64,000 nucleotides of DNA from an uncultured Alphaproteobacteria bacterium (GTDB taxonomy: Bacteria; Pseudomonadota; Alphaproteobacteria; HIMB59). The notes beneath the pieces were generated by a model. It was given only the letters and a program-made list of their open reading frames with translations. It was not told where the DNA came from and ran no database searches. This document shows, in pieces, positions 1 to 64,000 of this stretch (the stretch's first letter is position 1; the number at the start of each line of letters is the position of its first letter). The translations under genes and the position numbers were made by a program. The stretch is taken from positions 35,026 to 99,025 of the forward strand of contig CAYRCI010000001.1 of the NCBI GenBank assembly GCA_964422765.1. Direction: 5' to 3'.

Positions 1-272
1 GTTACACTATTTTAAATCTCACCAACAGTGGACCCTTAGACTACACTCCGGAATATATAGTTCCCGATAACAAATATTTTTTCATGGGAGATAATAGAGA
101 TAACTCATCTGACAGTAGGGTAATGAGTGGAGTGGGATTTGTTCCGAAGGAAAATATAATTGGAAATGTATGGTTTATTTGGTTTTCAGTAGATACTGAT
201 TTTTCATTTACTAAGTTTTGGATGTTACCGTTCCATATTAGATATGATAGATTGTTTCAACTGATTAAATAA
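1..272 (+). CDS. lepB: Signal peptidase I, C-terminal part (5' end lies upstream of the window; reading frame 3)
   Basis: Frame 3 is open from the window edge and reads ...PDNKYFFMGDNRDNSSDSR...GFVPKENIIG. This is the GDNRxxSxDSR signature of type I signal peptidases. The M at 84 in the ORF track is internal. rnc follows, as in the common lepB-rnc arrangement. Confidence 0.85.
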   Translation, partial: YTILNLTNSGPLDYTPEYIVPDNKYFFMGDNRDNSSDSRVMSGVGFVPKENIIGNVWFIWFSVDTDFSFTKFWMLPFHIRYDRLFQLIK

Positions 273-279
273 AATAGTT

Positions 280-918
280 TTGGACGTAATTTCTACAATA
301 AAGAAAATTAAAAATTTTCAAGAAAGTCTTGAGCATGATAGTTTTGATAAGAATAATCCAAATTCAATTAAATCTTTTCAAAAATACGAATTTTTAGGTG
401 ATAGAGTATTAGGGCTTATTATATCGGAATACTTAATTCAAAAATTCAGAGGCAATAATCTCGATGAAATTTCTCGGAGATTTATTTACCTTGTAAGAAC
501 CGCAACATTATTCAAAATTTTTAAAAGCTCCAATTTAGATGAACTATTTAAACATAAACTTGACCCTCATTCTTATAAAAATAGTGTCTACGCAGATGCA
601 TTAGAATCCTTAATTGGTTTTTTATATATAGAAAAAGGTTTAGAATTCACAAAAAAAATTGTTCTAGAACTTTGGCAAGATGAACTTAATACATTGCCAG
701 ACAAGGATCCTAAAACTTTTATCCAAGAGTATTCTCAAAAAAAATACAAGACCATTCCAGTTTATAAGGTAATTGAAGAATCGGGAACTAAACACAAACC
801 ATTATTTAAAATATCATTATCTTTAAAAGAACTAACTGTATATGCCAGTGGCGTATCCAAACAGAAAGCCGAAGTTGCTGCAGCAAAAAAAATGGCAAAA
901 CTTATAGAGAATTCTTAA
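280..918 (+). CDS. rnc: Ribonuclease III
   Basis: RNase III signature region YEFLGDRVLGLIISEYL and ADALESLIGFLY. C-terminal dsRNA-binding domain (PKTFIQEY...PLFKISL...SKQKAEVAAAKKM). TTG start at 280. Confidence 0.9.
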   Translation: MDVISTIKKIKNFQESLEHDSFDKNNPNSIKSFQKYEFLGDRVLGLIISEYLIQKFRGNNLDEISRRFIYLVRTATLFKIFKSSNLDELFKHKLDPHSYKNSVYADALESLIGFLYIEKGLEFTKKIVLELWQDELNTLPDKDPKTFIQEYSQKKYKTIPVYKVIEESGTKHKPLFKISLSLKELTVYASGVSKQKAEVAAAKKMAKLIENS

Positions 919-921
919 ATA

Positions 922-1551
922 TTGAAAAATATCATTGGGTTAATAGTTAAAGTAGATAATTTTAAGGAAAACCATCTTTCAATATTTATTTATTCAAACT
1001 TAGTTGGGAAAAAGAGAATTGTTGTTTTTGGAGGTAAATCCAAAAAAAAAAATCCATCTTTTACTAAAGGGATTGTCGGAGAATTTGAAATTAATAAGGA
1101 TGAGGTTTGCGTAAACAATTCAGTTAAAGTTAATTTTAATTGGTTTTCTTTCAATAAATATCAACTTAAAACAATTGACTATTTTTGTTACATAATTGAA
1201 CGTTTATTAGTTGTAGAGGAAAAATCTTCTCAAGTAATAGATTTGTATAAAAGTTTGATTTCTAAGTTAAATGCAAATGATTTCTATTTACTAGAATTTC
1301 TAGCATTAGAGTTAGAAATTTTGAGAGTTGCCGGTTATCAACCTGATTTAAAAAAAAGTGTTGTAAATAAAATATTTAAGGAAACGCTTTTAAAAGAACA
1401 GTATGAAAATAAAGAGATAATTCAATTTATTTCGTCTGATGTCTCCATGCAAAAAGCTTTTTTTGTTTTTTTAGAAAAGGTGCTTCTAAGAGTCTTGATT
1501 AATTTAAATATTAAGCTACCTTTTTCGAGAAGTGAAACATTCAACTTTTAA
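922..1551 (+). CDS. recO: DNA repair protein RecO-like
   Basis: Sits directly after rnc. The N-terminus resembles the RecO OB-fold pattern (IGLIVKVDNFKENHLSIFIYS...GKKRIVVFGGKSKK). The sequence is very divergent, so the call is mostly positional. TTG start. Confidence 0.45.
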   Translation: MKNIIGLIVKVDNFKENHLSIFIYSNLVGKKRIVVFGGKSKKKNPSFTKGIVGEFEINKDEVCVNNSVKVNFNWFSFNKYQLKTIDYFCYIIERLLVVEEKSSQVIDLYKSLISKLNANDFYLLEFLALELEILRVAGYQPDLKKSVVNKIFKETLLKEQYENKEIIQFISSDVSMQKAFFVFLEKVLLRVLINLNIKLPFSRSETFNF

Positions 1552-1972
1552 TAAAACCATTTACATAGCTTCAGACCATGCAGGTTTTAAATTAAAAAAA
1601 TTAATTATAAGTGAATATTTTTTAAAAAAGGGTTTCCGTTTTGAAGACTTAGGACCTGAAAGTGATAATTCAGTTGACTACCCAAAATTTGCAAAAAAAC
1701 TTTGTAAAAAGATTAATACTAAAAGTATGGGAGTTTTAATTTGTGGCACTGGTATTGGAGTGAGTATTAGTGCAAATCGTTTTAAGCATATTCGAGCATC
1801 TTTGTGCCATAATGTGCAAACAGCAAAATTAACTAGAAAACATAATAACTCTAATGTTATCTGCTTACAGGGAAGACCTTTTGTAAAAAAAAATATATTT
1901 GCTATGCTCAATGCTTATTTTAAAACAGAATTTGATGGCGGCAGACACTTAAGGAGAATCAAACAACTATGA
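1532..1972 (+). CDS. rpiB: Ribose-5-phosphate isomerase B (RpiB/LacA family)
   Basis: [25 protein letters not shown] and a C-terminal GGRH motif are typical of RpiB. GTG start overlaps recO by 20 nt. Confidence 0.85.
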
Positions 1973-3246
1973 CATTAAAACAAAATTTTTTTTCACAAAA
2001 ATTAGAACAATCTGATACAGAATTATTTTCTAGCATATCAAAAGAACTTTTAAGACAACAAAATCAAATAGAATTAATTGCATCTGAAAATATTGTTTCA
2101 AAAGCAGTTCTTGAGGCACAAGGGTCTATAATGACTAATAAATACGCAGAGGGTTACAGCGCAAAACGTTATTATGGCGGATGTGAATTTGTTGATATAG
2201 CAGAAAATTTAGCAATTGACCGATTAAAAAAACTTTATGGTTGTGAATTCGCAAATGTCCAACCTCATTCAGGAGCTCAAGCCAATCAAGCAGTTTTCTT
2301 AGCACTAATCAAACCAGGAGATACAATCTTAGGTATGTCATTAGATGCTGGTGGTCACTTAACCCATGGTTCTCGCCCAAATCAATCTGGAAAATATTTC
2401 AATGCAATTCAATATGGCATTAATCCAGACACATCTCTGATTGATTATGATGTAGTTGAAAAATTAGCTTTAGAACACAAACCTGCCTTGATTATTGCCG
2501 GAGGTTCGGCATACCCTAGAGATATTAATTTTAAAAAATTCCGAGAAATTGCTGATAAAGTTAAGGCTTATCTTTTAGTCGATATGGCTCACTACTCTGG
2601 ATTAGTCGCTGCAAAGGAGTACCCTGATCCATTACCTCATGCTCATATAGTTACTTCGACAACCCACAAGACTATTCGAGGCCCAAGAGGAGGAATGATT
2701 TTAAGTAACGATTTAGAAATTGGAAAAAAAATTAATAGCGCAGTATTTCCTGGACTACAGGGGGGGCCATTAATGCATGTTATTGCTGCAAAGGCAGTCG
2801 CTTTTGGCGAAGCACTTCAACCTGAATTTAAAGATTATATTATTCAAGTTAAAAAAAATGCCAAAGTTTTAGGAGAAGTTTTAATGTCAAATGGCATAAA
2901 TATTGTTACGGGCGGTACTGACTCTCACATGATTTTAGTAGATTTGAGATCCAAAGGTGTTACTGGAAAAGATACCGAGGAAAGCTTAGAAAGAGCTGGA
3001 ATGACTTGTAATAAAAATGGAGTTGCAAACGACCCTAACCCTCCTACGATTACATCAGGTATCAGACTAGGTTCGCCTGCTGCAACCACAAGGGGCTTTA
3101 AAGAAGATGAGTTTAAATTCATTGGAGAAAAAATATCAATGATAATTAATTCATTATCTTCCTCTAATTCTGATATTTCAATGATTGAGAATTCAATAAA
3201 AAAAGAGGTTTTTGAACTTTGTTCAAAGTTCCCAATTTATCAGTAA
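1969..3246 (+). CDS. glyA: Serine hydroxymethyltransferase
   Basis: Full-length SHMT with [25 protein letters not shown] and the PLP-lysine motif [18 protein letters not shown] start/stop overlap with rpiB. Confidence 0.97.
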
Positions 3247-3250
3247 CCAT

Positions 3251-3706
3251 ATGAAATGCCCATTTTGTAAAGAAAAGGAGACTTCAGTTCTAGACTCAAG
3301 ACCTACAGAAGACGGAGGAGTAATTCGAAGAAGAAGAATTTGTGGGTGTGAAAGAAAAGAAAGATTTACTACTTTTGAGAGAGTTCAATTTCGTGAGTTT
3401 CTTGTTGTGAAAAAAAATGGTGAAAAAACTATTTTTGATCGTGATAAAATTGCAAAATCGGTAGAACTTGCGCTTCGCAAAAGACCTGTCGACATTGATA
3501 CAAAAGAAAAATTAATTTCTAAGATAGTCAGAGATTTAGAGGGTATGGGGGAAAATGAAATTAGCACCAATGTAATTGGTGAAATGGTAATGCAAGGGTT
3601 GTATGCACTCGACAAAGTTGCTTATGTTCGTTTTGCCTCTGTTTATAGAGATTTTAGGGAAACTAAAGATTTTGAACAGTTCTTAGGAACACTAAGCAAA
3701 TCATAA
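3251..3706 (+). CDS. nrdR: Transcriptional repressor NrdR
   Basis: Zinc-ribbon N-terminus [18 protein letters not shown]...RRRRIC, followed by an ATP-cone. I place the start at the internal ATG 3251; the ORF-track start at 3212 would overlap glyA and add a non-homologous extension. Confidence 0.9.
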
Positions 3707-3707
3707 T

Positions 3708-4700
3708 TTGTTAAATCAATTTGATTTAAAATATTTAAAATCCGTAAATAATCTTTCATTTAAAAATCTTGGCCAGACAGGAGTTAATCCTTCTGTTGCA
3801 TGTCTGATTGTCGATTACAGCCATGAAAAACAAGGTATCATTATTAGCTCCGGATTAACTTCATTAAATGGAAGGCCGCATGCAGAATTCAACGCCCTAA
3901 ATAAAATTAAAAAAAGATCACTAAATAGAAATATTGTGATGTATGTAAGTTTAGAACCATGTTTTAAAAAAAAAACTTGTTGTGCAAGATTAATTAGCGC
4001 ATCTGGAATAAAAAAAGTAGTAATTGCATCAATCGATCCAAACCCCCAAGTTAAAAATCTAGGGATTGAATACCTTAGATCTTCTGGAGTAATGGTTGAA
4101 CTAGCTCAAAATAATTTAAATCAATTTAAAATTATTAACAAACAATTTTATTCTTTTCATACCAAGCATAGACCGTTTATAACTCTTAAATTGGCTATAA
4201 GTAAAAATGGCTATACTAAAAATTTTAAAGATAAGAATATTACTAGCTCAGATACTCAATATTTTTTACATAGGTTAAGGTTGGTTCATGACGCTATTGC
4301 GGTTGGATATAATACTGTAAAAGATGACTCGCCGAGATTAAATTGTAGGTTACAAGGTTTAGAAAAAAACCTAAAGAAGTTTTTGATATCTAGAAATAAT
4401 CAAACTATTCATGGTTATAAAACAATTAATATTTCAGAAATTAATTTTCCTAATGATTTTTATAATCTTTTAAAATCTAACAATGTACAAAGCCTGCTTA
4501 TTGAAGGAGGTCTTAAGACATTTATGTATTTTATTAATTGTAATTTATTTGATGAAGTTATAATTTGCCAATCAAATAAAAAAATAGAACAATCTAATAA
4601 AAAATTCATGATCGACTTTAAAATTTTTAGCAAAAAATTGAAAATGATTTCTTCTCAAAAATACGACGAGGATCAAATTCATATTTATAAAAATAAATAA
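3708..4700 (+). CDS. ribD: Bifunctional riboflavin biosynthesis deaminase/reductase RibD
   Basis: Cytidine-deaminase zinc motifs (GRPHAEFNAL; SLEPCFKKKTCCARLI) in the N-terminal half and a RibD C-terminal reductase-like half. Sits in a rib operon. TTG start. Confidence 0.8.
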   Translation: MLNQFDLKYLKSVNNLSFKNLGQTGVNPSVACLIVDYSHEKQGIIISSGLTSLNGRPHAEFNALNKIKKRSLNRNIVMYVSLEPCFKKKTCCARLISASGIKKVVIASIDPNPQVKNLGIEYLRSSGVMVELAQNNLNQFKIINKQFYSFHTKHRPFITLKLAISKNGYTKNFKDKNITSSDTQYFLHRLRLVHDAIAVGYNTVKDDSPRLNCRLQGLEKNLKKFLISRNNQTIHGYKTINISEINFPNDFYNLLKSNNVQSLLIEGGLKTFMYFINCNLFDEVIICQSNKKIEQSNKKFMIDFKIFSKKLKMISSQKYDEDQIHIYKNK

Positions 4701-4702
4701 TT

Positions 4703-5281
4703 ATGTTTAGCGGAATAATTCAGTCTCAAGGTAAGATTATTAAAATTAAGAAATATGATAATTTTTGCAATATCGAAGTACATTCTAATTTAGTTGGGTA
4801 CAACTTAGGATCTTCTATTGCCTGTTCAGGAATATGTTTAACTGTTACATCCAAAAGTCAAAAAAAATTTACTGCTGATTTATCATACGAAACCCTCAAT
4901 AAAACAAATGCGAAATATTGGGTTTTAGGAAAAAAAATAAATTTAGAAAATTCACTTAGAATTGGTGATGAGGTATCAGGTCATTTTGTATTTGGACATG
5001 TAGACTCTACATGTCAATTGGTTTCAAAGTCTAAAGTGGGGAAGAGTTGGGTGCTTGTCTTTAAATTTCCGTTTAATTTAAAAAAATTTATAACCAAGAA
5101 AGGTTCTGTTGCAATCAATGGGATTTCATTGACGGTTAATAGGGTTACACGTAATACTTTTGAATGTACAATAATTCCTCATACTTATAAAAATACCGAT
5201 ATTCACACCTATAATGAAAATGAAATTATTAATTTAGAGGTTGATATGTTAGCTAGATATGCTCATTATTCAAAAAAATAG
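4703..5281 (+). CDS. ribE: Riboflavin synthase (alpha chain)
   Basis: MFSGIIQSQGKI N-terminus and the duplicated lumazine-binding repeats (GSSIACSGICLTV / GSVAINGISLTV). Confidence 0.88.
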   Translation: MFSGIIQSQGKIIKIKKYDNFCNIEVHSNLVGYNLGSSIACSGICLTVTSKSQKKFTADLSYETLNKTNAKYWVLGKKINLENSLRIGDEVSGHFVFGHVDSTCQLVSKSKVGKSWVLVFKFPFNLKKFITKKGSVAINGISLTVNRVTRNTFECTIIPHTYKNTDIHTYNENEIINLEVDMLARYAHYSKK

Positions 5282-5283
5282 AA

Positions 5284-6357
5284 ATGAAACAATTTTCCAA
5301 CATTGAAGATATTATTAAGGATGCACAAAATGGGAAAATGTACATTCTTGTAGATAGTGAAGATAGAGAAAATGAAGGTGATTTAATTATTCCCGCATCT
5401 TTGTGTGAAGCAAAACATATAAATTTCATGGCCACTTATGGAAGGGGATTGATTTGCCTTTCAATTACAGAAACAAGAGCTCGAGACCTAAAATTACCAT
5501 TAATGAATCCTGATAACTGGAAAAAAAAAACTACTGCTTTTACAATATCCATAGAGTCCAGTAAAAACATTACAACCGGAATATCTGCTCATGACCGAGC
5601 TGAAACTGTAAGAGCTGCAATCAACCCTCAATTTAGGCAGGGTGATATAGTTAGCCCTGGCCATATATTTCCACTAATTGCATGGGATGGGGGTGTGCTA
5701 ACCCGAGCAGGGCACACAGAGGCAGCGGTCGACATTTCAAAATTAGCTGGTTTAGATGAATCTGCGGTTATTTGTGAGATTATGAACGATGACGGATCAA
5801 TGGCACGCGTGCCTGATTTACTTCCTTATGCTGAAAAACACAATTTAAACATAGGTACGATTCAAGACTTAATTGCCTATCGAATAAAGAATGATATTCT
5901 CATAAAAAAAATTCCTGAAAAAAATCATCAAATAAAGAATATTTACTCAAATGATTTTGAGTTTAATATTTTTGAAAATACACTAGATGGATTACGTCAC
6001 GCAACTCTTCATTTAGGGGAATTAAAAAAAGAAAAATCTGTTATGACTAGAGTCCATCCTGTTCAAGGTTTTGATGACGTGATTATGAATTTTAATAATC
6101 CTAAAACTAAAGACCTGCATGCTTCGCTTGATAAGATTAAGTCAAATGGTTCAGGTATTATTGTGTTAATAAATAGCCCTATTTTAAACGATCTGGGTGA
6201 ATTGCCAAATGATGAAAAAATTAAATATTATGGACTAGGTGCACAAATACTTAAAAACTTTTCAATTAATGACATAACTGTTCTATCTAATTCCTATGAT
6301 CAAAAACTGGATTTAGGTATTTATGGTTTAAATGTAAGTAAAATCGAAAAAATATAG
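5284..6357 (+). CDS. ribB: 3,4-dihydroxy-2-butanone-4-phosphate synthase fused to a degenerate GTP cyclohydrolase II-like domain
   Basis: The N-terminal half has DHBP synthase motifs (DRENEGDLIIPA, TRAGHTEAAVD). The C-terminal half aligns with RibA (RVHP..., YGLGAQILKNF...) but lacks the zinc cysteines; see findings. Confidence 0.85.
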   Translation: MKQFSNIEDIIKDAQNGKMYILVDSEDRENEGDLIIPASLCEAKHINFMATYGRGLICLSITETRARDLKLPLMNPDNWKKKTTAFTISIESSKNITTGISAHDRAETVRAAINPQFRQGDIVSPGHIFPLIAWDGGVLTRAGHTEAAVDISKLAGLDESAVICEIMNDDGSMARVPDLLPYAEKHNLNIGTIQDLIAYRIKNDILIKKIPEKNHQIKNIYSNDFEFNIFENTLDGLRHATLHLGELKKEKSVMTRVHPVQGFDDVIMNFNNPKTKDLHASLDKIKSNGSGIIVLINSPILNDLGELPNDEKIKYYGLGAQILKNFSINDITVLSNSYDQKLDLGIYGLNVSKIEKI

Positions 6358-6358
6358 A

Positions 6359-6787
6359 ATGTCAAAAAACCCAAATATAAAAATCATAGTTGCTGATTAT
6401 TATAAAGATATTTCGAAAAACCTTACATCCTCAGCAGTTGAAATATTAAAACATAATAAATTAAGTTATGAAATTATTCCTGTACCGGGTGTTTATGAAA
6501 TACCTCAAATGATTAAATGGCAAATTAAAGATAAAGGTATGAATTGTTTTCTAGCTCTTGGATGTGTGATTAAAGGAGACACTTATCATTTTGAAGTTAT
6601 TTCTGATTCTGTTGGAAAAGCACTTTTGGATTTGGTTAAGGACAATAAACGGACTCTTATAGCAAACGGTATCATTAACTCTTATAATATGACTCAAGCT
6701 AAAAAGCGCTCTCAAATGAATTCATCTAAAAATAAAGGATTCGAAGCGGCTAGTGCTATGGTTAAAATGATACAATGTTTAATTTAA
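6359..6787 (+). CDS. ribH: 6,7-dimethyl-8-ribityllumazine synthase
   Basis: Size, operon position and the PGVYEIP and ALGCVIKGDTYHFE motifs match RibH. Confidence 0.85.
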   Translation: MSKNPNIKIIVADYYKDISKNLTSSAVEILKHNKLSYEIIPVPGVYEIPQMIKWQIKDKGMNCFLALGCVIKGDTYHFEVISDSVGKALLDLVKDNKRTLIANGIINSYNMTQAKKRSQMNSSKNKGFEAASAMVKMIQCLI

Positions 6788-7161
6788 ATAAAAATACTCG
6801 ACTTTTTTTCTTTCAGTTTATTTTTCAAAGAAACTATAGTGAGGACTTTGAAATAGATGAGTTTATTAAAAAAAATCTCAAAAAAAGACCGCTAAATAAG
6901 AAAAAGCTTATTTCAATGAATAATTGTTTTAATGAAAATATTGATGAAATTAAAGGCCTCATTGATAAACAAACATTAGAAAAAACCAATAAAATAAGCA
7001 TTTTTTTAATTTATGCTTATATTTCAGAGTATTTATTAGATAAATCAAAAAAAAAAATACTAATGGGCGAGTATATTAAGCTTTCAAAAGATTTTTTAAC
7101 TCCAGATGAAGTAAAATATTTCAATTTTTTGCTCGATAGTGTAGCTAAAAAAGCGCCTTGA
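6775..7161 (+). CDS. nusB: Transcription antitermination factor NusB (divergent)
   Basis: Conserved position after ribH. The C-terminal pattern ...YISEYLLD....GEYIKLSKDF......YFNFLLDSVAKK resembles the NusB consensus (yEl...inEav.lak.f...fvNgvLd). Weak overall similarity. Confidence 0.55.
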   Translation: MFNLNKNTRLFFFQFIFQRNYSEDFEIDEFIKKNLKKRPLNKKKLISMNNCFNENIDEIKGLIDKQTLEKTNKISIFLIYAYISEYLLDKSKKKILMGEYIKLSKDFLTPDEVKYFNFLLDSVAKKAP

Positions 7162-7192
7162 AAAAAAAATTAAAATAGAGTAACTACCTACC

Positions 7193-9316
7193 ATGTCTCA
7201 AATACATCTTTTACAATTAGTTTTATTCGCTGCGGTTGCAGCAATAATTTTTGGTTTATTTACCACATACAAAATTCTTAACATGGATCAAGGTACAAAG
7301 AAAATGATCCAAATTGCAAGTGCTATCCAAGAGGGAGCGAAAGCATACTTAAATCGTCAATATACAACTATTGCGATTGTAGGTGCTGTGATTTTTATTG
7401 GTTTCTTTTTTATTCCTTTTGAAAACAAATTTGATGTTCCAGTTGGTTTTTTTATTGGAGCATTTTTATCTGGATTAGCAGGATATATAGGAATGAATGT
7501 TTCTGTTAGAGCCAATGTAATCACTGCTCAAGCCTCTAGCGTTTCTTTAAAAAAAGGACTATCAGTTGCTTTTAATGCTGGTTCAGTTACTGGTTTATTG
7601 GTTGTTGGTTTGGCACTTGCTGGCATTGCAGGTTATTTTTACTATCTCTATTTTGGCTTAGGAAGAGAAGGAAGAGAATTAATAGAGCCTTTAGTGGCAT
7701 TAGGTTTTGGATCTTCCTTAATTTCAATATTTGCAAGACTAGGCGGAGGAATCTTTACAAAGGGTGCGGACGTTGGTGCTGATTTAGTGGGAAAAGTAGA
7801 GAAGGATATTCCTGAAGATGATCCAAGAAACCCAGCTGTTATAGCAGATAACGTAGGAGACAATGTAGGAGATTGTGCTGGAATGGCTGCCGATTTATTT
7901 GAGACATATGTCGTTTCCATCGTTGCAACAATGGTTCTTGCAATTATCTTTCAAGGCAGTGTCACTGACCTTACTATTTATCCCCTTCTAATTGCTGGTT
8001 CTAGTATCTTTGCATCCATCATCGGTTCACAATTTGTATTTATCTCAGGACCAAAATCTTCAATCATGGGCGCTTTATATAAAGGCTTTTTTGCAACCTT
8101 GGGTGTATCAGTATTTCTTTTTGCTTTAATCACTCATTTCGCAATTGGATTTGATAAATATATCACAGTAGGTAGTAACTTTTACACCGGTATGGATTTA
8201 TTCCTCTGTGCTGTTTATGGTTTAATCATCACTTTAGCGATCGTTTTTGTAACTGAATACTATACTAGTACTGAGTACAGACCTGTTAGAAGTGTAGCCG
8301 AAGCTTCTAAAACTGGTCATGCAACCAATATTATTCAAGGTTTAGCGATGGGTATGGAATCTACAGCGGTTCCTGTGCTTATTATCGTTGCTGGTATTGG
8401 TGTTACTTACGCTACTGCAGGATTATTTGGTATTGCTATTGCAGTTACTTCAATGCTTGCCCTAGCTGGTATGGTTGTTGCTTTAGATGCTTATGGCCCA
8501 GTGACTGATAATGCTGGCGGTATCGCAGAAATGGCTGGTCTAAAAAAGAGTGTTAGAACAGTAACTGACGCGCTGGATGCAGTGGGTAATACTACCAAAG
8601 CTGTTACTAAAGGTTATGCAATTGGCTCAGCTGGCTTAGGTGCGCTTGTACTTTTTGCAGCTTATACGGAAGATCTAAAATACTTTAAACAAGCAACTGG
8701 TAACTCTGCATTTGATGTATCATTCGATCTTTCACAACCATATGTGATTATTGGTTTGCTACTAGGTGGACTACTTCCTTATTTATTCAGTGCTTTAAGC
8801 ATGACTGCTGTGGGAAGAGCTGCTGGAGCTGTTGTTGTTGAAGTAAGACAGCAATTTAAAGACAAAAAAGAAATTATGTCTGGTAAAGATAAGCCCGACT
8901 ATGGAAGATGTGTGGACATTCTAACTAAAGCGGCTATTAAAGAAATGATTATTCCATCTCTACTCCCTGTTTTATCTCCTATTGTAGTTTTCTTTGGAGT
9001 TTTTTATCTAACAGGAAGTGTCAACACAGCATTTCAAACTCTTGGCGCGTTGTTGATTGGTGTAATTGTAACAGGTTTCTTTGTTGCTATTTCTATGACC
9101 GCAGGTGGTGGTGCGTGGGATAATGCCAAAAAATATATTGAAGATGGAAACCTTGGTGGCAAGGGTAGTGAAACTCATAAGGCATCCGTAACCGGAGATA
9201 CAGTAGGTGATCCTTATAAAGATACTGCCGGTCCTGCTGTTAACCCAATGATAAAAATTACGAATATCGTATCAATACTTTTATTATCAATTGTTGTTCA
9301 CTTAGGAATAATTTAA
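7193..9316 (+). CDS. hppA: Membrane-bound H+-translocating pyrophosphatase (K+-independent type)
   Basis: A 707-aa polytopic protein with [39 protein letters not shown] and [21 protein letters not shown]. The GNTTKA motif (Lys rather than Ala) is the known determinant of K+-independence. Confidence 0.95.
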
Positions 9317-9645
9317 TTTACATTAATTTCTTCAACAGATCTTAAAACATTTTTTTCAAACTTTAGTTTTAAGGTCTTGTTGTAGATAGTTTTTTTGAAC
9401 GAAGCATTACCTTGTTCTTTAACCAGATTGTAAATCCATAAGTTTCCTGAATTCTCTTGAACTAGAGGGGAACCAATTAACTTCGCAATATCTTCTTTAG
9501 TGTATTCTTGAGATTGATAGTTTTGTTTAATTTCGTTTAAACTATTTTCTGAAACCCCTGAAAAATATAATTCCTTAGAGCAACTATTGAGAAATATGGC
9601 AAAAAATAGACTTATAACTAATACATAACCTTTTAACATATTCAC
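9313..9645 (-). CDS. bamE: Outer-membrane lipoprotein, BamE/SmpA/OmlA-like
   Basis: Signal peptide with lipobox FLNSC. Small size. The motif [22 protein letters not shown] resembles the SmpA/OmlA domain. Its stop shares a TTAA tetranucleotide with the hppA stop. Confidence 0.6.
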
Positions 9646-9701
9646 AATAAAAACAAATAAGGTATAAGGTTGTTGAAAGCAATATTAATAATTTATTTTT
9701 T

Positions 9702-10706
9702 ATGAATAAAATAATCGTTAACTTAGATTTACACGGGGGAGACTTCGCACCTATATCGGTAATTGAAGGAGCAAGGATTGCTCTAACAAAATATAACAAT
9801 CTAATGTTTAGATTTCATGCTCATCAATCTACTTATAATCAATATTATAAAATTTATTCAGATATATTTGAAAAAAGTGAGTGGATCGAAAGTGAGAACT
9901 TTATTCCTGCTACCATGAAACCCAGCGAAGCGTTAAAAAAAGAAAATAGAAAAAGTTCAATGTCCAATGCTATCGCTTCGCTGAAAGACAATAAAGATCA
10001 AATAACTGTATCTGCAGGCAATACAGGAGCTATGTTAGCTTATTCTACAGTGTATCTTCGAACCATCGAGAATATCTCTAGACCCGCAATTGCTTCACTC
10101 TTCCCCTCTAAATTACATCCTGTTTGTTTTTTAGATTTAGGCGCTAATTCTGAATGCGATGCAAAAAATCTTCATGACTTTGCTTTAATGGGTAGTACTT
10201 ATTATAAAATTTTATATCCAAATGCTGATTGTAAGGTTTCCCTATTAAATATTGGATCGGAGGAATTAAAAGGCAATAAGACAATTCAAGAAGCAAATGA
10301 ACTTTTAAAAAATGATAACAATATCAATTATCAAGGATTTATTGAGGCGAATGAAATTACATCTACTGATAAACATATTATTGTTACTGATGGTTTTTCT
10401 GGAAATATAGCTCTCAAAACTGCTGAAGGTATTTCTGAATTCATCACCAGTTCTCTTAAAAATAATTTAACTACATCTTTTTATTCTAAATTTTTATCTT
10501 TTTTATTAAAAAATAATTTTAAAAAATTCAAAAATTCTATTGATCCAAGAAATTTTAATGGAGGCATCTTTATTGGAGTAAATGGAATTGTTATAAAAAG
10601 CCACGGAAATGCCGATTCACATTCTTATGCGAATGCAATAGATTTTGGAATTAAATGTATTAAAGCAGATTTATTAAACCAAATAAAAAAAAATGTCTCA
10701 AGATAA
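9702..10706 (+). CDS. plsX: Phosphate acyltransferase PlsX
   Basis: N-terminal DLHGGDFAP, SAGNTGA, and the DGFSGNIALKTAEG and IKSHGNAD motifs of PlsX. Confidence 0.9.
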   Translation: MNKIIVNLDLHGGDFAPISVIEGARIALTKYNNLMFRFHAHQSTYNQYYKIYSDIFEKSEWIESENFIPATMKPSEALKKENRKSSMSNAIASLKDNKDQITVSAGNTGAMLAYSTVYLRTIENISRPAIASLFPSKLHPVCFLDLGANSECDAKNLHDFALMGSTYYKILYPNADCKVSLLNIGSEELKGNKTIQEANELLKNDNNINYQGFIEANEITSTDKHIIVTDGFSGNIALKTAEGISEFITSSLKNNLTTSFYSKFLSFLLKNNFKKFKNSIDPRNFNGGIFIGVNGIVIKSHGNADSHSYANAIDFGIKCIKADLLNQIKKNVSR

Positions 10707-10968
10707 GATTACTAGGGAATCATTAGCTAATGAAATTTCTAAAGAATTTGGCATTGCTTATTCTACTGCCTATAAAAAAATTGATAATTTATTAAATATT
10801 TGGTCGAAATGTTTTTTGAATAATGATTTATCAATTTCCTCCTTGGGTACTTTTCAAATTAGAGAAAAAAATAGTAGGATTGGCAGGAATCCTAAAACAA
10901 AAGAAGAACATATTATCGAATCAAGAAAAGTCATGAGTTTTAAAAAATCTAAAAAATTAAAACTATGA
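10693..10968 (+). CDS. ihfA: Integration host factor subunit (HU/IHF family), probably alpha
   Basis: A 91-aa HU/IHF fold with LGTFQIREKNSRIGRNPKTKEEHIIESRKVMSFK (DNA-binding arm). Position between plsX and merR matches the alphaproteobacterial ihfA locus. Confidence 0.72.
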   Translation: MSQDKITRESLANEISKEFGIAYSTAYKKIDNLLNIWSKCFLNNDLSISSLGTFQIREKNSRIGRNPKTKEEHIIESRKVMSFKKSKKLKL

Positions 10969-11273
10969 GTAAAAATTATTATAATATTGATGAAATCTCC
11001 CAAATGATTGGTGAGCACAAACATACAATTCGATTTTGGGAGTCGAGAATATCAAAATTGAAGGTGCTGAGAACTCATTCTGGTCATCGACTTTATGACT
11101 ATGAAAACCTTCTTTTATTAAAAAAGATAAAACAACTGCTGGATATTCAGAAATTAACATTAGATGGGGTAGAAGCTCACCTTTCAAAATCTAAGGTTAA
11201 AAATTTTACTAATAGTGATAAAATTAAAGGCGAATTAAAGGATTTATTAAACCTTCTAAGAAAGTCCAATTAA
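10965..11273 (+). CDS. MerR-family transcriptional regulator
   Basis: N-terminal HTH YNIDEISQMIGEHKHTIRFWESR...HRLYDYENLLLLKKIK is typical of MerR. ATGA overlap with ihfA. Confidence 0.78.
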   Translation: MSKNYYNIDEISQMIGEHKHTIRFWESRISKLKVLRTHSGHRLYDYENLLLLKKIKQLLDIQKLTLDGVEAHLSKSKVKNFTNSDKIKGELKDLLNLLRKSN

Positions 11274-11274
11274 T

Positions 11275-11351
11275 CGGGGGTTAGCTCAGTCTGGTAGAGT
11301 GCACGTCTGGGGGGCGTGAGGTCGCTGGTTCGAGTCCAGTACCCCCGACCA
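11275..11351 (+). tRNA. tRNA-Pro (anticodon GGG), CCA encoded
   Basis: Cloverleaf read by hand. Acceptor CGGGGGT/ACCCCCG; anticodon stem CACGT/GCGTG with loop CTGGGGG; T-arm GCTGGTTCGAGTCCAGT; 3' ACCA. Confidence 0.9.
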
Positions 11352-11442
11352 TAAGTTAATATATATAATTCAATAAGTTTTTATTATTAGCAGAATACTT
11401 ATTAATAAGATAAAATTTATTAAAAAATCTTAGGAGGAAACT

Positions 11443-12396
11443 ATGAAAAAAATTTTAACGTCTTTATTAGTGCTTTTTTTTCTATCTATTGGTTACTCAA
11501 CTCAAGCTAAATCTATTCGTATTGCTTTAGCAGAACCGCCATCAGATGAACTAGCAGCATTTTTCGTTGCACTAGATAGAGCTAAAGCTAACGGTCTTGA
11601 ATATGAATGGACAGCATTTGCTGATGAAGAATTAGCTATTCAGTCTGTTTTAAGTGGTCAAATGGATATTGGATTTGGAACACCTTATTCTGCAATGCAG
11701 AAATCAAAGGCACCAATTAGAATTATCTTCCAATTATCTAAGCTTAAGTTTTTCCCTGTAACTACAAAAGATTACAGTAAACTTGAAGATTTAGACGGAG
11801 AGCCGATTTTACTTCACTCCAGAGGCGGTGGAACTGATTCAATTGCTAATGTAATTGAAGAAAAACTTGGTATCAAGTTCGGTGAGCGATCATATATTTC
11901 TGGTTCTGCAAATAGAGTTGCAGCACTTTTAGCAAATCAAGCTAAAGCAACTATTCTTGACTTATCTAATAAAAACAAAATCATGGCATCACACGGTGAT
12001 CAGTTCAATACACTTCCAATGTTTGATGTAGATGCTAGTGATGAAGCGTTATTTGCAAACTTAGATTGGATTAAAGCTAATGCAGACTCTGTTGATATTT
12101 TTGTAAGTGCTCTATTGAGCGTCTATAGAGATATGGCAAAAGATCCAACTATGGTCAGAAGAGAGACTAATCCTGATGGTCCAATAGGTGAACTACCTGA
12201 GGAAGTATTAGCTGAATTAGATGGTTTCTACACTGATGCAGTTGCTGGTGGTTTGTATGATGTTGATGGTGGCGGTGAAAAAGCTGCAAAGGCAGATATG
12301 GAATGGTATTCTAAAGCTGGCCAACTAGAGGGCGATTTAGCATCTTTAGACATTAATGACTTTTGGTATTTAAAACCTCTCAACGACAATAAGTAA
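11443..12396 (+). CDS. ABC transporter periplasmic substrate-binding protein (NMT1/THI5-SsuA/TauA-like), substrate unknown
   Basis: Signal peptide (LVLFFLSIGYSTQA). About 317 aa. Strong RBS (taggagg). Followed by two permeases and a TauB/SsuB-like ATPase. Confidence 0.75.
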   Translation: MKKILTSLLVLFFLSIGYSTQAKSIRIALAEPPSDELAAFFVALDRAKANGLEYEWTAFADEELAIQSVLSGQMDIGFGTPYSAMQKSKAPIRIIFQLSKLKFFPVTTKDYSKLEDLDGEPILLHSRGGGTDSIANVIEEKLGIKFGERSYISGSANRVAALLANQAKATILDLSNKNKIMASHGDQFNTLPMFDVDASDEALFANLDWIKANADSVDIFVSALLSVYRDMAKDPTMVRRETNPDGPIGELPEEVLAELDGFYTDAVAGGLYDVDGGGEKAAKADMEWYSKAGQLEGDLASLDINDFWYLKPLNDNK

Positions 12397-12412
12397 TTAA
12401 GACTATAAAGTT

Positions 12413-12446
12413 AACTACTGGGTGCTTACTGCCCAGTAGTTTATTT
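12413..12446 (+). terminator. Intra-operon hairpin / attenuating terminator after the binding-protein gene
   Basis: A 10-bp perfect stem AACTACTGGG / CCCAGTAGTT with a 9-nt loop, followed by a T/A-rich tract. It starts 17 nt after the stop codon. Confidence 0.5.
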
Positions 12447-12473
12447 AAATCAAAAATAATTAAAAAAATAAAT

Positions 12474-13232
12474 ATGATTAATAGATCTCTTTCTCTGAAA
12501 CTCTTATCTGCTATTTTAATTTTTGGTGCTTGGGAAATATCTTCTAGATCTGGTATAAATTACGCTTTTCCCACTTTTTTTGAGTCAATGTCTGCATTAT
12601 TTGACATGATTGTAAGCGGGTTAATATTTAAAGCCTATGCTGAAACACTTAAACCGCTTGTTGTAGGTGTTTTAATATCTACTTTTCTTGGAGTGGGTAT
12701 CGGAGTGTGGGTGGGGCTGAGTGAAAAGTTTGATTGGTTAGTTTCGCCTATATTTATTATTATGCAGTCAGCTCCTCTAGCCGCACTAATCCCGCTAATA
12801 ATTTTGGCCTATGGCATAGGTCTTACCTCTAAAACTTTTGTGGTGTGTATCATGGCTATGCCAGTTATTGTTCTTAACACCAGTGGTGCTGTAAAGAATA
12901 CCCCTTCTTCTTTAATTGAAATGTCTAAATCATTTCTTGCTTCTGAAAGAGAGGTAATATTAAAAATTATTATTCCATCAGCATCTCCAGTTATCTTTGC
13001 AGGTTTAAGATTAGGAGTCTCTGCTGGGTTTATTGGTGCGATATTAGCTGAATTAAAAATAACCCCAACGGGCGTAGGAGACATCATATCCTATAGTAGA
13101 ATGACAGCAGATTATCCAAGTATGTATGCTGCTATTTTTTCCATCATAGTATTGGCAGTCATTTTTTTAAATGTTCTTGAAAGAATAGAGAAATACCTCT
13201 TCGCAGGTAATAACAAAGGTTATATTTCGTAA
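12474..13232 (+). CDS. ABC transporter permease (BPD_transp_1 family)
   Basis: Six-TM-type hydrophobic profile with an EAA-loop-like region (SLIEMSKSFLASEREVILKIIIPSASPVIFAGLRLG). Confidence 0.8.
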   Translation: MINRSLSLKLLSAILIFGAWEISSRSGINYAFPTFFESMSALFDMIVSGLIFKAYAETLKPLVVGVLISTFLGVGIGVWVGLSEKFDWLVSPIFIIMQSAPLAALIPLIILAYGIGLTSKTFVVCIMAMPVIVLNTSGAVKNTPSSLIEMSKSFLASEREVILKIIIPSASPVIFAGLRLGVSAGFIGAILAELKITPTGVGDIISYSRMTADYPSMYAAIFSIIVLAVIFLNVLERIEKYLFAGNNKGYIS

Positions 13233-13249
13233 ATGAGAAAGGTAAAAAA

Positions 13250-14014
13250 ATGAATTCAAATCAAAATGCTGTAAGTGTTAAAAACGTTTATAAAAACTAT
13301 GGTGATGTTGAGGCACTTAGAGATATGACACTTGACTTCCCCAAAGGTCAGCTAACCTCCCTTCTTGGTCCATCCGGTTGTGGCAAAACCACACTTTTAA
13401 AAATCATTGCTGGCTTATTACCTGCCACTAAAGGAGAGGTTTATGTTAATAATCAACTAGTAACAACACCTGGCCCTGATCGAGCATTTGTTTTTCAAGA
13501 TTTTGCTTTAATGCCTTGGGCGTCGGTTATTCGCAATGTCGCTTTTGGTCTAGAATTAAGAAATGTTAATAAAAGTGAAAGAGAAGATATTGCAAGAAAA
13601 TATATTACTCAGGTAGGATTAAGTGGTTTTGAAAATAGCTTCCCGCATGAATTATCTGGTGGTATGAGACAGCGAGTAGGTTTGGCAAGGGCCTTGAGCG
13701 TAGACTCACCTGTTTTGTTAATGGACGAACCTTTTTCAGCAGTGGACGAACAAACTAGAAGAAAGTTTCAAGAAGATTTGTTGGATTTGGTCAAAAATGA
13801 AAATAAAACTTTTATTTTTGTTACTCACTCAATAGAAGAGGCAGTCTATGTTTCAGACCAGATCGCAATTTTACTTCCTCGACCTAGTCGAGTATCTGAA
13901 ATTATTCGACCATCGGGATTTAGAAACAAAGATGCTGACTCTATCAGAAAAGACTCTGAGTATTTAGATACAGTGGAAGGTATTTGGAAATCACTAAGAT
14001 CATACGTTGAATAA
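13250..14014 (+). CDS. ABC transporter ATP-binding protein (nitrate/sulfonate/taurine type)
   Basis: Walker A GPSGCGKTT, signature LSGGMRQRVGLARAL, Walker B VLLMDEPFSAVD, H-loop VTHS. Confidence 0.92.
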   Translation: MNSNQNAVSVKNVYKNYGDVEALRDMTLDFPKGQLTSLLGPSGCGKTTLLKIIAGLLPATKGEVYVNNQLVTTPGPDRAFVFQDFALMPWASVIRNVAFGLELRNVNKSEREDIARKYITQVGLSGFENSFPHELSGGMRQRVGLARALSVDSPVLLMDEPFSAVDEQTRRKFQEDLLDLVKNENKTFIFVTHSIEEAVYVSDQIAILLPRPSRVSEIIRPSGFRNKDADSIRKDSEYLDTVEGIWKSLRSYVE

Positions 14015-14017
14015 ATA

Positions 14018-14773
14018 ATGAGAATATTCGGAATAAAATTACCAAATATGACCTCCCTTATTCTATGGGGTCTTCTTTGGGAGTTGCTAGGACAAATGGA
14101 AGTATCTTTTTTCCTGCCACCATTGAGCTCTATCTTTTCAACGCTTTTAGAAATTTATCACACCAAAGCATTTATTAGGGCGTTAGTTGAAACTGCGCAA
14201 GCATTTTTAGGAGGCATTACTTCAGCAGTTGTGATTGGAATTCCTGTTGGTATTTTTATGGGCAAAAATAGATTTATTGATGAACTTCTGCTTCCATGGG
14301 TAAATATGTTTATGAGCGCACCATTAACTGCATTAGTACCTGTCTTGATGGTTTTATTTGGTTTTGGTTTAAAGTCTATAATTATTACGACAACTCTATT
14401 TGCAATTTGGATTATTATTTTAAATACAAGAGCAGGGGTTATGCAAATTAACCGGTCATTAGTGGATATGGCTAATTCTTTTGGCGCAAGTCCAACTGAG
14501 GCTTTTTTTAAAATATATTTTTGGGCTGCATTGCCAGAAATCATAAGTGGTATCAGAATAGGTTTTATTAGAGCTGTTAAAGGTGTAATTATCGGTCAAT
14601 TACTAATCTCTATTGTTGGTTTTGGTTCCCTATTTGAACTCTATTCCTCGAGGTTTTTAATGTCTCACTTTTGGGCTGTAATATTAGTTTTGTTTGCATT
14701 GGCTTTTACTTTGTCTGAGTTATTAGCTATGTTAGCAAAGCGTTTTGATTATTATGCTTCGAAAAGAGGCTAA
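14018..14773 (+). CDS. ABC transporter permease (second membrane subunit)
   Basis: Paralogue of 12474..13232 with an EAA-like loop (SLVDMANSFGASPTEAFFKIYFWAALPEIISGIRIG). Confidence 0.8.
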   Translation: MRIFGIKLPNMTSLILWGLLWELLGQMEVSFFLPPLSSIFSTLLEIYHTKAFIRALVETAQAFLGGITSAVVIGIPVGIFMGKNRFIDELLLPWVNMFMSAPLTALVPVLMVLFGFGLKSIIITTTLFAIWIIILNTRAGVMQINRSLVDMANSFGASPTEAFFKIYFWAALPEIISGIRIGFIRAVKGVIIGQLLISIVGFGSLFELYSSRFLMSHFWAVILVLFALAFTLSELLAMLAKRFDYYASKRG

Positions 14774-14792
14774 TTATAAGGAGAATAAAATA

Positions 14793-15479
14793 ATGAGCAA
14801 TTTAGTAATACCCGCTCCAAAACAAACTTTAATTCCTGTTCATGGCACTGATAGCCATTTCCCAGTTAGAAGAGTTTATTGCATTGGTAGAAATTACGCA
14901 GCGCATACAATTGAAATGGGTTTTGATCCAGATAAAGAACCACCATTCTTTTTTCAAAAAAATACTGACAACATTGATATCACAGGACAGTTTCCGTATC
15001 CCCCAGAAACTAGTGATGTTCACTATGAGTTAGAGTTGGTTGTTGCACTGAACAAAGGTGGAGCAAATATTAAAGAGGAAGATGCTTATGACCATATTTT
15101 TGGTTTTGGTATTGGTCTTGATATGACTAGAAGAGACCTACAAGGTGTTTGCAAAAAAATGGGAAGACCTTGGGAGATAGGTAAAGCCTTTGAACGGTCT
15201 GCTCCAATGAGTAGCATCACTCCAATGAGTCAAGTGGGTAAAATGGAAAAAGGCAGTATTCAATTAAAAGTTAATGATCAAATAAAACAAGATGGTGATT
15301 TGGATATGATGATATGGAAAATTCCAGAACAAATTGCTATTCTTTCAAAATTTTATGATATCTCTGCAGGTGATTTAATTATGACAGGCACACCGGCAGG
15401 AGTAGGACCAATAGTTAAAGGAGATAAGCTTGTTGGCACTATTGATAATCTTCAAACACTTGAGGTTACGGTAGTTTAG
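14793..15479 (+). CDS. Fumarylacetoacetate hydrolase (FAH) family protein
   Basis: VYCIGRNYAAHTIEMG, ELELVVAL, GFGIGLDMTRRDLQ and MTGTPAGVG are typical FAH-fold motifs. Start moved to ATG 14793, behind the RBS aaggag; the ORF-track start at 14745 overlaps the permease. Confidence 0.85.
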   Translation: MSNLVIPAPKQTLIPVHGTDSHFPVRRVYCIGRNYAAHTIEMGFDPDKEPPFFFQKNTDNIDITGQFPYPPETSDVHYELELVVALNKGGANIKEEDAYDHIFGFGIGLDMTRRDLQGVCKKMGRPWEIGKAFERSAPMSSITPMSQVGKMEKGSIQLKVNDQIKQDGDLDMMIWKIPEQIAILSKFYDISAGDLIMTGTPAGVGPIVKGDKLVGTIDNLQTLEVTVV

Positions 15480-15491
15480 TTTCACAATATT

Positions 15492-16994
15492 GTGCAAACG
15501 AATATTTTATACGATCAATTATTAAAACCTCATTTAAATAACTCTGAGCCATTTCTGATCAATGAGGATGGCTCAAGTTTAAATTACAAAGATTTTATTT
15601 CTTTAGCCAAAAAACTATCTTCCTTTATAAAATCCTATGATCTTCAAAAAGGAGATCGAATTTTAGTTCAAATAGAGAAATGTAGTTTTGGCTTAGTGGC
15701 TTACGCAGCATCTATTATAAGTGGTTTGGTCATTCTTCCACTCAACCCTTCCTATACACTCAAGGAAACCCTATACTTTATAGAGGACGCATCCCCTAAG
15801 ATTATTTTTTGCTCGGAAGAGAGAAAAAAGGATCTGGAAAGACTGGATAATAGAGTTGACTCAAAAGTATTTGCTATTGATGCAAATAATGAAAATTTTG
15901 ACTTTTTAAGAAATTTTTTAGAAATACAAGCGGTAGAAGATTGCTCTGACAATGATTTAATCGCAATATTGTATACATCAGGTACGACAGGTAAGTCAAA
16001 AGGGGCAACACTTTCCCATATAAATCTTATTTCTAACGCTCAAGCCTTGGTACGATTTTGGCAAATATCTTGTCAAGATATTTTAATTCACATGTTGCCC
16101 ATCTTTCATACTCATGGGTTATTTGTTGCCATCAACACTAGTTTGTTAAAGGGAGTAAGGGTATTATTTTATAAGTCATTTAATCTTCATTCTCTTTTAG
16201 ATGTTTTACCTCATGCTACTTTACTAATGGGAGTTCCTACATTTTATTCACGTTTAAATAATAGCGGGAAACTTTCTAAGGCCCTAACTAAAAAAATGAG
16301 ATTGTTTATTTCTGGAAGTGCCCCCTTATCTGCAAGTGATCATGAGGAGTTTTTCAAAAAAACAGGTCATCATATTTTAGAGAGATACGGTATGACAGAA
16401 ACAAACATGAATACATCTAATCCTTATAATGGTATTAGAAAACCAGGGAGTATTGGACTACCACTACCCAACGTAGAAGTTCGTATTCATGATGTTGAAA
16501 CCAATTCTACTCTTTCACAAAATCAAGTAGGGATGATACAAGTCAAGGGTATGAATGTATTTCAAACATACTGGGGAAAAAGTCGTACTCCAAAAGATTT
16601 TACCGAGGATGGTTATTTTATAACAGGAGATTTAGGTTATTTTGATCAAGATGGATATTTCTATATTGTAGGAAGAGAAAAGGATCTAATAATTTCAGGG
16701 GGTTTTAATATTTATCCTGTTGAGATAGAAAACATCATCAATAACCACTCTAGCGTATTAGAGTCAGCTGTGGTGGGCATAAAGAATAGCGATTTAGGAG
16801 AAGTCCCTGTTGCTGCGGTAGTTTTAAAAAAAAACAACAGCAATGAAAAAAAGATTATCGCAGAATTAAAATCCGCTTTCGAAAAGAATTTGGCAAATTT
16901 TAAAATACCCAAAGAAATAAAGATTTTCATCGAACTTCCTAAAAATAGTATGGGAAAAGTGCAAAAAAACTTAATTAGAGACAAATGGTACTAA
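15492..16994 (+). CDS. AMP-forming acyl-CoA synthetase, malonyl-CoA synthetase (MatB)-like
   Basis: AMP-binding motif LYTSGTTGKSKGA. The N-terminal region (GDRILVQIEKC...LPLNPSYTLKETLYFIEDASP) closely resembles the rhizobial MatB pattern as I recall it. GTG start. Confidence 0.7.
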   Translation: MQTNILYDQLLKPHLNNSEPFLINEDGSSLNYKDFISLAKKLSSFIKSYDLQKGDRILVQIEKCSFGLVAYAASIISGLVILPLNPSYTLKETLYFIEDASPKIIFCSEERKKDLERLDNRVDSKVFAIDANNENFDFLRNFLEIQAVEDCSDNDLIAILYTSGTTGKSKGATLSHINLISNAQALVRFWQISCQDILIHMLPIFHTHGLFVAINTSLLKGVRVLFYKSFNLHSLLDVLPHATLLMGVPTFYSRLNNSGKLSKALTKKMRLFISGSAPLSASDHEEFFKKTGHHILERYGMTETNMNTSNPYNGIRKPGSIGLPLPNVEVRIHDVETNSTLSQNQVGMIQVKGMNVFQTYWGKSRTPKDFTEDGYFITGDLGYFDQDGYFYIVGREKDLIISGGFNIYPVEIENIINNHSSVLESAVVGIKNSDLGEVPVAAVVLKKNNSNEKKIIAELKSAFEKNLANFKIPKEIKIFIELPKNSMGKVQKNLIRDKWY

Positions 16995-17100
16995 AATCAG
17001 CATTTTTGATTAATCAATTAGTGGTTTCATGTTGAAAATTATCCTATTTATTCAGTATAACCCTTGATTTTTTAATCATTTTACTTATATTCCCCCTATC

Positions 17101-17568
17101 GTGAAAACAACAACACTAAAAAAATCTGAATTTAAAAAAGAATGGCACGTTGTAGATGCAACAGACATTTCTGTTGGTCGACTTGCATCAAGAGTAAGTA
17201 TTATTTTAAAAGGTAAAAATAAACCTCAATTTTCTCCAAACCTTCCAATCGGAGATGGTGTTATTATTATTAATACAGATAAAATAAAATTTTCAGGTAA
17301 TAAAAATTCTGATAAAAAATATTACCGTCATACGGGTCACCCTGGCGGTATCAAAGAAATTACTCCTGATAAATTAAAAGAAAAAAGTAAGTCAGAAGAT
17401 ATATTAAAAAAAGCCATAAAAGGAATGTTGCCTAACTCACCTTTGTTTAGGGATTTAATGAAAAATAATTTGAAACTATACAAAGACGGCACCCATCCAC
17501 ATGAATCTCAAAATCCTAAAACAATCGACTTCAAATCATTAAATAGAAAGAACGCAGTTAATGTCTAA
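17101..17568 (+). CDS. rplM: 50S ribosomal protein L13
   Basis: KEWHVVDATDISVGRLAS...LKGKNKPQFSP... and YYRHTGHPGGIKE are L13 hallmarks. GTG start. Confidence 0.95.
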   Translation: MKTTTLKKSEFKKEWHVVDATDISVGRLASRVSIILKGKNKPQFSPNLPIGDGVIIINTDKIKFSGNKNSDKKYYRHTGHPGGIKEITPDKLKEKSKSEDILKKAIKGMLPNSPLFRDLMKNNLKLYKDGTHPHESQNPKTIDFKSLNRKNAVNV

Positions 17569-17950
17569 TCAAGTTTACAGTACTGGAAGAAGAAAAGAAT
17601 CAATTGCTAAAGTTTGGCTTTCAAACGGCACTGGCAATATTCAGATCAATAAAAAAAATATTGAAGATTATTTTAGAGATGAAGCTCTTAGAATGATTAT
17701 TAATCAACCACTTGAAATTGCTAAAAAATCTGACTCAGTAGATTTAAAAATCACCGTGTTAGGTGGAGGCTTATCAGGACAGGCTGGAGCAATCAAACAC
17801 GGTTTAAGTAGAGCCTTGACTTTAATTGACCCAAACACAAAAGACGTTCTAAAGAAAAACGGCTTTTTGACCAGAGACTCAAGAACAGTAGAACGTAAAA
17901 AGTATGGTAGGCAAAAAGCTAGACGTAGTTTCCAGTTCTCTAAAAGATAA
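17561..17950 (+). CDS. rpsI: 30S ribosomal protein S9
   Basis: GRRKESIAKVWL, GGGLSGQAGAIKHGLSRAL and the C-terminal RDSRTVERKKYGRQKARRSFQFSKR. Confidence 0.96.
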   Translation: MSNQVYSTGRRKESIAKVWLSNGTGNIQINKKNIEDYFRDEALRMIINQPLEIAKKSDSVDLKITVLGGGLSGQAGAIKHGLSRALTLIDPNTKDVLKKNGFLTRDSRTVERKKYGRQKARRSFQFSKR

Positions 17951-18125
17951 TTTTCTTTTAATACTTATATTTTCCTTATTTTTATTCAGTACTACTTCGT
18001 GTGAGAAGTCATTTCAGAATTTTGATCAAAATCTGATTGAGAAAAAAAAAGAATTAGAGGAATTTAATGAAAAGAGTATTATGAGAAAAGAGGAAATTTT
18101 AAACTCACAAGATGAAAACAATTAA
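17904..18125 (+). CDS. Hypothetical small exported/lipoprotein-like protein
   Basis: A 73-aa ORF with a hydrophobic N-terminal segment ending ...FSTTSC and then a charged tail. It fills the rpsI-hom gap, overlapping rpsI by 47 nt and hom by 14 nt. No homology recognised. Confidence 0.3.
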   Translation: MVGKKLDVVSSSLKDNFLLILIFSLFLFSTTSCEKSFQNFDQNLIEKKKELEEFNEKSIMRKEEILNSQDENN

Positions 18126-19404
18126 AATAGCAATTTTTGGTTTAGGCGTCGTTGGATCCCATGTGGTAAAACTTTTGGAAAAAAGTAATTATCACCTAGA
18201 CCATGTGAAATTTAAAATTATTGCTATTGGTGCCTCGAATCGAAGTAAAAAAAGAATTTTTGACATCAAAAAATATAAATGGGTTAGAAATTTTAAGGAT
18301 TTAAATTTACTTCAAGAAAAACCTGATATTTTAATTGAAACTATTGGAGGGACAGGAAAATACATTAACGATCTATATAGATACTGTATTGATCGACAAA
18401 TATCTCTTATTACAGCAAACAAAGCTCAATTAGCAGAAAATGGTGATTTATACTTTAATAAATTCGATAACTTGAATCTCTTTTTAGGCTTTGAAGCAGC
18501 AGTTTTAGGTGCAGTCCCAGTTGTGAGAACTTTAGAGCAAAGCATTCTTCCATCGCGAGTTAAATCTATTTATGGAATTTTTAATGGAACGACTAATTAC
18601 ATCATCTCCCAGATGTATGAGAATAAAATTAGTTTTCAGGAATCTCTTAATCAAGCAATTAATAATGGATTTGCAGAGCAAGACTCATCCGCTGACCTAT
18701 CAGGAAAAGATGCTACACATAAATTAACCCTTTTATCCAATTTGGCTTTTGGTAAAAAATTTAAATTTAAAAATATTGACTATAAAGGTATTGAAAATAT
18801 TAAATTAATTGATTTAGAGCAAGGTTTGAACTTAGGGTACAAATTAAAACTTTTATCTCTTACTGAAAGACACAACAATAAATATTATAGTTCTGTTGCG
18901 CCTTGTTTTATTTCTAAAAATAGCATCATTGCAAAAACAGATTTTGAGGAAAATGTTATCTCCTTAGAAGGAGATGATTTTTTAAAAACAAGTTTAGTAG
19001 GCAAGGGGGCAGGGGGGTATCCAACTGCAACCTCTATCTTATCAGATTTAAAAAAATATATTAATCACTCTAGCAATCTAGGAGTTTTTCATCACAAATA
19101 CTCTAAAATGGCCAATGCACTTTTCCTCAACCAATCAGATCGAAAACGTCCTTATTACATTAGACTATCCGCCATTAACAAAATTGGAGTTCTTAAATCT
19201 ATTGCTGAAATGTTTTCTAAAAATTCTATATCAATCAAATCCATTATACAGCTCAATACAACGAATGAAAAAATTGTTCCAATAATAATAGTCTCTGAAC
19301 CCACTAGCGTTATTAATATCAATAAAGTTGTAGGACGACTTAACCAATCTAAATTTATCCAAAAACAAATCTCTGTTATAAGGATAGAAGAAAACATTGG
19401 ATAG
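18112..19404 (+). CDS. hom: Homoserine dehydrogenase
   Basis: N-terminal Rossmann IAIFGLGVVGSHV, catalytic-domain motifs (FNGTTNYIISQM, GKDATHKL, GKGAGGYPTATSILSDL) and a C-terminal ACT domain. Confidence 0.9.
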   Translation: MKTIKIAIFGLGVVGSHVVKLLEKSNYHLDHVKFKIIAIGASNRSKKRIFDIKKYKWVRNFKDLNLLQEKPDILIETIGGTGKYINDLYRYCIDRQISLITANKAQLAENGDLYFNKFDNLNLFLGFEAAVLGAVPVVRTLEQSILPSRVKSIYGIFNGTTNYIISQMYENKISFQESLNQAINNGFAEQDSSADLSGKDATHKLTLLSNLAFGKKFKFKNIDYKGIENIKLIDLEQGLNLGYKLKLLSLTERHNNKYYSSVAPCFISKNSIIAKTDFEENVISLEGDDFLKTSLVGKGAGGYPTATSILSDLKKYINHSSNLGVFHHKYSKMANALFLNQSDRKRPYYIRLSAINKIGVLKSIAEMFSKNSISIKSIIQLNTTNEKIVPIIIVSEPTSVININKVVGRLNQSKFIQKQISVIRIEENIG

Positions 19405-20347
19405 AAACCTAGCAATAGAATTAGTTCGAGTTTCTGAGTACGCTGCCCTAGCTGCATCACGCCATATTGGACGAGGTGATGAAAAAGCGGCAGACCAGGC
19501 AGCTGTGGATGCAATGAGAAATTGTCTAAACTCTCTAACCATTTCAGGCACGGTTGTGATTGGTGAAGGAGAAAGAGACGAAGCTCCTATGCTTTTTATT
19601 GGAGAAAAAGTTGGCCAAGGTGGTCCCAAGGTGGATATTGCCTTAGATCCGCTAGAGGGAACGGGAATTACGGCAAAGGGGGGAGAAAATGCGATGGCAG
19701 TGATTGCACTAGCTCAAGAGGGTGGCTTTCTAAATGCACCGGATGTTTACATGCAAAAAATATCTGCGAATGTTCCTCAAGGCATAATTTCTTTAAATCA
19801 GGATCTTAAATTTAATATTAAGGAATTAGCCATTTATAAAAAAGTTAACATTGATGATTTGATGATTTGTATTTTAGATCGAGAAAGACATCAGCAGGAT
19901 ATAGATATAATTCGATCAACTGGTGCAAGAATAAAAATGATTGGCGATGGAGATGTCAGTGCAGTTATTTCCTCTGTTATAAATTCAGATAGTATTGATA
20001 TGTATTATGGTATTGGCGGTGCCCCAGAGGGGGTATTAGCAGCGGGGGCCCTGCAATGCATTGGAGGATTTTTACAAGGTCAATTAAAATTTAATAAAGA
20101 AGACGAAATCAATCGTGCTAAAAAAATAGGAATTACTGATTTAGATAAAATTTATGAGTTAAACGATTTAGCCCATGGGGATATTATGTTTTCTGCAACA
20201 GGTGTTACTGATGGAACAATGCTTCGAGGTATCAAGATCAATAAAAATAGAGCTGAGACGCACTCTATAGTGATGCGATCAAAAACAGGAACTGTTAGGC
20301 ATATTACAGGTGAACATAATTTCGATATAAAAAATTTTGAATACTAG
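19397..20347 (+). CDS. glpX: Fructose-1,6-bisphosphatase class II (GlpX)
   Basis: LAIELVRVSEYAALAASRHIGRGDEKAADQAAVDAMR and IALDPLEGT and GIGGAPEGVLAA are diagnostic GlpX motifs. TTG start. Confidence 0.93.
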   Translation: MDRNLAIELVRVSEYAALAASRHIGRGDEKAADQAAVDAMRNCLNSLTISGTVVIGEGERDEAPMLFIGEKVGQGGPKVDIALDPLEGTGITAKGGENAMAVIALAQEGGFLNAPDVYMQKISANVPQGIISLNQDLKFNIKELAIYKKVNIDDLMICILDRERHQQDIDIIRSTGARIKMIGDGDVSAVISSVINSDSIDMYYGIGGAPEGVLAAGALQCIGGFLQGQLKFNKEDEINRAKKIGITDLDKIYELNDLAHGDIMFSATGVTDGTMLRGIKINKNRAETHSIVMRSKTGTVRHITGEHNFDIKNFEY

Positions 20348-22025
20348 TCAGAGTTATTTAGGTGCTAATTGGATATCTATTCATGCCGAGAACAACGATG
20401 ATCGAATATTTGAATTAGCTCAAAAAAATAATATATCCCTCAATTTAGCTCGACTACTATCAAATAGAAAAATAAAAAAAATATCAAATTTTATAAATTC
20501 AAAACTAAAAGATAATATATCCTTAACTGATATATCGCAATTATCTCAAATCGATGATGTCCTAGGATTTTTTGAAAACGTAAAAAAAGAAAAAAAAGTT
20601 TCAATTTTTTCTGATTATGATGTGGATGGCGCTTGCGCCGCTGCTATTTGTCAGAAGTTTTTAAAACAATATGATATAGATGTTAAAGTCTATATTCCCA
20701 ATAGGCTAAATGAGGGCTATGGTTTGAACCAAAATGCCTGTGAGTCACTATTAGAACATAGCAGTAATATTATTGTCCTAGACTGTGGTAGTAATAACTA
20801 TAAAGAGCAGGAATTAATTGCTAATCGCAAAGGCAAACTTCTCATAATTGATCACCATGAATGCGAAAATTTTTATCATGACATTATACTGATCAACCCA
20901 AAAACACCTATCGACAAATCATCTTTAAATGATTTATGTGCGACCGCCTTGACTTTTTTAGTTTTATTTTATGTTGTACAAAAAGAAGTCTTTGAAAAAA
21001 AGGATATTCTCCAATACTTAGACCTTGTAGCCATGGCAACCATTTGTGATTTAGTTCCCCTTACAAGTTTAAATAGAACATTTGTCAAACAGGGATTAAA
21101 GCTAATAAATTCTGAAAACCCTAACAAGGGTATTCAAACTTTAATCAATCAATCCAAAATAAAGCAAAAAATCACTGAATATCATTTGGGTTATATTTTA
21201 GGTCCACGCATAAATGCAGGGGGTAGAATGGGAGAGTCCTTATTAGGTTTTCATTTACTCTCTTCGGAGAATATCCATCAAGCACTGCAGTATGCTCAAA
21301 TTATTGAGTCACATAATCAAAATAGACAAAAACTACAAACCAGTATTGTTCAATCCATCGATATTAATGAATCCAATGAGGCCAATATTAACTTTTTTTA
21401 TGATGCTACTTGGCATATTGGTATAGTAGGAATAATCGCAGGACGATTAATGAGAATTAATCAAAAACCAACATTCGTAATGACTTTCAACAATGATGTA
21501 ATAGTGGGTTCGGGAAGGTCGATGGGGGAAAAGAATATTGGTCTTTTGATGATGAATGCTGTAGAGAAAGGCATTTTAATTAAAGGTGGAGGACACCATA
21601 AAGCATGCGGCTTTACCCTTAAGCAAGAAAATTTAAATCAATTTAAAGAGTATCTTCTCTCAGAGACCTTCGATTTAGTAATTGAAAACAATAAATATTA
21701 TGAGTCTGTTCTAGATATTAATGTCATAAATGATCATCTGTTAAATGATTTAGATGTTTTAAGTCCTTATGGTCAACTCAATCCAGAACCTGTTTTTAAA
21801 TTAGAGAAAGTCAAAATTAACATTTTACAAATCTTTAAAGAAAAACATGCTAAATTGAAATTTTCAGATAATTTAGACTTTTCCTGTGAAGGGATGTTCT
21901 TTGATATTAATGCTCAAGAATTAAAAAGCTATTTATCTTCAAAAGTTGATTTTGACTGCTATTTTAAAGTAAAAAAGGATACCTACAGTAGCAATACAAT
22001 CATTCATCTTGAAGATATTCATTGA
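20337..22025 (+). CDS. recJ: Single-stranded-DNA-specific exonuclease RecJ
   Basis: DHH-family motifs (SDYDVDGACAAA, DCGSNN, IIDHHE), the DHHA1 region (GGGHHKACGF) and the hom-glpX-recJ synteny. TTG start. Confidence 0.9.
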   Translation: MNTSQSYLGANWISIHAENNDDRIFELAQKNNISLNLARLLSNRKIKKISNFINSKLKDNISLTDISQLSQIDDVLGFFENVKKEKKVSIFSDYDVDGACAAAICQKFLKQYDIDVKVYIPNRLNEGYGLNQNACESLLEHSSNIIVLDCGSNNYKEQELIANRKGKLLIIDHHECENFYHDIILINPKTPIDKSSLNDLCATALTFLVLFYVVQKEVFEKKDILQYLDLVAMATICDLVPLTSLNRTFVKQGLKLINSENPNKGIQTLINQSKIKQKITEYHLGYILGPRINAGGRMGESLLGFHLLSSENIHQALQYAQIIESHNQNRQKLQTSIVQSIDINESNEANINFFYDATWHIGIVGIIAGRLMRINQKPTFVMTFNNDVIVGSGRSMGEKNIGLLMMNAVEKGILIKGGGHHKACGFTLKQENLNQFKEYLLSETFDLVIENNKYYESVLDINVINDHLLNDLDVLSPYGQLNPEPVFKLEKVKINILQIFKEKHAKLKFSDNLDFSCEGMFFDINAQELKSYLSSKVDFDCYFKVKKDTYSSNTIIHLEDIH

Positions 22026-22073
22026 TTGATTTTTTAGAGAATATAGCTATTTTGTTCCTCTAATTAGACCGAT

Positions 22074-22148
22074 GTCTCCTTCGTCTAGCGGTTAGGACAT
22101 CACCCTTTCACGGTGAAGACACGGGTTCGATTCCCGTAGGAGATGCCA
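22074..22148 (+). tRNA. tRNA-Glu (anticodon TTC), CCA encoded
   Basis: Acceptor GTCTCCT/AGGAGAT; anticodon stem TCACC/GGTGA with loop CTTTCAC; T-arm ACGGGTTCGATTCCCGT; 3' GCCA. Confidence 0.9.
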
Positions 22149-22164
22149 AACAAGGTTGAGTTAT

Positions 22165-22183
22165 TATTTCACATTGTGAAATA
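22165..22183. promoter_or_regulatory. 19-bp perfect palindrome TATTTCACA-T-TGTGAAATA (candidate operator)
   Basis: Perfect inverted repeat lying 17 nt after tRNA-Glu and about 67 nt upstream of the aminotransferase ATG at 22250. Its function is inferred only from position and symmetry. Confidence 0.3.
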
Positions 22184-22249
22184 CACTTTAAACATTTACC
22201 TTTAATTTATTATTCTTGAACATTAATCTATAGAAAGGATTTATTTATA

Positions 22250-23410
22250 ATGCCAGGTAAAATTTCACTTTTCGTCCCCGGACCTACTAACATGCCAGAT
22301 CGAGTAAGGCAGGCAATGGATATTTCCAACGAGGACCACAGAGCTCCTGGATTAGATAAATTTTGGCATCCTCTAGTGGATGATTTAAAAAAAGTTTTTG
22401 AAACAAAAAATGGACAACCCTTTATTTTCCCTGGAACTGGGACAAGTGGTTGGGAAGCAGCTTTAACAAACTTATTGAATAAAGGTGATAAAGTTTTATC
22501 AGCCCGTTTTGGACAATTTTCACACCTCTGGATTGAGATGTGTAAAAAACTTCATATCGATGTAGAAGTTGTAGATGCAGAGTGGGGAGAAGGTACTCCA
22601 AATAATGAATTTGAAAAAATCTTATCAGCCGATAGTAAGCATCAAATCAAGGCTGTATTAGTTACACATAATGAAACTTCCACTGGTGTTACAAATGATG
22701 TTCAAGCTACTCGTGATTTATTAAATAAATTAAATCATCCTGCATTACTCTTTGTTGATGGAGTAAGTTCAATTGGTTCCATTAAATTTGAAATGGATCA
22801 TTGGGGTGTAGATGTAGCAGTATCAGGTTCTCAAAAAGGATTTATGTTACCAGCGGGCTTGGCAATTAGCTGTGTAAGTGAAAAAGCATTAGAAATAGCA
22901 AAATCTTCAAATCTTCCTAGAGCTTACTTTGATTATTTAGATATGCTCAAAATGAACAATACTGGCTATTGGCCCTACACTAATCCTATGCCACTACTTC
23001 GGGGATTAAGAGAGTCCTTAAACATGATGTTAGAGGAGGGATTAAATAATGTTTATGCAAGACACCATTTTTTAGCAGGCGCAGTACAGAAAGCTGCTCA
23101 TGCATGGGGTTTAAATCTTTGCGCCAAAGATCCATCTTTATATTCTAACACTGTGACGGCGATCATGGTACCAGAGGGGATAGACTCAACAAACATCGTT
23201 AAAGTTGCTTACAGCAAATACAACACCTCTTTTGGAGGGGGTCTAAATAAAGTAGCAGGAAAGCTTTTTAGAATTGGCCATTTAGGGGATTTAAATTCTA
23301 CAATGATTTTAGGGGCAATCTCAACTGCTGAATTATCAATGTACGATGTAGGAATTAAATTTGAATTGGGAAGTGGCGTTGCAGCTGCTATAAAACACTT
23401 AAAGGTATAA
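22250..23410 (+). CDS. Class V aminotransferase, serine--glyoxylate / alanine--glyoxylate / serine--pyruvate aminotransferase type
   Basis: About 386 aa with an AGXT-family pattern: PGPTNMPDRV, THNETSTGV, and the PLP lysine in SGSQKGFMLPAGL. Confidence 0.85.
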   Translation: MPGKISLFVPGPTNMPDRVRQAMDISNEDHRAPGLDKFWHPLVDDLKKVFETKNGQPFIFPGTGTSGWEAALTNLLNKGDKVLSARFGQFSHLWIEMCKKLHIDVEVVDAEWGEGTPNNEFEKILSADSKHQIKAVLVTHNETSTGVTNDVQATRDLLNKLNHPALLFVDGVSSIGSIKFEMDHWGVDVAVSGSQKGFMLPAGLAISCVSEKALEIAKSSNLPRAYFDYLDMLKMNNTGYWPYTNPMPLLRGLRESLNMMLEEGLNNVYARHHFLAGAVQKAAHAWGLNLCAKDPSLYSNTVTAIMVPEGIDSTNIVKVAYSKYNTSFGGGLNKVAGKLFRIGHLGDLNSTMILGAISTAELSMYDVGIKFELGSGVAAAIKHLKV

Positions 23411-23412
23411 AT

Positions 23413-24390
23413 ATGAAAATTTGCATTTATGGAGCAGGGGCAATTGGTGGATATCTTGGAGCTAAACTTGCTGAAATTGGTGCAGATGTCACCTTGATCG
23501 CTAGAGGCCCTCACTACAATGCTATTAAAACTGATGGGTTGCGTTTAAGAAAAGATGGTAAAGAACTAGTTGTTTATCCTAAATGCGTAGATACTGCTGA
23601 AAAAGCAGGCAAACAAGATTTTATTTTTGTAACTTTAAAAGCTCACTCTGTTCCAGGCTGCTTAGATGCATTTGAGGTTTTAATGAAAGATGATACTTCC
23701 TTTGTTTGGGGAGTGAACGGCATACCTTGGTGGTATTTTTATAACCACGAGAATCCGGATTTTAAAAATAAAAGAGTTAATTCTGTTGACCCAGATAATA
23801 GCCAATGGGATAGAATTGGTCCTGAAAAAATTATCGGATGCATCGTTAATCCAGCCTCTGAAGTAATTAAACCCGGCGTTATCCAACACCTCGAAGGAGA
23901 TAAATTTCAGCTGGGTGAAATTAACGGTGAAGACACCGATAGAACTAAAAATTTATCTGAGATTTTAGAAAAAGCGGGTTTTCAAGCTCCTATTCGCCCT
24001 AATATTAAAGGAGATATTTGGTTAAAACTTTTTGGAAACTTATCCTTTAACCCTATTAGTGCTTTAACCACATCTACTCTCGTTAAGATTTGTAGTGATA
24101 CTGAAGTAAGAAATGTTGTAAGAAATATGATGAACGAAGCTCACGCAATCGCTCAAAGTTTAGGAATTGATAAACCTTTTGATGTGGAAAGAAGAATTGA
24201 TGCCGCTAAAGCAGTGGGAGAGCACAAAACATCTATGTTACAAGATTTAGAAAGAGATCGTCCGATGGAAATTGATGCGTTAGTCGCTTCAGTGCAGGAA
24301 CTAGGAAAAATTTCTAAAGTCCCTACACCGACCATTGACACTGTGCTTGCTCTTACTAAACTTCGTGCAAGAGAGGCACAGCTTTATTAA
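23413..24390 (+). CDS. 2-dehydropantoate 2-reductase family (ApbA/PanE) oxidoreductase
   Basis: N-terminal Rossmann MKICIYGAGAIGGYLGAKLA and the C-terminal ApbA_C pattern (HKTSMLQDLERDRPMEIDAL). The physiological substrate is not deducible from sequence. Confidence 0.75.
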   Translation: MKICIYGAGAIGGYLGAKLAEIGADVTLIARGPHYNAIKTDGLRLRKDGKELVVYPKCVDTAEKAGKQDFIFVTLKAHSVPGCLDAFEVLMKDDTSFVWGVNGIPWWYFYNHENPDFKNKRVNSVDPDNSQWDRIGPEKIIGCIVNPASEVIKPGVIQHLEGDKFQLGEINGEDTDRTKNLSEILEKAGFQAPIRPNIKGDIWLKLFGNLSFNPISALTTSTLVKICSDTEVRNVVRNMMNEAHAIAQSLGIDKPFDVERRIDAAKAVGEHKTSMLQDLERDRPMEIDALVASVQELGKISKVPTPTIDTVLALTKLRAREAQLY

Positions 24391-24392
24391 TT

Positions 24393-25265
24393 TTAGTTTA
24401 AGGCCTTTTTAATAGTTTCACCTAATTTTGCTGGTGACTTGGAGATATGAACGCCTGCATCTTCTAAAGCATTAAACTTAGACTCCGCAGTACCCTTTCC
24501 TCCAGAAATAATAGCTCCTGCATGACCCATTCTTTTACCCGCAGGTGCGCTTGCTCCTGCAATAAAAGAGGCAACCGGTTTTTTAATAGAAGAATTCTTG
24601 ATAAATTCAGCTGCTTCTTCCTCCGCTGTACCACCGATTTCTCCAATCATAATAATACCTTCTGTTTCCGGATCTTTTAAAAACAAGTCTAGACAGTCGA
24701 TAAAATTAGTACCATTGATAGGATCACCGCCAATACCAATACAAGTGGTTTGACCTAACCCCACTGCTGACGTTTGAGCAACTGCTTCATATGTCAATGT
24801 ACCGGAACGACTAACAACGCCAATTTTACCTTTTTGATGAATATGACCTGGCATAATACCAATTTTACATTCACCTGGAGTGATAATACCGGGGCAGTTC
24901 GGTCCAATGAGTCGAGATTTAGATCCTACTAACTTTTTCTTTACTTGAAGCATGTCTAAAACTGGCACACCTTCAGTAATACAAACGATCAATTCCATTT
25001 CAGCTTCGATTGCCTCTAAAATAGCTCCTGCTGCAAATGGAGGCGGAACATAGATCACGGTTGCATTTGCTTGTGTATTTTCTTTAGCATCCTTTACAGT
25101 GTTAAAGACAGGTAAACCTAAATGCTCTTGGCCGCCTTTTTTAGGGGTAACACCACCAACCATTTGTGTTCCATATTTAATAGCTTGTTCAGAGTGGAAT
25201 GTTCCTTGCGCACCAGTGAAACCCTGACAAATTACTTTAGTTTTTTTATTAATTAATACTGACAT
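24393..25265 (-). CDS. sucD: Succinyl-CoA synthetase alpha subunit
   Basis: [33 protein letters not shown] and the phosphohistidine loop MGHAGAII. Confidence 0.97.
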
Positions 25266-25275
25266 GAGTTTCTCC

Positions 25276-26463
25276 TTATTTTAAAGCCCCGACAGCTTTT
25301 TGAGCTGCGTCTTCTAAATTATCTGCAGAGATAATAGCAAGACCTGATTTGTTTAAGATTTCTTTTCCAAGTTCAACATTGGTTCCCTCTAATCGAACAA
25401 TCAAAGGAACCTGAATGGAAAGTTCTTTTGCTGCAGCAACAACACCTTCAGCGATGATATCACATTTCATAATACCGCCAAAAATGTTTACTAAGATTGC
25501 CTTCACATTTGGATCTTGAAGAATAATGGAGAAGGCTTTCGCTACTCTTTCTTTTGTAGCACCGCCTCCTACATCTAAAAAGTTTGCAGGACTGCCGCCG
25601 TGCAACTTAATGATGTCCATAGTTCCCATTGCAAGACCAGCACCGTTCACCATACATCCAATGCTTCCATCTAATTTCACATAATTTAATTCATGTTTGG
25701 AAGCTTCAATCTCAGCTGGATCTTCCTCAGTTTCATCTCTCATTTCAGCAATCTCTTTGTGTTTGTAAAGAGCATTATCATCGATGGAGATTTTTGCATC
25801 CAGCGCTAAGAAATTTCCCTCACCAGTTAAAACAAATGGATTTACCTCCACTAATGATGCATCAGAAGATAAAAAACTTGTATAAATTTTTTGGATTTGA
25901 TCCGCAAAGTCAGCAGCTTGATTACTTGGGATTTTAAGACCTTCAACTAATTTTGATAAACTAGCTTGATTGATAACGGGATCGCCTGAAACGCTTACAG
26001 TAATAATTTTTTCAGGTTCTCTTTCTGCTACTTCTTCAATTTCCATTCCACCTTCTGTAGATGCAATAATTGAAATTGAAGATGTGGCTCGGTCCACAAG
26101 CATGCTTAAGTAGTATTCTTTTTTGATATCACAACCTTCTTCGATATACAGACGGTTGACTACTTTTCCAACAGGTCCAGTTTGCTTTGTAACTAGAGTT
26201 TTACCTAGCATTTTACGAGCATTATCTCTAGCTTCATCTTTCGAGAAACAAACGCGAACACCGCCTTTATCATCTCCGCTATCTTTGAATTTCCCAGCAC
26301 CTCTGCCACCTGCGTGAATTTGAGATTTTACAACCATCACGGGGGTTGTGATAGAATCAACGGCACTATCAATTTCATTGTCGTTTAAGACTGGCACTCC
26401 AGCTAAAACTCTTACATCGTTTTTTTTTAGCAAGGTTTTTGCCTGATATTCATGTAAGTTCAT
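25276..26463 (-). CDS. sucC: Succinyl-CoA synthetase beta subunit
   Basis: [12 protein letters not shown], the ATP-grasp domain, [14 protein letters not shown] and [10 protein letters not shown]. Confidence 0.97.
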
Positions 26464-27434
26464 TGTTGTCCTCCTTTGACTTCCAATAAAATTTTTCCAA
26501 TATGTTCTGATTTTTCCATCATCGCGTGTGCTGCAGTGACGTCTTCCAGTTTAAACGTTTGGAATATAGTTGGTTTATATTTACCCTGTTCAATCAAAGG
26601 CCATATTTCTTTTACGACTTGATCGACAATTCTGCCTTTTTCCTCGGGTGATCTTGATCTAAGTGTAGATCCAGAAACTTTTAATTGTTTATTCATTACA
26701 TGAAGAAGATTTACTTCACCTTTAATACCTCCTAGTGCAGCTATATAAGTAAGCCTTCCAAATTTGTTAAGGATTTTTAAATTCTTTTTAACATAATCAC
26801 CCCCAACCATATCTAGGATAATGTCCACTTTTATTTTTTTTTCTTCAAAATATTGTTCAAAGTCAACTTCTTTGTAGTTGAGGGCAACCTTAGCTCCTAA
26901 ATCCATGCAGCGCTGACACTTATCTGCACTTCCTGCAGTTACATATATATTGGGAGTATAATTTTTGAGAATTGAAATGGCGGTTGTCCCTATGCCGCTA
27001 CTTCCACCATGGATAAGAACTGTTTCGTTTTTTTGAAAATTTGAAATATTAAAAATATTTTCATACACTGTTAAAATAGTTTCTGGTAGGGCTCCTGCTT
27101 CAGCTAAACTCACACCTGTGGGTACAGACATGACTTGCCGTACATCGACATTTACAAATTCTGCATAACCACCCCCACCAAGAATGGCACAGACCTGATC
27201 TCCTTCTTTGAATTTTTTAACATTACCCCCAATTTTCCTGACAATACCAGCACACTCTAGACCTATTATATCACTTTCACCAGGAGGGGCAGGGTAGTGG
27301 CCTTTTTTTTGTAAAATATCTGCTCTGTTAACGCTTGTAGATGTAATTTCAATTTGTAGTTGATTCGAGTTAGGGTCTTCGATATCTCGCTGATCGAGAT
27401 ATAGCTTTCCATCATTGCAATTTATGAATTTCAA
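26460..27434 (-). CDS. NAD(P)H:quinone oxidoreductase, zinc-independent MDR family (PIG3/Qor-like)
   Basis: [19 protein letters not shown] and [12 protein letters not shown] motifs. ATGA-type overlap with sucC. TTG start. Confidence 0.85.
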
Positions 27435-27450
27435 TTTCTAACCTTGTATA

Positions 27451-27467
27451 TTGTATACATTATACCA
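27451..27467. promoter_or_regulatory. Candidate GntR operator TTGTATACATTATACCA (16/17 match to the site at 31409)
   Basis: Near-palindrome in the 188-nt divergent region between the qor-sucCD unit and tctC. It is preceded by an extra half-site (CTTGTATA). It is identical, except at position 2, to the perfect palindrome upstream of the decarboxylase gene. Confidence 0.45.
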
Positions 27468-27622
27468 AGTAACAAGACAATAAGATTAGAATTAGCCTTG
27501 AAAAATATGATAAAATTTTAAATTTCAACAAAAAAAATTTATTTTTTTTATAATTTCTCTTTTGAAAAAAATATAAATAGGTTAATCTAAAAACATATTC
27601 AAACTATAGGAGGAATATTACT

Positions 27623-28600
27623 ATGACTTTAATTAAAAAAATCGCGTTAGTCATTGTTTCTCTATCCTTAGTAGCTGTTAGCTCCATTTCTTCGGCAAAG
27701 CCTTTTGAGCCAAAGAAGCCTATTGAGCTTATTATTCCAGCTGGTCAAGGTGGAGGAGCTGACGAAATCGCAAGATTAGTTCAAGGTGTTATCGAAAAGA
27801 ATGATTATGCATCTAAGCCTGTGATTCCAATCAACAAAGCTGGTGGTTCAGGTGGTGAGGCAATGACATACGTTAAGAAAAAAGCTGGTGATGAGCACAC
27901 ACTTATCATTACACTTAACAACGTTCTTACAACTCCTGTTAACCAGCCAGAATTAGGTATTGATTTCTTCAATGATTTCACACCATTGGCTAGACTTATT
28001 ACAGATACATTCCTAGTATGGATTGCTACAGAAGGTAAAAACACTGCTGGTGTAAATACTTTTGATGATTTTCTAGCATTAGCAAAACAGGGCAACCTTG
28101 TTGCTGGTGGTACAGGTAGCATGTCAGAAGACGAATTACTTATCGGTATGATGAGAGGTATGTTCGGTTTTGATGTGAAGTATGTTCCATACAGTGGCGG
28201 TGGAGCAGTTGCTAAAGGTTTAGTAGGCGGCGAGTCTGACTTTACTGTTAACAACCCTTCAGAGCAAATGGGCTTCTATCAATCAGGTGACTCTAAGGCA
28301 CTTGTGATGATGACTCCTGAAAGAAACTCAGCTTTCCCAGATGTTCCTTCTTCTTATGAATTAGGATATCCAGAACTCGAGTACTACATGATGAGAGCTT
28401 TTATGGCTCCTGCAGGTATCGATGCGGAAGTTGAAAAGTATTACACAGGACTTTTACACACTACTTACTGGGATGATGAATTTCAAACATTCAACATCGA
28501 TGATGGTAAGTTAATGAGTTGGTTAGAAGGTTATGGTCTTAAAGATTTCTTAGCAGTTGAATATGCTAAGCATGGTGAGATCATTAAAAATTTCAACTAA
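27623..28600 (+). CDS. tctC: Tripartite tricarboxylate transporter substrate-binding protein (TctC/Bug family)
   Basis: Signal peptide. About 325 aa. Bug-family pattern (KPIELIIPAGQGGGADEIARL...NKAGGSGGEA). Followed by TctB and TctA. Strong RBS (taggagg). Confidence 0.85.
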   Translation: MTLIKKIALVIVSLSLVAVSSISSAKPFEPKKPIELIIPAGQGGGADEIARLVQGVIEKNDYASKPVIPINKAGGSGGEAMTYVKKKAGDEHTLIITLNNVLTTPVNQPELGIDFFNDFTPLARLITDTFLVWIATEGKNTAGVNTFDDFLALAKQGNLVAGGTGSMSEDELLIGMMRGMFGFDVKYVPYSGGGAVAKGLVGGESDFTVNNPSEQMGFYQSGDSKALVMMTPERNSAFPDVPSSYELGYPELEYYMMRAFMAPAGIDAEVEKYYTGLLHTTYWDDEFQTFNIDDGKLMSWLEGYGLKDFLAVEYAKHGEIIKNFN

Positions 28601-28624
28601 TATACAATATTATAGGAGCGACTT

Positions 28625-29146
28625 ATGAGCATAACAAATAAACTAACAGTAAAAAGAGCAGAGATAATAGTTGCTGTTTTCTTAGCATTATGCTCAGCCG
28701 CTCTTATGTATAAAAGTGCCCAAAATAGAATTACTTGGAATACAGAAGATAACATGGGAGCAGGGTTTTTACCTTTCTACCTCTCCTTAGGGATGTTAAT
28801 TTGTACAGTATTAACAATTATTAAATTTATTTTAAAAAAATCTCCTCAATCTAAGGATGACAGTCCATTTATTGATGCAGAGGCTTTTAAATATGTATTT
28901 GTTACAGCTGGGTCTTTGATTGTATTAGTATTCGCTATTGGATTTTTAGGAATTTATTTTTCTTTAGTTTTCTTTTTGGCATTTTATCTACGATATTTTA
29001 GTGATAAGAGTAAATTATTCATTTCTATTTTCTCTATTATCACGCCAGTTTTGACTTTCTTGTTTTTTGAATGGCTTTTGAAAATTCCTTTACCGCAAGG
29101 TGTTTCAGAACCATTATTTTATCCAGTTTACGATTTTATGTATTAA
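28625..29146 (+). CDS. tctB: Tripartite tricarboxylate transporter small membrane subunit (TctB-like)
   Basis: A 173-aa four-TM protein located between tctC and tctA. The call is positional plus topology. Confidence 0.7.
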   Translation: MSITNKLTVKRAEIIVAVFLALCSAALMYKSAQNRITWNTEDNMGAGFLPFYLSLGMLICTVLTIIKFILKKSPQSKDDSPFIDAEAFKYVFVTAGSLIVLVFAIGFLGIYFSLVFFLAFYLRYFSDKSKLFISIFSIITPVLTFLFFEWLLKIPLPQGVSEPLFYPVYDFMY

Positions 29147-29167
29147 GGCTTAAGAGGAGATTTAACA

Positions 29168-30691
29168 ATGGAAATGGATGTTTTTCACTTATTATTAGAC
29201 GGAATATTTACTGCTTTTCAACCTCTTAACTTAGGGCTTTTAATATTTGGTTGTTTGGTCGGTTTATTTGTAGGCGCAATGCCTGGCCTAGGATCAGTTA
29301 ACGGTGTTGCAATTTTAATTCCGATTACTTTTATTGTACCACCTACTGCGGCTATTATTTTCCTAGCTGCTGTTTATTATGGCGCTATGTATGGCGGCGC
29401 TATCAGCTCCGTTATGTTAGGTATACCCGGCGCATCTACTGCTGTCGCCACGGTTTTTGATGGTAGACCTCTTGCTGTAAAAGGTGAGGCTATGACAGCG
29501 TTGACTGCTGCTGCTGTGGGTTCTTTTGTCGGCGGTACTGTATCTGTTGTTTTATTTACTCTATTTGCCCCTCCACTTGCTGAAGTGGCATTGCGTTTTA
29601 ATGCGCCCGAGACTTTCGCATTGATGGTGATGGCATTCGCAACCTTTGTAGGTTTAGGGGGCGATGATATCCCAAAAACTATTTTTTCTATCTTGATTGG
29701 TCTTGTTTTATCTACTATTGGATTAGATTTAATCACTGGAAAGCCTCGATTAATTTTCTTTGGTTTGCCAGGTTTCTTGCACGGGATTAATTTCTTGGTA
29801 TTGGCTATTGGTATCTATGGTATCGGAGAAATGCTTTGGACTTTAGAAGAAACCAAGGGAAAAGTTCAAATGTCTAAACTGTCTGTCAACATGGCAGAAA
29901 TGTTTAAAGCACTTAGAGCCTTAAAGAAAACTTTCATGGCTATGAACATTGGTTCTTTTTTAGGATTTTTTGTCGGTATTTTACCTGCTGCGGGTGCCAC
30001 TCCAGCATCCTTAATGGCGTATGGTATTACAAAACAATTATCTAAAAATTCTAAGGATTTTGGCCAAGGTGTTCCTGCGGGTGTTGTTGCGCCAGAATGT
30101 GCAAATAACTCCGCTAGTACTGGAAGTATGTTGCCTATGCTTACCCTTGGTATTCCTGGTTCTCCAACGACTGCTATCCTTTTAGGGGGAATGATCCTGT
30201 GGGGATTAACTCCAGGACCATTACTTTTCACCCAAGAACCAGAATTTGTTTGGGGTCTTATTGGCAGTTTATACATTGCTAATTTCTTTACTCTTATTTT
30301 AAATATTGCGCTTATTCCTGCTTTCTTGATGGTATTGAGAATACCTTTTGCAATTTTAGCTCCAGTAATTTTTGTACTTTGTGTGACAGGGGGCTATGCA
30401 CCAACCCAAAGTATTCATGATGTCTGGTTAATGCTTTTATTTGGTTTCTTTGGTTACATCTTAAGAAAACTTGATTATCCAGTTGCTCCAGCTGTTTTAT
30501 CAATCGTTTTAGGACCACTTGCGGAAAATGCTTTAAGGCAATCTCTAATTCTTTCAGATGGCAGTATGGGAATATTTTTCGACTTCTCATTAAAACCCAT
30601 TGCTGCTGTTATCATGTATATTGCTATTGTATTGATATTAATGCCGGCTTTTGGACCAATTTATAGAAAGTTTTTTAAGAAAACTTCCTAA
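29168..30691 (+). CDS. tctA: Tripartite tricarboxylate transporter large permease (TctA)
   Basis: A 507-aa polytopic protein with TctA-family motifs (GAMPGLGSVNGVAILIPITF, YGGAISSVMLGIPG, LPAAGATPASLMAYG). Confidence 0.9.
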   Translation: MEMDVFHLLLDGIFTAFQPLNLGLLIFGCLVGLFVGAMPGLGSVNGVAILIPITFIVPPTAAIIFLAAVYYGAMYGGAISSVMLGIPGASTAVATVFDGRPLAVKGEAMTALTAAAVGSFVGGTVSVVLFTLFAPPLAEVALRFNAPETFALMVMAFATFVGLGGDDIPKTIFSILIGLVLSTIGLDLITGKPRLIFFGLPGFLHGINFLVLAIGIYGIGEMLWTLEETKGKVQMSKLSVNMAEMFKALRALKKTFMAMNIGSFLGFFVGILPAAGATPASLMAYGITKQLSKNSKDFGQGVPAGVVAPECANNSASTGSMLPMLTLGIPGSPTTAILLGGMILWGLTPGPLLFTQEPEFVWGLIGSLYIANFFTLILNIALIPAFLMVLRIPFAILAPVIFVLCVTGGYAPTQSIHDVWLMLLFGFFGYILRKLDYPVAPAVLSIVLGPLAENALRQSLILSDGSMGIFFDFSLKPIAAVIMYIAIVLILMPAFGPIYRKFFKKTS

Positions 30692-30719
30692 TCAAAAATT
30701 AATGATGGGGTCGATATAA

Positions 30720-31379
30720 ATGATCTTAAAAATCGGCCCTGTAAATCTCAAAAGTAAAGTTTACGACACTCTTAAGAAATATATTTTATCTTTAAATATT
30801 TATCTTAAAGAAAATGATTTTCATCTTGATGAAAGACAGCTATCTGAAAAGTTAGGTGTTAGTAGAACTCCAATACGTGAGGCTATTGCAAGATTAGAAC
30901 AAGAAGGAATTGTTAAAACAGTTCCAAGAAGAGGCGTATTTGTTCACCGAAAAACAAAAAAAGAATTAATTGATATAGTAACTGTATGGGCAGGGCTTGA
31001 AGGGTATGCAGCACATTTGGTTATTGAACATTCTTCCAAAGAAGAAATTGAAGAATTAAATAAATTCTGTCACTACACTAAAAGTAATGTTTTATCTGAT
31101 CTGGAAAACTACTCTGCAGATAATATTAAATTTCATCAACAAATAATGAAATTAACAAAAGTAAAACTGATGGGTGAAATTTTAGAATCCCAACTCATAC
31201 ACCTTCAATTTTTAAGAAAAAAATTCATTTTTTTCTCTGAAAGAGCGGTCCAATCAATTGATGAACATACTGAAATTATAGCCGCACTATCTTCTGGCAA
31301 AGCATCAAGAGCTGAAAAACTCCTTAAAAATCACGCTTTAACCCTTGTGGATAGAATACACGAGAACATCAAAAACTAA
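30720..31379 (+). CDS. GntR-family transcriptional regulator (FadR/FCD subfamily)
   Basis: N-terminal winged HTH (LDERQLSEKLGVSRTPIREAIARLEQEGIV) and an all-helical C-terminal FCD-type domain (...HTEIIAAL..G....AEKLLKNH). Confidence 0.87.
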   Translation: MILKIGPVNLKSKVYDTLKKYILSLNIYLKENDFHLDERQLSEKLGVSRTPIREAIARLEQEGIVKTVPRRGVFVHRKTKKELIDIVTVWAGLEGYAAHLVIEHSSKEEIEELNKFCHYTKSNVLSDLENYSADNIKFHQQIMKLTKVKLMGEILESQLIHLQFLRKKFIFFSERAVQSIDEHTEIIAALSSGKASRAEKLLKNHALTLVDRIHENIKN

Positions 31380-31408
31380 CCCGAAAATCTTTGCATCGTA
31401 TTTTATTC

Positions 31409-31425
31409 TGGTATACATTATACCA
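31409..31425. promoter_or_regulatory. Candidate GntR operator: perfect 17-bp palindrome TGGTATA-CAT-TATACCA
   Basis: Read directly from the sequence. It lies about 30 nt after the GntR stop and ends 17 nt before the ATG at 31443, just upstream of the RBS ggagagg. It contains the GT..AC core typical of GntR operators. A second copy sits at 27451. Confidence 0.55.
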
Positions 31426-31442
31426 CCACGGAGAGGTAAATT

Positions 31443-33119
31443 ATGACTACAGGATCAAATGAACAAATGATTACTGGCGGTGAGCTAGTAGCAAAAGCTC
31501 TCAAAGCAGAGGGTATTGAAGTTATTTATACACTATGTGGCGGCCATATTATTGATATTTACAACGGCTGCTTAAATGAAGGAATTAAAATTATAGACGT
31601 GCGCCATGAAGAAGTAGCATCACATGCTGCAGATGGTTATGCACGTATGACAGGTAAACCTGGGTGTGCAGTTGTTACTGCAGGACCAGGAACAACACAT
31701 GCCATTACAGGTGTTGCAAATGCATTTAGAGCTGAAATCCCAATGCTTTTAATTGGTGGTCAGAGTTCATTAACACAACATAAAATGGGTTCTTTACAAG
31801 ACTTACCACACGTTGACATGATGCAACCAATAACAAAATTCGCCGCAACAGTAATGTCAACGGAGCGTTGTGCTGATATGGTTTCAATGGCTTTTAGAGA
31901 AACAAGAAATGGTTCTTATGGCCCATCTTTCCTAGAAATTCCTAGAGATATTTTAGACTCATCAATTCCATTAAGTAAAGCTGTGATCCCAGCTGCAGGA
32001 AAATACAGTGCCTCTTCTAAAACTCTCGCTGATCCAGTGGATGTTCAAAAAGCTGCTGACATTATTTCTAAGTCTGAAAGACCTTGTGTTCTATTAGGTC
32101 AACAGGTTTGGACATGCCAGTCAACAAATGAAGCAGTTGAGTTTGTAAGAAATCTTAATATCCCTGCTTATTTAAATGGAGCTGCTCGTGGCTCACTTGC
32201 ACCAGGAGATCCTCATCATTTTCATAGAACGAGAAGAAATGCATTCACTAAGTCAGACTGCATTATAATTGTTGGTACTCCATTTGACTTCAGAATGGGT
32301 TATGGAAAAAGATTAAACCCAAATGCAACTGTTATCCAAATCGATATGGACTACAGAACAGTTGGAAAAAATAGAGATATTTCTCTAGGTTTAGTCGGTC
32401 ATATTGGAACTACATTAAAAGCAATTTCTGAAGCTGGTACCAAAAAAGATAGATCAGATTGGTTTAACGAATTAAGAGCGGGCGAAGAGTCAGCTCTGGA
32501 AAAGCTTATGCCAACCTTTACTACTGACAAATCTCCAATTAGCCCTTACAGAGTTGCATGGGAGTTAAATCAGTTTTTAAATGATGACACAATTTATATT
32601 GGTGATGGTGGTGACGTAGTTACGATCAGTGCACAGGCAGTTCAACCTAGACAACCTGGTGCTTGGATGGATCCAGGTCCTCTAGGAACACTTGGTGTGG
32701 GTGTACCCTATGCTTTAGCTGCAAAAATTGCTGCTCCTGAGAGAGAAGTTCTTCTCTATTGTGGTGATGGTGCGTTTTCAATGACAGGTATGGACTTTGA
32801 AGCTTTTGTCAGACACAAAGCTCCTGTTTTAACGGTCATTGGTAATAACTCAGCTCAAAACCAAATCCGTTTTGGTCAGATTATGAAATACGGTGAAGAA
32901 AAAGGTAATATCGGAAACATCCTTGGCGATGTGAACTTTGATGAGTTTGCAAAAGTATTGGGTGGTCACGGTGAGAGCGTTCGCGAAGCAAAGGACATTC
33001 AACCTGCACTTCAAAGAGCAAGAGAAGCGGTTAAAGCTGGAACTCCTGCATTGGTTAATATTTGGGTAGACAAAGAAGAGTTTGCACCAGGTACTAAAAA
33101 CCAAACTATGTATAAATAA
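31443..33119 (+). CDS. Thiamine-diphosphate-dependent decarboxylase of the ALS/POX/Oxc superfamily; putative oxalyl-CoA decarboxylase by context
   Basis: Three-domain ThDP enzyme with the GDG...NN ThDP motif (YCGDGAFSMTGMDFEAFVRHKAPVLTVIGNNS). It lies 22 nt upstream of a clear frc. The N-terminus looks more ALS-like than canonical Oxc, so the substrate call is contextual. The superfamily call alone would be about 0.9. Confidence 0.6.
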   Translation: MTTGSNEQMITGGELVAKALKAEGIEVIYTLCGGHIIDIYNGCLNEGIKIIDVRHEEVASHAADGYARMTGKPGCAVVTAGPGTTHAITGVANAFRAEIPMLLIGGQSSLTQHKMGSLQDLPHVDMMQPITKFAATVMSTERCADMVSMAFRETRNGSYGPSFLEIPRDILDSSIPLSKAVIPAAGKYSASSKTLADPVDVQKAADIISKSERPCVLLGQQVWTCQSTNEAVEFVRNLNIPAYLNGAARGSLAPGDPHHFHRTRRNAFTKSDCIIIVGTPFDFRMGYGKRLNPNATVIQIDMDYRTVGKNRDISLGLVGHIGTTLKAISEAGTKKDRSDWFNELRAGEESALEKLMPTFTTDKSPISPYRVAWELNQFLNDDTIYIGDGGDVVTISAQAVQPRQPGAWMDPGPLGTLGVGVPYALAAKIAAPEREVLLYCGDGAFSMTGMDFEAFVRHKAPVLTVIGNNSAQNQIRFGQIMKYGEEKGNIGNILGDVNFDEFAKVLGGHGESVREAKDIQPALQRAREAVKAGTPALVNIWVDKEEFAPGTKNQTMYK

Positions 33120-33141
33120 TCTAGGAAAGGTTTAAATATAT

Positions 33142-34389
33142 ATGGAAGCTCTTAAAGGAATAAAAGTATTGGACATGACGCATGTTCAATCAGGACCGAC
33201 ATGTACTCAGCTTTTAGCTTGGTTTGGAGCTGATGTTGTTAAAGTTGAAAGACCAGGAGTAGGTGATGCTACTCGTGCTCAGCTAAGGGATATCCCTGAT
33301 GCTGACAGTCTTTACTTTACAATGTTAAATTCAAACAAAAGAAGTATTACTCTTAATCCTAAAAATCCTGAGGGAGCAAAAATATTTACTAAATTAATTC
33401 AAGAATGTGATGTCATGGTTGAAAACTTTGCTCCTGGCGCATTAGATCGTATGGGTTTCTCTTGGGAAAAAATCCAAGAAATTAATCCTCGAATGATTTA
33501 TGCATCAGTCAAGGGATTTGGACCAGGTAAATATGAAGAATGTAAAGTATATGAGAACGTCGCCCAGTGTGCTGGTGGTTCAGCATCTACCACGGGTATG
33601 CTTGGAGATATTCCTATGGTCACCGGCGCTCAAATTGGCGATAGCGGAACCGGCCTTCATTTAGCTTTAGGTATTGTGACCGCACTATTTCATAGAGAAA
33701 AATCCGGCAAAGGACAAAGAGTATCTGCAGCAATGCAAGATGGCGTTTTAAATCTTTGTAGAGTAAAACTAAGAGACCAGCAGAGACTTGCTCACGGTCC
33801 TTTAAAGGAGTACTCACAGTTTGGTGAAAACATTCCTTTTGGAGACTCAACACCAAGAGCTGGAAACGACTCAGGTGGCGGTCAGCCTGGAAAAATTCTT
33901 AAATGTAAAGGTTGGGAGACTGATCCTAATGCTTATACTTATTTTATTACTCAAGCGGCAGTTTGGGAAAAAGTATGCGATGTAATTGGTAAGCCAGAGT
34001 GGAAAGAAGATGAAAATTATGCAACTCCAAATGCTAGACTTCCCAGATTGAACGAGATCTTCAGTACTATTGAACAGTGGACTATGACTAAAACAAAATT
34101 CGAAGTTATGGATATTTGTAACCCTCTAGACATTCCAGTCGGGCCAATTCTATCATTAAAAGAAATCGCAGAAGATGAGGGATTAAGGCAAACAGGAACT
34201 ATTGTTGAAGTAGATCATCCTGTTAGAGGGAAGTATTTAACAGTGGGCAATCCAATAAAATTATCCGATTCTCCTGCAGTAGTAAAAAGATCACCCTTAT
34301 TAGGAGAACATACTGATGAAATCCTAAAAGAGTTTTGTAATTATAATGATGACGAAATTAAAGCCGTCAAAGAAGCGGGTGCTGTATAA
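33142..34389 (+). CDS. frc: Formyl-CoA:oxalate CoA-transferase (class III CoA-transferase)
   Basis: Extended matches to Frc as I recall it: [112 protein letters not shown]. Confidence 0.93.
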
Positions 34390-34414
34390 GCGCCAATTAT
34401 TTTAAGGAGATACA

Positions 34415-35335
34415 ATGAAAATAATTTTAATGGGACAACAAGCTTTTGGAAAAAGCACATTAGAAAAATTCCACACAGGTACAGACCATGAAGTTGTAGC
34501 TGTATACTGTGCCCCTGATAAAGAAGGCAAACCAGTTGATCCAGTCAAAGAATATGCTCAAAGCGTAGGACTTCCAGTATATCAACCTTCCAATTTCAAA
34601 GATAAAGAAGTTTTAGATCAAATAAGATCTCATGATGCCGATTTATGTGTAATGGCTTATGTAATTATTTTTGTTCCAGAAGAGGCAAGAGATATTCCAA
34701 AGCATGGATCTATTTGCTTTCACCCTTCTTTACTCCCCTTACACAGAGGACCAAGCTCTATTAACTGGCCAATTATTTGGGGATCAACTAAAACTGGTCT
34801 TACAATTTTCTACCCTAACGATGGATTAGATGAAGGGGAAGTATTGCTTCAAAAAGAAGTAGAAATTGGACCTGATGAAACTTTAGGCGATGTTTATTTC
34901 AATAAAATCTTCCCTCTTGGTGTGGATGCTTGTATTGAAGCTGCCGATCTAATTGCAGCTGGAAATGCACCTCGAGTTGCTCAAGACGAGTCTAAAGCAA
35001 CTTACGAGTCATGGTGTAAAAAAGCAGATGCTAAAATTGATTGGAAAAAGCCAGGAAAAGAAGTTTATAACCTGATCAGAGGCTGTAACCCACAACCAGG
35101 CGCATGGGCAGAGTTTTTAGGCGATGAATTCGTATTTTTAGACACAAAATTTGTTGAAGAACAAAGTGCAGAACATTTTCCTGGACAGATCATCTCAATT
35201 AACGCTGAGAACGTAAGAATAGCGGTAAAAGGTGGATTTATTGAGGTTTCTCGTTTTAAAACAAAAGACCAAGGTAAAACCTGGGTAAAAGATATGAATA
35301 CAGCAGTTATTACAGAGGGGGACTTATTTAGTTAA
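34415..35335 (+). CDS. Formyltransferase-fold protein, a stand-alone homologue of the N-terminal (hydrolase) domain of 10-formyltetrahydrofolate dehydrogenase / Fmt family
   Basis: MKIILMGQQAFG..., the catalytic-site pattern HGSICFHPSLLPLHRGPSSINWPIIWG, the Asp in NDGLDEGEVLLQKE, and an Fmt-type C-terminal subdomain (IDWKKPGKEVYNLIRGCNPQPGAWAEF). There is no ALDH domain. Confidence 0.8.
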   Translation: MKIILMGQQAFGKSTLEKFHTGTDHEVVAVYCAPDKEGKPVDPVKEYAQSVGLPVYQPSNFKDKEVLDQIRSHDADLCVMAYVIIFVPEEARDIPKHGSICFHPSLLPLHRGPSSINWPIIWGSTKTGLTIFYPNDGLDEGEVLLQKEVEIGPDETLGDVYFNKIFPLGVDACIEAADLIAAGNAPRVAQDESKATYESWCKKADAKIDWKKPGKEVYNLIRGCNPQPGAWAEFLGDEFVFLDTKFVEEQSAEHFPGQIISINAENVRIAVKGGFIEVSRFKTKDQGKTWVKDMNTAVITEGDLFS

Positions 35336-35341
35336 AATATT

Positions 35342-36652
35342 ATGGCAGCAGAATTATCAGTTGATTTAACGACTACTACAGTTGGAATTTTAAGTTTAGT
35401 CACATTTGTAGTTGCATATGGATTTGTGATGGCAGAAGAGGTTACTCATCTTAGAAAGTCAAAACCAGTTATATTATCTGCTGGAATTATATGGGCACTT
35501 ATTGCCTCTGTTTATATCGGCGATAAAGAAATGGCACATGCTGTTGAACAAGCACTTCGCCATGGAATTTTAGAATACGCTGAGCTATTTTTATTTCTCT
35601 TAGTCGCAATGACTTATATAAATGCCTTAGACAATAGGGATGTTTTCAATGCCCTTCGATCTTATTTGACAAGTAAAGGTTTTAGTTACAAACAGTTATT
35701 TTGGATAACGGGTGTAATAGCATTTTTTTTATCACCAATCGCAGATAATCTTACAACAGCACTAGTGCTTTGTGCTGTTTTATTGGCAGTCGGTAAAGAT
35801 AATAAAAAATTCATTTTAATTGGTTGTATTAATATTGTCAGTGCAGCTAATGCAGGTGGGGCCTTTTCACCTTTTGGCGATATCACAACTTTGATGGTTT
35901 GGCAAAAAGGCCATTTAACCTTTTTTGAGTTTTTTGCAATTTTCATTCCATCGGTAGTTAATTACATTATACCAGCTGTGATTATGAGTTTTGCTGTACC
36001 AAATGAAAAACCTAAATCGTCAGGGGAGTTAATAACAATGAAAAGAGGAGCTAAGCGCGTAATGGTTTTATTCTTATGCACTATTGTTACCGCTGTTAGT
36101 TTCCACAACTTTTTAACTTTACCTCCAATGATGGGTATGATGCTGGGATTTGGATATCTCTCACTATTAGGTTTTTATTTAAAGAAAACTCACGGCAGTC
36201 ATAAAAACGATGGAGATTTGAAATTTGATATATTGAGAAAAGTATCTAAAGCTGAGTGGGACACCTTACTATTCTTCTTTGGCGTTATCCTTAGTGTTGG
36301 TGGACTAGGTTTTATTGGGTATCTGACTCAAATTAATGTTTTTATGTATGGCGAATTAGGTGCTACTTGGGCTAACGTTATGGTTGGAATACTATCTGCC
36401 ATAGTTGATAATATTCCAGTAATGTTTGCAGTTCTTACAATGAACCCTCCGATGGGTCCTGAACAATGGGAGTTAATTACTTTAACCGCAGGTGTTGGTG
36501 GAAGTATGTTATCTATTGGTTCTGCTGCAGGTGTTGCGCTTATGGGGCAGGCAAGAGGTATGTACACATTCTTTGGCCATTTGAAGTGGACACCCGTGCT
36601 TGCACTGGGTTATGCAGCAAGTATTTATGCTCAAATTTTAATTAATTTTTAA
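35342..36652 (+). CDS. nhaD: Na+/H+ antiporter, NhaD/ArsB-superfamily
   Basis: A 436-aa polytopic protein with FLSPIADNLTTALV and AANAGGAFSPFGDITTLMVW motifs, as in NhaD. It starts 6 nt after the formyltransferase gene. Confidence 0.72.
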   Translation: MAAELSVDLTTTTVGILSLVTFVVAYGFVMAEEVTHLRKSKPVILSAGIIWALIASVYIGDKEMAHAVEQALRHGILEYAELFLFLLVAMTYINALDNRDVFNALRSYLTSKGFSYKQLFWITGVIAFFLSPIADNLTTALVLCAVLLAVGKDNKKFILIGCINIVSAANAGGAFSPFGDITTLMVWQKGHLTFFEFFAIFIPSVVNYIIPAVIMSFAVPNEKPKSSGELITMKRGAKRVMVLFLCTIVTAVSFHNFLTLPPMMGMMLGFGYLSLLGFYLKKTHGSHKNDGDLKFDILRKVSKAEWDTLLFFFGVILSVGGLGFIGYLTQINVFMYGELGATWANVMVGILSAIVDNIPVMFAVLTMNPPMGPEQWELITLTAGVGGSMLSIGSAAGVALMGQARGMYTFFGHLKWTPVLALGYAASIYAQILINF

Positions 36653-36932
36653 TCTTAGAGTATTCAAGCTTTATTGCTTCCTGGATAAAGATTTGCCAGA
36701 TACGTACAACTATTTCTGAGTCAATCTTTTCTTTTTTAGCTTTAGCTTTAACTGTATTCAGAATATGGGTGATACGCTCGTGATCAATGATCTGATCTTG
36801 ACCTTTCTTTAGTTTTGCAACTTTATGAATTTCTTTAAATCGTTTGCCTATTAAGTTAATAATTTGACTATCAATATTATCAATATTTTTTCTTACATCT
36901 TTTAATTGATCTAAGTTATCTTTTTTCTTCAT
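36642..36932 (-). CDS. Chorismate mutase (AroQ class, monofunctional)
   Basis: A 96-aa all-helical protein. LKDVRKNIDNIDSQIINLIGKRFKEIHKVAKLK matches the CM_2 N-terminal helix pattern (R..ID.iD..i..Ll..R). It overlaps the nhaD 3' end by 11 nt (convergent). Confidence 0.7.
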   Translation of the reverse strand: MKKKDNLDQLKDVRKNIDNIDSQIINLIGKRFKEIHKVAKLKKGQDQIIDHERITHILNTVKAKAKKEKIDSEIVVRIWQIFIQEAIKLEYSKIKN

Positions 36933-36963
36933 AATGATATAATTAATACATTAGAAAAAAAAA

Positions 36964-37515
36964 ATGGAAATAAAAAACTCTCAACATAAAGTTGCCATAT
37001 TCTGCGGGTCTATGTTTGGTTCTAAAAAAGAATTTAAAGATCTTGCTATCAAAGTTACAGATTATTTAACTAAAAAAAATTATGACATTGTTTATGGGGG
37101 AGGGGAAAATGGCCTCATGGGCGTTGTCGCAAATACAGCTTTAAAAAATAAGGCCCACGTTACAGGAATAATTCCTCAATTTTTGGAACACCGCGAAACA
37201 ATTCATCGAAAAATTGATAATTTAATTATAACTAAAACCATGGAACAACGAAAAAAACATTTTCTTTCAATATCGGATAGTTTCATCGCAATTCCTGGCG
37301 GAGGTGGCACAATAGAAGAAATTAGTCTTGTAATAAGCGCACTACAGTTAGGCATTATTAAAAATAAAAAATTTGTGATCTTTAATTATAAAAATTATTG
37401 GACTGATATCATCAATCAATATCAAAAAGTTGTGAATAATGGCTTTGCCTATAAAAATTTTTCATCATTATTTATTGTGTGCAATACGCTAAAAGACTTA
37501 AAAGCAGTTTATTGA
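36964..37515 (+). CDS. LOG-family (TIGR00730) nucleotide phosphoribohydrolase-like protein
   Basis: VYGGGENGLMG and PGGGGTIEE motifs are diagnostic of the LOG/lysine-decarboxylase-like family. Confidence 0.8.
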   Translation: MEIKNSQHKVAIFCGSMFGSKKEFKDLAIKVTDYLTKKNYDIVYGGGENGLMGVVANTALKNKAHVTGIIPQFLEHRETIHRKIDNLIITKTMEQRKKHFLSISDSFIAIPGGGGTIEEISLVISALQLGIIKNKKFVIFNYKNYWTDIINQYQKVVNNGFAYKNFSSLFIVCNTLKDLKAVY

Positions 37516-37518
37516 TCT

Positions 37519-38295
37519 TTATATAGTTTTAAGCCAGTTACTCAGTTCTGTTTTTCTCAATTGGTTCGAATGAATAGATTGACTGTAACTATTTTTATTT
37601 GGTTTCTTAAAATCTTTAATTAATTGTTCAATTTGATTTTTCGTAAAACATCCCTCATTTAAAAGTATTTTTTTACGGGCATTTAGTATTTGGCCAGTAT
37701 ATTTAAAATTAAATTCAGGATGGTATTGTGTTCCCCAAAAGTATTTAGTGACTAATGATTGGATTGAATAATAGTTGTCTGATAACACTACCGAACCTTT
37801 AGGTAAAGTTGTTACATGATCCACATGAGAGGCAAAAGCATCAAAAATTGTTGGCTTACCTTTGTACATTTCGTGGCTTTGGCCTTTATTATTTAGGGCG
37901 ATATTATAGGCAATACCAATTTCTCTGCCCTTTGAATTTTTACTAACTGCCCCACCGTTGGCCACTGAATACAACTGCATACCCCAGCAACTTCCAAACA
38001 TTTTGACATTTAAGTTAGAGAGTTTTTTCATCAAACTAATTTGATTTCTTATTTCCTTAGTATTGTCATACATGTTCAAGCTTGAACCAGTCCAGACGAT
38101 ACCATTGAATGATTTGAAAAAGCTATCATCATATGTTTTATCCAAATTCATCGAGGGATAAATAAAGGTTGTTTTTAATCCAGGTTTAATTTCTTTTAGT
38201 TGATCTCTGTAAAATTCACATATGGGTTGAAGCTTGTGTTTAGCAAGTTTAGACCAGCCATTTTTATCGTATCCATTAATTATTAGTAAATGCAT
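37519..38295 (-). CDS. Class I glutamine amidotransferase-like protein
   Basis: Nucleophile elbow GSCWGMQL and a downstream QYHPEF (His-Glu of the triad). No synthase domain is attached. Confidence 0.7.
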   Translation of the reverse strand: MHLLIINGYDKNGWSKLAKHKLQPICEFYRDQLKEIKPGLKTTFIYPSMNLDKTYDDSFFKSFNGIVWTGSSLNMYDNTKEIRNQISLMKKLSNLNVKMFGSCWGMQLYSVANGGAVSKNSKGREIGIAYNIALNNKGQSHEMYKGKPTIFDAFASHVDHVTTLPKGSVVLSDNYYSIQSLVTKYFWGTQYHPEFNFKYTGQILNARKKILLNEGCFTKNQIEQLIKDFKKPNKNSYSQSIHSNQLRKTELSNWLKTI

Positions 38296-38317
38296 GCATA
38301 TTTAATATATTGAGTTC

Positions 38318-39196
38318 ATGCAATTGTCAGCATTTATCTATAAGTCGCTGTCAGTATTTTTTTTTGTTTTAATGAGTGTTTGTATAAAGGCAACGGGTGA
38401 TCACATTCCATTATTTCAGGTTGTTTTCTTTCGTAATTTTTTCGCACTTCTTCCTTTATTCATAGTTATTTATGTCTACAAACTAGAACTAAAAACTATT
38501 AATAATTGGAAAATGCATATTGCCCGAGCTGTTTTGGGGATATCCGCAATGAGTTTATTTTTTATATCTTTGAGATATGTTCATTTAGTTGAGATGCAAA
38601 CTGTTAGCTTTTCTTCTGTTTTTTTTATTTCTATTTTATCTGTAATCTTTTTAGGAGAGAAAATTGGCTATCGAAGAATTATTGCAATCGTATTTGGGTT
38701 TATGGGTGTTGTAATAATATTGCAGCCTAATCAGAATATTTTTTCAAACTATTCCTTTCTGCCTCTAATCGCTAGTCTATTTTTATCTTTTGCAGTTATT
38801 ACTCTAAAAAAAATACTTAAAACCAACAATAATATCTTATCAGTTTGGATTTTTACAATGATGTGTACATTTATAAGCTTATGTTTTTATAATGATAGTT
38901 GGATTTGGCCTAATAAATTAGATTTATTATTTATGGTTTCATCTGGGATTTTAGGATTTATTGCTCAAATATGTTTAACAAAATCTTTTCAATTAGCAGA
39001 TGCTTCCCTGTTAGCACCATTAGACTTCTCATCTGTCATCTGGTCTTTCTTTTTAGGCTATTTATTTTTTAATGAAATTGTAACCACTAATATACTTATT
39101 GGGGGTTCTATTGTTTTAATTAGCGTTGGATATATTTTCTATCGAGAAAGAGTATTGAAGAAGAGAATAGTTTTAGGGGTTAATAAGCAATTTTAA
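38318..39196 (+). CDS. DMT-superfamily (EamA) transporter
   Basis: A 292-aa protein with 10 predicted TM segments in two EamA-like halves. Confidence 0.75.
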   Translation: MQLSAFIYKSLSVFFFVLMSVCIKATGDHIPLFQVVFFRNFFALLPLFIVIYVYKLELKTINNWKMHIARAVLGISAMSLFFISLRYVHLVEMQTVSFSSVFFISILSVIFLGEKIGYRRIIAIVFGFMGVVIILQPNQNIFSNYSFLPLIASLFLSFAVITLKKILKTNNNILSVWIFTMMCTFISLCFYNDSWIWPNKLDLLFMVSSGILGFIAQICLTKSFQLADASLLAPLDFSSVIWSFFLGYLFFNEIVTTNILIGGSIVLISVGYIFYRERVLKKRIVLGVNKQF

Positions 39197-39699
39197 GTTA
39201 GGAACTTAGAAATTACTCTTTCTAAAAATATTCCAGCAAAAATAACTAACCCTCCCCCTAAATAAACCTGCCAAAAACTTGTAAATAATTTACTTTTCAT
39301 ATATTTCCATTTAATCACCGCTATCAATGCAAGTTCAAAAACTGTTATTATTATCGCTAAATCTTTGGCTATATTAATATCCTCTATTAAAAAGGGTACC
39401 GTATGTAGCATTCCTCCAATAAATGTAGCAGCGCCAGTAATAATACCTCGGATCACAGGAGAGCCCCGTCCTGTTAATTTGCCGTCATCACTGATTGCCT
39501 CAGCTTGGCCCATACTTATCCCAGCACCCACAGAGACTAAAGTCCCTGCCATAAATGCAGTTTTAGCATCTCCAGAAACAGCAAAACCAAAAACAGGAGC
39601 TAGTGTTGAAATTGATCCATCCATAAAACCTAAAAGGGAGGGTTGAACAACTTTTAATAAAAATTGTTCCTCTTTATTTCGTTTAGGTAATTTTGTCAT
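39193..39699 (-). CDS. VIT1/CCC1-family membrane protein (putative Fe/Mn transporter domain)
   Basis: LLGFMDGSISTLAPVFG and glycine-rich TM segments resemble the VIT family. Short (168 aa). Its stop shares a TTAA with the EamA gene stop. Confidence 0.5.
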   Translation of the reverse strand: MTKLPKRNKEEQFLLKVVQPSLLGFMDGSISTLAPVFGFAVSGDAKTAFMAGTLVSVGAGISMGQAEAISDDGKLTGRGSPVIRGIITGAATFIGGMLHTVPFLIEDINIAKDLAIIITVFELALIAVIKWKYMKSKLFTSFWQVYLGGGLVIFAGIFLERVISKFLT

Positions 39700-39786
39700 T
39701 TTTATTTATTTTTCTATTATCTTTATTTTTAGATTATTTAATAGAACCAATTAGACATGATATTAATTATTTGATATTTAAAACTT

Positions 39787-40227
39787 ATGGAATACTTACA
39801 TACAATGGTACGAGTTACTAACGTGGAAGAGTCAATTGATTTTTACTGTAACAAATTAGGATTAGTAGAATTTTCAAGAATGGATAATGAAAAAGGAAGA
39901 TTTACATTAATTTTTTTATGTGCATCCAATGATTTGGATTTAGCAAAAGTGGGTAAAAAACCTTTGCTAGAATTAACCTATAATTGGGACCCAGAGAAAT
40001 ACAGTGGCGGTCGTAATTTTGGTCATTTAGCTTTTAGGGTTGATAATATTTATGAGCTTTGCCAAACTCTAATGGATAAAGGAGTTACAATTAACAGACC
40101 GCCAAGAGACGGTCATATGGCTTTTATAAAATCTCCCGATGGCATTTCTATAGAGCTCTTACAAAAAGGCAAAAATCTAGAGCCTCAGGAACCATGGCTA
40201 TCAATGCAGAACAGTGGGACTTGGTAA
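39787..40227 (+). CDS. gloA: Lactoylglutathione lyase (glyoxalase I)
   Basis: YLHTMVRVTNVEESIDFYCNKLGL, LELTYNW, GHLAFRVDNI and IELLQ match the VOC-family glyoxalase I pattern. Confidence 0.85.
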   Translation: MEYLHTMVRVTNVEESIDFYCNKLGLVEFSRMDNEKGRFTLIFLCASNDLDLAKVGKKPLLELTYNWDPEKYSGGRNFGHLAFRVDNIYELCQTLMDKGVTINRPPRDGHMAFIKSPDGISIELLQKGKNLEPQEPWLSMQNSGTW

Positions 40228-40230
40228 TTA

Positions 40231-40512
40231 TTAAATTTCAGAGAGTTTTTTCTGCAATTCTTCTTTAGATAGCGAACCGTTGTGCTGAGCTATAATATCT
40301 AATGCTTTTCTAAGAATATCATCATCACCTGGTTCCTCTAAGTCAGATAGTACAATTTCTTTCAGGAGTTCTTTATTATCAGATTGACCAATATGCTCTA
40401 AAACAAACTGTGCAAATACTTTGTTTCTAGAATTTCTTTGATCAAATTCAGATTGTTCTTTATGACTTTGTTCAGCTTCAAAAGCTCTTTCTCTATCTTT
40501 AAATTTATCCAT
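40231..40512 (-). CDS. DUF1476-type protein, F1-ATPase inhibitor zeta-subunit-like
   Basis: A 93-aa protein. The N-terminal FKDRERAFEAEQSHKEQSEFDQRNSRNK and the central DLEEPGDDDILRKAL match the alphaproteobacterial DUF1476/zeta pattern as I recall it from Paracoccus. Confidence 0.65.
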   Translation of the reverse strand: MDKFKDRERAFEAEQSHKEQSEFDQRNSRNKVFAQFVLEHIGQSDNKELLKEIVLSDLEEPGDDDILRKALDIIAQHNGSLSKEELQKKLSEI

Positions 40513-40519
40513 AGATTTA

Positions 40520-42040
40520 TTATTTCATAGTTGGCATGTTCAGTGAAGCCCCTGCGACATCATCTGGCCATCTCGAGGTAATAGTCTTTCTTTTGGTATA
40601 AAAGTTAATACCTTCTTGACCATGCATTCCATGACCACCAAAAATTGACCCTTTCCAGCCTCCAAAACTATAAAAAGCCATAGGTACAGGGATAGGGACG
40701 TTAATTCCAACCATTCCTATTTGAGCATTTTTCATAAAGGTTCTAGCTGCTGTTCCATTTGAAGTGTATATGGAAGTTCCATTTCCAAATTCATGTTTGT
40801 TAACCATTTCAAGTGCGTCCTCGAACTGATCGAGGTTAACAACAGATAGCACAGGGCCAAAAATTTCTTCTTTGTATATGGTCATATTACTCGTGACGTC
40901 ATTAAAAATAGTAGGACCAACGAAGTTTCCATTTTCAAAACCCTGAAGATTAACGTTTCTACCATCCATTTCTAATTTGGCACCCTCGCTAATACCTTTT
41001 TCAATGTAGCCCAAAACTTTTTCTTTATGTTCCTTGGTAATTAATGGACCCATCTCACTTTGAGGGTCTAGAGACGCTCCAATTTTAATTTTGGATGCTT
41101 TATCTTTAAGTAATTCCATAAAAGGTTTTTGTATATTACCTATTGGCATTGCAACAGATGTAGCCATACATCTTTCGCCAGCTGAACCAAAAGCAGCTCC
41201 AATTAAACCGTTAACAGCATCCTCTAAGTTTGCATCTTCCATAATTATCATATGGTTTTTTGCACCACCAAGTGCTTGAACTTTTTTATTATATTTTGCT
41301 GACTCAGTATAAATATACTGGGCAACAGGAGTGGACCCTACAAAACTGACTGCTGAAATATCAGATGATTGTAAAATCATATCTACAACAGTTTTATCTC
41401 CATTGATAACATTTAGAACATTATCGGGAAGGCCAGCTTCAGACATTAACTCTGCTAATCGAAGAGAGCATTGAGGAACTTTCTCTGAAGGTTTTAAGAG
41501 AAAAGCATTACCGCATGCAATAGATATTGGAAACATCCACATAGGCACCATCGCAGGAAAATTGAAAGGTGTAATGCCTGCACAAATGCCTAACGGTTGG
41601 CGAATATCAAATGAGTCAACATTTGTACCTACGTTTACAGAGTGACTCCCTTTTAGTAAATGAGGTATGCCACAGGCAAAGTCTACAACTTCTAGACCTC
41701 TTTGAAGAGATCCCTTAGCATCAGAAAATACCTTACCGTGTTCTTCAGAAATAATTTTTGCAATATTATCAAAATCTTTTTCAATTAGATTTTTATATTT
41801 AAAAAGAATAGAGCTTCTTTTTGTAATAGCTGTATCCGCCCAAATAGCTTGAGCTAGTTTCATTGATTGTATAGTTTTATCAAAGTCCTGTTTGGAAGTG
41901 ATTTGAACTTCGGCGTATTGCTCGCCTGTAGTGGGTTTGAAAAGTGGAATAGATTTATTTCCAGAAAAATCAGCCTTTTTACCGCCTACAAAGTTTCCTA
42001 TTTTTAACATTGATACGTTAAAATATTGAAAGTTTTTCAA
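40520..42040 (-). CDS. mmsA: Methylmalonate-semialdehyde dehydrogenase (CoA-acylating)
   Basis: ALDH fold with catalytic-Cys context GSAGERCMA, and the C-terminal MMSDH-typical FGGWKGSIFG...G.EGINFYTKRKTITSRW. TTG start. Confidence 0.9.
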   Translation of the reverse strand: MKNFQYFNVSMLKIGNFVGGKKADFSGNKSIPLFKPTTGEQYAEVQITSKQDFDKTIQSMKLAQAIWADTAITKRSSILFKYKNLIEKDFDNIAKIISEEHGKVFSDAKGSLQRGLEVVDFACGIPHLLKGSHSVNVGTNVDSFDIRQPLGICAGITPFNFPAMVPMWMFPISIACGNAFLLKPSEKVPQCSLRLAELMSEAGLPDNVLNVINGDKTVVDMILQSSDISAVSFVGSTPVAQYIYTESAKYNKKVQALGGAKNHMIIMEDANLEDAVNGLIGAAFGSAGERCMATSVAMPIGNIQKPFMELLKDKASKIKIGASLDPQSEMGPLITKEHKEKVLGYIEKGISEGAKLEMDGRNVNLQGFENGNFVGPTIFNDVTSNMTIYKEEIFGPVLSVVNLDQFEDALEMVNKHEFGNGTSIYTSNGTAARTFMKNAQIGMVGINVPIPVPMAFYSFGGWKGSIFGGHGMHGQEGINFYTKRKTITSRWPDDVAGASLNMPTMK

Positions 42041-42089
42041 ATGTAAATCCTAAATTCATTGATTTTAATAACATTGTTGCTACAATTTT

Positions 42090-42185
42090 TTATTAACAGG
42101 GGTGCTCAATTGAGCTGAGAAAGAAATGTTCTTAACCCTCGAACCTGAACCGGATAATGCCGGCGTAGGAAGTTTACCTACCACG
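42090..42185 (+). promoter_or_regulatory. TPP (THI-box) riboswitch
   Basis: ACAGGGGTGCTCAATTGAGCTGAGAAAG...TTAACCCTCGAACCTGAACCGGATAATGCCGGCGTAGGAAG contains every conserved THI-element block (GGGGUGC, CUGAGA, ACCC, GAACCUGA, GGAUAAUGCC, GCGUAGGAAG). It lies about 40 nt upstream of thiB. Boundaries are approximate. Confidence 0.92.
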
Positions 42186-42220
42186 CTATCATGGTTCTTT
42201 GTTAATGAAAGGTATTAACG

Positions 42221-43192
42221 ATGAACTTAAAACTTATATTTATTATACTATTATTTCCCTTCACTATATTTGCGCAAAGTGAATTAAAAATTTTTACTTA
42301 TGGGTCATTTAATTCAGATTGGGGCCCCGGACCTAATATAGAGAAATCGTTTGAAGAAGTTTGCGAATGTGACCTTATTTGGAGCACTTCCGACTCCTCT
42401 GGAGCGCTACTCTCTAAAGTTAAACTCACTAATAACAAAGAAGGGTACGACCTAATTTTAGGGTTAGACGACTCTTTGATGAGGGAAGCTGAAGATACAC
42501 AACTATTTCAAAAACATAATATCGATACTTCAGGTCTAACTATAAACTGGGATAACGATTATTTTACTCCATTCGATTATGGTTTTTTTAGTTTTATTTA
42601 TAATAGCGATAAGATTTCAAACCCACCTAGATCGTTAACTGATTTAGCCAAACGGAATGATTTATCAATTATTATTATGGACCCTCGGTATTCTACTCCT
42701 GGTTTAGGTTTGGCGAAATGGATTTATCAAGTGTTTGGAGATCAATCGACTGATTATTGGAAGAGCATCAATGACCAGATCGTGATTACTTCTAAAAGCT
42801 GGTCTGATGGCTATGGTTTGTTTTTAGAGGGAGAGTCAGACCTAGTCTTGAGTTACTCAACATCTCCTGCTTATCATTCATTAATTGAAAATGATAATAA
42901 TTATCGTTCGTTGGATTTAAGTGACGGGCACGCATCTCAAATAGAAGTACTGGGGATATTGAACAATGCATCTAATTTAGAATTAGCTAAACAATTTGTA
43001 GCTTTCTCCTTAACGGAAAGTTTTCAACAACATATACCTCAGGGTAATTGGATGTACCCAGTCTTAGATTTACAGTCATCACAATCTAATTTTTATTCAG
43101 CCGCACCAATACCCAAATCCCTTCAACAACTTTATCCGTCTCAAAGTGAAAAGCAAAATTGGATTGATAGTTGGAAAAAATCTATTGATTAA
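42221..43192 (+). CDS. thiB: Thiamine/thiamine-precursor ABC transporter substrate-binding protein
   Basis: Signal peptide. About 323-aa SBP of the ThiB/Fe3+/polyamine cluster. Sits directly behind a TPP riboswitch and ahead of the ThiP and ThiQ homologues. Confidence 0.8.
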   Translation: MNLKLIFIILLFPFTIFAQSELKIFTYGSFNSDWGPGPNIEKSFEEVCECDLIWSTSDSSGALLSKVKLTNNKEGYDLILGLDDSLMREAEDTQLFQKHNIDTSGLTINWDNDYFTPFDYGFFSFIYNSDKISNPPRSLTDLAKRNDLSIIIMDPRYSTPGLGLAKWIYQVFGDQSTDYWKSINDQIVITSKSWSDGYGLFLEGESDLVLSYSTSPAYHSLIENDNNYRSLDLSDGHASQIEVLGILNNASNLELAKQFVAFSLTESFQQHIPQGNWMYPVLDLQSSQSNFYSAAPIPKSLQQLYPSQSEKQNWIDSWKKSID

Positions 43193-44762
43193 TAGGCTTA
43201 ATATTCAAAAAGGGGTATTTTTTTTAGGATTCCCTTATTTGCTCTATCTAGCATTTATAATAAGCCTAGCTTACGTAGTAGTAGAATATTTTTTTTATTC
43301 GGAAGAACAAAAATTTATTCTACAAGATTACTATTCAGTTTTTCTTTTTACGTTTTATCAAGCATTTTTAGCAACATTGATATCTATAATATTTGGTTTC
43401 ATATTTGCTGTAGTTTTTTACCTTTCTCCTATTAATCATAAGTTTATATCCTCGTTATTAAATATTTGTTTTATCATACCAGTAATATTTATTTCCTATG
43501 GAGTAATTAATATTTTTAGCTCAAATGGATTCTTATCTGACTTGGCTATACTCATCGATGTTAATTATGATTTAAATATTTTTTCTTTTTTTGGAATAAT
43601 ATTTGTTACTTCATATTTTAATATAGCTTTTAATGCTAATTTTTTTTATCGAAAATTATTATCGATACCGGAGAACTACTTAAAACTTTTTAAATCAAAT
43701 AATATTAGTTTTTTAGATGCCGTGAAAATTCCATTGAGACACTACTTACTCAGCGGCTATGCCAATGTGGTGATTTTGACTTTCATATTCTGCATTGGTA
43801 ATTTTACAATCATTTATTTATTTGCGGGTTCACCTAGCCTTAGTACCTTAGAGTTAGCGATATATGAGAGTTTAAATTTCAAAGCTGATATATATTCAGC
43901 TTTAATTTTAGGGATTATTCAATTATTTATGGTATTAATTCTTTCAATTCCATTTTTTTACAATAACCCTAGTTTTAACTTAGTATCTTCTACCAGAAGA
44001 AGTTCCTATTACCCCTTTCGGGGTAATCTAATAGTTTATTTCATAACTTTTTGGGCATTAGTATTTTTGATTAGCCCCTTTTTTATCTTATTTAACGGTC
44101 TAGCAAATTTTAGTTTTGATATTCTCTCATCTCTAACCTTTTATCAAAGTTTTATAAATAGTTTTTCAGTATCAATTATCTCATTATTTCTCGCGCTAAT
44201 ATTGAGTCTTTCATCTCTTTATTTATACAGGTTTATGCAAGAGCGAAATATATTTATAAATAAATACTTGTTTTTATCTATTGCCGCTATGGCATTTATC
44301 CCTTCTTTAAGCTTGTCGGCAATTATTTTTTTAGTCAATATAAAATTAAATTTTATTCTTTCTAATTTTATTTGCGTTGCCCTTATCAATAGCTTTTTTG
44401 TTACTCCTGTAGTATTTATATTTCTTTTAACTAGGTTTTTACAAAACTATCAGAATGCTTTTAAATTATGCAGCTTATATAAAATCAATCCATTAACTAG
44501 ATTTTTTAAAATTGATCTATTTTTTATTAAAGAGGAGCTTTTAATAATTTCTGCTGCAGTATTTGTTCTTAGTTTTGGTGATTTAACCTCTGTTACTATA
44601 TTTAACGATCAATCTTTTATGACAGTTCCATATTATATATCTCAGCTCTACAGTAGCTATCGATACAATGATTCTTTCTTTGTTCTTTCAGTATTCGTAT
44701 TAATCATTTTTTTTATAGTATACCTATCATCCAAATTTGTTTCTTCTCATGCTAAAAATTAA
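43146..44762 (+). CDS. thiP: Thiamine ABC transporter permease (double-length, two permease modules)
   Basis: A 538-aa, very hydrophobic, duplicated BPD_transp_1 architecture, as in ThiP. The GTG start overlaps thiB by 47 nt, so the start is uncertain. Confidence 0.78.
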   Translation: MKSKIGLIVGKNLLINRLNIQKGVFFLGFPYLLYLAFIISLAYVVVEYFFYSEEQKFILQDYYSVFLFTFYQAFLATLISIIFGFIFAVVFYLSPINHKFISSLLNICFIIPVIFISYGVINIFSSNGFLSDLAILIDVNYDLNIFSFFGIIFVTSYFNIAFNANFFYRKLLSIPENYLKLFKSNNISFLDAVKIPLRHYLLSGYANVVILTFIFCIGNFTIIYLFAGSPSLSTLELAIYESLNFKADIYSALILGIIQLFMVLILSIPFFYNNPSFNLVSSTRRSSYYPFRGNLIVYFITFWALVFLISPFFILFNGLANFSFDILSSLTFYQSFINSFSVSIISLFLALILSLSSLYLYRFMQERNIFINKYLFLSIAAMAFIPSLSLSAIIFLVNIKLNFILSNFICVALINSFFVTPVVFIFLLTRFLQNYQNAFKLCSLYKINPLTRFFKIDLFFIKEELLIISAAVFVLSFGDLTSVTIFNDQSFMTVPYYISQLYSSYRYNDSFFVLSVFVLIIFFIVYLSSKFVSSHAKN

Positions 44763-45453
44763 ACATTTAAAATATTCGGTCCAAGAGTTTGTATGCAATT
44801 ATCATTGCCCAAATATCTCAGAGGGCATCATCGGAGTAGTTGGAAGAAGTGGGTCAGGTAAATCAACTTTATTCAATTTAATAGCTGGTTATCTTTCTCA
44901 AAATTATGGCAAAATTTTAATTGATGATAATGATATTTCAAATATGGAAGTAGGTAATAGAGACATTTCAATCTTATTTCAAAGTTTTAATAATTTTGAT
45001 CATCTTTCTATTTTTCAAAATATTATTTTAGGCATAGATCCAAAAATGAAAAAGCATAACGATAACATTCAATTAGTTAATAAAGCCATGAAACAACTAG
45101 ACTTAAAGATGCCCATGGAAACAATAGTCAATACCTTATCAGGGGGTGAACAGCAGCGAGTCTCATTAGCTAGAGCTTTCATAAGAAAAAATCCAGTTTT
45201 ATTACTAGATGAACCTTTTAATTCTCTAGATCCGGGGCTAAGAAAGACTTTGTATAAAGATTTGGTTCGTATTACTAAATTCAATCCTAAAATGACTATT
45301 TTGATAAGCAGTCATTACATAGAGGAGTTAAAATCGATTACGAATAAATTTATCTATATTGACCAAGGAAGAATTTATAAGAGTGCACTATTAACTTATA
45401 ATGAACTTCTATCAGCTAAAAACTTTAAGTTATATATGGAAGAAAAGATTTAA
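44749..45453 (+). CDS. thiQ: Thiamine ABC transporter ATP-binding protein
   Basis: Walker A GRSGSGKST, signature LSGGEQQRVSLARAF, Walker B VLLLDEPFNSLD. Start placed at ATG 44749 (MLKIKHLKY), giving a 14-nt overlap with thiP. Confidence 0.82.
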   Translation: MLKIKHLKYSVQEFVCNYHCPNISEGIIGVVGRSGSGKSTLFNLIAGYLSQNYGKILIDDNDISNMEVGNRDISILFQSFNNFDHLSIFQNIILGIDPKMKKHNDNIQLVNKAMKQLDLKMPMETIVNTLSGGEQQRVSLARAFIRKNPVLLLDEPFNSLDPGLRKTLYKDLVRITKFNPKMTILISSHYIEELKSITNKFIYIDQGRIYKSALLTYNELLSAKNFKLYMEEKI

Positions 45454-46195
45454 GTTTATCATATGGTTTAAAATTTAAGGGCTTCCTAGATATTTTAGAA
45501 ATTTGTAATTGATACAAAAAATCTAATAAGACACAAATAGGAAGGTAATGCTCTATCTCTTTAAATTTAATATTATTGGAAGTTGCTAATATTTCTAATT
45601 GTTTTTTATTAAAATTTTCTAAATAAGACAGCATAGCTAGATCAAATCCAGCTGTTGAAATGGTGCAATAATCCCAATCAATAAAAATACAATTAGTTTT
45701 ATTAGTAAAAATATTATTAAAGTGTAAATCACCATGACAAATTGTATTTTGTTCATAGGCTCCTATGTAATTTTTTACTTTTTGAGAATTTATTTTTAAT
45801 TGTTTTAAAGCGTAATCATTTGATAAAATTTTTAGGGTTAGACTTATTTTATCATTTAAACTAATTATGCCTTTAAGTTCTTTTAATTTTTGTAATTTCT
45901 TCAAAGAAATTGAAAATTTTTTCAAATTTATTGAAAAAAAATTATTGATATTAGGGTGTTTGTGATCTTTTATTGTATCTAAGATTAAAATCTGATTTGA
46001 AATAATCTGATGCCCCACTGTTAATTTATTTTTAAAAAGTGTATTTAAGTTATTTTTATGAGTTGTTAAAGATAGGGGGCAATTTAAATCAAAATATTTG
46101 TTTTTTTTATATATTTTTAAAAATTTAGGTCCTTTTTTATCATGAATTCGATATAGCTTTGAAAAGCTATTGTTTTTCAACTGTTCTAGAAGCAT
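45425..46195 (-). CDS. APH/choline-kinase-fold phosphotransferase, possible thiamine kinase (ThiK-like)
   Basis: Brenner motif CHGDLHFNN and the metal-binding IDWDY of the aminoglycoside/choline/thiamine kinase family. Convergent with thiQ, overlapping it by 29 nt. Confidence 0.6.
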   Translation of the reverse strand: MLLEQLKNNSFSKLYRIHDKKGPKFLKIYKKNKYFDLNCPLSLTTHKNNLNTLFKNKLTVGHQIISNQILILDTIKDHKHPNINNFFSINLKKFSISLKKLQKLKELKGIISLNDKISLTLKILSNDYALKQLKINSQKVKNYIGAYEQNTICHGDLHFNNIFTNKTNCIFIDWDYCTISTAGFDLAMLSYLENFNKKQLEILATSNNIKFKEIEHYLPICVLLDFLYQLQISKISRKPLNFKPYDKLKSFLPYIT

Positions 46196-46369
46196 CTTTT
46201 AAAGTGATGTGTTAAAATTCACATTGTTTTTTATGAATTATTCTATACTAATCTCTTCATAATAATTAAGGCTAATTATAATTGAATACTATTTCTTAAG
46301 TTTCCCCAAAAAACATAGTTAGAAGATTTAATATTAGTTAACCTTATGAATACTAAGAAAGGTAATACT

Positions 46370-46573
46370 ATGACGATCGGAACAGTTAAATGGTTTAACC
46401 CCAAAAAAGGTTATGGGTTTATAGCTCCTGAGGGCGAAGATAAAGATATCTTTGTTCACATAACAGCTGTTCAACAAGCAGGATTAGACCGCCTTAATGA
46501 AGGGGATAAAGTCGAATTTGAAATTGTTGAAGATAAAGGCAAAGCTAAAGCTGACAATTTAAAAAAAGTTTAA
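46370..46573 (+). CDS. Cold-shock protein (CspA family)
   Basis: [15 protein letters not shown] (RNP-1) and DIFVHITA (RNP-2). Start placed at the second ATG (46370), which gives the usual 67-aa size; the ORF-track start is 46346. Confidence 0.92.
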
Positions 46574-47325
46574 ATACTTTTTCGTAAACTTTTTATTTTA
46601 TCGTAGGCTTGATTTATCACAGATAGTCTGTCTTCAGATTTAATAATTAATTCTTGAGGTACGCCCTGAGATCTTAATTGATCAGGGTGTAGCTCTTTAT
46701 TAAATTTAATCCACGTATTTCTAATTTCACTATCAGAAGCTTCTTTAGAAACACCTAAAATTTTGTATGGGTTAGATTGCTTATCTAACCAGATCGATTG
46801 AATACTCTCGTATTGCACCCTATTTAAACCAAAATATTTTGCACAGTTTTCAATAAAATTTATTTCTGGATTACTGATTTCGCCATCTGCCTCCGCAATA
46901 AAAAATAGTAAATTTATTATTTGTTCTAAAACTTGAGGTTGCCCCCTAAACAACATACCTAGCTGTTGAGCATATTGATGAAAGTCATCCGTACTTTTTT
47001 TTGCCTCATTAAAAATTTTTCCAACATCACTTTGAAAGTCAGGGGGTATTTTAAATTTTTCTCTAAAAGCCTTAATTTCGTCAGTTGTCACTTGCCCATC
47101 TGCTTTAGCTAATTTTGCAGATAAAATAATTATTCCGATGGTGATAATTTCTTGAGGTGTTTCTATATTTTCTTGATAAGTAGATGATTGACTTCTTATT
47201 TTATCAACACTATGCCCGGCGATAACACCTAGAAGTGCACCAATCGGCCCTCCCAACGCAAACCCAAATGTCCCAGCAAGTAATTTCCCCCATATGCTCA
47301 TGCTAAAAGTTTGCTCGATATCCAA
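46570..47325 (-). CDS. djlA: DjlA-type co-chaperone (N-terminal TM, TerB-like domain, C-terminal J domain)
   Basis: An N-terminal glycine-rich TM segment, a central TerB-like region ([16 protein letters not shown]...[12 protein letters not shown]) and a C-terminal J domain ([31 protein letters not shown]). TTG start. Confidence 0.72.
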
Positions 47326-47942
47326 TTTCTAATTTCATAACCATAACGTTTATACTCTTTAAAAGTTGTAGGATGTTCTAAAATTGAGAGCTCATATTTT
47401 TTAAACTTTTCTGATTTTTCAATTTCTTTTTGAAAATGTATCTCAAACTCTTTTAACATTGAAAAAAAAGAAGGAGTTCCACAATCACACAAGCCAAGAT
47501 GTTCAGTAGCTAAGAATTTACTATTGTTTTGTAACTTAAATACTAAATCAATATTTTTTTGTATTTCTTGAAAGATATTTGAAATCATTAAGTTATCTGA
47601 TGGATGCGATGTTGCTTTGACTAGAGGAAATAATTTACGAATTGATGCAACAAGTTTTTCTTCAACCAATATAGACATAAACCTAATTTTAGCGTTAGTT
47701 TGATTGTCTTTGGATAATAGTGAGGGAGTAGGGAACTGTGCTTCTAGATATTCCACAATACTCCCTGAGTCTGCTATGGGTTGACTATCAATTATCAAGC
47801 AAGGAACTGTTCCGGTAGGAGAAAATGAGGAGTAGTTATTGATTGCTTCAATTTTATCGATTTCAATAGATTTATAATCTAAAACTACTTCAACCTTAGA
47901 GCAAGAGACACTGTGTGAATTACTGTATAATTTTAATTTCAA
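47298..47942 (-). CDS. Glutathione S-transferase-like protein
   Basis: Thioredoxin-like GST N-domain pattern (LKLYSNSHSVSCSKV...GTVPCLIIDSQPIADSGSIVEYL) plus a helical C-domain. TTG start. Confidence 0.55.
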   Translation of the reverse strand: MKLKLYSNSHSVSCSKVEVVLDYKSIEIDKIEAINNYSSFSPTGTVPCLIIDSQPIADSGSIVEYLEAQFPTPSLLSKDNQTNAKIRFMSILVEEKLVASIRKLFPLVKATSHPSDNLMISNIFQEIQKNIDLVFKLQNNSKFLATEHLGLCDCGTPSFFSMLKEFEIHFQKEIEKSEKFKKYELSILEHPTTFKEYKRYGYEIRNWISSKLLA

Positions 47943-47947
47943 CGGTG

Positions 47948-48985
47948 TTATCTAAGCCATTCATCGGTCTTGTTAATTTTTTTTAAACTTCCTTCATTCC
48001 CATGAGAAAAATGTTTAGTCATATCGGGGTAGTATTTGTAAGCAATAGGTTTTTTACCCATTGCAACTGCCATTTCTCGAACATGATGAGGATCTGCACC
48101 ACAACATATTCCGATAAAGTTAACATTTAGATCAATAGCTTGTTTAACAAATTCTGCCATTTCAAATCTATTACAGGTAAGCCCGTCGAGTGCAATATGA
48201 GAAACATTTCCGTCAATGCAATTACAACCTGGATCTTCTATGTACATAAAAGTTGGAAATTTTTCATTAGTCCTAAAGGGAACAGGTAAAGCTGCCACAT
48301 GACAGGAAACTTCATTTCTAATACTGGGTAGTAGTTTTAAAGTCATTTCAGGTCCACGATAACAATTTAGTCCAACAACATCTGCTCCATTGTCTTCTAA
48401 AATTTTACATGCTTCTGCTACTGTATGGCCTTCTCTTGTTTTGTCTCCTTTAGGAATGGCTAAATTAACTACAGCAATTAGTCCTGCATCCTTAATTTCC
48501 TTTAAAGCCAGTTTTGCTTCGCCCGTCCAGTTGATTGTCTCTGCAATTACAAAATCTACTCCTGCTTCTTTCGCCCAACCAATTTGTTCAGCAAACATTT
48601 TCTGACAATCAATGTGAGACTGCTTATTATCTGGTTCATAAATATTTGTATTAGCTACATTGCCGGCAATCATTAAATCTAATTCTGGGAATTCTGCTGC
48701 TGCATCTTTTGCGATTTTCAGAGCATTTTTTTGTAGTGGCTCTAAAAGTTCTTCTTTACCAATTAATCTTAATTTTTCTCTATGTCCATAATATGTGAAT
48801 GCTTCAACTACATCACTACCAGCTCTTATAAATTCACGATGGAGTTGAGTAACCACATCAGGATTTTCAAGAACAACCTCCGGCACGTATGCCCCCGCTT
48901 GAAGGTAGCCGCGTCTTTCCATTGCAAATAAATATCCCTCTGCACAAAGAATTGGCCCATTATTAAGTTTTTCAATTAAATTCAT
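47948..48985 (-). CDS. bhmT: Betaine--homocysteine S-methyltransferase (Hcy-binding domain protein)
   Basis: LNNGPILCAEGYLFAMERRGYLQAGAYVPEVVLENPDVVTQLHREFIRAGSDVVEAFTY closely parallels BHMT. Zinc ligands are present in GLNCYRGP and GICCGADPHHVREMA. Start placed at ATG 48985, 6 nt after the RBS AAGGAG; the ORF-track TTG is one codon upstream. Confidence 0.86.
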   Translation of the reverse strand: MNLIEKLNNGPILCAEGYLFAMERRGYLQAGAYVPEVVLENPDVVTQLHREFIRAGSDVVEAFTYYGHREKLRLIGKEELLEPLQKNALKIAKDAAAEFPELDLMIAGNVANTNIYEPDNKQSHIDCQKMFAEQIGWAKEAGVDFVIAETINWTGEAKLALKEIKDAGLIAVVNLAIPKGDKTREGHTVAEACKILEDNGADVVGLNCYRGPEMTLKLLPSIRNEVSCHVAALPVPFRTNEKFPTFMYIEDPGCNCIDGNVSHIALDGLTCNRFEMAEFVKQAIDLNVNFIGICCGADPHHVREMAVAMGKKPIAYKYYPDMTKHFSHGNEGSLKKINKTDEWLR

Positions 48986-49104
48986 CAACTACTCCTTAAA
49001 ACTAATTGGATTTTAATAGTATTTTTAAAAAAAATTCTATTTTTAATTTAATAAAATTTATAATCTTATGATAAAATTATATTTTAAGTTTAGGAGGATA
49101 AAAA

Positions 49105-50046
49105 ATGATTAAGAAACTTCTATCTACATTGATAGTTTTGTTTTTTTTGATTTTTTCAAAATCAATAAGTGCAGTTGAATCGCAAGACCCAATCAAGCTA
49201 ACACTACATGATTGGACAGGTCAGTTAATTACAACAAATATCATGGCCGAAGTTCTAAAAGAAGCTGGGTATAATGTAGAATTAATTCAAGCTGACTACA
49301 TAGCTCAGTTTGCCGGATTACAAACAGGAGATCTCCATGTTGCAATGGAGATGTGGGAAACCACTGGCAGAGATGCTATAGATGAATACACACCTGATGG
49401 AAGAGTGGTGAATGTGGGATCGACTGGGATGGATGCAATCGAAGAATGGTGGTACCCATCTTATATGAAAGAGCAATGCCCTGGTTTACCAAATTGGGAA
49501 GCACTCAATGATTGTGCAGAAGCTTTCTCTACTATGGAAACTGCGCCTAATGGAAGATACCTTGGCGGTCCTGTTACTTGGGGAGGTTTTGACGATGAGA
49601 GAGTTGAAGCACTAGGTCTTGACTGGGAAGTAGTTCATGCGGGTACGGATGCAGCTTTATTTGCTGAGTTAGAGTCTGCATATCAAAGAAAAGCTCCTAT
49701 CATGCTTTGGATCTATGCACCTCATTGGGCACCTTCAAAATTTGAAGGTGAGTTTGTAGATTTCCCAGCTTATACAGCTGAGTGTTACAACGATCCTTCT
49801 TGGGGAATTAATCCTAACGCCGCTTATGATTGTGGAAAGCCTAGAGGTCCAATATGGAAAGTAGCTTCAAGTCAATTAAAAGAAAAATGGCCAGGTGCTT
49901 ACAACGCTGTTGAAGCATTTAAAATTTCCAATGATGAAATGGGCCAAATGGTGGCTGCCGTTGATTTAGATGGTAATTCAGTAGAAGCAGTAGTTGCTGA
50001 TTGGATGAGCGCAAATAAATCTAGATGGCAATCCTGGATTAAATAA
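49105..50046 (+). CDS. proX: Glycine betaine/quaternary-amine ABC transporter substrate-binding protein (ProX/OpuAC family), paralogue 1
   Basis: Signal peptide, OpuAC-type fold length (313 aa), aromatic-rich ligand-box residues (EMWETTG, WWYPSY, CPGLPNWEA) and a strong RBS (taggagg). Confidence 0.84.
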   Translation: MIKKLLSTLIVLFFLIFSKSISAVESQDPIKLTLHDWTGQLITTNIMAEVLKEAGYNVELIQADYIAQFAGLQTGDLHVAMEMWETTGRDAIDEYTPDGRVVNVGSTGMDAIEEWWYPSYMKEQCPGLPNWEALNDCAEAFSTMETAPNGRYLGGPVTWGGFDDERVEALGLDWEVVHAGTDAALFAELESAYQRKAPIMLWIYAPHWAPSKFEGEFVDFPAYTAECYNDPSWGINPNAAYDCGKPRGPIWKVASSQLKEKWPGAYNAVEAFKISNDEMGQMVAAVDLDGNSVEAVVADWMSANKSRWQSWIK

Positions 50047-50060
50047 AATTTATATTTCCT

Positions 50061-50091
50061 GATGGGGGCAAATACAAGCCCCCATTTTTTT
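50061..50091 (+). terminator. Rho-independent terminator/attenuator between proX and proW
   Basis: GATGGGGGC-aaatacaa-GCCCCCAT stem-loop followed by a run of 7 T. It starts 15 nt after the proX stop. Confidence 0.72.
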
Positions 50092-50103
50092 GAATAAAAT
50101 ATT

Positions 50104-52086
50104 TTGAGACAAAAAAACATAAATGTTGTTGTCATTTTTTTATTTATTCTCACTTTATTAATTTCACTTTTTTCTACTGATATTTTAGAGAGTTATGGTT
50201 TTTCTTGGGCGTTGAAACTACCCAATTCTCTTAACATTCCATTTAAAGTTTATATTACCTCTGCAATCAAATGGTTAATAGACAACGCTACTTTTGGAAT
50301 TTTTACATTTAATGATCTAACAAGGGCAATTTCTTGGGTAGTAGAACAGCCCTATGACCTAATTCTGTCATTTGTAGCAAAAGGATTTTATGACGGGCAA
50401 GGCAGTCAGGCACAATTAATATTAAGTCCTATTAGCTGGGTAGCAATTGTTGGAGTAATGACTCTTATAGCTATAAAATTAAATGATACATCTTTAGCTG
50501 TACTAACTTTTTTTTCATTTATTTATTTAGCGGTATTTGATCAATGGCAAAGTTCAATGGTTACTTTGGCATCTATATTCATTGCTGTTCCTTTTGGGGT
50601 AGTTTTAGGAATTTTATTTGGTATCGCAAGTTATAAAAGCTTAACTGCTTATAAAATTATTAATCCCATTTTAAACCTAATGCAAACAATGCCTGTTTTT
50701 GCCTATTTAGTTCCCATTTTGGTTTTATTTGGATTTGGGCCAGTCTCCGCTTTAATAGCTACAATAATTTATGCACTCCCTCCGATGGTGCATACTACTT
50801 ATCTGGGTTTAAAAGGAATTAATCCCTCTACTATTGAGGCAGGAAAAATGTGTGGCTGTAATAACCAACAGCTGTTATGGAGGGTCGAAATTCCCTCGGC
50901 CTTAAGTTCAATAAAATTAGGTATCAACCAAGTAATTATGCTTTCCTTTAATATGGTAATTATTGCATCCATGATTGGTGCGGGAGGATTAGGCTATGAT
51001 GTTCTGACTTCCTTAAGGAAATTAGATATTGGAGGAGGTGTTGAAGCAGGTTTGGCAATTGTAATTTTAGCTATAGTTTTAGATAGAATGAGCTATGCGT
51101 ATATTGGTAAGCAAACCGACTATAGTAAAAAAAACCTTCATTTTTTTAGAAGACATCTTCATTTATTTATTGTTTTATTTTTAATTCTATCCACTTATTT
51201 TTTTGGAGTTTTTTTAGAGTTTTTTAAATCATACCCTGAAAGTCTCACACTAAGTACATCTGCTTTTTGGGAAAAAGCAATTAAGTTTATTAATATCAAC
51301 TACTACGATCAGCTAGAGATATTTAAATTTTATATTTTGAAATATTTTATGCTCCCCATTAAAAGCTTTTTTATCTCAATACCTTGGCCATGGTTTCTAT
51401 TTATTTTAACCCTTTTAGGCTGGTATTATGGCCGGTCTAAATTAGCCATTCTGAATTTAATTCTATTAGCTTTTATTATTGTCAACGGATTATGGCTTAA
51501 AGCTATGGTTACCATTTATCTATGTGGCGCAAGTGTGATTATAGCATGTATCATCGGCATTCCTCTTGGTATTTGGGGAGGATTGAACGATAGGGCTAAT
51601 AAGATTTTATTAAGCATTACAGACACACTTCAAACACTACCTAGTTTCGTCTATTTAATACCTGTGGTTATGCTGTTCAGAGTGGGCGACTTTACTGCAA
51701 TGTTAGCCGTGATCCTTTATTCCCTAGCCCCGGCTGTTAAATATACAATTCATGGTATTCGCAATATTAAACCCGAAGTAATTGATGCAGGTATAGCTAA
51801 CGGGTGCAACCCACGCCAATTGTTATTGAATATTAGACTGCCATTGGCACTACCAGAAATTTTATTGGGCATTAATCAAACTATAATGCTTGCTTTATCA
51901 ATGCTCGTGATTACTGCTTTAGTAGGTACAAGAGAATTAGGTCAAGAAGTTTACATTGCTTTAACCAAAGCAGATATCGGAAGAGGATTGGTAGCAGGAC
52001 TTTGTGTTGCGTTTATAGCTATCATTTCTGACAATATGATTAAATCAGCTAGTAATAAATTAAAAGTTAAGTATGGTTTTGCATAA
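50104..52086 (+). CDS. proW: Glycine betaine ABC transporter permease, fused tandem-duplicated ProW
   Basis: A 660-aa protein with two homologous permease modules. Their EAA regions are LMQTMPVFAYLVPILVLFGFGP...EAGKMCGCNNQQLLWRVEIPSAL...MIGAGGLG and LQTLPSFVYLIPVVMLFRVGD...DAGIANGCNPRQLLLNIRLPLAL...LVGTRELG. The TTG start has no obvious RBS, so the start is uncertain. Confidence 0.85.
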   Translation: MRQKNINVVVIFLFILTLLISLFSTDILESYGFSWALKLPNSLNIPFKVYITSAIKWLIDNATFGIFTFNDLTRAISWVVEQPYDLILSFVAKGFYDGQGSQAQLILSPISWVAIVGVMTLIAIKLNDTSLAVLTFFSFIYLAVFDQWQSSMVTLASIFIAVPFGVVLGILFGIASYKSLTAYKIINPILNLMQTMPVFAYLVPILVLFGFGPVSALIATIIYALPPMVHTTYLGLKGINPSTIEAGKMCGCNNQQLLWRVEIPSALSSIKLGINQVIMLSFNMVIIASMIGAGGLGYDVLTSLRKLDIGGGVEAGLAIVILAIVLDRMSYAYIGKQTDYSKKNLHFFRRHLHLFIVLFLILSTYFFGVFLEFFKSYPESLTLSTSAFWEKAIKFININYYDQLEIFKFYILKYFMLPIKSFFISIPWPWFLFILTLLGWYYGRSKLAILNLILLAFIIVNGLWLKAMVTIYLCGASVIIACIIGIPLGIWGGLNDRANKILLSITDTLQTLPSFVYLIPVVMLFRVGDFTAMLAVILYSLAPAVKYTIHGIRNIKPEVIDAGIANGCNPRQLLLNIRLPLALPEILLGINQTIMLALSMLVITALVGTRELGQEVYIALTKADIGRGLVAGLCVAFIAIISDNMIKSASNKLKVKYGFA

Positions 52087-52944
52087 ATGAATTCTATAGA
52101 AAAAATTAAATCATTATCAATATGGAAAGAAGATATAACTATCTCTCCTTTGGAGGGTGGCATTACAAATCTAAATTTTATTGTTAGCCATGGTAAGGAA
52201 AAAGTAGTTGTGCGATTAGGGCAAGATATCCCTGAGCATTTAGTTTTTAGATCTAATGAAATTAATGTAAGTAAAGCTGCTTATGAAATAGGTGTATCAC
52301 CAAAATTAATTTACAGTGAAACTGGTGTATTAGTTTTAGAGTTTATTGAGAGTAAAACGCTTGATGCTTCAGGAGTACAAAAAAACTTAAAAAAAATTAT
52401 TCCTGTTGTTAAAAAAATCCATACTGAAATTCCTAATGTCTTATCGTGTTTACCTGCTATTTTTTGGGTATTTTATGTAATTAAGTACTATGCTAACTTT
52501 TTAAAATCTAAAAAAAGCAAACATGTAGGCATCATTGACGATCTTCTTAATAAAGCTTCTAAATTAGAAAATCTTTCATCTCCTAGGCATATCGTATTTG
52601 GGCACAATGATTTTTTAGCAGCTAATTTTTTGGATGATGGTTCTAGAATTTGGGTTGTAGATTGGGAATATGGTGGCTTTAATGACCCGCTTTTTGATAT
52701 AGGTGGATTAGCATCGAATAATGATTTTAATGAGGATTTAGAAAAAGAAGCTTTAGAACTTTATTATGAAAAACCAGTAAATAGTGAGCTTTTGACGAAA
52801 TATAACGCGATGAAAACAGCTAGTTTGTTAAGAGAGACAATGTGGAGTATGGTTTCTGAACTGACTTCTAAGCTAGATTTTGACTATGGTGAATATACCC
52901 AAGAAAATTTAAATAAATTTTCCCAAGCGTATGAGGCTCTTTAA
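52087..52944 (+). CDS. Choline/ethanolamine-kinase-family phosphotransferase
   Basis: Brenner motif GHNDFLAANFL and choline-kinase motif VVDWEYGGFNDPLFDIG. Its ATG abuts the proW stop and its stop abuts the DMGDH ATG. Confidence 0.7.
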   Translation: MNSIEKIKSLSIWKEDITISPLEGGITNLNFIVSHGKEKVVVRLGQDIPEHLVFRSNEINVSKAAYEIGVSPKLIYSETGVLVLEFIESKTLDASGVQKNLKKIIPVVKKIHTEIPNVLSCLPAIFWVFYVIKYYANFLKSKKSKHVGIIDDLLNKASKLENLSSPRHIVFGHNDFLAANFLDDGSRIWVVDWEYGGFNDPLFDIGGLASNNDFNEDLEKEALELYYEKPVNSELLTKYNAMKTASLLRETMWSMVSELTSKLDFDYGEYTQENLNKFSQAYEAL

Positions 52945-55377
52945 ATGATTTCAAATTCAAAAATTATAATTGTAGGTGGAGGGATTGTAGGGTGTTCTAC
53001 CGCCTATCATTTAGCCCACCTCGGTTTAGAGGTTTGTTTAATTGAAAGTGGTAAATTAACTTCAGGAAGTACATGGCATGCAGCTGGCCTAGTTGGACAA
53101 TTAAGAACCAACGCAAACATCACCCAACTATTAGGGTATTCTGTTGATTTATATAATCGTATTGAAAAGGAGACTGGACTTAGTACGGGTTGGAAAATGA
53201 ACGGAGGCCTTCGTTTAGCATGCAACAAAGAGCGTTGGCAGGAAGTTTTAAGACAAACCACCACCGCTCATTCATTTGGATTAAAAATGGAACTACTCAC
53301 ACCTAAAGAAGCTCAAGACCTTTGGCCAATTATGGATATTGAAGATGTACACGGTGCAGCATTCCTTCCCACTGATGGACAAGCTAATCCTACTGATATT
53401 ACTCAAGCGCTTGCTAAAGGGGCAAGAAACAAAGGAGCTGTTATCTTAGAGGAAACAAAAGTTTTAAAAGTAATTTTAAATGATGGAGTTATTTCTGGTG
53501 TTGAAACAGATAAAGGAAATATTGAATGTGAAAAAATTATTTGTTGTTGTGGTCAATGGTCAAGACAGTTTGCTCAAACAGTAGGCGTTAATGTTCCTTT
53601 AGTTTCCTTCCAACATCAATACATGGTTACCGAACCAATTGAGGGTGTCTTATCTAATTTACCCACGCTACGAGATCCAGATCGTTTGATTTATTTTAAA
53701 GAAGAAGTTGGGGGTCTTGTGATGGGTGGATATGAACCTAACCCTATTTCGTGGGCCGAACAGTCTGTCCCAGAAGATTTTCATTTTTCATTATTAGACT
53801 CCAATTTTGATCATTTTGAACAAATCATGACGAATGCATTAGGTAGAGTGCCGAAATTAGAAACAGCGGGTATTAAAGAATTAATCAATGGACCAGAAAG
53901 CTTTACTCCTGATGGTAATTTTATTATTGGAGAAAGCCCTGAATTGAAAAACTTTTATGTTGGGGCAGGTTTCAATGCCTATGGTATTGCTGCAGGCGGG
54001 GGAGCTGGTATGGCTTTAGCTGAATGGGTTGCAAAGGGGCAGCCGCCTTATGATTTATGGCCTGTAGATATTAGGAGGTTTGGAAAGCCCCATCAAGATT
54101 TGGAATGGGTGAGAAAAAGAACCTATGAGGCATATGCAAAACATTACACCATGGCCTGGCCGTTTGAGGAACATTCTTCCGGTAGGCCTTTTCAACAATC
54201 ACCCATTTATGAGACTTTGAAAAAAGCAAATGCATGTTTTGGAGAAAAACTAGGATGGGAGAGGCCGAATTGGTTTGCGCCTGAATCAATGGAAGCAAAA
54301 GACCATTACACATATGATCGTCAAAATTGGTTTAATGTTGTGGGCGAAGAAGTTAAAGCTACTCGTGAAAAAGCCGTATTAATTGATCAAACATCCTTTG
54401 CTAAATTTAAAATTTCAGGTTCGCAGGCCCTAGATGCATTGGAGTATATTTGTTCCAATAAAATAAACAGAGAGATTGGATCCACTGTGTACACTCAAAT
54501 GTTGAATTCTCATGGAGGAATAGAATGTGATGTTACTATTACCCGAATTAATGAAAATGAGTTTTATCTTGTAACGGGAACTGGTTTTATGACCCATGAT
54601 TTTGATTGGATTAAAAAAAATATTAGAGATTTTCCGGATGCTAAAATTGAAAATATTACTTATCAAAACTCTGTCTTTTCTTTAATGGGTCCTAACTCTC
54701 GAATGATTTTACAAAAAGTTTCTACAGCAGATGTATCAAATGAACATTTTCCATTTGCAACATCTCAAATCATTAACATTGGTGAAAAAAAAGTTAATGC
54801 CATCCGAATTACATACATGGGAGAGTTAGGATGGGAGCTACATTTTCCAATTGAAGATGCTCAATACATATATGATGAAATTTTTTCTGTGGGAAAAGAA
54901 TTTGGTCTTATTAATGCTGGTTATCGATGCATCGAAGCTTGTAGGCTTGAAAAAGGATACCGTGCTTGGGGATCTGATATAGGTCCAGACCACACACCGC
55001 TCGAAGCAGGCCTAGGTTGGGCAACTAAAATTAATAGTAATCAAGATTTTATTGGTAAAACAGCTTTACAAGAGCAAAAGAAAAAAGGATTAAAGAAGAT
55101 TTTCGCTGCCTTCACAGTTGATGACCCTAGCCAAATCTTATTAGGCAGGGAGACAATATATAGAAACGGCAAGCAGGTAGGCTGGCTTTCAAGTGGCGGA
55201 TACGGATACACTTTAAAACAATCAATTGGATATGGTTATATTCGAAGTACAGAACCAATTGATAATAAGTACGTTTTAGAGGGCGATTATGAGCTTGAAA
55301 TAGCAACAAAAAAAATACCCTGTAAGGTTCATTTAAAATCTTTATATGATCCTGAGATGACAAAAATTAAATCTTAA
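52945..55377 (+). CDS. Dimethylglycine/sarcosine dehydrogenase family protein (FAD oxidase domain plus GcvT-type folate-binding domain)
   Basis: N-terminal FAD motif IIIVGGGIVGCSTAYHLA with the GSTWHAAG flavinylation-type motif. The C-terminal aminomethyltransferase fold carries (TYMGELGWELHFP, GYRCIEACRLEKGYRAWG). 810 aa. Confidence 0.88.
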   Translation: MISNSKIIIVGGGIVGCSTAYHLAHLGLEVCLIESGKLTSGSTWHAAGLVGQLRTNANITQLLGYSVDLYNRIEKETGLSTGWKMNGGLRLACNKERWQEVLRQTTTAHSFGLKMELLTPKEAQDLWPIMDIEDVHGAAFLPTDGQANPTDITQALAKGARNKGAVILEETKVLKVILNDGVISGVETDKGNIECEKIICCCGQWSRQFAQTVGVNVPLVSFQHQYMVTEPIEGVLSNLPTLRDPDRLIYFKEEVGGLVMGGYEPNPISWAEQSVPEDFHFSLLDSNFDHFEQIMTNALGRVPKLETAGIKELINGPESFTPDGNFIIGESPELKNFYVGAGFNAYGIAAGGGAGMALAEWVAKGQPPYDLWPVDIRRFGKPHQDLEWVRKRTYEAYAKHYTMAWPFEEHSSGRPFQQSPIYETLKKANACFGEKLGWERPNWFAPESMEAKDHYTYDRQNWFNVVGEEVKATREKAVLIDQTSFAKFKISGSQALDALEYICSNKINREIGSTVYTQMLNSHGGIECDVTITRINENEFYLVTGTGFMTHDFDWIKKNIRDFPDAKIENITYQNSVFSLMGPNSRMILQKVSTADVSNEHFPFATSQIINIGEKKVNAIRITYMGELGWELHFPIEDAQYIYDEIFSVGKEFGLINAGYRCIEACRLEKGYRAWGSDIGPDHTPLEAGLGWATKINSNQDFIGKTALQEQKKKGLKKIFAAFTVDDPSQILLGRETIYRNGKQVGWLSSGGYGYTLKQSIGYGYIRSTEPIDNKYVLEGDYELEIATKKIPCKVHLKSLYDPEMTKIKS

Positions 55378-55918
55378 GTTTTAATATCTCAAGCAACGCC
55401 AATCTGGTAACTACATTTTGATATTTATTATCTTTAAGTAATTTAAAAATTTGATTGTATTGAATAGGTACTATTTCAATAGACTCTTTTTGATCTTGAT
55501 TAAAAATTTGAAAATTTGAAATTTTAGGAACCGAGGCAATATACAGATGTGTTATTTCATCGAGACAATCTGGTGCTACATGCAAAGAACATAGCTTTTT
55601 AATTGATAGAGCTTTTACACCTATTTCTTCTTTTATTTCTCTAATAATTGCTTGTCTAGGATTTTCATTTTTATCTATTCCTCCTGCTACTATCTCTAAA
55701 GGATAACCTTTGTTTTTATTAAAAAAATAATTTGGACGAAATTGCTTTATAAAATAAAAAATTTTTTCTTTCGGAAAATAGCAAATTGCAGAGACGCTAT
55801 GTCCATTAAATTGAAAATGTTCTTTAATTTGAAATTTTTTGCCTTTTTGAGATATTGTAAATTCTAAATTTGAAAATTTTTTTGTAATATTCTTTTTTCT
55901 AAATTTGATAATTTTCAT
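55367..55918 (-). CDS. NUDIX hydrolase
   Basis: Nudix box GGIDKNENPRQAIIREIKEEIGV. Overlaps the DMGDH 3' end by 11 nt (convergent). Confidence 0.8.
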   Translation of the reverse strand: MKIIKFRKKNITKKFSNLEFTISQKGKKFQIKEHFQFNGHSVSAICYFPKEKIFYFIKQFRPNYFFNKNKGYPLEIVAGGIDKNENPRQAIIREIKEEIGVKALSIKKLCSLHVAPDCLDEITHLYIASVPKISNFQIFNQDQKESIEIVPIQYNQIFKLLKDNKYQNVVTRLALLEILKLKI

Positions 55919-55964
55919 CGAAATAACTTTCTTGTTAAACTAATTTAATCTATATTCGTTTTTT

Positions 55965-56714
55965 ATGAAAGTTCTAGTAGCAGTCAAAAGAGTGGTTGAT
56001 TACAAGGTACAAATTAGAGTTAAAAGTGATCAATCGGGTGTTGAAACTCAAAACGTTAAAATGTCAGTAAATCCTCCGGATGAAAATGCTATTGAAGAGG
56101 CTATTAAATTAAAAGAACAAGGGATTGCCTCAGAGACTATCGCGGTTTCCATTGGCGATGATAAATCACAAGATGTTTTAAGAACTGCTATGGCAATGGG
56201 ACTTGATCGTTCAATTTTGGCTAAAACAGATCAATTATTAGAACCATTAGCCGTAGCTAAGGTATTAAAATCTATCGTTGAAAAAGAAAAACCAGATTTA
56301 GTTTTACTTGGAAAGCAGGCAATCGATGATGATGCTAATCAAACAGGACAAATACTTTCTGCATTATTGAATTGGCCTCAAGGTTGCTTTATCTCAAAAC
56401 TAAAAATTGAAAATAAACTTCTTACTATTGCAAGAGAAATTGATGAAGGTATAGAAAATTTAGAAATTAACCTACCTGCAATTTTAACATGTGATTTAAG
56501 ATTGAATACGCCTCGATTTGCGTCTCTCCCCAATATCATGAAGGCAAAGAAAAAACCTTTGGATATTGTAGATGTTGGGGAATTGGGAATTGATATCACA
56601 CCCAAAATTAAAACATTAAAAGTTACTGAGCCCGTTAGTCGAAAAGCGGGAATGATGGTTAGCGATGTTAAAGAATTAATTCAAAAATTAAAATATGAGG
56701 CAAAAGTTATTTAA
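55965..56714 (+). CDS. etfB: Electron transfer flavoprotein beta subunit
   Basis: MKVLVAVKRVVDY, VNPPDENAIEEA and LVLLGKQAIDDDANQTGQ motifs. Confidence 0.95.
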   Translation: MKVLVAVKRVVDYKVQIRVKSDQSGVETQNVKMSVNPPDENAIEEAIKLKEQGIASETIAVSIGDDKSQDVLRTAMAMGLDRSILAKTDQLLEPLAVAKVLKSIVEKEKPDLVLLGKQAIDDDANQTGQILSALLNWPQGCFISKLKIENKLLTIAREIDEGIENLEINLPAILTCDLRLNTPRFASLPNIMKAKKKPLDIVDVGELGIDITPKIKTLKVTEPVSRKAGMMVSDVKELIQKLKYEAKVI

Positions 56715-56715
56715 A

Positions 56716-57669
56716 ATGTCAGTATTAGTCTTAGCAGAACATAATAATCAAAATTTACTGTCCTCTACTTTAAATGTAATTGAAGCTGCTTCTAAAATTA
56801 GCGATGACATACATTTATTAGTTTGTGGAAATAATACTGAGGATTTGTCTCAAGAAGCTAAAAAAATCTTAGTTCTAAAAAAAGTGATCAATTGTGATAA
56901 TCAAGAACTAGCTAATGTGGTAGCTGAAAAAATTTCACCAGTTATTTTATCTGTAGCGAAAAATTATACTCATATACTAGCCCCAGCAACCACCTTTGGT
57001 AAAAACATACTTCCCAGAGTTGCTGCGTTATTAGATATTTCTCAAATAAGCGATGTTATAGGGATTGAAGATCATCAAACATTTATTCGACCTATTTATG
57101 CTGGTAATGCGATTGCTCATGTTCAGTCACCTCAAGCATTAAATCTTATTACAATTCGTCCAACGGCATTTGAGAGATGTGAAACGATGGGAGGTGAGGC
57201 GATAATTGAAAATATCCCTTACATTGAAACCCCAACTCAAACTCGTTTCATTAATCGTGAAGTTACACAGTCAGATAGACCCGATTTATCTAATGCAAAA
57301 ATTGTAATTTCAGGGGGTAGAGGATTAGAAAATGCTGATAATTTTAAGCTTATCTATGAGTTAGCCGATAAATTAAAAGCTGCGGTGGGAGCATCTCGAG
57401 CAGCAGTAGACTCTGGTTACATAGGTAACGAACATCAAGTGGGGCAAACAGGTAAGATGGTGGCGCCAGATTTATATATTGCCATTGGAATTTCAGGAGC
57501 CATTCAACATTTGGCAGGGATGAAAGACAGTAAAGTAATTGTTGCCATTAATAAAGACGTTGAAGCTCCTATTTTTAAAATTGCGGATTACGGGTTGAAC
57601 GGCGATCTCTTTCAAGTTATCCCTGAATTAATGTCGGAATTAGATTTATTGAATAAGATAGAATCCTAA
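56716..57669 (+). CDS. etfA: Electron transfer flavoprotein alpha subunit
   Basis: MSVLVLAEH..., and the FAD-binding C-terminus VISGGRGL, GASRAAVDSGY, QVGQTGKMVAPDLYIAIGISGAIQHLAGM. Start placed at ATG 56716, 2 nt after the etfB stop; the ORF-track start is 56695. Confidence 0.95.
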   Translation: MSVLVLAEHNNQNLLSSTLNVIEAASKISDDIHLLVCGNNTEDLSQEAKKILVLKKVINCDNQELANVVAEKISPVILSVAKNYTHILAPATTFGKNILPRVAALLDISQISDVIGIEDHQTFIRPIYAGNAIAHVQSPQALNLITIRPTAFERCETMGGEAIIENIPYIETPTQTRFINREVTQSDRPDLSNAKIVISGGRGLENADNFKLIYELADKLKAAVGASRAAVDSGYIGNEHQVGQTGKMVAPDLYIAIGISGAIQHLAGMKDSKVIVAINKDVEAPIFKIADYGLNGDLFQVIPELMSELDLLNKIES

Positions 57670-57694
57670 ATCTAAATAATCTATTCTGTTTTGA

Positions 57695-59329
57695 GTGACT
57701 GATATCCAAAGAGAAGAATTAGAATACGATGTGGTTATAGTAGGAGCAGGTCCTGCTGGATTAGCTACAGCAATTAAATTAAAACAAATTAATCCTGAAA
57801 CTAATGTTTGTATTTTGGAAAAGGGATCTGAAGTAGGCGCTCATATTTTTAGCGGTAATGTTTTCGAGACACGAGCGCTCAATGAACTAATTCCCAATTG
57901 GAAAGAATTAAACTGCCCAGTTCAAAACCAAGTCAACAATGAGGAATTTTTATTTTTAACTACTGCAAGTTCAATAAAGGTTCCCAATATTTTATTACCT
58001 AAGGTATTACAAAACCACGGAAATTATATCATCAGTCTTTCAAATCTTTGTAAGTGGTTAGCAGAACAGGCTGAGAACCTAGGCGTAGAAATATTTCCTG
58101 GTTTTGCAGCTAAAAATTTATTATTTGATGATAATGATAATTTAATCGGTGTTCAAACAGGTGATATGGGGTTGGATCAAAATTCACAACCAAAAGAAAA
58201 TTTTGAACCAGGTATTAATATTAAATCAAAGGTCACAGTGCTGGCAGAAGGTTGCCGTGGGCATTTAGGCAAACTTGCAATTAAAAAATATAATTTAGAT
58301 GAAGATAAGTCGCCCCAGCAATACGGAATTGGTTTTAAAGAAATTTGGGAAATTGACCCTATCCACCACCAATTAGGTAAGGTGATGCATACTGTGGGCT
58401 GGCCATTACCTCACGATACATACGGCGGAGGGTTTGCTTATCATGCTCAAAATAATCAACTTTACTTAGGCTATGTGGTAGGTTTGGATTATAAAAACCC
58501 TCATTTATCTCCCTACGATGAGTTTCAGCAGTACAAAACTCACCCTGCAATTAGCAAACTTTTAAAAGGTGCTAAGAGAATATCCTATGGCGCACGTGCC
58601 TTAATTGAAGGTGGTCTTCAGAGCCTTCCTAAAATGTCTATGCCAGGTGGACTTTTAATTGGGTGTGATGCGGGGACATTAAATATGCCTAAAATAAAAG
58701 GCTCCCATACGGCTATGAAAAGTGGAATGATTGCAGCAGAGGTTATTGATCAGCATTTAACAAGCAACGGCTCATTAGAATTATATCAAGAGAAGTTTAA
58801 TCAATCTTGGGTTTATCGAGAGTTACATAAATCACGAAATGTAAAGCCGAGTTTTCAGTGGGGTTTAATCCCAGCGATGATTTTTACAGCACTAGATCAA
58901 AAAATTTTTCAAGGAAAACTTCCATTTACACTCAAACATAAACACTCTGATCATCAAACATTATTAAAAGCTTCAGAGGCATCAAAAATAGAGTATCCCA
59001 AATACGATGGTGTTTTGACTTTTGATAAACCCAGTTCCGTTTATTTGTCTGCAACCAACCATGCAGAAAATCAACCCTGTCATTTACAACTTCAAGATCC
59101 AGATCTACCAATTCATTTTACTTTAAATGAGTTTGATGAACCTGCTCAACGATACTGTCCTGCTGGTGTTTATGAAATAGAAATCGATAATCAAAATCAA
59201 AAAAAAATATTTAAAATAAATTCACAAAATTGTATTCATTGCAAAACTTGTGACATCAAGGAGCCATCACAAAATATTAATTGGATTACGCCTGAAGGCG
59301 GAGGCGGTCCTAATTACTCTGGTACGTAA
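57695..59329 (+). CDS. Electron transfer flavoprotein-ubiquinone oxidoreductase
   Basis: YDVVIVGAGPAGLATA FAD motif and the C-terminal 4Fe-4S region (PAQRYCPAGVYE...NCIHCKTCDIKEP...GGGGPNY). GTG start. Confidence 0.93.
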   Translation: MTDIQREELEYDVVIVGAGPAGLATAIKLKQINPETNVCILEKGSEVGAHIFSGNVFETRALNELIPNWKELNCPVQNQVNNEEFLFLTTASSIKVPNILLPKVLQNHGNYIISLSNLCKWLAEQAENLGVEIFPGFAAKNLLFDDNDNLIGVQTGDMGLDQNSQPKENFEPGINIKSKVTVLAEGCRGHLGKLAIKKYNLDEDKSPQQYGIGFKEIWEIDPIHHQLGKVMHTVGWPLPHDTYGGGFAYHAQNNQLYLGYVVGLDYKNPHLSPYDEFQQYKTHPAISKLLKGAKRISYGARALIEGGLQSLPKMSMPGGLLIGCDAGTLNMPKIKGSHTAMKSGMIAAEVIDQHLTSNGSLELYQEKFNQSWVYRELHKSRNVKPSFQWGLIPAMIFTALDQKIFQGKLPFTLKHKHSDHQTLLKASEASKIEYPKYDGVLTFDKPSSVYLSATNHAENQPCHLQLQDPDLPIHFTLNEFDEPAQRYCPAGVYEIEIDNQNQKKIFKINSQNCIHCKTCDIKEPSQNINWITPEGGGGPNYSGT

Positions 59330-61093
59330 TTATAACCAATTTACTTTCATCGATAGAATATCATCATCGCCTTCGATAATAATTTTTGATAGGTTTTGAA
59401 CTTGGGGTAAAATATTACTCATATAAATGTTGCCACTGACTATTTTGGACTCCAAGAAATCTTTATCAGCACCTTCTTTTTCTAATAGTTTGGAAGCTTC
59501 AACAATACTTTTGGACATCATCCATCCTCCAAATAAATATCCAAGCATCATTAAATAATTAACTCCTGAAACAGCAGATTTTCTTTGGTCGTTAGAGCTG
59601 GCGATTAAATGATCAATTGTTTTAAGTGAAATATCAATTGCTTCATTCATTTTTGTTTGTGACTTTTGAAAGGTGCTAACATTTAAACTTTGATCAATTT
59701 CCTCTTTAATCTCTTTTAATAAACTTTTAATTCCCTCACCCTTATCTCGTATAGTTTTTCTGAAAACTAAATCATTGGCCTGAATAGCCGTCGTACCCTC
59801 ATAAATTGGAAGTATTCTTGAATCTCTGTAATGCTGGGCCACACCTGTTTCCTCAATAAATCCCATCCCACCATGCACTTGTATTGCACTAGATGTTATT
59901 TCTACCGAGCGTTCTGTTAACCACCCTTTAATTATAGGAATTAAAAGTGAGGTTTTATTTATCCAATAATCACTTTCATCTGATTTTATCATATCCATGC
60001 TATATGCGCCATAAATTGCCAATGCTCGCATCGCTTCAATTTCTGATTTCATTAGTGCATTGAGTCTTAGAACATCAGGGTGATGGATAATAGCATCGCC
60101 TTGTTTGCCGCCTAATGGAACACCTTGAACTCTTTCAAAAGAATATTGTTTGGCTTGTTGGTAAGATCTTTCCGCAATCGCAAGTCCTTGTAGTCCAACC
60201 GCAAACCTTGCATGATTCATCATCTCAAACATGATATTCAATCCCTGGTTTTCTTGACCAACTAAATATCCGATTGCCCCTTCCTTATCACCGTATTGTA
60301 GTACAGCAGTAGGAGAACCTTTTACTCCCAGTTTTTTTTCTATAGAAATACAATGTACGTCGTTTTGTTTGCCGATGGATCCATCCTTGTTTGAAAGAAA
60401 TTTTGGAACAATAAAAACAGAAATTCCTTTATTCCCTTCTGGTGCATCAGGTGTTCGTGCAAGTACTAAGTGAATAATATTTTCTGAGAGATCATGTTCT
60501 CCATAGGTGATATAAATTTTTTGACCAAAAATTCTATAATGATCTCCTTCTTTAACTGCTTTTGTTCGAATGGCCGATAGATCTGTACCTGCTTGAGGTT
60601 CAGTTAAATTCATAGTACCAGTCCATTCGCCCGAAGAGAGTTTAGGTATATAAAAATCTTTTTGTTCTGATGTAGCAGATTTTTGAAGAGCATAAATCAA
60701 TCCTTGCGTTAAAAGATGACAAAGAGCAAAAGACATATTGGAGCTATGCCACATTTCATTGACAGCAGCTGAGAGTGATAGGGGCATTTGTTGTCCGCCA
60801 AACTCAGACTTGGCTTCTAAGCCAAACCAACCACCATCTCTTAAGCTTTCATAGGCTTCTTTGTAGCCTTTGGGGGTTATGACTTTTCCATCTGGTAGTC
60901 GTTTGGAACCTTCCTCATCACCACTTAAATTACAGGGAGCTAAAATATCGGATGCTATTTTACTGGCTTCTTCGAGAACAGCGTCTATTAAGTCATCTGA
61001 GAAATCCTGATAATCGTTTATTTTTAAAATATCCCGAAGGTTAATAATATTTTTTAAAACAAACTGAATATCTTTAGTAGGCGCCTCATACAT
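59330..61093 (-). CDS. Large acyl-CoA dehydrogenase (about 590-aa class with an extended C-terminal domain; DmdC/FadE-like)
   Basis: ACAD N/M/C domains (GTMNLTEPQAGTDL, IFGQKIYITYGEHD, QVHGGMGFIEETGVAQHYRDSRILPIYEGTTAIQ) plus a C-terminal extension. Substrate is not assignable from sequence. Confidence 0.85.
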   Translation of the reverse strand: MYEAPTKDIQFVLKNIINLRDILKINDYQDFSDDLIDAVLEEASKIASDILAPCNLSGDEEGSKRLPDGKVITPKGYKEAYESLRDGGWFGLEAKSEFGGQQMPLSLSAAVNEMWHSSNMSFALCHLLTQGLIYALQKSATSEQKDFYIPKLSSGEWTGTMNLTEPQAGTDLSAIRTKAVKEGDHYRIFGQKIYITYGEHDLSENIIHLVLARTPDAPEGNKGISVFIVPKFLSNKDGSIGKQNDVHCISIEKKLGVKGSPTAVLQYGDKEGAIGYLVGQENQGLNIMFEMMNHARFAVGLQGLAIAERSYQQAKQYSFERVQGVPLGGKQGDAIIHHPDVLRLNALMKSEIEAMRALAIYGAYSMDMIKSDESDYWINKTSLLIPIIKGWLTERSVEITSSAIQVHGGMGFIEETGVAQHYRDSRILPIYEGTTAIQANDLVFRKTIRDKGEGIKSLLKEIKEEIDQSLNVSTFQKSQTKMNEAIDISLKTIDHLIASSNDQRKSAVSGVNYLMMLGYLFGGWMMSKSIVEASKLLEKEGADKDFLESKIVSGNIYMSNILPQVQNLSKIIIEGDDDILSMKVNWL

Positions 61094-61096
61094 ATT

Positions 61097-62185
61097 TTAA
61101 TAATAAACCCTCTTGGCGTTTTTACCCAAGGAAATCAGAATTTCATGTTCATTAGTTCCAGTTTGAATTGCTATATTTTCATATGATTGATGAGGACCTA
61201 AAATTTCAACTGGCTTACCTAAGTAAAGATATTTTTCAGGAACATTACTCACATTTATTGTAATTAAATCCATGGATACTCTTCCTACAATCGGACATTT
61301 AAATTTTTCAATATAGACATTAGCTTGATTACTACCGTTTCTTAAAAAACCATCGGAATATCCAAAATCAATGGTGGCAACTTTTAAAGATTTTTTGGCT
61401 TTAAATGTTTTACTATAACCAATGGTTTGATTTTTAGATACATTAGCTATTTGAAGAATTGGAGCATAAATACTCATTACAGGTTTTAATCCAAAACTTT
61501 TTCGAACAAAAGGGTTGATGCCATAAAGACTTTTGCCAGGGCGAACAAAGTTTAAATGGAATTTTTTATCAAGAAATATCCCAGCAGAATTAGCAATGCT
61601 CATAGGTTTATTAAAAGTAGTATTGATTTTAATTAAATCATTTAATTGCATCCTTGATCCATTTAAATCTCCATCATCAGAAGAAGTTAGGTGGGATATT
61701 ACTGCCAAAAGGTTTTTTGGATTGATTTGTTCTAATAGTTTTTGGGTTTCAGAAATTTTAAATCCTAAGCGGTTCATTCCAGTATCAAAATGTAAAATGA
61801 ATTTTAGGGTTGGATGGTTTTTTAAAAGCACTAGTTGATCAAAATTATTTACAATCGGGGTTATGCGATTATCGCTAATGGTTTTGATATTTTCTAAAGT
61901 GGTAAATCCACCCAGTAAATTTATTGAACACTTAGAGTTAATTTCCCTAAGTTCTAATGCGTCGTCTAATCGGGCAACGTAGAAACTGTTACATCCTGCC
62001 TTTCTTAGTGTTTTGAATGTTTGATTCATTCCGTGGCCATAACCATCACCTTTTATGACACCCATAACTTTTGATTTTCCAACCTTTTTTTGAATAATTC
62101 TAAAATTATGATGAAGATTTGCTGATGATATTAAGATTTGTTTGCTATTAATTTTATTCTTCATTTCAAGTCTTTTTTGTTCCAC
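61097..62185 (-). CDS. alr: Alanine racemase
   Basis: PLP-lysine motif MGVIKGDGYGHG, HFDTGMNRLG and GRVSMDLITI. Confidence 0.87.
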   Translation of the reverse strand: MEQKRLEMKNKINSKQILISSANLHHNFRIIQKKVGKSKVMGVIKGDGYGHGMNQTFKTLRKAGCNSFYVARLDDALELREINSKCSINLLGGFTTLENIKTISDNRITPIVNNFDQLVLLKNHPTLKFILHFDTGMNRLGFKISETQKLLEQINPKNLLAVISHLTSSDDGDLNGSRMQLNDLIKINTTFNKPMSIANSAGIFLDKKFHLNFVRPGKSLYGINPFVRKSFGLKPVMSIYAPILQIANVSKNQTIGYSKTFKAKKSLKVATIDFGYSDGFLRNGSNQANVYIEKFKCPIVGRVSMDLITINVSNVPEKYLYLGKPVEILGPHQSYENIAIQTGTNEHEILISLGKNAKRVYY

Positions 62186-62266
62186 TTTGTGAATTTTTTC
62201 TCTTTTTACGCGCTCTAAATTATCTTAATATAATGATATCTATTATAATAGGAAATGGAGGAATAA

Positions 62267-63208
62267 ATGAAAAAAATCTTTTCATTGTTTTATGCATTGG
62301 TTTTGACAGCTGGTTTATCGCTAACCGCTAAAGCTGCAGATCCAATCAGAGTGCCAGTTTTAAACTGGTCAAGTCAAATTGTGATGGCAAACGTCATGGC
62401 ACAAATTTGGCAAGAGCAAGGGTTTGAAGTTGAATTAGTACCAGCTGACTCAGTAACTCGCTATGAGGCTCTTAGAGTAGGTGAATTACATACAGCTCAC
62501 GAGACATGGCAAGGAACTATGGCAAAACCTTTCTATGATGCTATGGACAAAGGTGGTGTAATCGATACTGGTAACCACAAAGCTCCAACACTAGAAGAAA
62601 TGGGTGTACCTAATTGGGTTGTTGAACAAAACTTATGCCCAGGTTTACCTAATTGGGAAGCTATGCTTTCACCTGACTGTGCAAAGAATTTCGTAACTGC
62701 AGACTCTGATGGAAAAGGCAGATGGCTAGAGGGTCCAATTGAATGGCATGGAAATGTTATACCTGAGAGAGTTGAGGCACTTGGTCTTTCTGACTTATGG
62801 ACTGTAAAGTTTGCTGGAAGTGCAGACGCACTATGGACTGAACTTGCTGCTGCAAAAAAAGAAGGAAGAGGAACAGTGGTGTTTAACTGGACTCCAAACT
62901 TCACAGACTATGAAGGTTATACCTTCATTGAGTTCCCTCCATTTTTCCAAGGATGTCGTATTGAAGATGGCGGTACTATGGAAACAGCTGGTTGTGGATC
63001 ACCTGTTGGTTGGTTAAAGAAGGGCGCGCATATTAAGTTCCCTATCACCCACCCAAAAGCATATAAGTTCTACTCCAAAATGATCTTTGACACTACACAA
63101 ATCGGTGAGATGGCAAGTTACGTAGACATTGATGGAATGACACATGCTGAGGCTGCTACAGCTTTTATTGCGAACAATCGTGCATTAATGGACGAGTGGA
63201 AGCAGTAA
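62267..63208 (+). CDS. proX: Glycine betaine/quaternary-amine ABC transporter substrate-binding protein (ProX/OpuAC family), paralogue 2
   Basis: Signal peptide; 313 aa. Collinear with paralogue 1, sharing blocks (L..W..Q....N.MA......G..VEL..AD, ETW, CPGLPNWEA, RVEALGL), but clearly diverged elsewhere. Confidence 0.84.
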   Translation: MKKIFSLFYALVLTAGLSLTAKAADPIRVPVLNWSSQIVMANVMAQIWQEQGFEVELVPADSVTRYEALRVGELHTAHETWQGTMAKPFYDAMDKGGVIDTGNHKAPTLEEMGVPNWVVEQNLCPGLPNWEAMLSPDCAKNFVTADSDGKGRWLEGPIEWHGNVIPERVEALGLSDLWTVKFAGSADALWTELAAAKKEGRGTVVFNWTPNFTDYEGYTFIEFPPFFQGCRIEDGGTMETAGCGSPVGWLKKGAHIKFPITHPKAYKFYSKMIFDTTQIGEMASYVDIDGMTHAEAATAFIANNRALMDEWKQ

Positions 63209-63223
63209 TATAATAATTTTATA

Positions 63224-63248
63224 CTACCCCTCTTAATTTGAGGGGTAG
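63224..63248 (+). terminator. Hairpin between proX paralogue 2 and proV (attenuator candidate)
   Basis: A 9-bp perfect stem CTACCCCTC / GAGGGGTAG with a 7-nt loop. No clean T-run follows, so it may be a stabiliser or partial terminator. Confidence 0.45.
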
Positions 63249-63272
63249 TGCTTAGAAAATTAAAAATCAAAT

Positions 63273-64000
63273 ATGATATCACCAGTAATAGATTGTTCTT
63301 CAGTCTATAAAATTTTTGGCAATAATGCCGAAAAACTCTTAAATGAATCTAACGGCAAAGTTGATGCAAAAACTTTTCAGGAAGCTGGTTGTATTGTAGG
63401 AGTTAATAACGCCACATTCACGGTTAATAAAGGAGAAATGCTAGTTGTAATGGGCTTATCCGGTTCGGGCAAATCAACTTTACTTAGATGCATTTCAAGG
63501 CTTACTGACGCAACTGCTGGAAAGATTTTAATTGATGGTGAAGATATTTGCCTGATGAATAATAAGCAATTGATTGAGCTGAGAAGAGAAAAGATGGGGA
63601 TGGTATTTCAAAACTTTGCGCTTTTACCTCATAAAACAGTTATTGAAAATATTGCCTTCCCTTTAATAATTAAAGGCACGACCCTAGATAACAGTATGTA
63701 TAAAGCGAGAGAAATGGTTGAGTTGGTTGGTTTAAAGGGCAGAGAAAATTATTTTCCAAGAGAGTTGTCAGGCGGCCAACAGCAACGTGTAGGTATTGCA
63801 AGATCATTAGCAGTTGAACCAGATATTTGGTTTTTAGATGAACCTTTTTCTGCGTTAGACCCTTTAATAAGAAAAGAAATGCAAGATGAATTTTTAAGGC
63901 TGCAAAGCGTACTTAATAAAACAATTATGTTTGTTACCCATGATTTTGATGAGGCTTTAAGGTTGGCAGATCGTATAGCTATTATGAAAGATGGAATAAT
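63273..64000 (+). CDS. proV: Glycine betaine ABC transporter ATP-binding protein ProV (3' end beyond the window)
   Basis: Hand translation from ATG 63273 gives MISPVIDCSSVYKIFGNNAEKLL...GEMLVVMGLSGSGKSTLLRCISRL...MGMVFQNFALLPHKTV...LSGGQQQRVGIARSLAVEPDIWFLDEPFSALDP. It is open to the window end and absent from the ORF track because it has no stop. Confidence 0.9.
   Translation, partial: MISPVIDCSSVYKIFGNNAEKLLNESNGKVDAKTFQEAGCIVGVNNATFTVNKGEMLVVMGLSGSGKSTLLRCISRLTDATAGKILIDGEDICLMNNKQLIELRREKMGMVFQNFALLPHKTVIENIAFPLIIKGTTLDNSMYKAREMVELVGLKGRENYFPRELSGGQQQRVGIARSLAVEPDIWFLDEPFSALDPLIRKEMQDEFLRLQSVLNKTIMFVTHDFDEALRLADRIAIMKDGI

Follow-up and report, generated by a model that had tools for sequence, protein, structure and literature searches.

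A conserved 17-bp palindrome as the probable operator of a GntR/FCD regulator at an oxalate-related locus of an AEGEAN-169/HIMB59-type alphaproteobacterium

Operators of the FadR subfamily of GntR regulators (FadR, PdhR, LldR, UxuR/ExuR, and DgoR-type proteins) share the consensus TNGT-N-ACNA, as reportedly set out by Rigali et al. 2002 and in subsequent studies. Atu1419 from Agrobacterium fabrum (GntR superfamily, FCD subfamily, VanR group; PDB 6Z74) is a Zn-containing FCD repressor that binds ATGTATACAT, in which G3 is essential, and one of its sites is located between the -35 and -10 elements of its own promoter, while its effector is the C1-folate N5,N10-methylene-THF, with Zn in the FCD pocket (PMC7797058). 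NanR, the GntR/FCD sialic-acid repressor of Escherichia coli, reads repeats of a GGTATA half-site, requires at least two closely spaced repeats for high affinity, and possesses a metal-containing FCD domain, with release of the DNA being caused by its effector (PMC8012715). As for the oxc/frc genes, pH-dependent induction is documented in lactobacilli and bifidobacteria. EvgA controls yfdXWUVE in E. coli. A 2024 review describes no dedicated repressor or operator of the oxalate pathway and calls its regulation understudied (PMC13409138), and GntR is not mentioned in the top-ranked literature on oxalotrophy or oxalate catabolism. The 17-mer reported here, which was not found in the literature searched, is very probably the switch-off point for oxalate-breakdown genes, the same genes being guarded in many unrelated bacteria; the switch is of an ordinary kind but apparently undescribed.

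The window, i.e., the whole 64-kb stretch of DNA that was analysed, stems from an AEGEAN-169/HIMB59-type alphaproteobacterium. Its minus strand carries sucD, sucC, and qor (PIG3 family), with a 4-nt overlap between qor and sucC; qor starts with TTG at 27434, and relatives have ATG at the homologous place. The plus strand encodes tctC, tctB, tctA, a GntR+FCD regulator, a ThDP enzyme, frc, an fmt-like formyltransferase, and nhaD. The frc assignment is at true equivalog level, scoring 705 bits where the cut-off is 504, and nhaD matches its profile with 567 bits, while the intergenic gaps in ThDP-frc-fmt-nhaD amount to 6-25 nt and the next gene is convergent (Table 1). These assignments agree with the earlier gene calls, and the combination of frc with a ThDP decarboxylase or lyase is shared with the known cases of oxc/frc regulation.

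Table 1. Coordinates of genes, sites, and predicted promoter elements in the window
Feature	Position	Strand	Remark
qor-sucC-sucD operon	24393..27434	-	PIG3-type quinone oxidoreductase and ADP-forming succinate-CoA ligase; putative O1 target
Direct half-site TTGTATA	27444..27450	.	abuts O1; kept in part of the clade only
Operator O1 (putative) TTGTATACATTATACCA	27451..27467	.	minus strand reads TGGTATAATGTATACAA; conserved in the clade
Conserved box ATAAATAGGTTAA	27572..27585	+	near tctC; candidate part of a proximal tctC promoter not overlapped by the operator
tctC-tctB-tctA, tripartite tricarboxylate-type transporter	27623..30691	+	target in relatives; uncertain here
GntR/FCD regulator, 219 aa	30720..31379	+	putative binder of O1 and O2
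-35-like hexamer TTGCAT	31391..31396	+	12 nt upstream of O2; predicted, in conserved block CTTTGCAA
Operator O2 (putative) TGGTATACATTATACCA	31409..31425	.	7-bp inverted arms, CAT centre; precedes ThDP-frc-fmt-nhaD
-10-like hexamer TACATT	31414..31419	+	centre of O2, 17 nt after TTGCAT; read from sequence
Shine-Dalgarno GGAGAGG of ThDP gene	31430..31436	+	conserved GGAGA/AGAGA block
ThDP enzyme (HACL/OXC family)-frc-fmt-like formyltransferase-nhaD	31443..36652	+	putative O2 target

The perfect inverted repeat TGGTATA-CAT-TATACCA (O2) begins 29 nt past the GntR stop and ends 17 nt ahead of the ATG of the ThDP gene. A copy identical at 16 of 17 positions (O1) is separated from the start of qor by 16 nt and from the downstream ATG of tctC by 155 nt; O1 on its qor side and O2 on its ThDP side share the same geometry. 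An extra half-site, CTTGTATA (27443-27450), extends the upstream site to TTGTATA|TTGTATA|CAT|TATACCA. All three elements had been described in the original prediction and are confirmed. Searching the window for TKGTATACATTATACCA with up to 3 mismatches returned five matches against 0.57 expected, a number reached by none of 100 shuffles: the two sites, two self-overlaps, and one 3-mismatch match within the nhaD coding sequence (35958). No third copy with 2 or fewer mismatches is present anywhere in the 64 kb, which bears out the earlier count by eye. We propose, on the strength of sequence comparisons, that O1 and O2 are probably operators of the GntR/FCD repressor encoded between them, each situated in a core promoter.

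The regulator contains PF00392 (53 bits) and PF07729 (60 bits) domains, and the Asn and three His residues of the FCD metal site are conserved. Atu1419 (6Z74) is among its best solved-structure matches (54 bits), with which it shares the wHTH + FCD architecture and an SRTPxREA recognition helix, whereas the overall similarity is low; the NCBIfam NanR-family match to the FCD domain is weak (62.6 bits versus a cut-off of 260). The sites can be compared in the same manner. The GTATAC core is common to the Atu1419 operator and the 17-mer, but the former is a 10-bp palindrome, while the latter combines arms of 7 bp with an asymmetric centre that is conserved. Its outer TGGT...ACCA arms correspond to classic FadR-subfamily half-sites, yet GT and AC are separated by 9 bp rather than 2-5 bp, and the centre C-A-W is conserved though asymmetric, unlike in FadR-subfamily sites. 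The 17-mer exceeds the 10-bp palindromes of characterised FCD relatives by 7 bp and so may be bound either by a single dimer at its outer arms or by two dimers on overlapping 10-mers. Regarding function, Atu1419 forms a tetramer, looping the DNA between sites at distances of 109-190 bp, and targets hydroxycinnamate degradation genes, unlike the regulon considered here, to which that of NanR is likewise unrelated.

About 50 species-level HIMB59-type relatives have both sites in the same places, which answers the question of conservation upstream of orthologous operons in the affirmative. O2 is present in all 51 clade sequences covering the position (47 with a CAT centre, 4 with CAA), with a major-allele frequency of 0.99 over the 17-mer versus 0.81 in the flanks, and is retained in L040-L043 despite unalignable flanks. 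O1 occurs in 48 of 48 sequences covering it (0.95 conserved versus about 0.6 in the flanks); its core GTATACAWTATAC is invariant and only outer bases vary (TTG/TGG/ATG and CCA/CAA). The neighbouring half-site is kept in the window, L001, and L043, reads GGTATTT in the single-cell-genome group, and is absent from L002, L038, and L040. Across 612 kb of clade loci, a single extra match with 2 or fewer mismatches was detected, which places the motif above background. The frequency of the sites far exceeds chance expectation; they do not vary across the clade, and they accompany the regulator and the same gene families into distant bacteria.

Outside the clade, three loci with 64-68% GC (L061, L063, and L065; regulator 45-48% identical) keep tctCBA-gntR-ThDP-frc, and in them gntR and tctC are preceded by TGGTATACATTATACCA, TGGTATACAATATACC, or a shortened version, TGGTATACCA. 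This shortened version, present in L065 and L066, is a typical 10-bp operator of the FadR subfamily. A metagenome scan for the exact 17-mer returned at least 119 loci, in which gene starts of ten families next to the motif were counted, with one locus able to give two. Families named in advance from the window account for at least 33 starts (gntR 16, tctC 6, sucC 4, qor 4, and window-type ThDP 3), and the others among the matches listed are fhs 12, CBS 16, pntA 4, fdsB-like 3, and MFS 2. Among the matches listed, the site lies at most 400 nt upstream of one of these families in 66 of 119 loci, a figure that is partly circular, as the non-window families were defined after seeing the data, and in 43 of 48 loci with a GC fraction of at least 0.55. 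About half of the matches listed lack a regulon gene in their vicinity and resemble chance; most of these are on contigs of low or medium GC. Given that the 17-mer is expected about once per 10^11 bp at 65% GC, recurrence of so AT-rich a sequence beside orthologues of the regulator and of the operons in bacteria with 64-68% GC is very unlikely to be fortuitous. In L101, downstream of the site come gntR, a canonical oxc (995 bits), frc (703 bits), and fmt, a gene order that appears to tie it to oxalate. The predicted control of the ThDP-decarboxylase operon by the GntR protein via the 17-mer is therefore supported by both conservation and recurrence, while the regulon, suspected to be small, seems wider than the window, with formate-THF ligase, formate dehydrogenase, pntA, and CBS-domain genes bearing the same site elsewhere.

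The same data bear on whether a real operator might be bound by another protein, such as a different GntR-family or global regulator, with the adjacent GntR being a passenger. The identical 17-mer precedes genes adjoining distantly related GntR proteins (L071 and L075, 23-25% identity; Bacillaceae-like L096, L121, and L159, 30-35%), so the motif is not exclusive to this orthologue group, and no regulator gene is visible on the contigs of the fhs, pntA, and CBS loci. However, an orthologous regulator gene adjoins the site in every clade genome and in L061, L063, and L065, and the regulator occupies the usual autoregulatory position at 16 of 119 random motif matches among those listed. Moreover, the motif core agrees with that of the characterised FCD relative Atu1419, and conservation of the motif is paralleled by that of the recognition helix, whose region is 74-87% identical to GC-rich orthologues versus 33-40% in the FCD domain. 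We thus regard the passenger scenario as quite unlikely and infer that the adjacent regulator binds the sites.

In the mechanism we propose, the effector-free regulator would bind TGGTATA-CAW-TATACCA and block RNA polymerase because the occupied site falls within the core promoter. The centre of O2 would double as the -10 of the ThDP-frc-fmt-nhaD promoter, with the -35 element 12 nt upstream. The latter reads TTGCAA in most relatives and the -10-like hexamer reads TACAAT in L040-L043; the predicted pair fits 8 of 12 consensus positions, below the promoter-scan threshold, and hence was not called. A -10 within O2 would explain the invariance of its non-palindromic C-A-W centre. Read on its minus strand, O1 contains TGnTATAAT (27467 to 27459), a perfect extended -10 directed towards qor that would serve qor-sucCD 16 nt before the start codon. 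Comparable layouts recur at the promoters of gntR in GC-rich relatives (TTGCxx and, after about 12 nt, the operator, as at O2), CBS promoters in metagenome loci (TTGACA, 2 nt, operator), and tctC promoters in relatives (TTTACA-17-TATAGA, 8 nt, operator). The effector is expected to be a small acid or a CoA or folate intermediate of oxalate and formate metabolism, whose binding to the metal-containing FCD domain would release the DNA. Gating of qor-sucCD, initially only suggested, can be upgraded to a well-supported target in view of the O2-like geometry and of operators located, in metagenome loci, 25-40 nt before qor in L150, L169, L177, and L156 and ahead of sucC in L104, L118, L122, and L158, including the order operator-qor-sucCD-gntR-frc in L177 and sites before sucCD in L118 and L158.

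Since one strand or the other of the motif contains TGGTATAAT or TATATT/TACAAT, and -10-like strings abound in AT-rich genomes, the palindrome might be a mere shared promoter element, an extended -10 on both strands, lacking a dedicated regulator. This is very improbable: the symmetric outer arms TGG...CCA are unneeded by a bare -10, yet invariant at O2 and in GC-rich genomes; the motif at CBS promoters lies in the spacer after a consensus TTGACA and not at the -10; and it is confined to one functional gene set, co-occurring with one regulator family. Action as RNA, be it a terminator or attenuator hairpin after gntR or a 5' leader structure, is hardly credible and effectively refuted. O2 does lie just past gntR, where RNA depth falls, but the hairpin is weak (O2 -7.0 kcal/mol, z = -0.3; O1 z = -1.5 and -0.3), no better than shuffled sequence; at the site there is no U-tract after the O2 hairpin, no terminator was called, and no Rfam match was obtained. 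Relatives, in addition, place the same motif upstream of genes, gntR itself included.

An operator function of O1 and O2 leaves the sign of regulation to be considered, as the regulator could bind the site and act as an activator or dual regulator rather than a simple repressor. FadR at fabA exemplifies such action. The apparent proximal tctC promoter lies about 90-150 nt downstream of O1, a spacing that would allow activation or looping, and tctC expression in situ is extremely high. In contrast, at many independent promoters the site falls on the -35/-10 spacer, on the -10 itself, or on the start region, which is a repression geometry, and the characterised FCD relatives with similar sites (Atu1419 and NanR) are repressors; activation or dual control is accordingly unlikely, and we infer repression.

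Metatranscriptome contigs add to this picture. The tctC RNA contig begins at 27617, close to the ATG and not at the operator, and no RNA contigs cover 27436-27605 in the window's population, though tctC depth reaches 300-2300. Control of tctCBA, perhaps with autoregulation by read-through, had also been predicted; it is clear in relatives, where the operator lies directly upstream of tctC (L106, L118, L123, L176, and L178), but uncertain here given the RNA start near the ATG. The regulator gene itself is transcribed with tctCBA, and one RNA contig (28525-31004) joins tctB-tctA-gntR. RNA depth is down to 0-3 across 31167-31393 and picks up again at the ThDP gene, a dip between gntR and the ThDP gene that is consistent with a separate promoter at O2. 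A low-depth RNA contig (31235-31452, depth 4.3) spans O2, indicating that read-through from gntR, or DNA carry-over, exists.

The original prediction had placed a perfect inverted repeat, here called O2, ahead of the ThDP enzyme gene (HACL/OXC family) and a second copy with an extra half-site, here called O1, between qor and tctC; both were borne out by the sequence at the positions claimed, together with the gene content proposed for the two strands. The 17-mer consists of 7-bp inverted arms around a CAW centre, where W is T or A. A search of the 64-kb window at ≤3 mismatches returned only O1 and O2, self-overlaps and one 3-mismatch match in coding sequence, in keeping with the claimed absence of a third copy. 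At this threshold the chance expectation for the degenerate 17-mer in the window is 0.57, and O1 and O2 are both intergenic.

Positions of the operator candidates and of neighbouring features in the window
Feature	Position	Strand	Remarks
tRNA-like sequence	about 22075-22150		ahead of the following palindrome
Perfect palindrome TTTCACA-T-TGTGAAA	22169-22183		upstream of the BhcA-like and PanE/ApbA genes
BhcA-like aspartate-glyoxylate aminotransferase	22250-23410		near sucD; 579 bits vs cut-off 650
PanE/ApbA reductase	23413-24390		adjoins sucD
sucD		minus	
sucC		minus	
PIG3-type qor	TTG start 27434	minus	
Additional TTGTATA half-site	27444-27450		abuts O1
O1, TTGTATACATTATACCA	27451-27467		between qor start and tctC ATG
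Conserved box, TAAATAGGTTAA	27572-27585		~40 nt ahead of tctC
tctC	27623-28600	plus	ATG at 27623
tctB, tctA		plus	
GntR+FCD regulator (gntR)	30720-31379	plus	219 aa
O2, TGGTATA-CAT-TATACCA	31409-31425		29 nt past GntR stop, 17 nt ahead of ThDP ATG
Extended -10 in O2, TGGTATAAT	31417-31425	minus	directed into gntR 3' end
ThDP enzyme	ATG 31443	plus	
frc		plus	
Fmt-like formyltransferase	34415-35335	plus	
nhaD	35342-36652	plus	

Relatives of the regulator assign the window to the marine alphaproteobacterial group AEGEAN-169/HIMB59. For this clade, one genome per species was scanned, giving 51 loci with regulators 75-96% identical to that of the window, and the motif was present at both syntenic positions in all covering loci, while it was absent from 9/9 loci having only distant GntR relatives (26-36% identity). 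In alignments built from the non-redundant intergenic regions, the core GTATACAWTATAC is invariant at O1 and O2, and at the site ahead of the ThDP gene all 17 positions are fixed but the central W. The major-allele frequency is 0.99 at O2 and 0.95 at O1, compared with 0.81 and about 0.6, respectively, in the 30-nt flanks on each side. The flanks of four divergent genomes (L040-L043) cannot be aligned, yet TGGTATACAATATACCA is kept in 4/4, and three of them (L040-L042) have a 13-nt insertion ahead of the ribosome-binding site. Beyond the two sites, ≤2-mismatch matches amount to 1 in 612 kb of clade DNA. Besides, a near-copy with 2-3 mismatches, TGGTATTAAGGATACCA, was observed within the tctA coding sequence (at ~5633) of a single-cell-genome subclade (L004-L051); it is absent from the window and is probably a coding coincidence.

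Regulators 45-48% identical to that of the window were found on three contigs of 64-68% GC (L061, L063 and L065), which have the cassette tctC-tctB-tctA-gntR-ThDP-frc in common; in L065 it extends at 10798-13502 into a formyltransferase and then a formate-THF ligase. The AT-rich motif is found again in their intergenic regions: L061 carries CTGGTATACATTATACCAAC ahead of gntR and TTTGGTATACGGTATACA ahead of tctC, L063 carries GTGGTATACAATATACCG ahead of gntR, and L065 carries a short perfect palindrome, TGGTATACCA, ahead of both genes. The site is thus differently placed, namely upstream of gntR in these relatives and between gntR and the ThDP gene in the window's clade, and the former position would render gntR-ThDP-frc autoregulated. 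The short form was rejected as a genome-wide probe at ≤1 mismatch, its background in AT-rich DNA being 1.5 per 64 kb, and is informative only as perfect copies in the GC-rich L065 and L066.

A metagenome collection was furthermore scanned for exact TGGTATACAWTATACCA, which returned at least 119 loci. The genes nearest the motif on either side were called, with a GC3-filtered caller in the GC-rich loci, after which the products were clustered and the clusters named. The motif lies ≤400 nt upstream of one of ten families in 66/119 of the loci listed, a total that is partly circular as five of the families were set post hoc, and upstream of such families in 43/48 of the loci listed at GC ≥0.55. 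Counted as gene starts beside the motif, so that a locus with a family on both sides counts twice, the five families predefined from the window make up 33 gene starts among the matches listed: gntR homologues 40-53% identical (16), tctC (6), sucC (4), qor (4) and the window-type ThDP gene (3). The post hoc families, again among the matches listed, are a CBS-domain protein of about 145 aa (16), formate-THF ligase (fhs; 12), pntA (4), an FdsB-like formate dehydrogenase subunit (3) and an MFS transporter divergent from gntR (2; L115 and L131). As fhs, formate dehydrogenase, pntA and CBS-domain genes bear the same site elsewhere, the regulon would extend past the window. The loci listed that have no family gene are mostly low- or mid-GC contigs; composition arithmetic gives tens to a hundred chance matches per 10^11 bp at low or mid GC versus about one at 65% GC. 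A long-open-frame test of coding versus intergenic motif position proved invalid, since spurious long frames are common in GC-rich DNA.

In AT-rich alphaproteobacterial contigs (L085, L093, L111, L175, L185, L186 and others, including the 1.41-Mb contig of GCA_035070865.1), the exact 17-mer lies 27-30 nt ahead of the fhs start. These loci probably belong to the window's clade, as judged from the NCBI label Alphaproteobacteria bacterium, a GC content of about 0.32, the 1.41-Mb contig and accession prefixes resembling those of regulator-bearing single-cell genomes; the reads placed on L085 at 80% likeness are a mixture of many organisms, and a look-up of one regulator protein (P0037) did not bring up the 1.41-Mb genome. 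The AT-rich contig L090 (2960-3070) contains three tandem units of ~26 nt (CATCATGGTATAATGTATACCAAATT) with the motif in each, the middle one having 1 mismatch.

The same 17-mer also occurs beside distantly related GntR genes, Bacillaceae-like contigs included, and one might suspect that another protein binds it in the window; however, the motif is strictly linked with the orthologue group of the window regulator, which makes this unlikely for the window. In three Bacillaceae-like contigs (L096, L121 and L159), the identical 17-mer was noted 30-45 nt ahead of a 2Fe-2S ferredoxin gene, and since the nearby GntR protein is only 30-35% identical, the motif is common to more than one GntR lineage. 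The claimed operator role for the adjacent GntR regulator is supported by the clade footprint, the GC-rich relatives and the metagenome co-occurrence, and we consider it highly probable that O1 and O2 are operators at which this regulator acts as a repressor.

The window regulator has a GntR-type wHTH (PF00392, 53 bits vs cut-off 27, residues 11-75) followed by an FCD domain (PF07729, 60.2 bits vs cut-off 24.3, residues 85-205). Its HTH region, LDERxLSExLGVSRTPIREAxxRLEQEG, is 74-87% identical to most GC-rich orthologues and 61% identical in the two least similar, and the FCD domain is 33-40% identical to those of the motif-sharing orthologues. The window protein and every close orthologue share the FCD pocket motifs N-x-x-F-H, (D/E)H and (N/E)H, which also align with the PDB relatives; the Asn and three His residues of the predicted metal site are retained. 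Among the PDB matches is the VanR-group protein Atu1419 (PDB 6Z74), a Zn-containing FCD repressor that binds ATGTATACAT, where the G of GTATAC is essential, that has one site between the -35 and -10 of its own promoter, and whose effector is N5,N10-methylene-THF (PMC7797058). The 17-mer can be read as 7-bp inverted arms flanking a 3-bp centre, or else, by analogy, as two overlapping Atu1419-type 10-mers shifted by 7 bp, TGGTATACAT and the reverse complement of CATTATACCA; the two-10-mer reading fits the short form of L065 and the GGTATAC-GGTATAC form of L061. NanR, which reads GGTATA repeats, requires at least two close copies in direct orientation with 2-3 nt spacers and has an N-terminal extension of ~32 residues for cooperativity (PMC8012715). 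In contrast, the arms of O2 are inverted, O1 comprises two direct TTGTATA units and one inverted unit, and the wHTH of the window regulator begins at residue 11/219 with no such extension.

At O2, a conserved -35-like hexamer is predicted, TTGCAT (TTGCAA in relatives), which ends 12 nt short of the operator, and the centre TACATT constitutes a putative -10 with a 17-nt spacer from it. Such a double use of the centre would account for the conserved asymmetric C-A-W. The predicted ThDP leader is about 15-20 nt long and holds GGAGAGG, and the layout of TTGCxx, ~12 nt and operator is also seen in gntR promoters of GC-rich bacteria, the hexamers again being predicted. Although the palindrome could on these grounds be taken for a bare promoter element only, this is very improbable, as it leaves unexplained why the outer arms are symmetric and why the motif is confined to one gene set. 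An RNA hairpin or terminator was rejected as well: the folds are weak and no better than those of shuffled sequence, a U-tract is lacking and no terminator-like site was found, no Rfam family matches apart from an irrelevant SmY hit (E = 0.057), and the occurrence of the motif upstream of genes in relatives argues against it. In relatives, predicted hexamers place the operator of CBS promoters in the spacer that follows a consensus TTGACA, that of gntR promoters over the -10 and that of tctC promoters at about +8. Since all of these are repressor geometries, we favour effector-relieved repression by promoter occlusion, in which the operator-bound regulator would occlude the promoter until an effector relieves repression; the regulon points to oxalate, oxalyl-CoA or formyl-CoA, formate and C1-folate as candidate effectors.

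Logan contigs of metatranscriptomes served as the RNA source, providing relative depth and gaps at a resolution too coarse for 5' ends. In four metatranscriptomes the RNA depth is 0-3 across 31167-31393 and resumes in the ThDP gene, and one low-depth RNA contig spans O2. The RNA contigs are strandless; the perfect extended -10 on the minus strand of O2 could give rise to an antisense transcript.

The minus-strand reading of O1, TGGTATAATGTATACAA, gives a perfect extended -10 (TGnTATAAT), and O1 ends 16 nt ahead of the qor start, a spacing almost as at O2; relatives have ATG at the homologous position, which supports the start codon call. In metagenome loci, the operator lies 25-40 nt ahead of qor in L150, L169, L177 and L156, and 20-150 nt upstream of sucC in L104, L118, L122 and L158 (tblastn), while L177 has the order operator-qor-sucC-sucD-gntR-frc. 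This geometry and these relatives make qor-sucCD a well-supported candidate target of O1, firmer than the original suggestion that the site may also gate it.

For tctC, L123, L176 and L178 have a good promoter, TTTACA-17-TATAGA, immediately ahead of the operator and then a 90-230 nt leader to the gene, and in L065 TTGACA-18-TACTGT and then the short site precede it; judging from these arrangements, tctC is a direct target in the four loci. The distance from O1 to tctC in the window, 155 nt, is similar to that in relatives. No convincing plus-strand promoter was found at O1, and no RNA contigs from near-identical populations run across 27436-27605, a stretch that DNA-type runs do cover, while tctC itself has a depth of 300-2300. 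Because this gap adjoins such deep tctC, most tctC RNA seems to start close to the gene, near the conserved box, as far as the coarse contig evidence goes; a processed tctC leader is conceivable. The proposed control of TctCBA is thus clear in relatives and uncertain in the window. One RNA contig joins tctB-tctA-gntR (28525-31004) and the gap ahead of gntR is 28 nt, indicating a common transcript for gntR and the transporter genes.

The RNA of tctC far exceeds every other RNA of the region in metatranscriptome contigs of estuarine, freshwater and salt-marsh origin, its depth being 300-2300 compared with 34-79 for tctBA, 10-200 for ThDP/frc and 2-8 for qor, and the steep fall after tctC suggests attenuation or processing at 28600-28625. 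The box ahead of tctC is conserved across the clade and recurs ~15-25 nt upstream of the operator in the AT-rich fhs loci L175 and L185; two possible roles are a promoter element common to these genes and a binding site for a second regulator.

The frc product is a genuine formyl-CoA transferase (TIGR03253, 705 bits vs cut-off 504). The ThDP enzyme, unlike the decarboxylase of a canonical oxc-frc operon, scores below the cut-off of the Oxc equivalog TIGR03254 (238.8 vs 739.4 bits); its best models are PRK05858 (481.6 vs 587) and 2-hydroxyacyl-CoA lyase (353 vs 600), and among PDB entries it matches the actinobacterial HACL 7PT1-7PT3 best (261 bits), with E. coli Oxc scoring lower (186). In GC-rich relatives, the slot behind the operator is occupied either by the window type, 65-66% identical (L133, L137 and L178), or by canonical Oxc in L101, where gntR, oxalyl-CoA decarboxylase (995 bits), frc (703 bits) and fmt form the operon behind the site. 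The latter ties the regulon to oxalate breakdown, and the shared slot behind the same operator makes a role of the ThDP enzyme equivalent to that of Oxc plausible. The window has the TctCBA system instead of an OxlT-type MFS oxalate antiporter. Disposal of formate or formyl groups would fit the association with fhs, formate dehydrogenase and the Fmt-like gene. Oxalobacter Frc can use succinate or succinyl-CoA, which would give sucCD a priming role.

The Fmt-like formyltransferase, which has both N- and C-terminal domains, always follows frc, and this order together with the formate-THF ligase of L065 raised the idea of a formyl transfer linking the CoA and folate pools. In some clade members, such as L190 (8130-11179), a multi-subunit Mrp/Pha cation-proton antiporter stands behind the fmt-like gene in the slot of nhaD; a sodium or proton antiporter seems to be the constant final member of the operon.

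Tentatively, we speculate that one deeply conserved GntR/FCD regulator with a 17-bp promoter-embedded operator, from 30% GC marine AEGEAN-169/HIMB59 to 68% GC soil Proteobacteria, might coordinate the uptake and CoA-dependent decarboxylation of oxalate (or a related C2 acid) with formate-to-folate (fhs, fmt-like, formate dehydrogenase), NADPH (pntA, qor) and succinyl-CoA (sucCD) metabolism; by analogy with Atu1419, an intermediate of the pathway, for example oxalyl-CoA, formyl-CoA or formyl-/methylene-folate, may act as the effector. If so, the top abundance of tctC RNA in estuarine and coastal samples would suggest that an abundant bacterioplankton group has oxalate-type acids as a major substrate that has been overlooked. 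The substrates of AEGEAN-169/HIMB59 are poorly known, and the regulator-operator pair connects a binding protein expressed at very high levels with a defined catabolic module. It would also serve as a sequence tag for pathway genes that homology alone would miss, such as sucCD, qor, the CBS-domain protein, the TTT transporter (tctCBA), the fmt-like formyltransferase and the HACL-like ThDP enzyme replacing canonical Oxc. How the oxalate marker genes oxc and frc are regulated is understudied according to a 2024 review (PMC13409138), and the regulator-operator pair offers an experimental handle on this question. The 17-mer was not found in the literature searched, and the papers examined on GntR and oxalate genes, while matching the search, describe no such regulator. 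The mechanism itself is ordinary, as GntR/FCD repressors that act on a palindromic operator next to their own operon are a thoroughly known kind of system; the pair here seems to be a member of this kind that has not been described before and that is conserved unusually widely.

Near the minus-strand genes of the regulon, a BhcA-like aminotransferase gene and a PanE/ApbA reductase gene lie close to sucD. In Methylorubrum, the oxalyl-CoA reductase belongs to the PanE family, and by this analogy the reductase beside sucD is a lead towards a possible oxalyl-CoA reductase link. A separate perfect palindrome, preceded by a tRNA-like sequence, is located upstream of these two genes, and similar TTTCA...TGAAA palindromes were observed between the operator and tctC in L002, L028 and L043.
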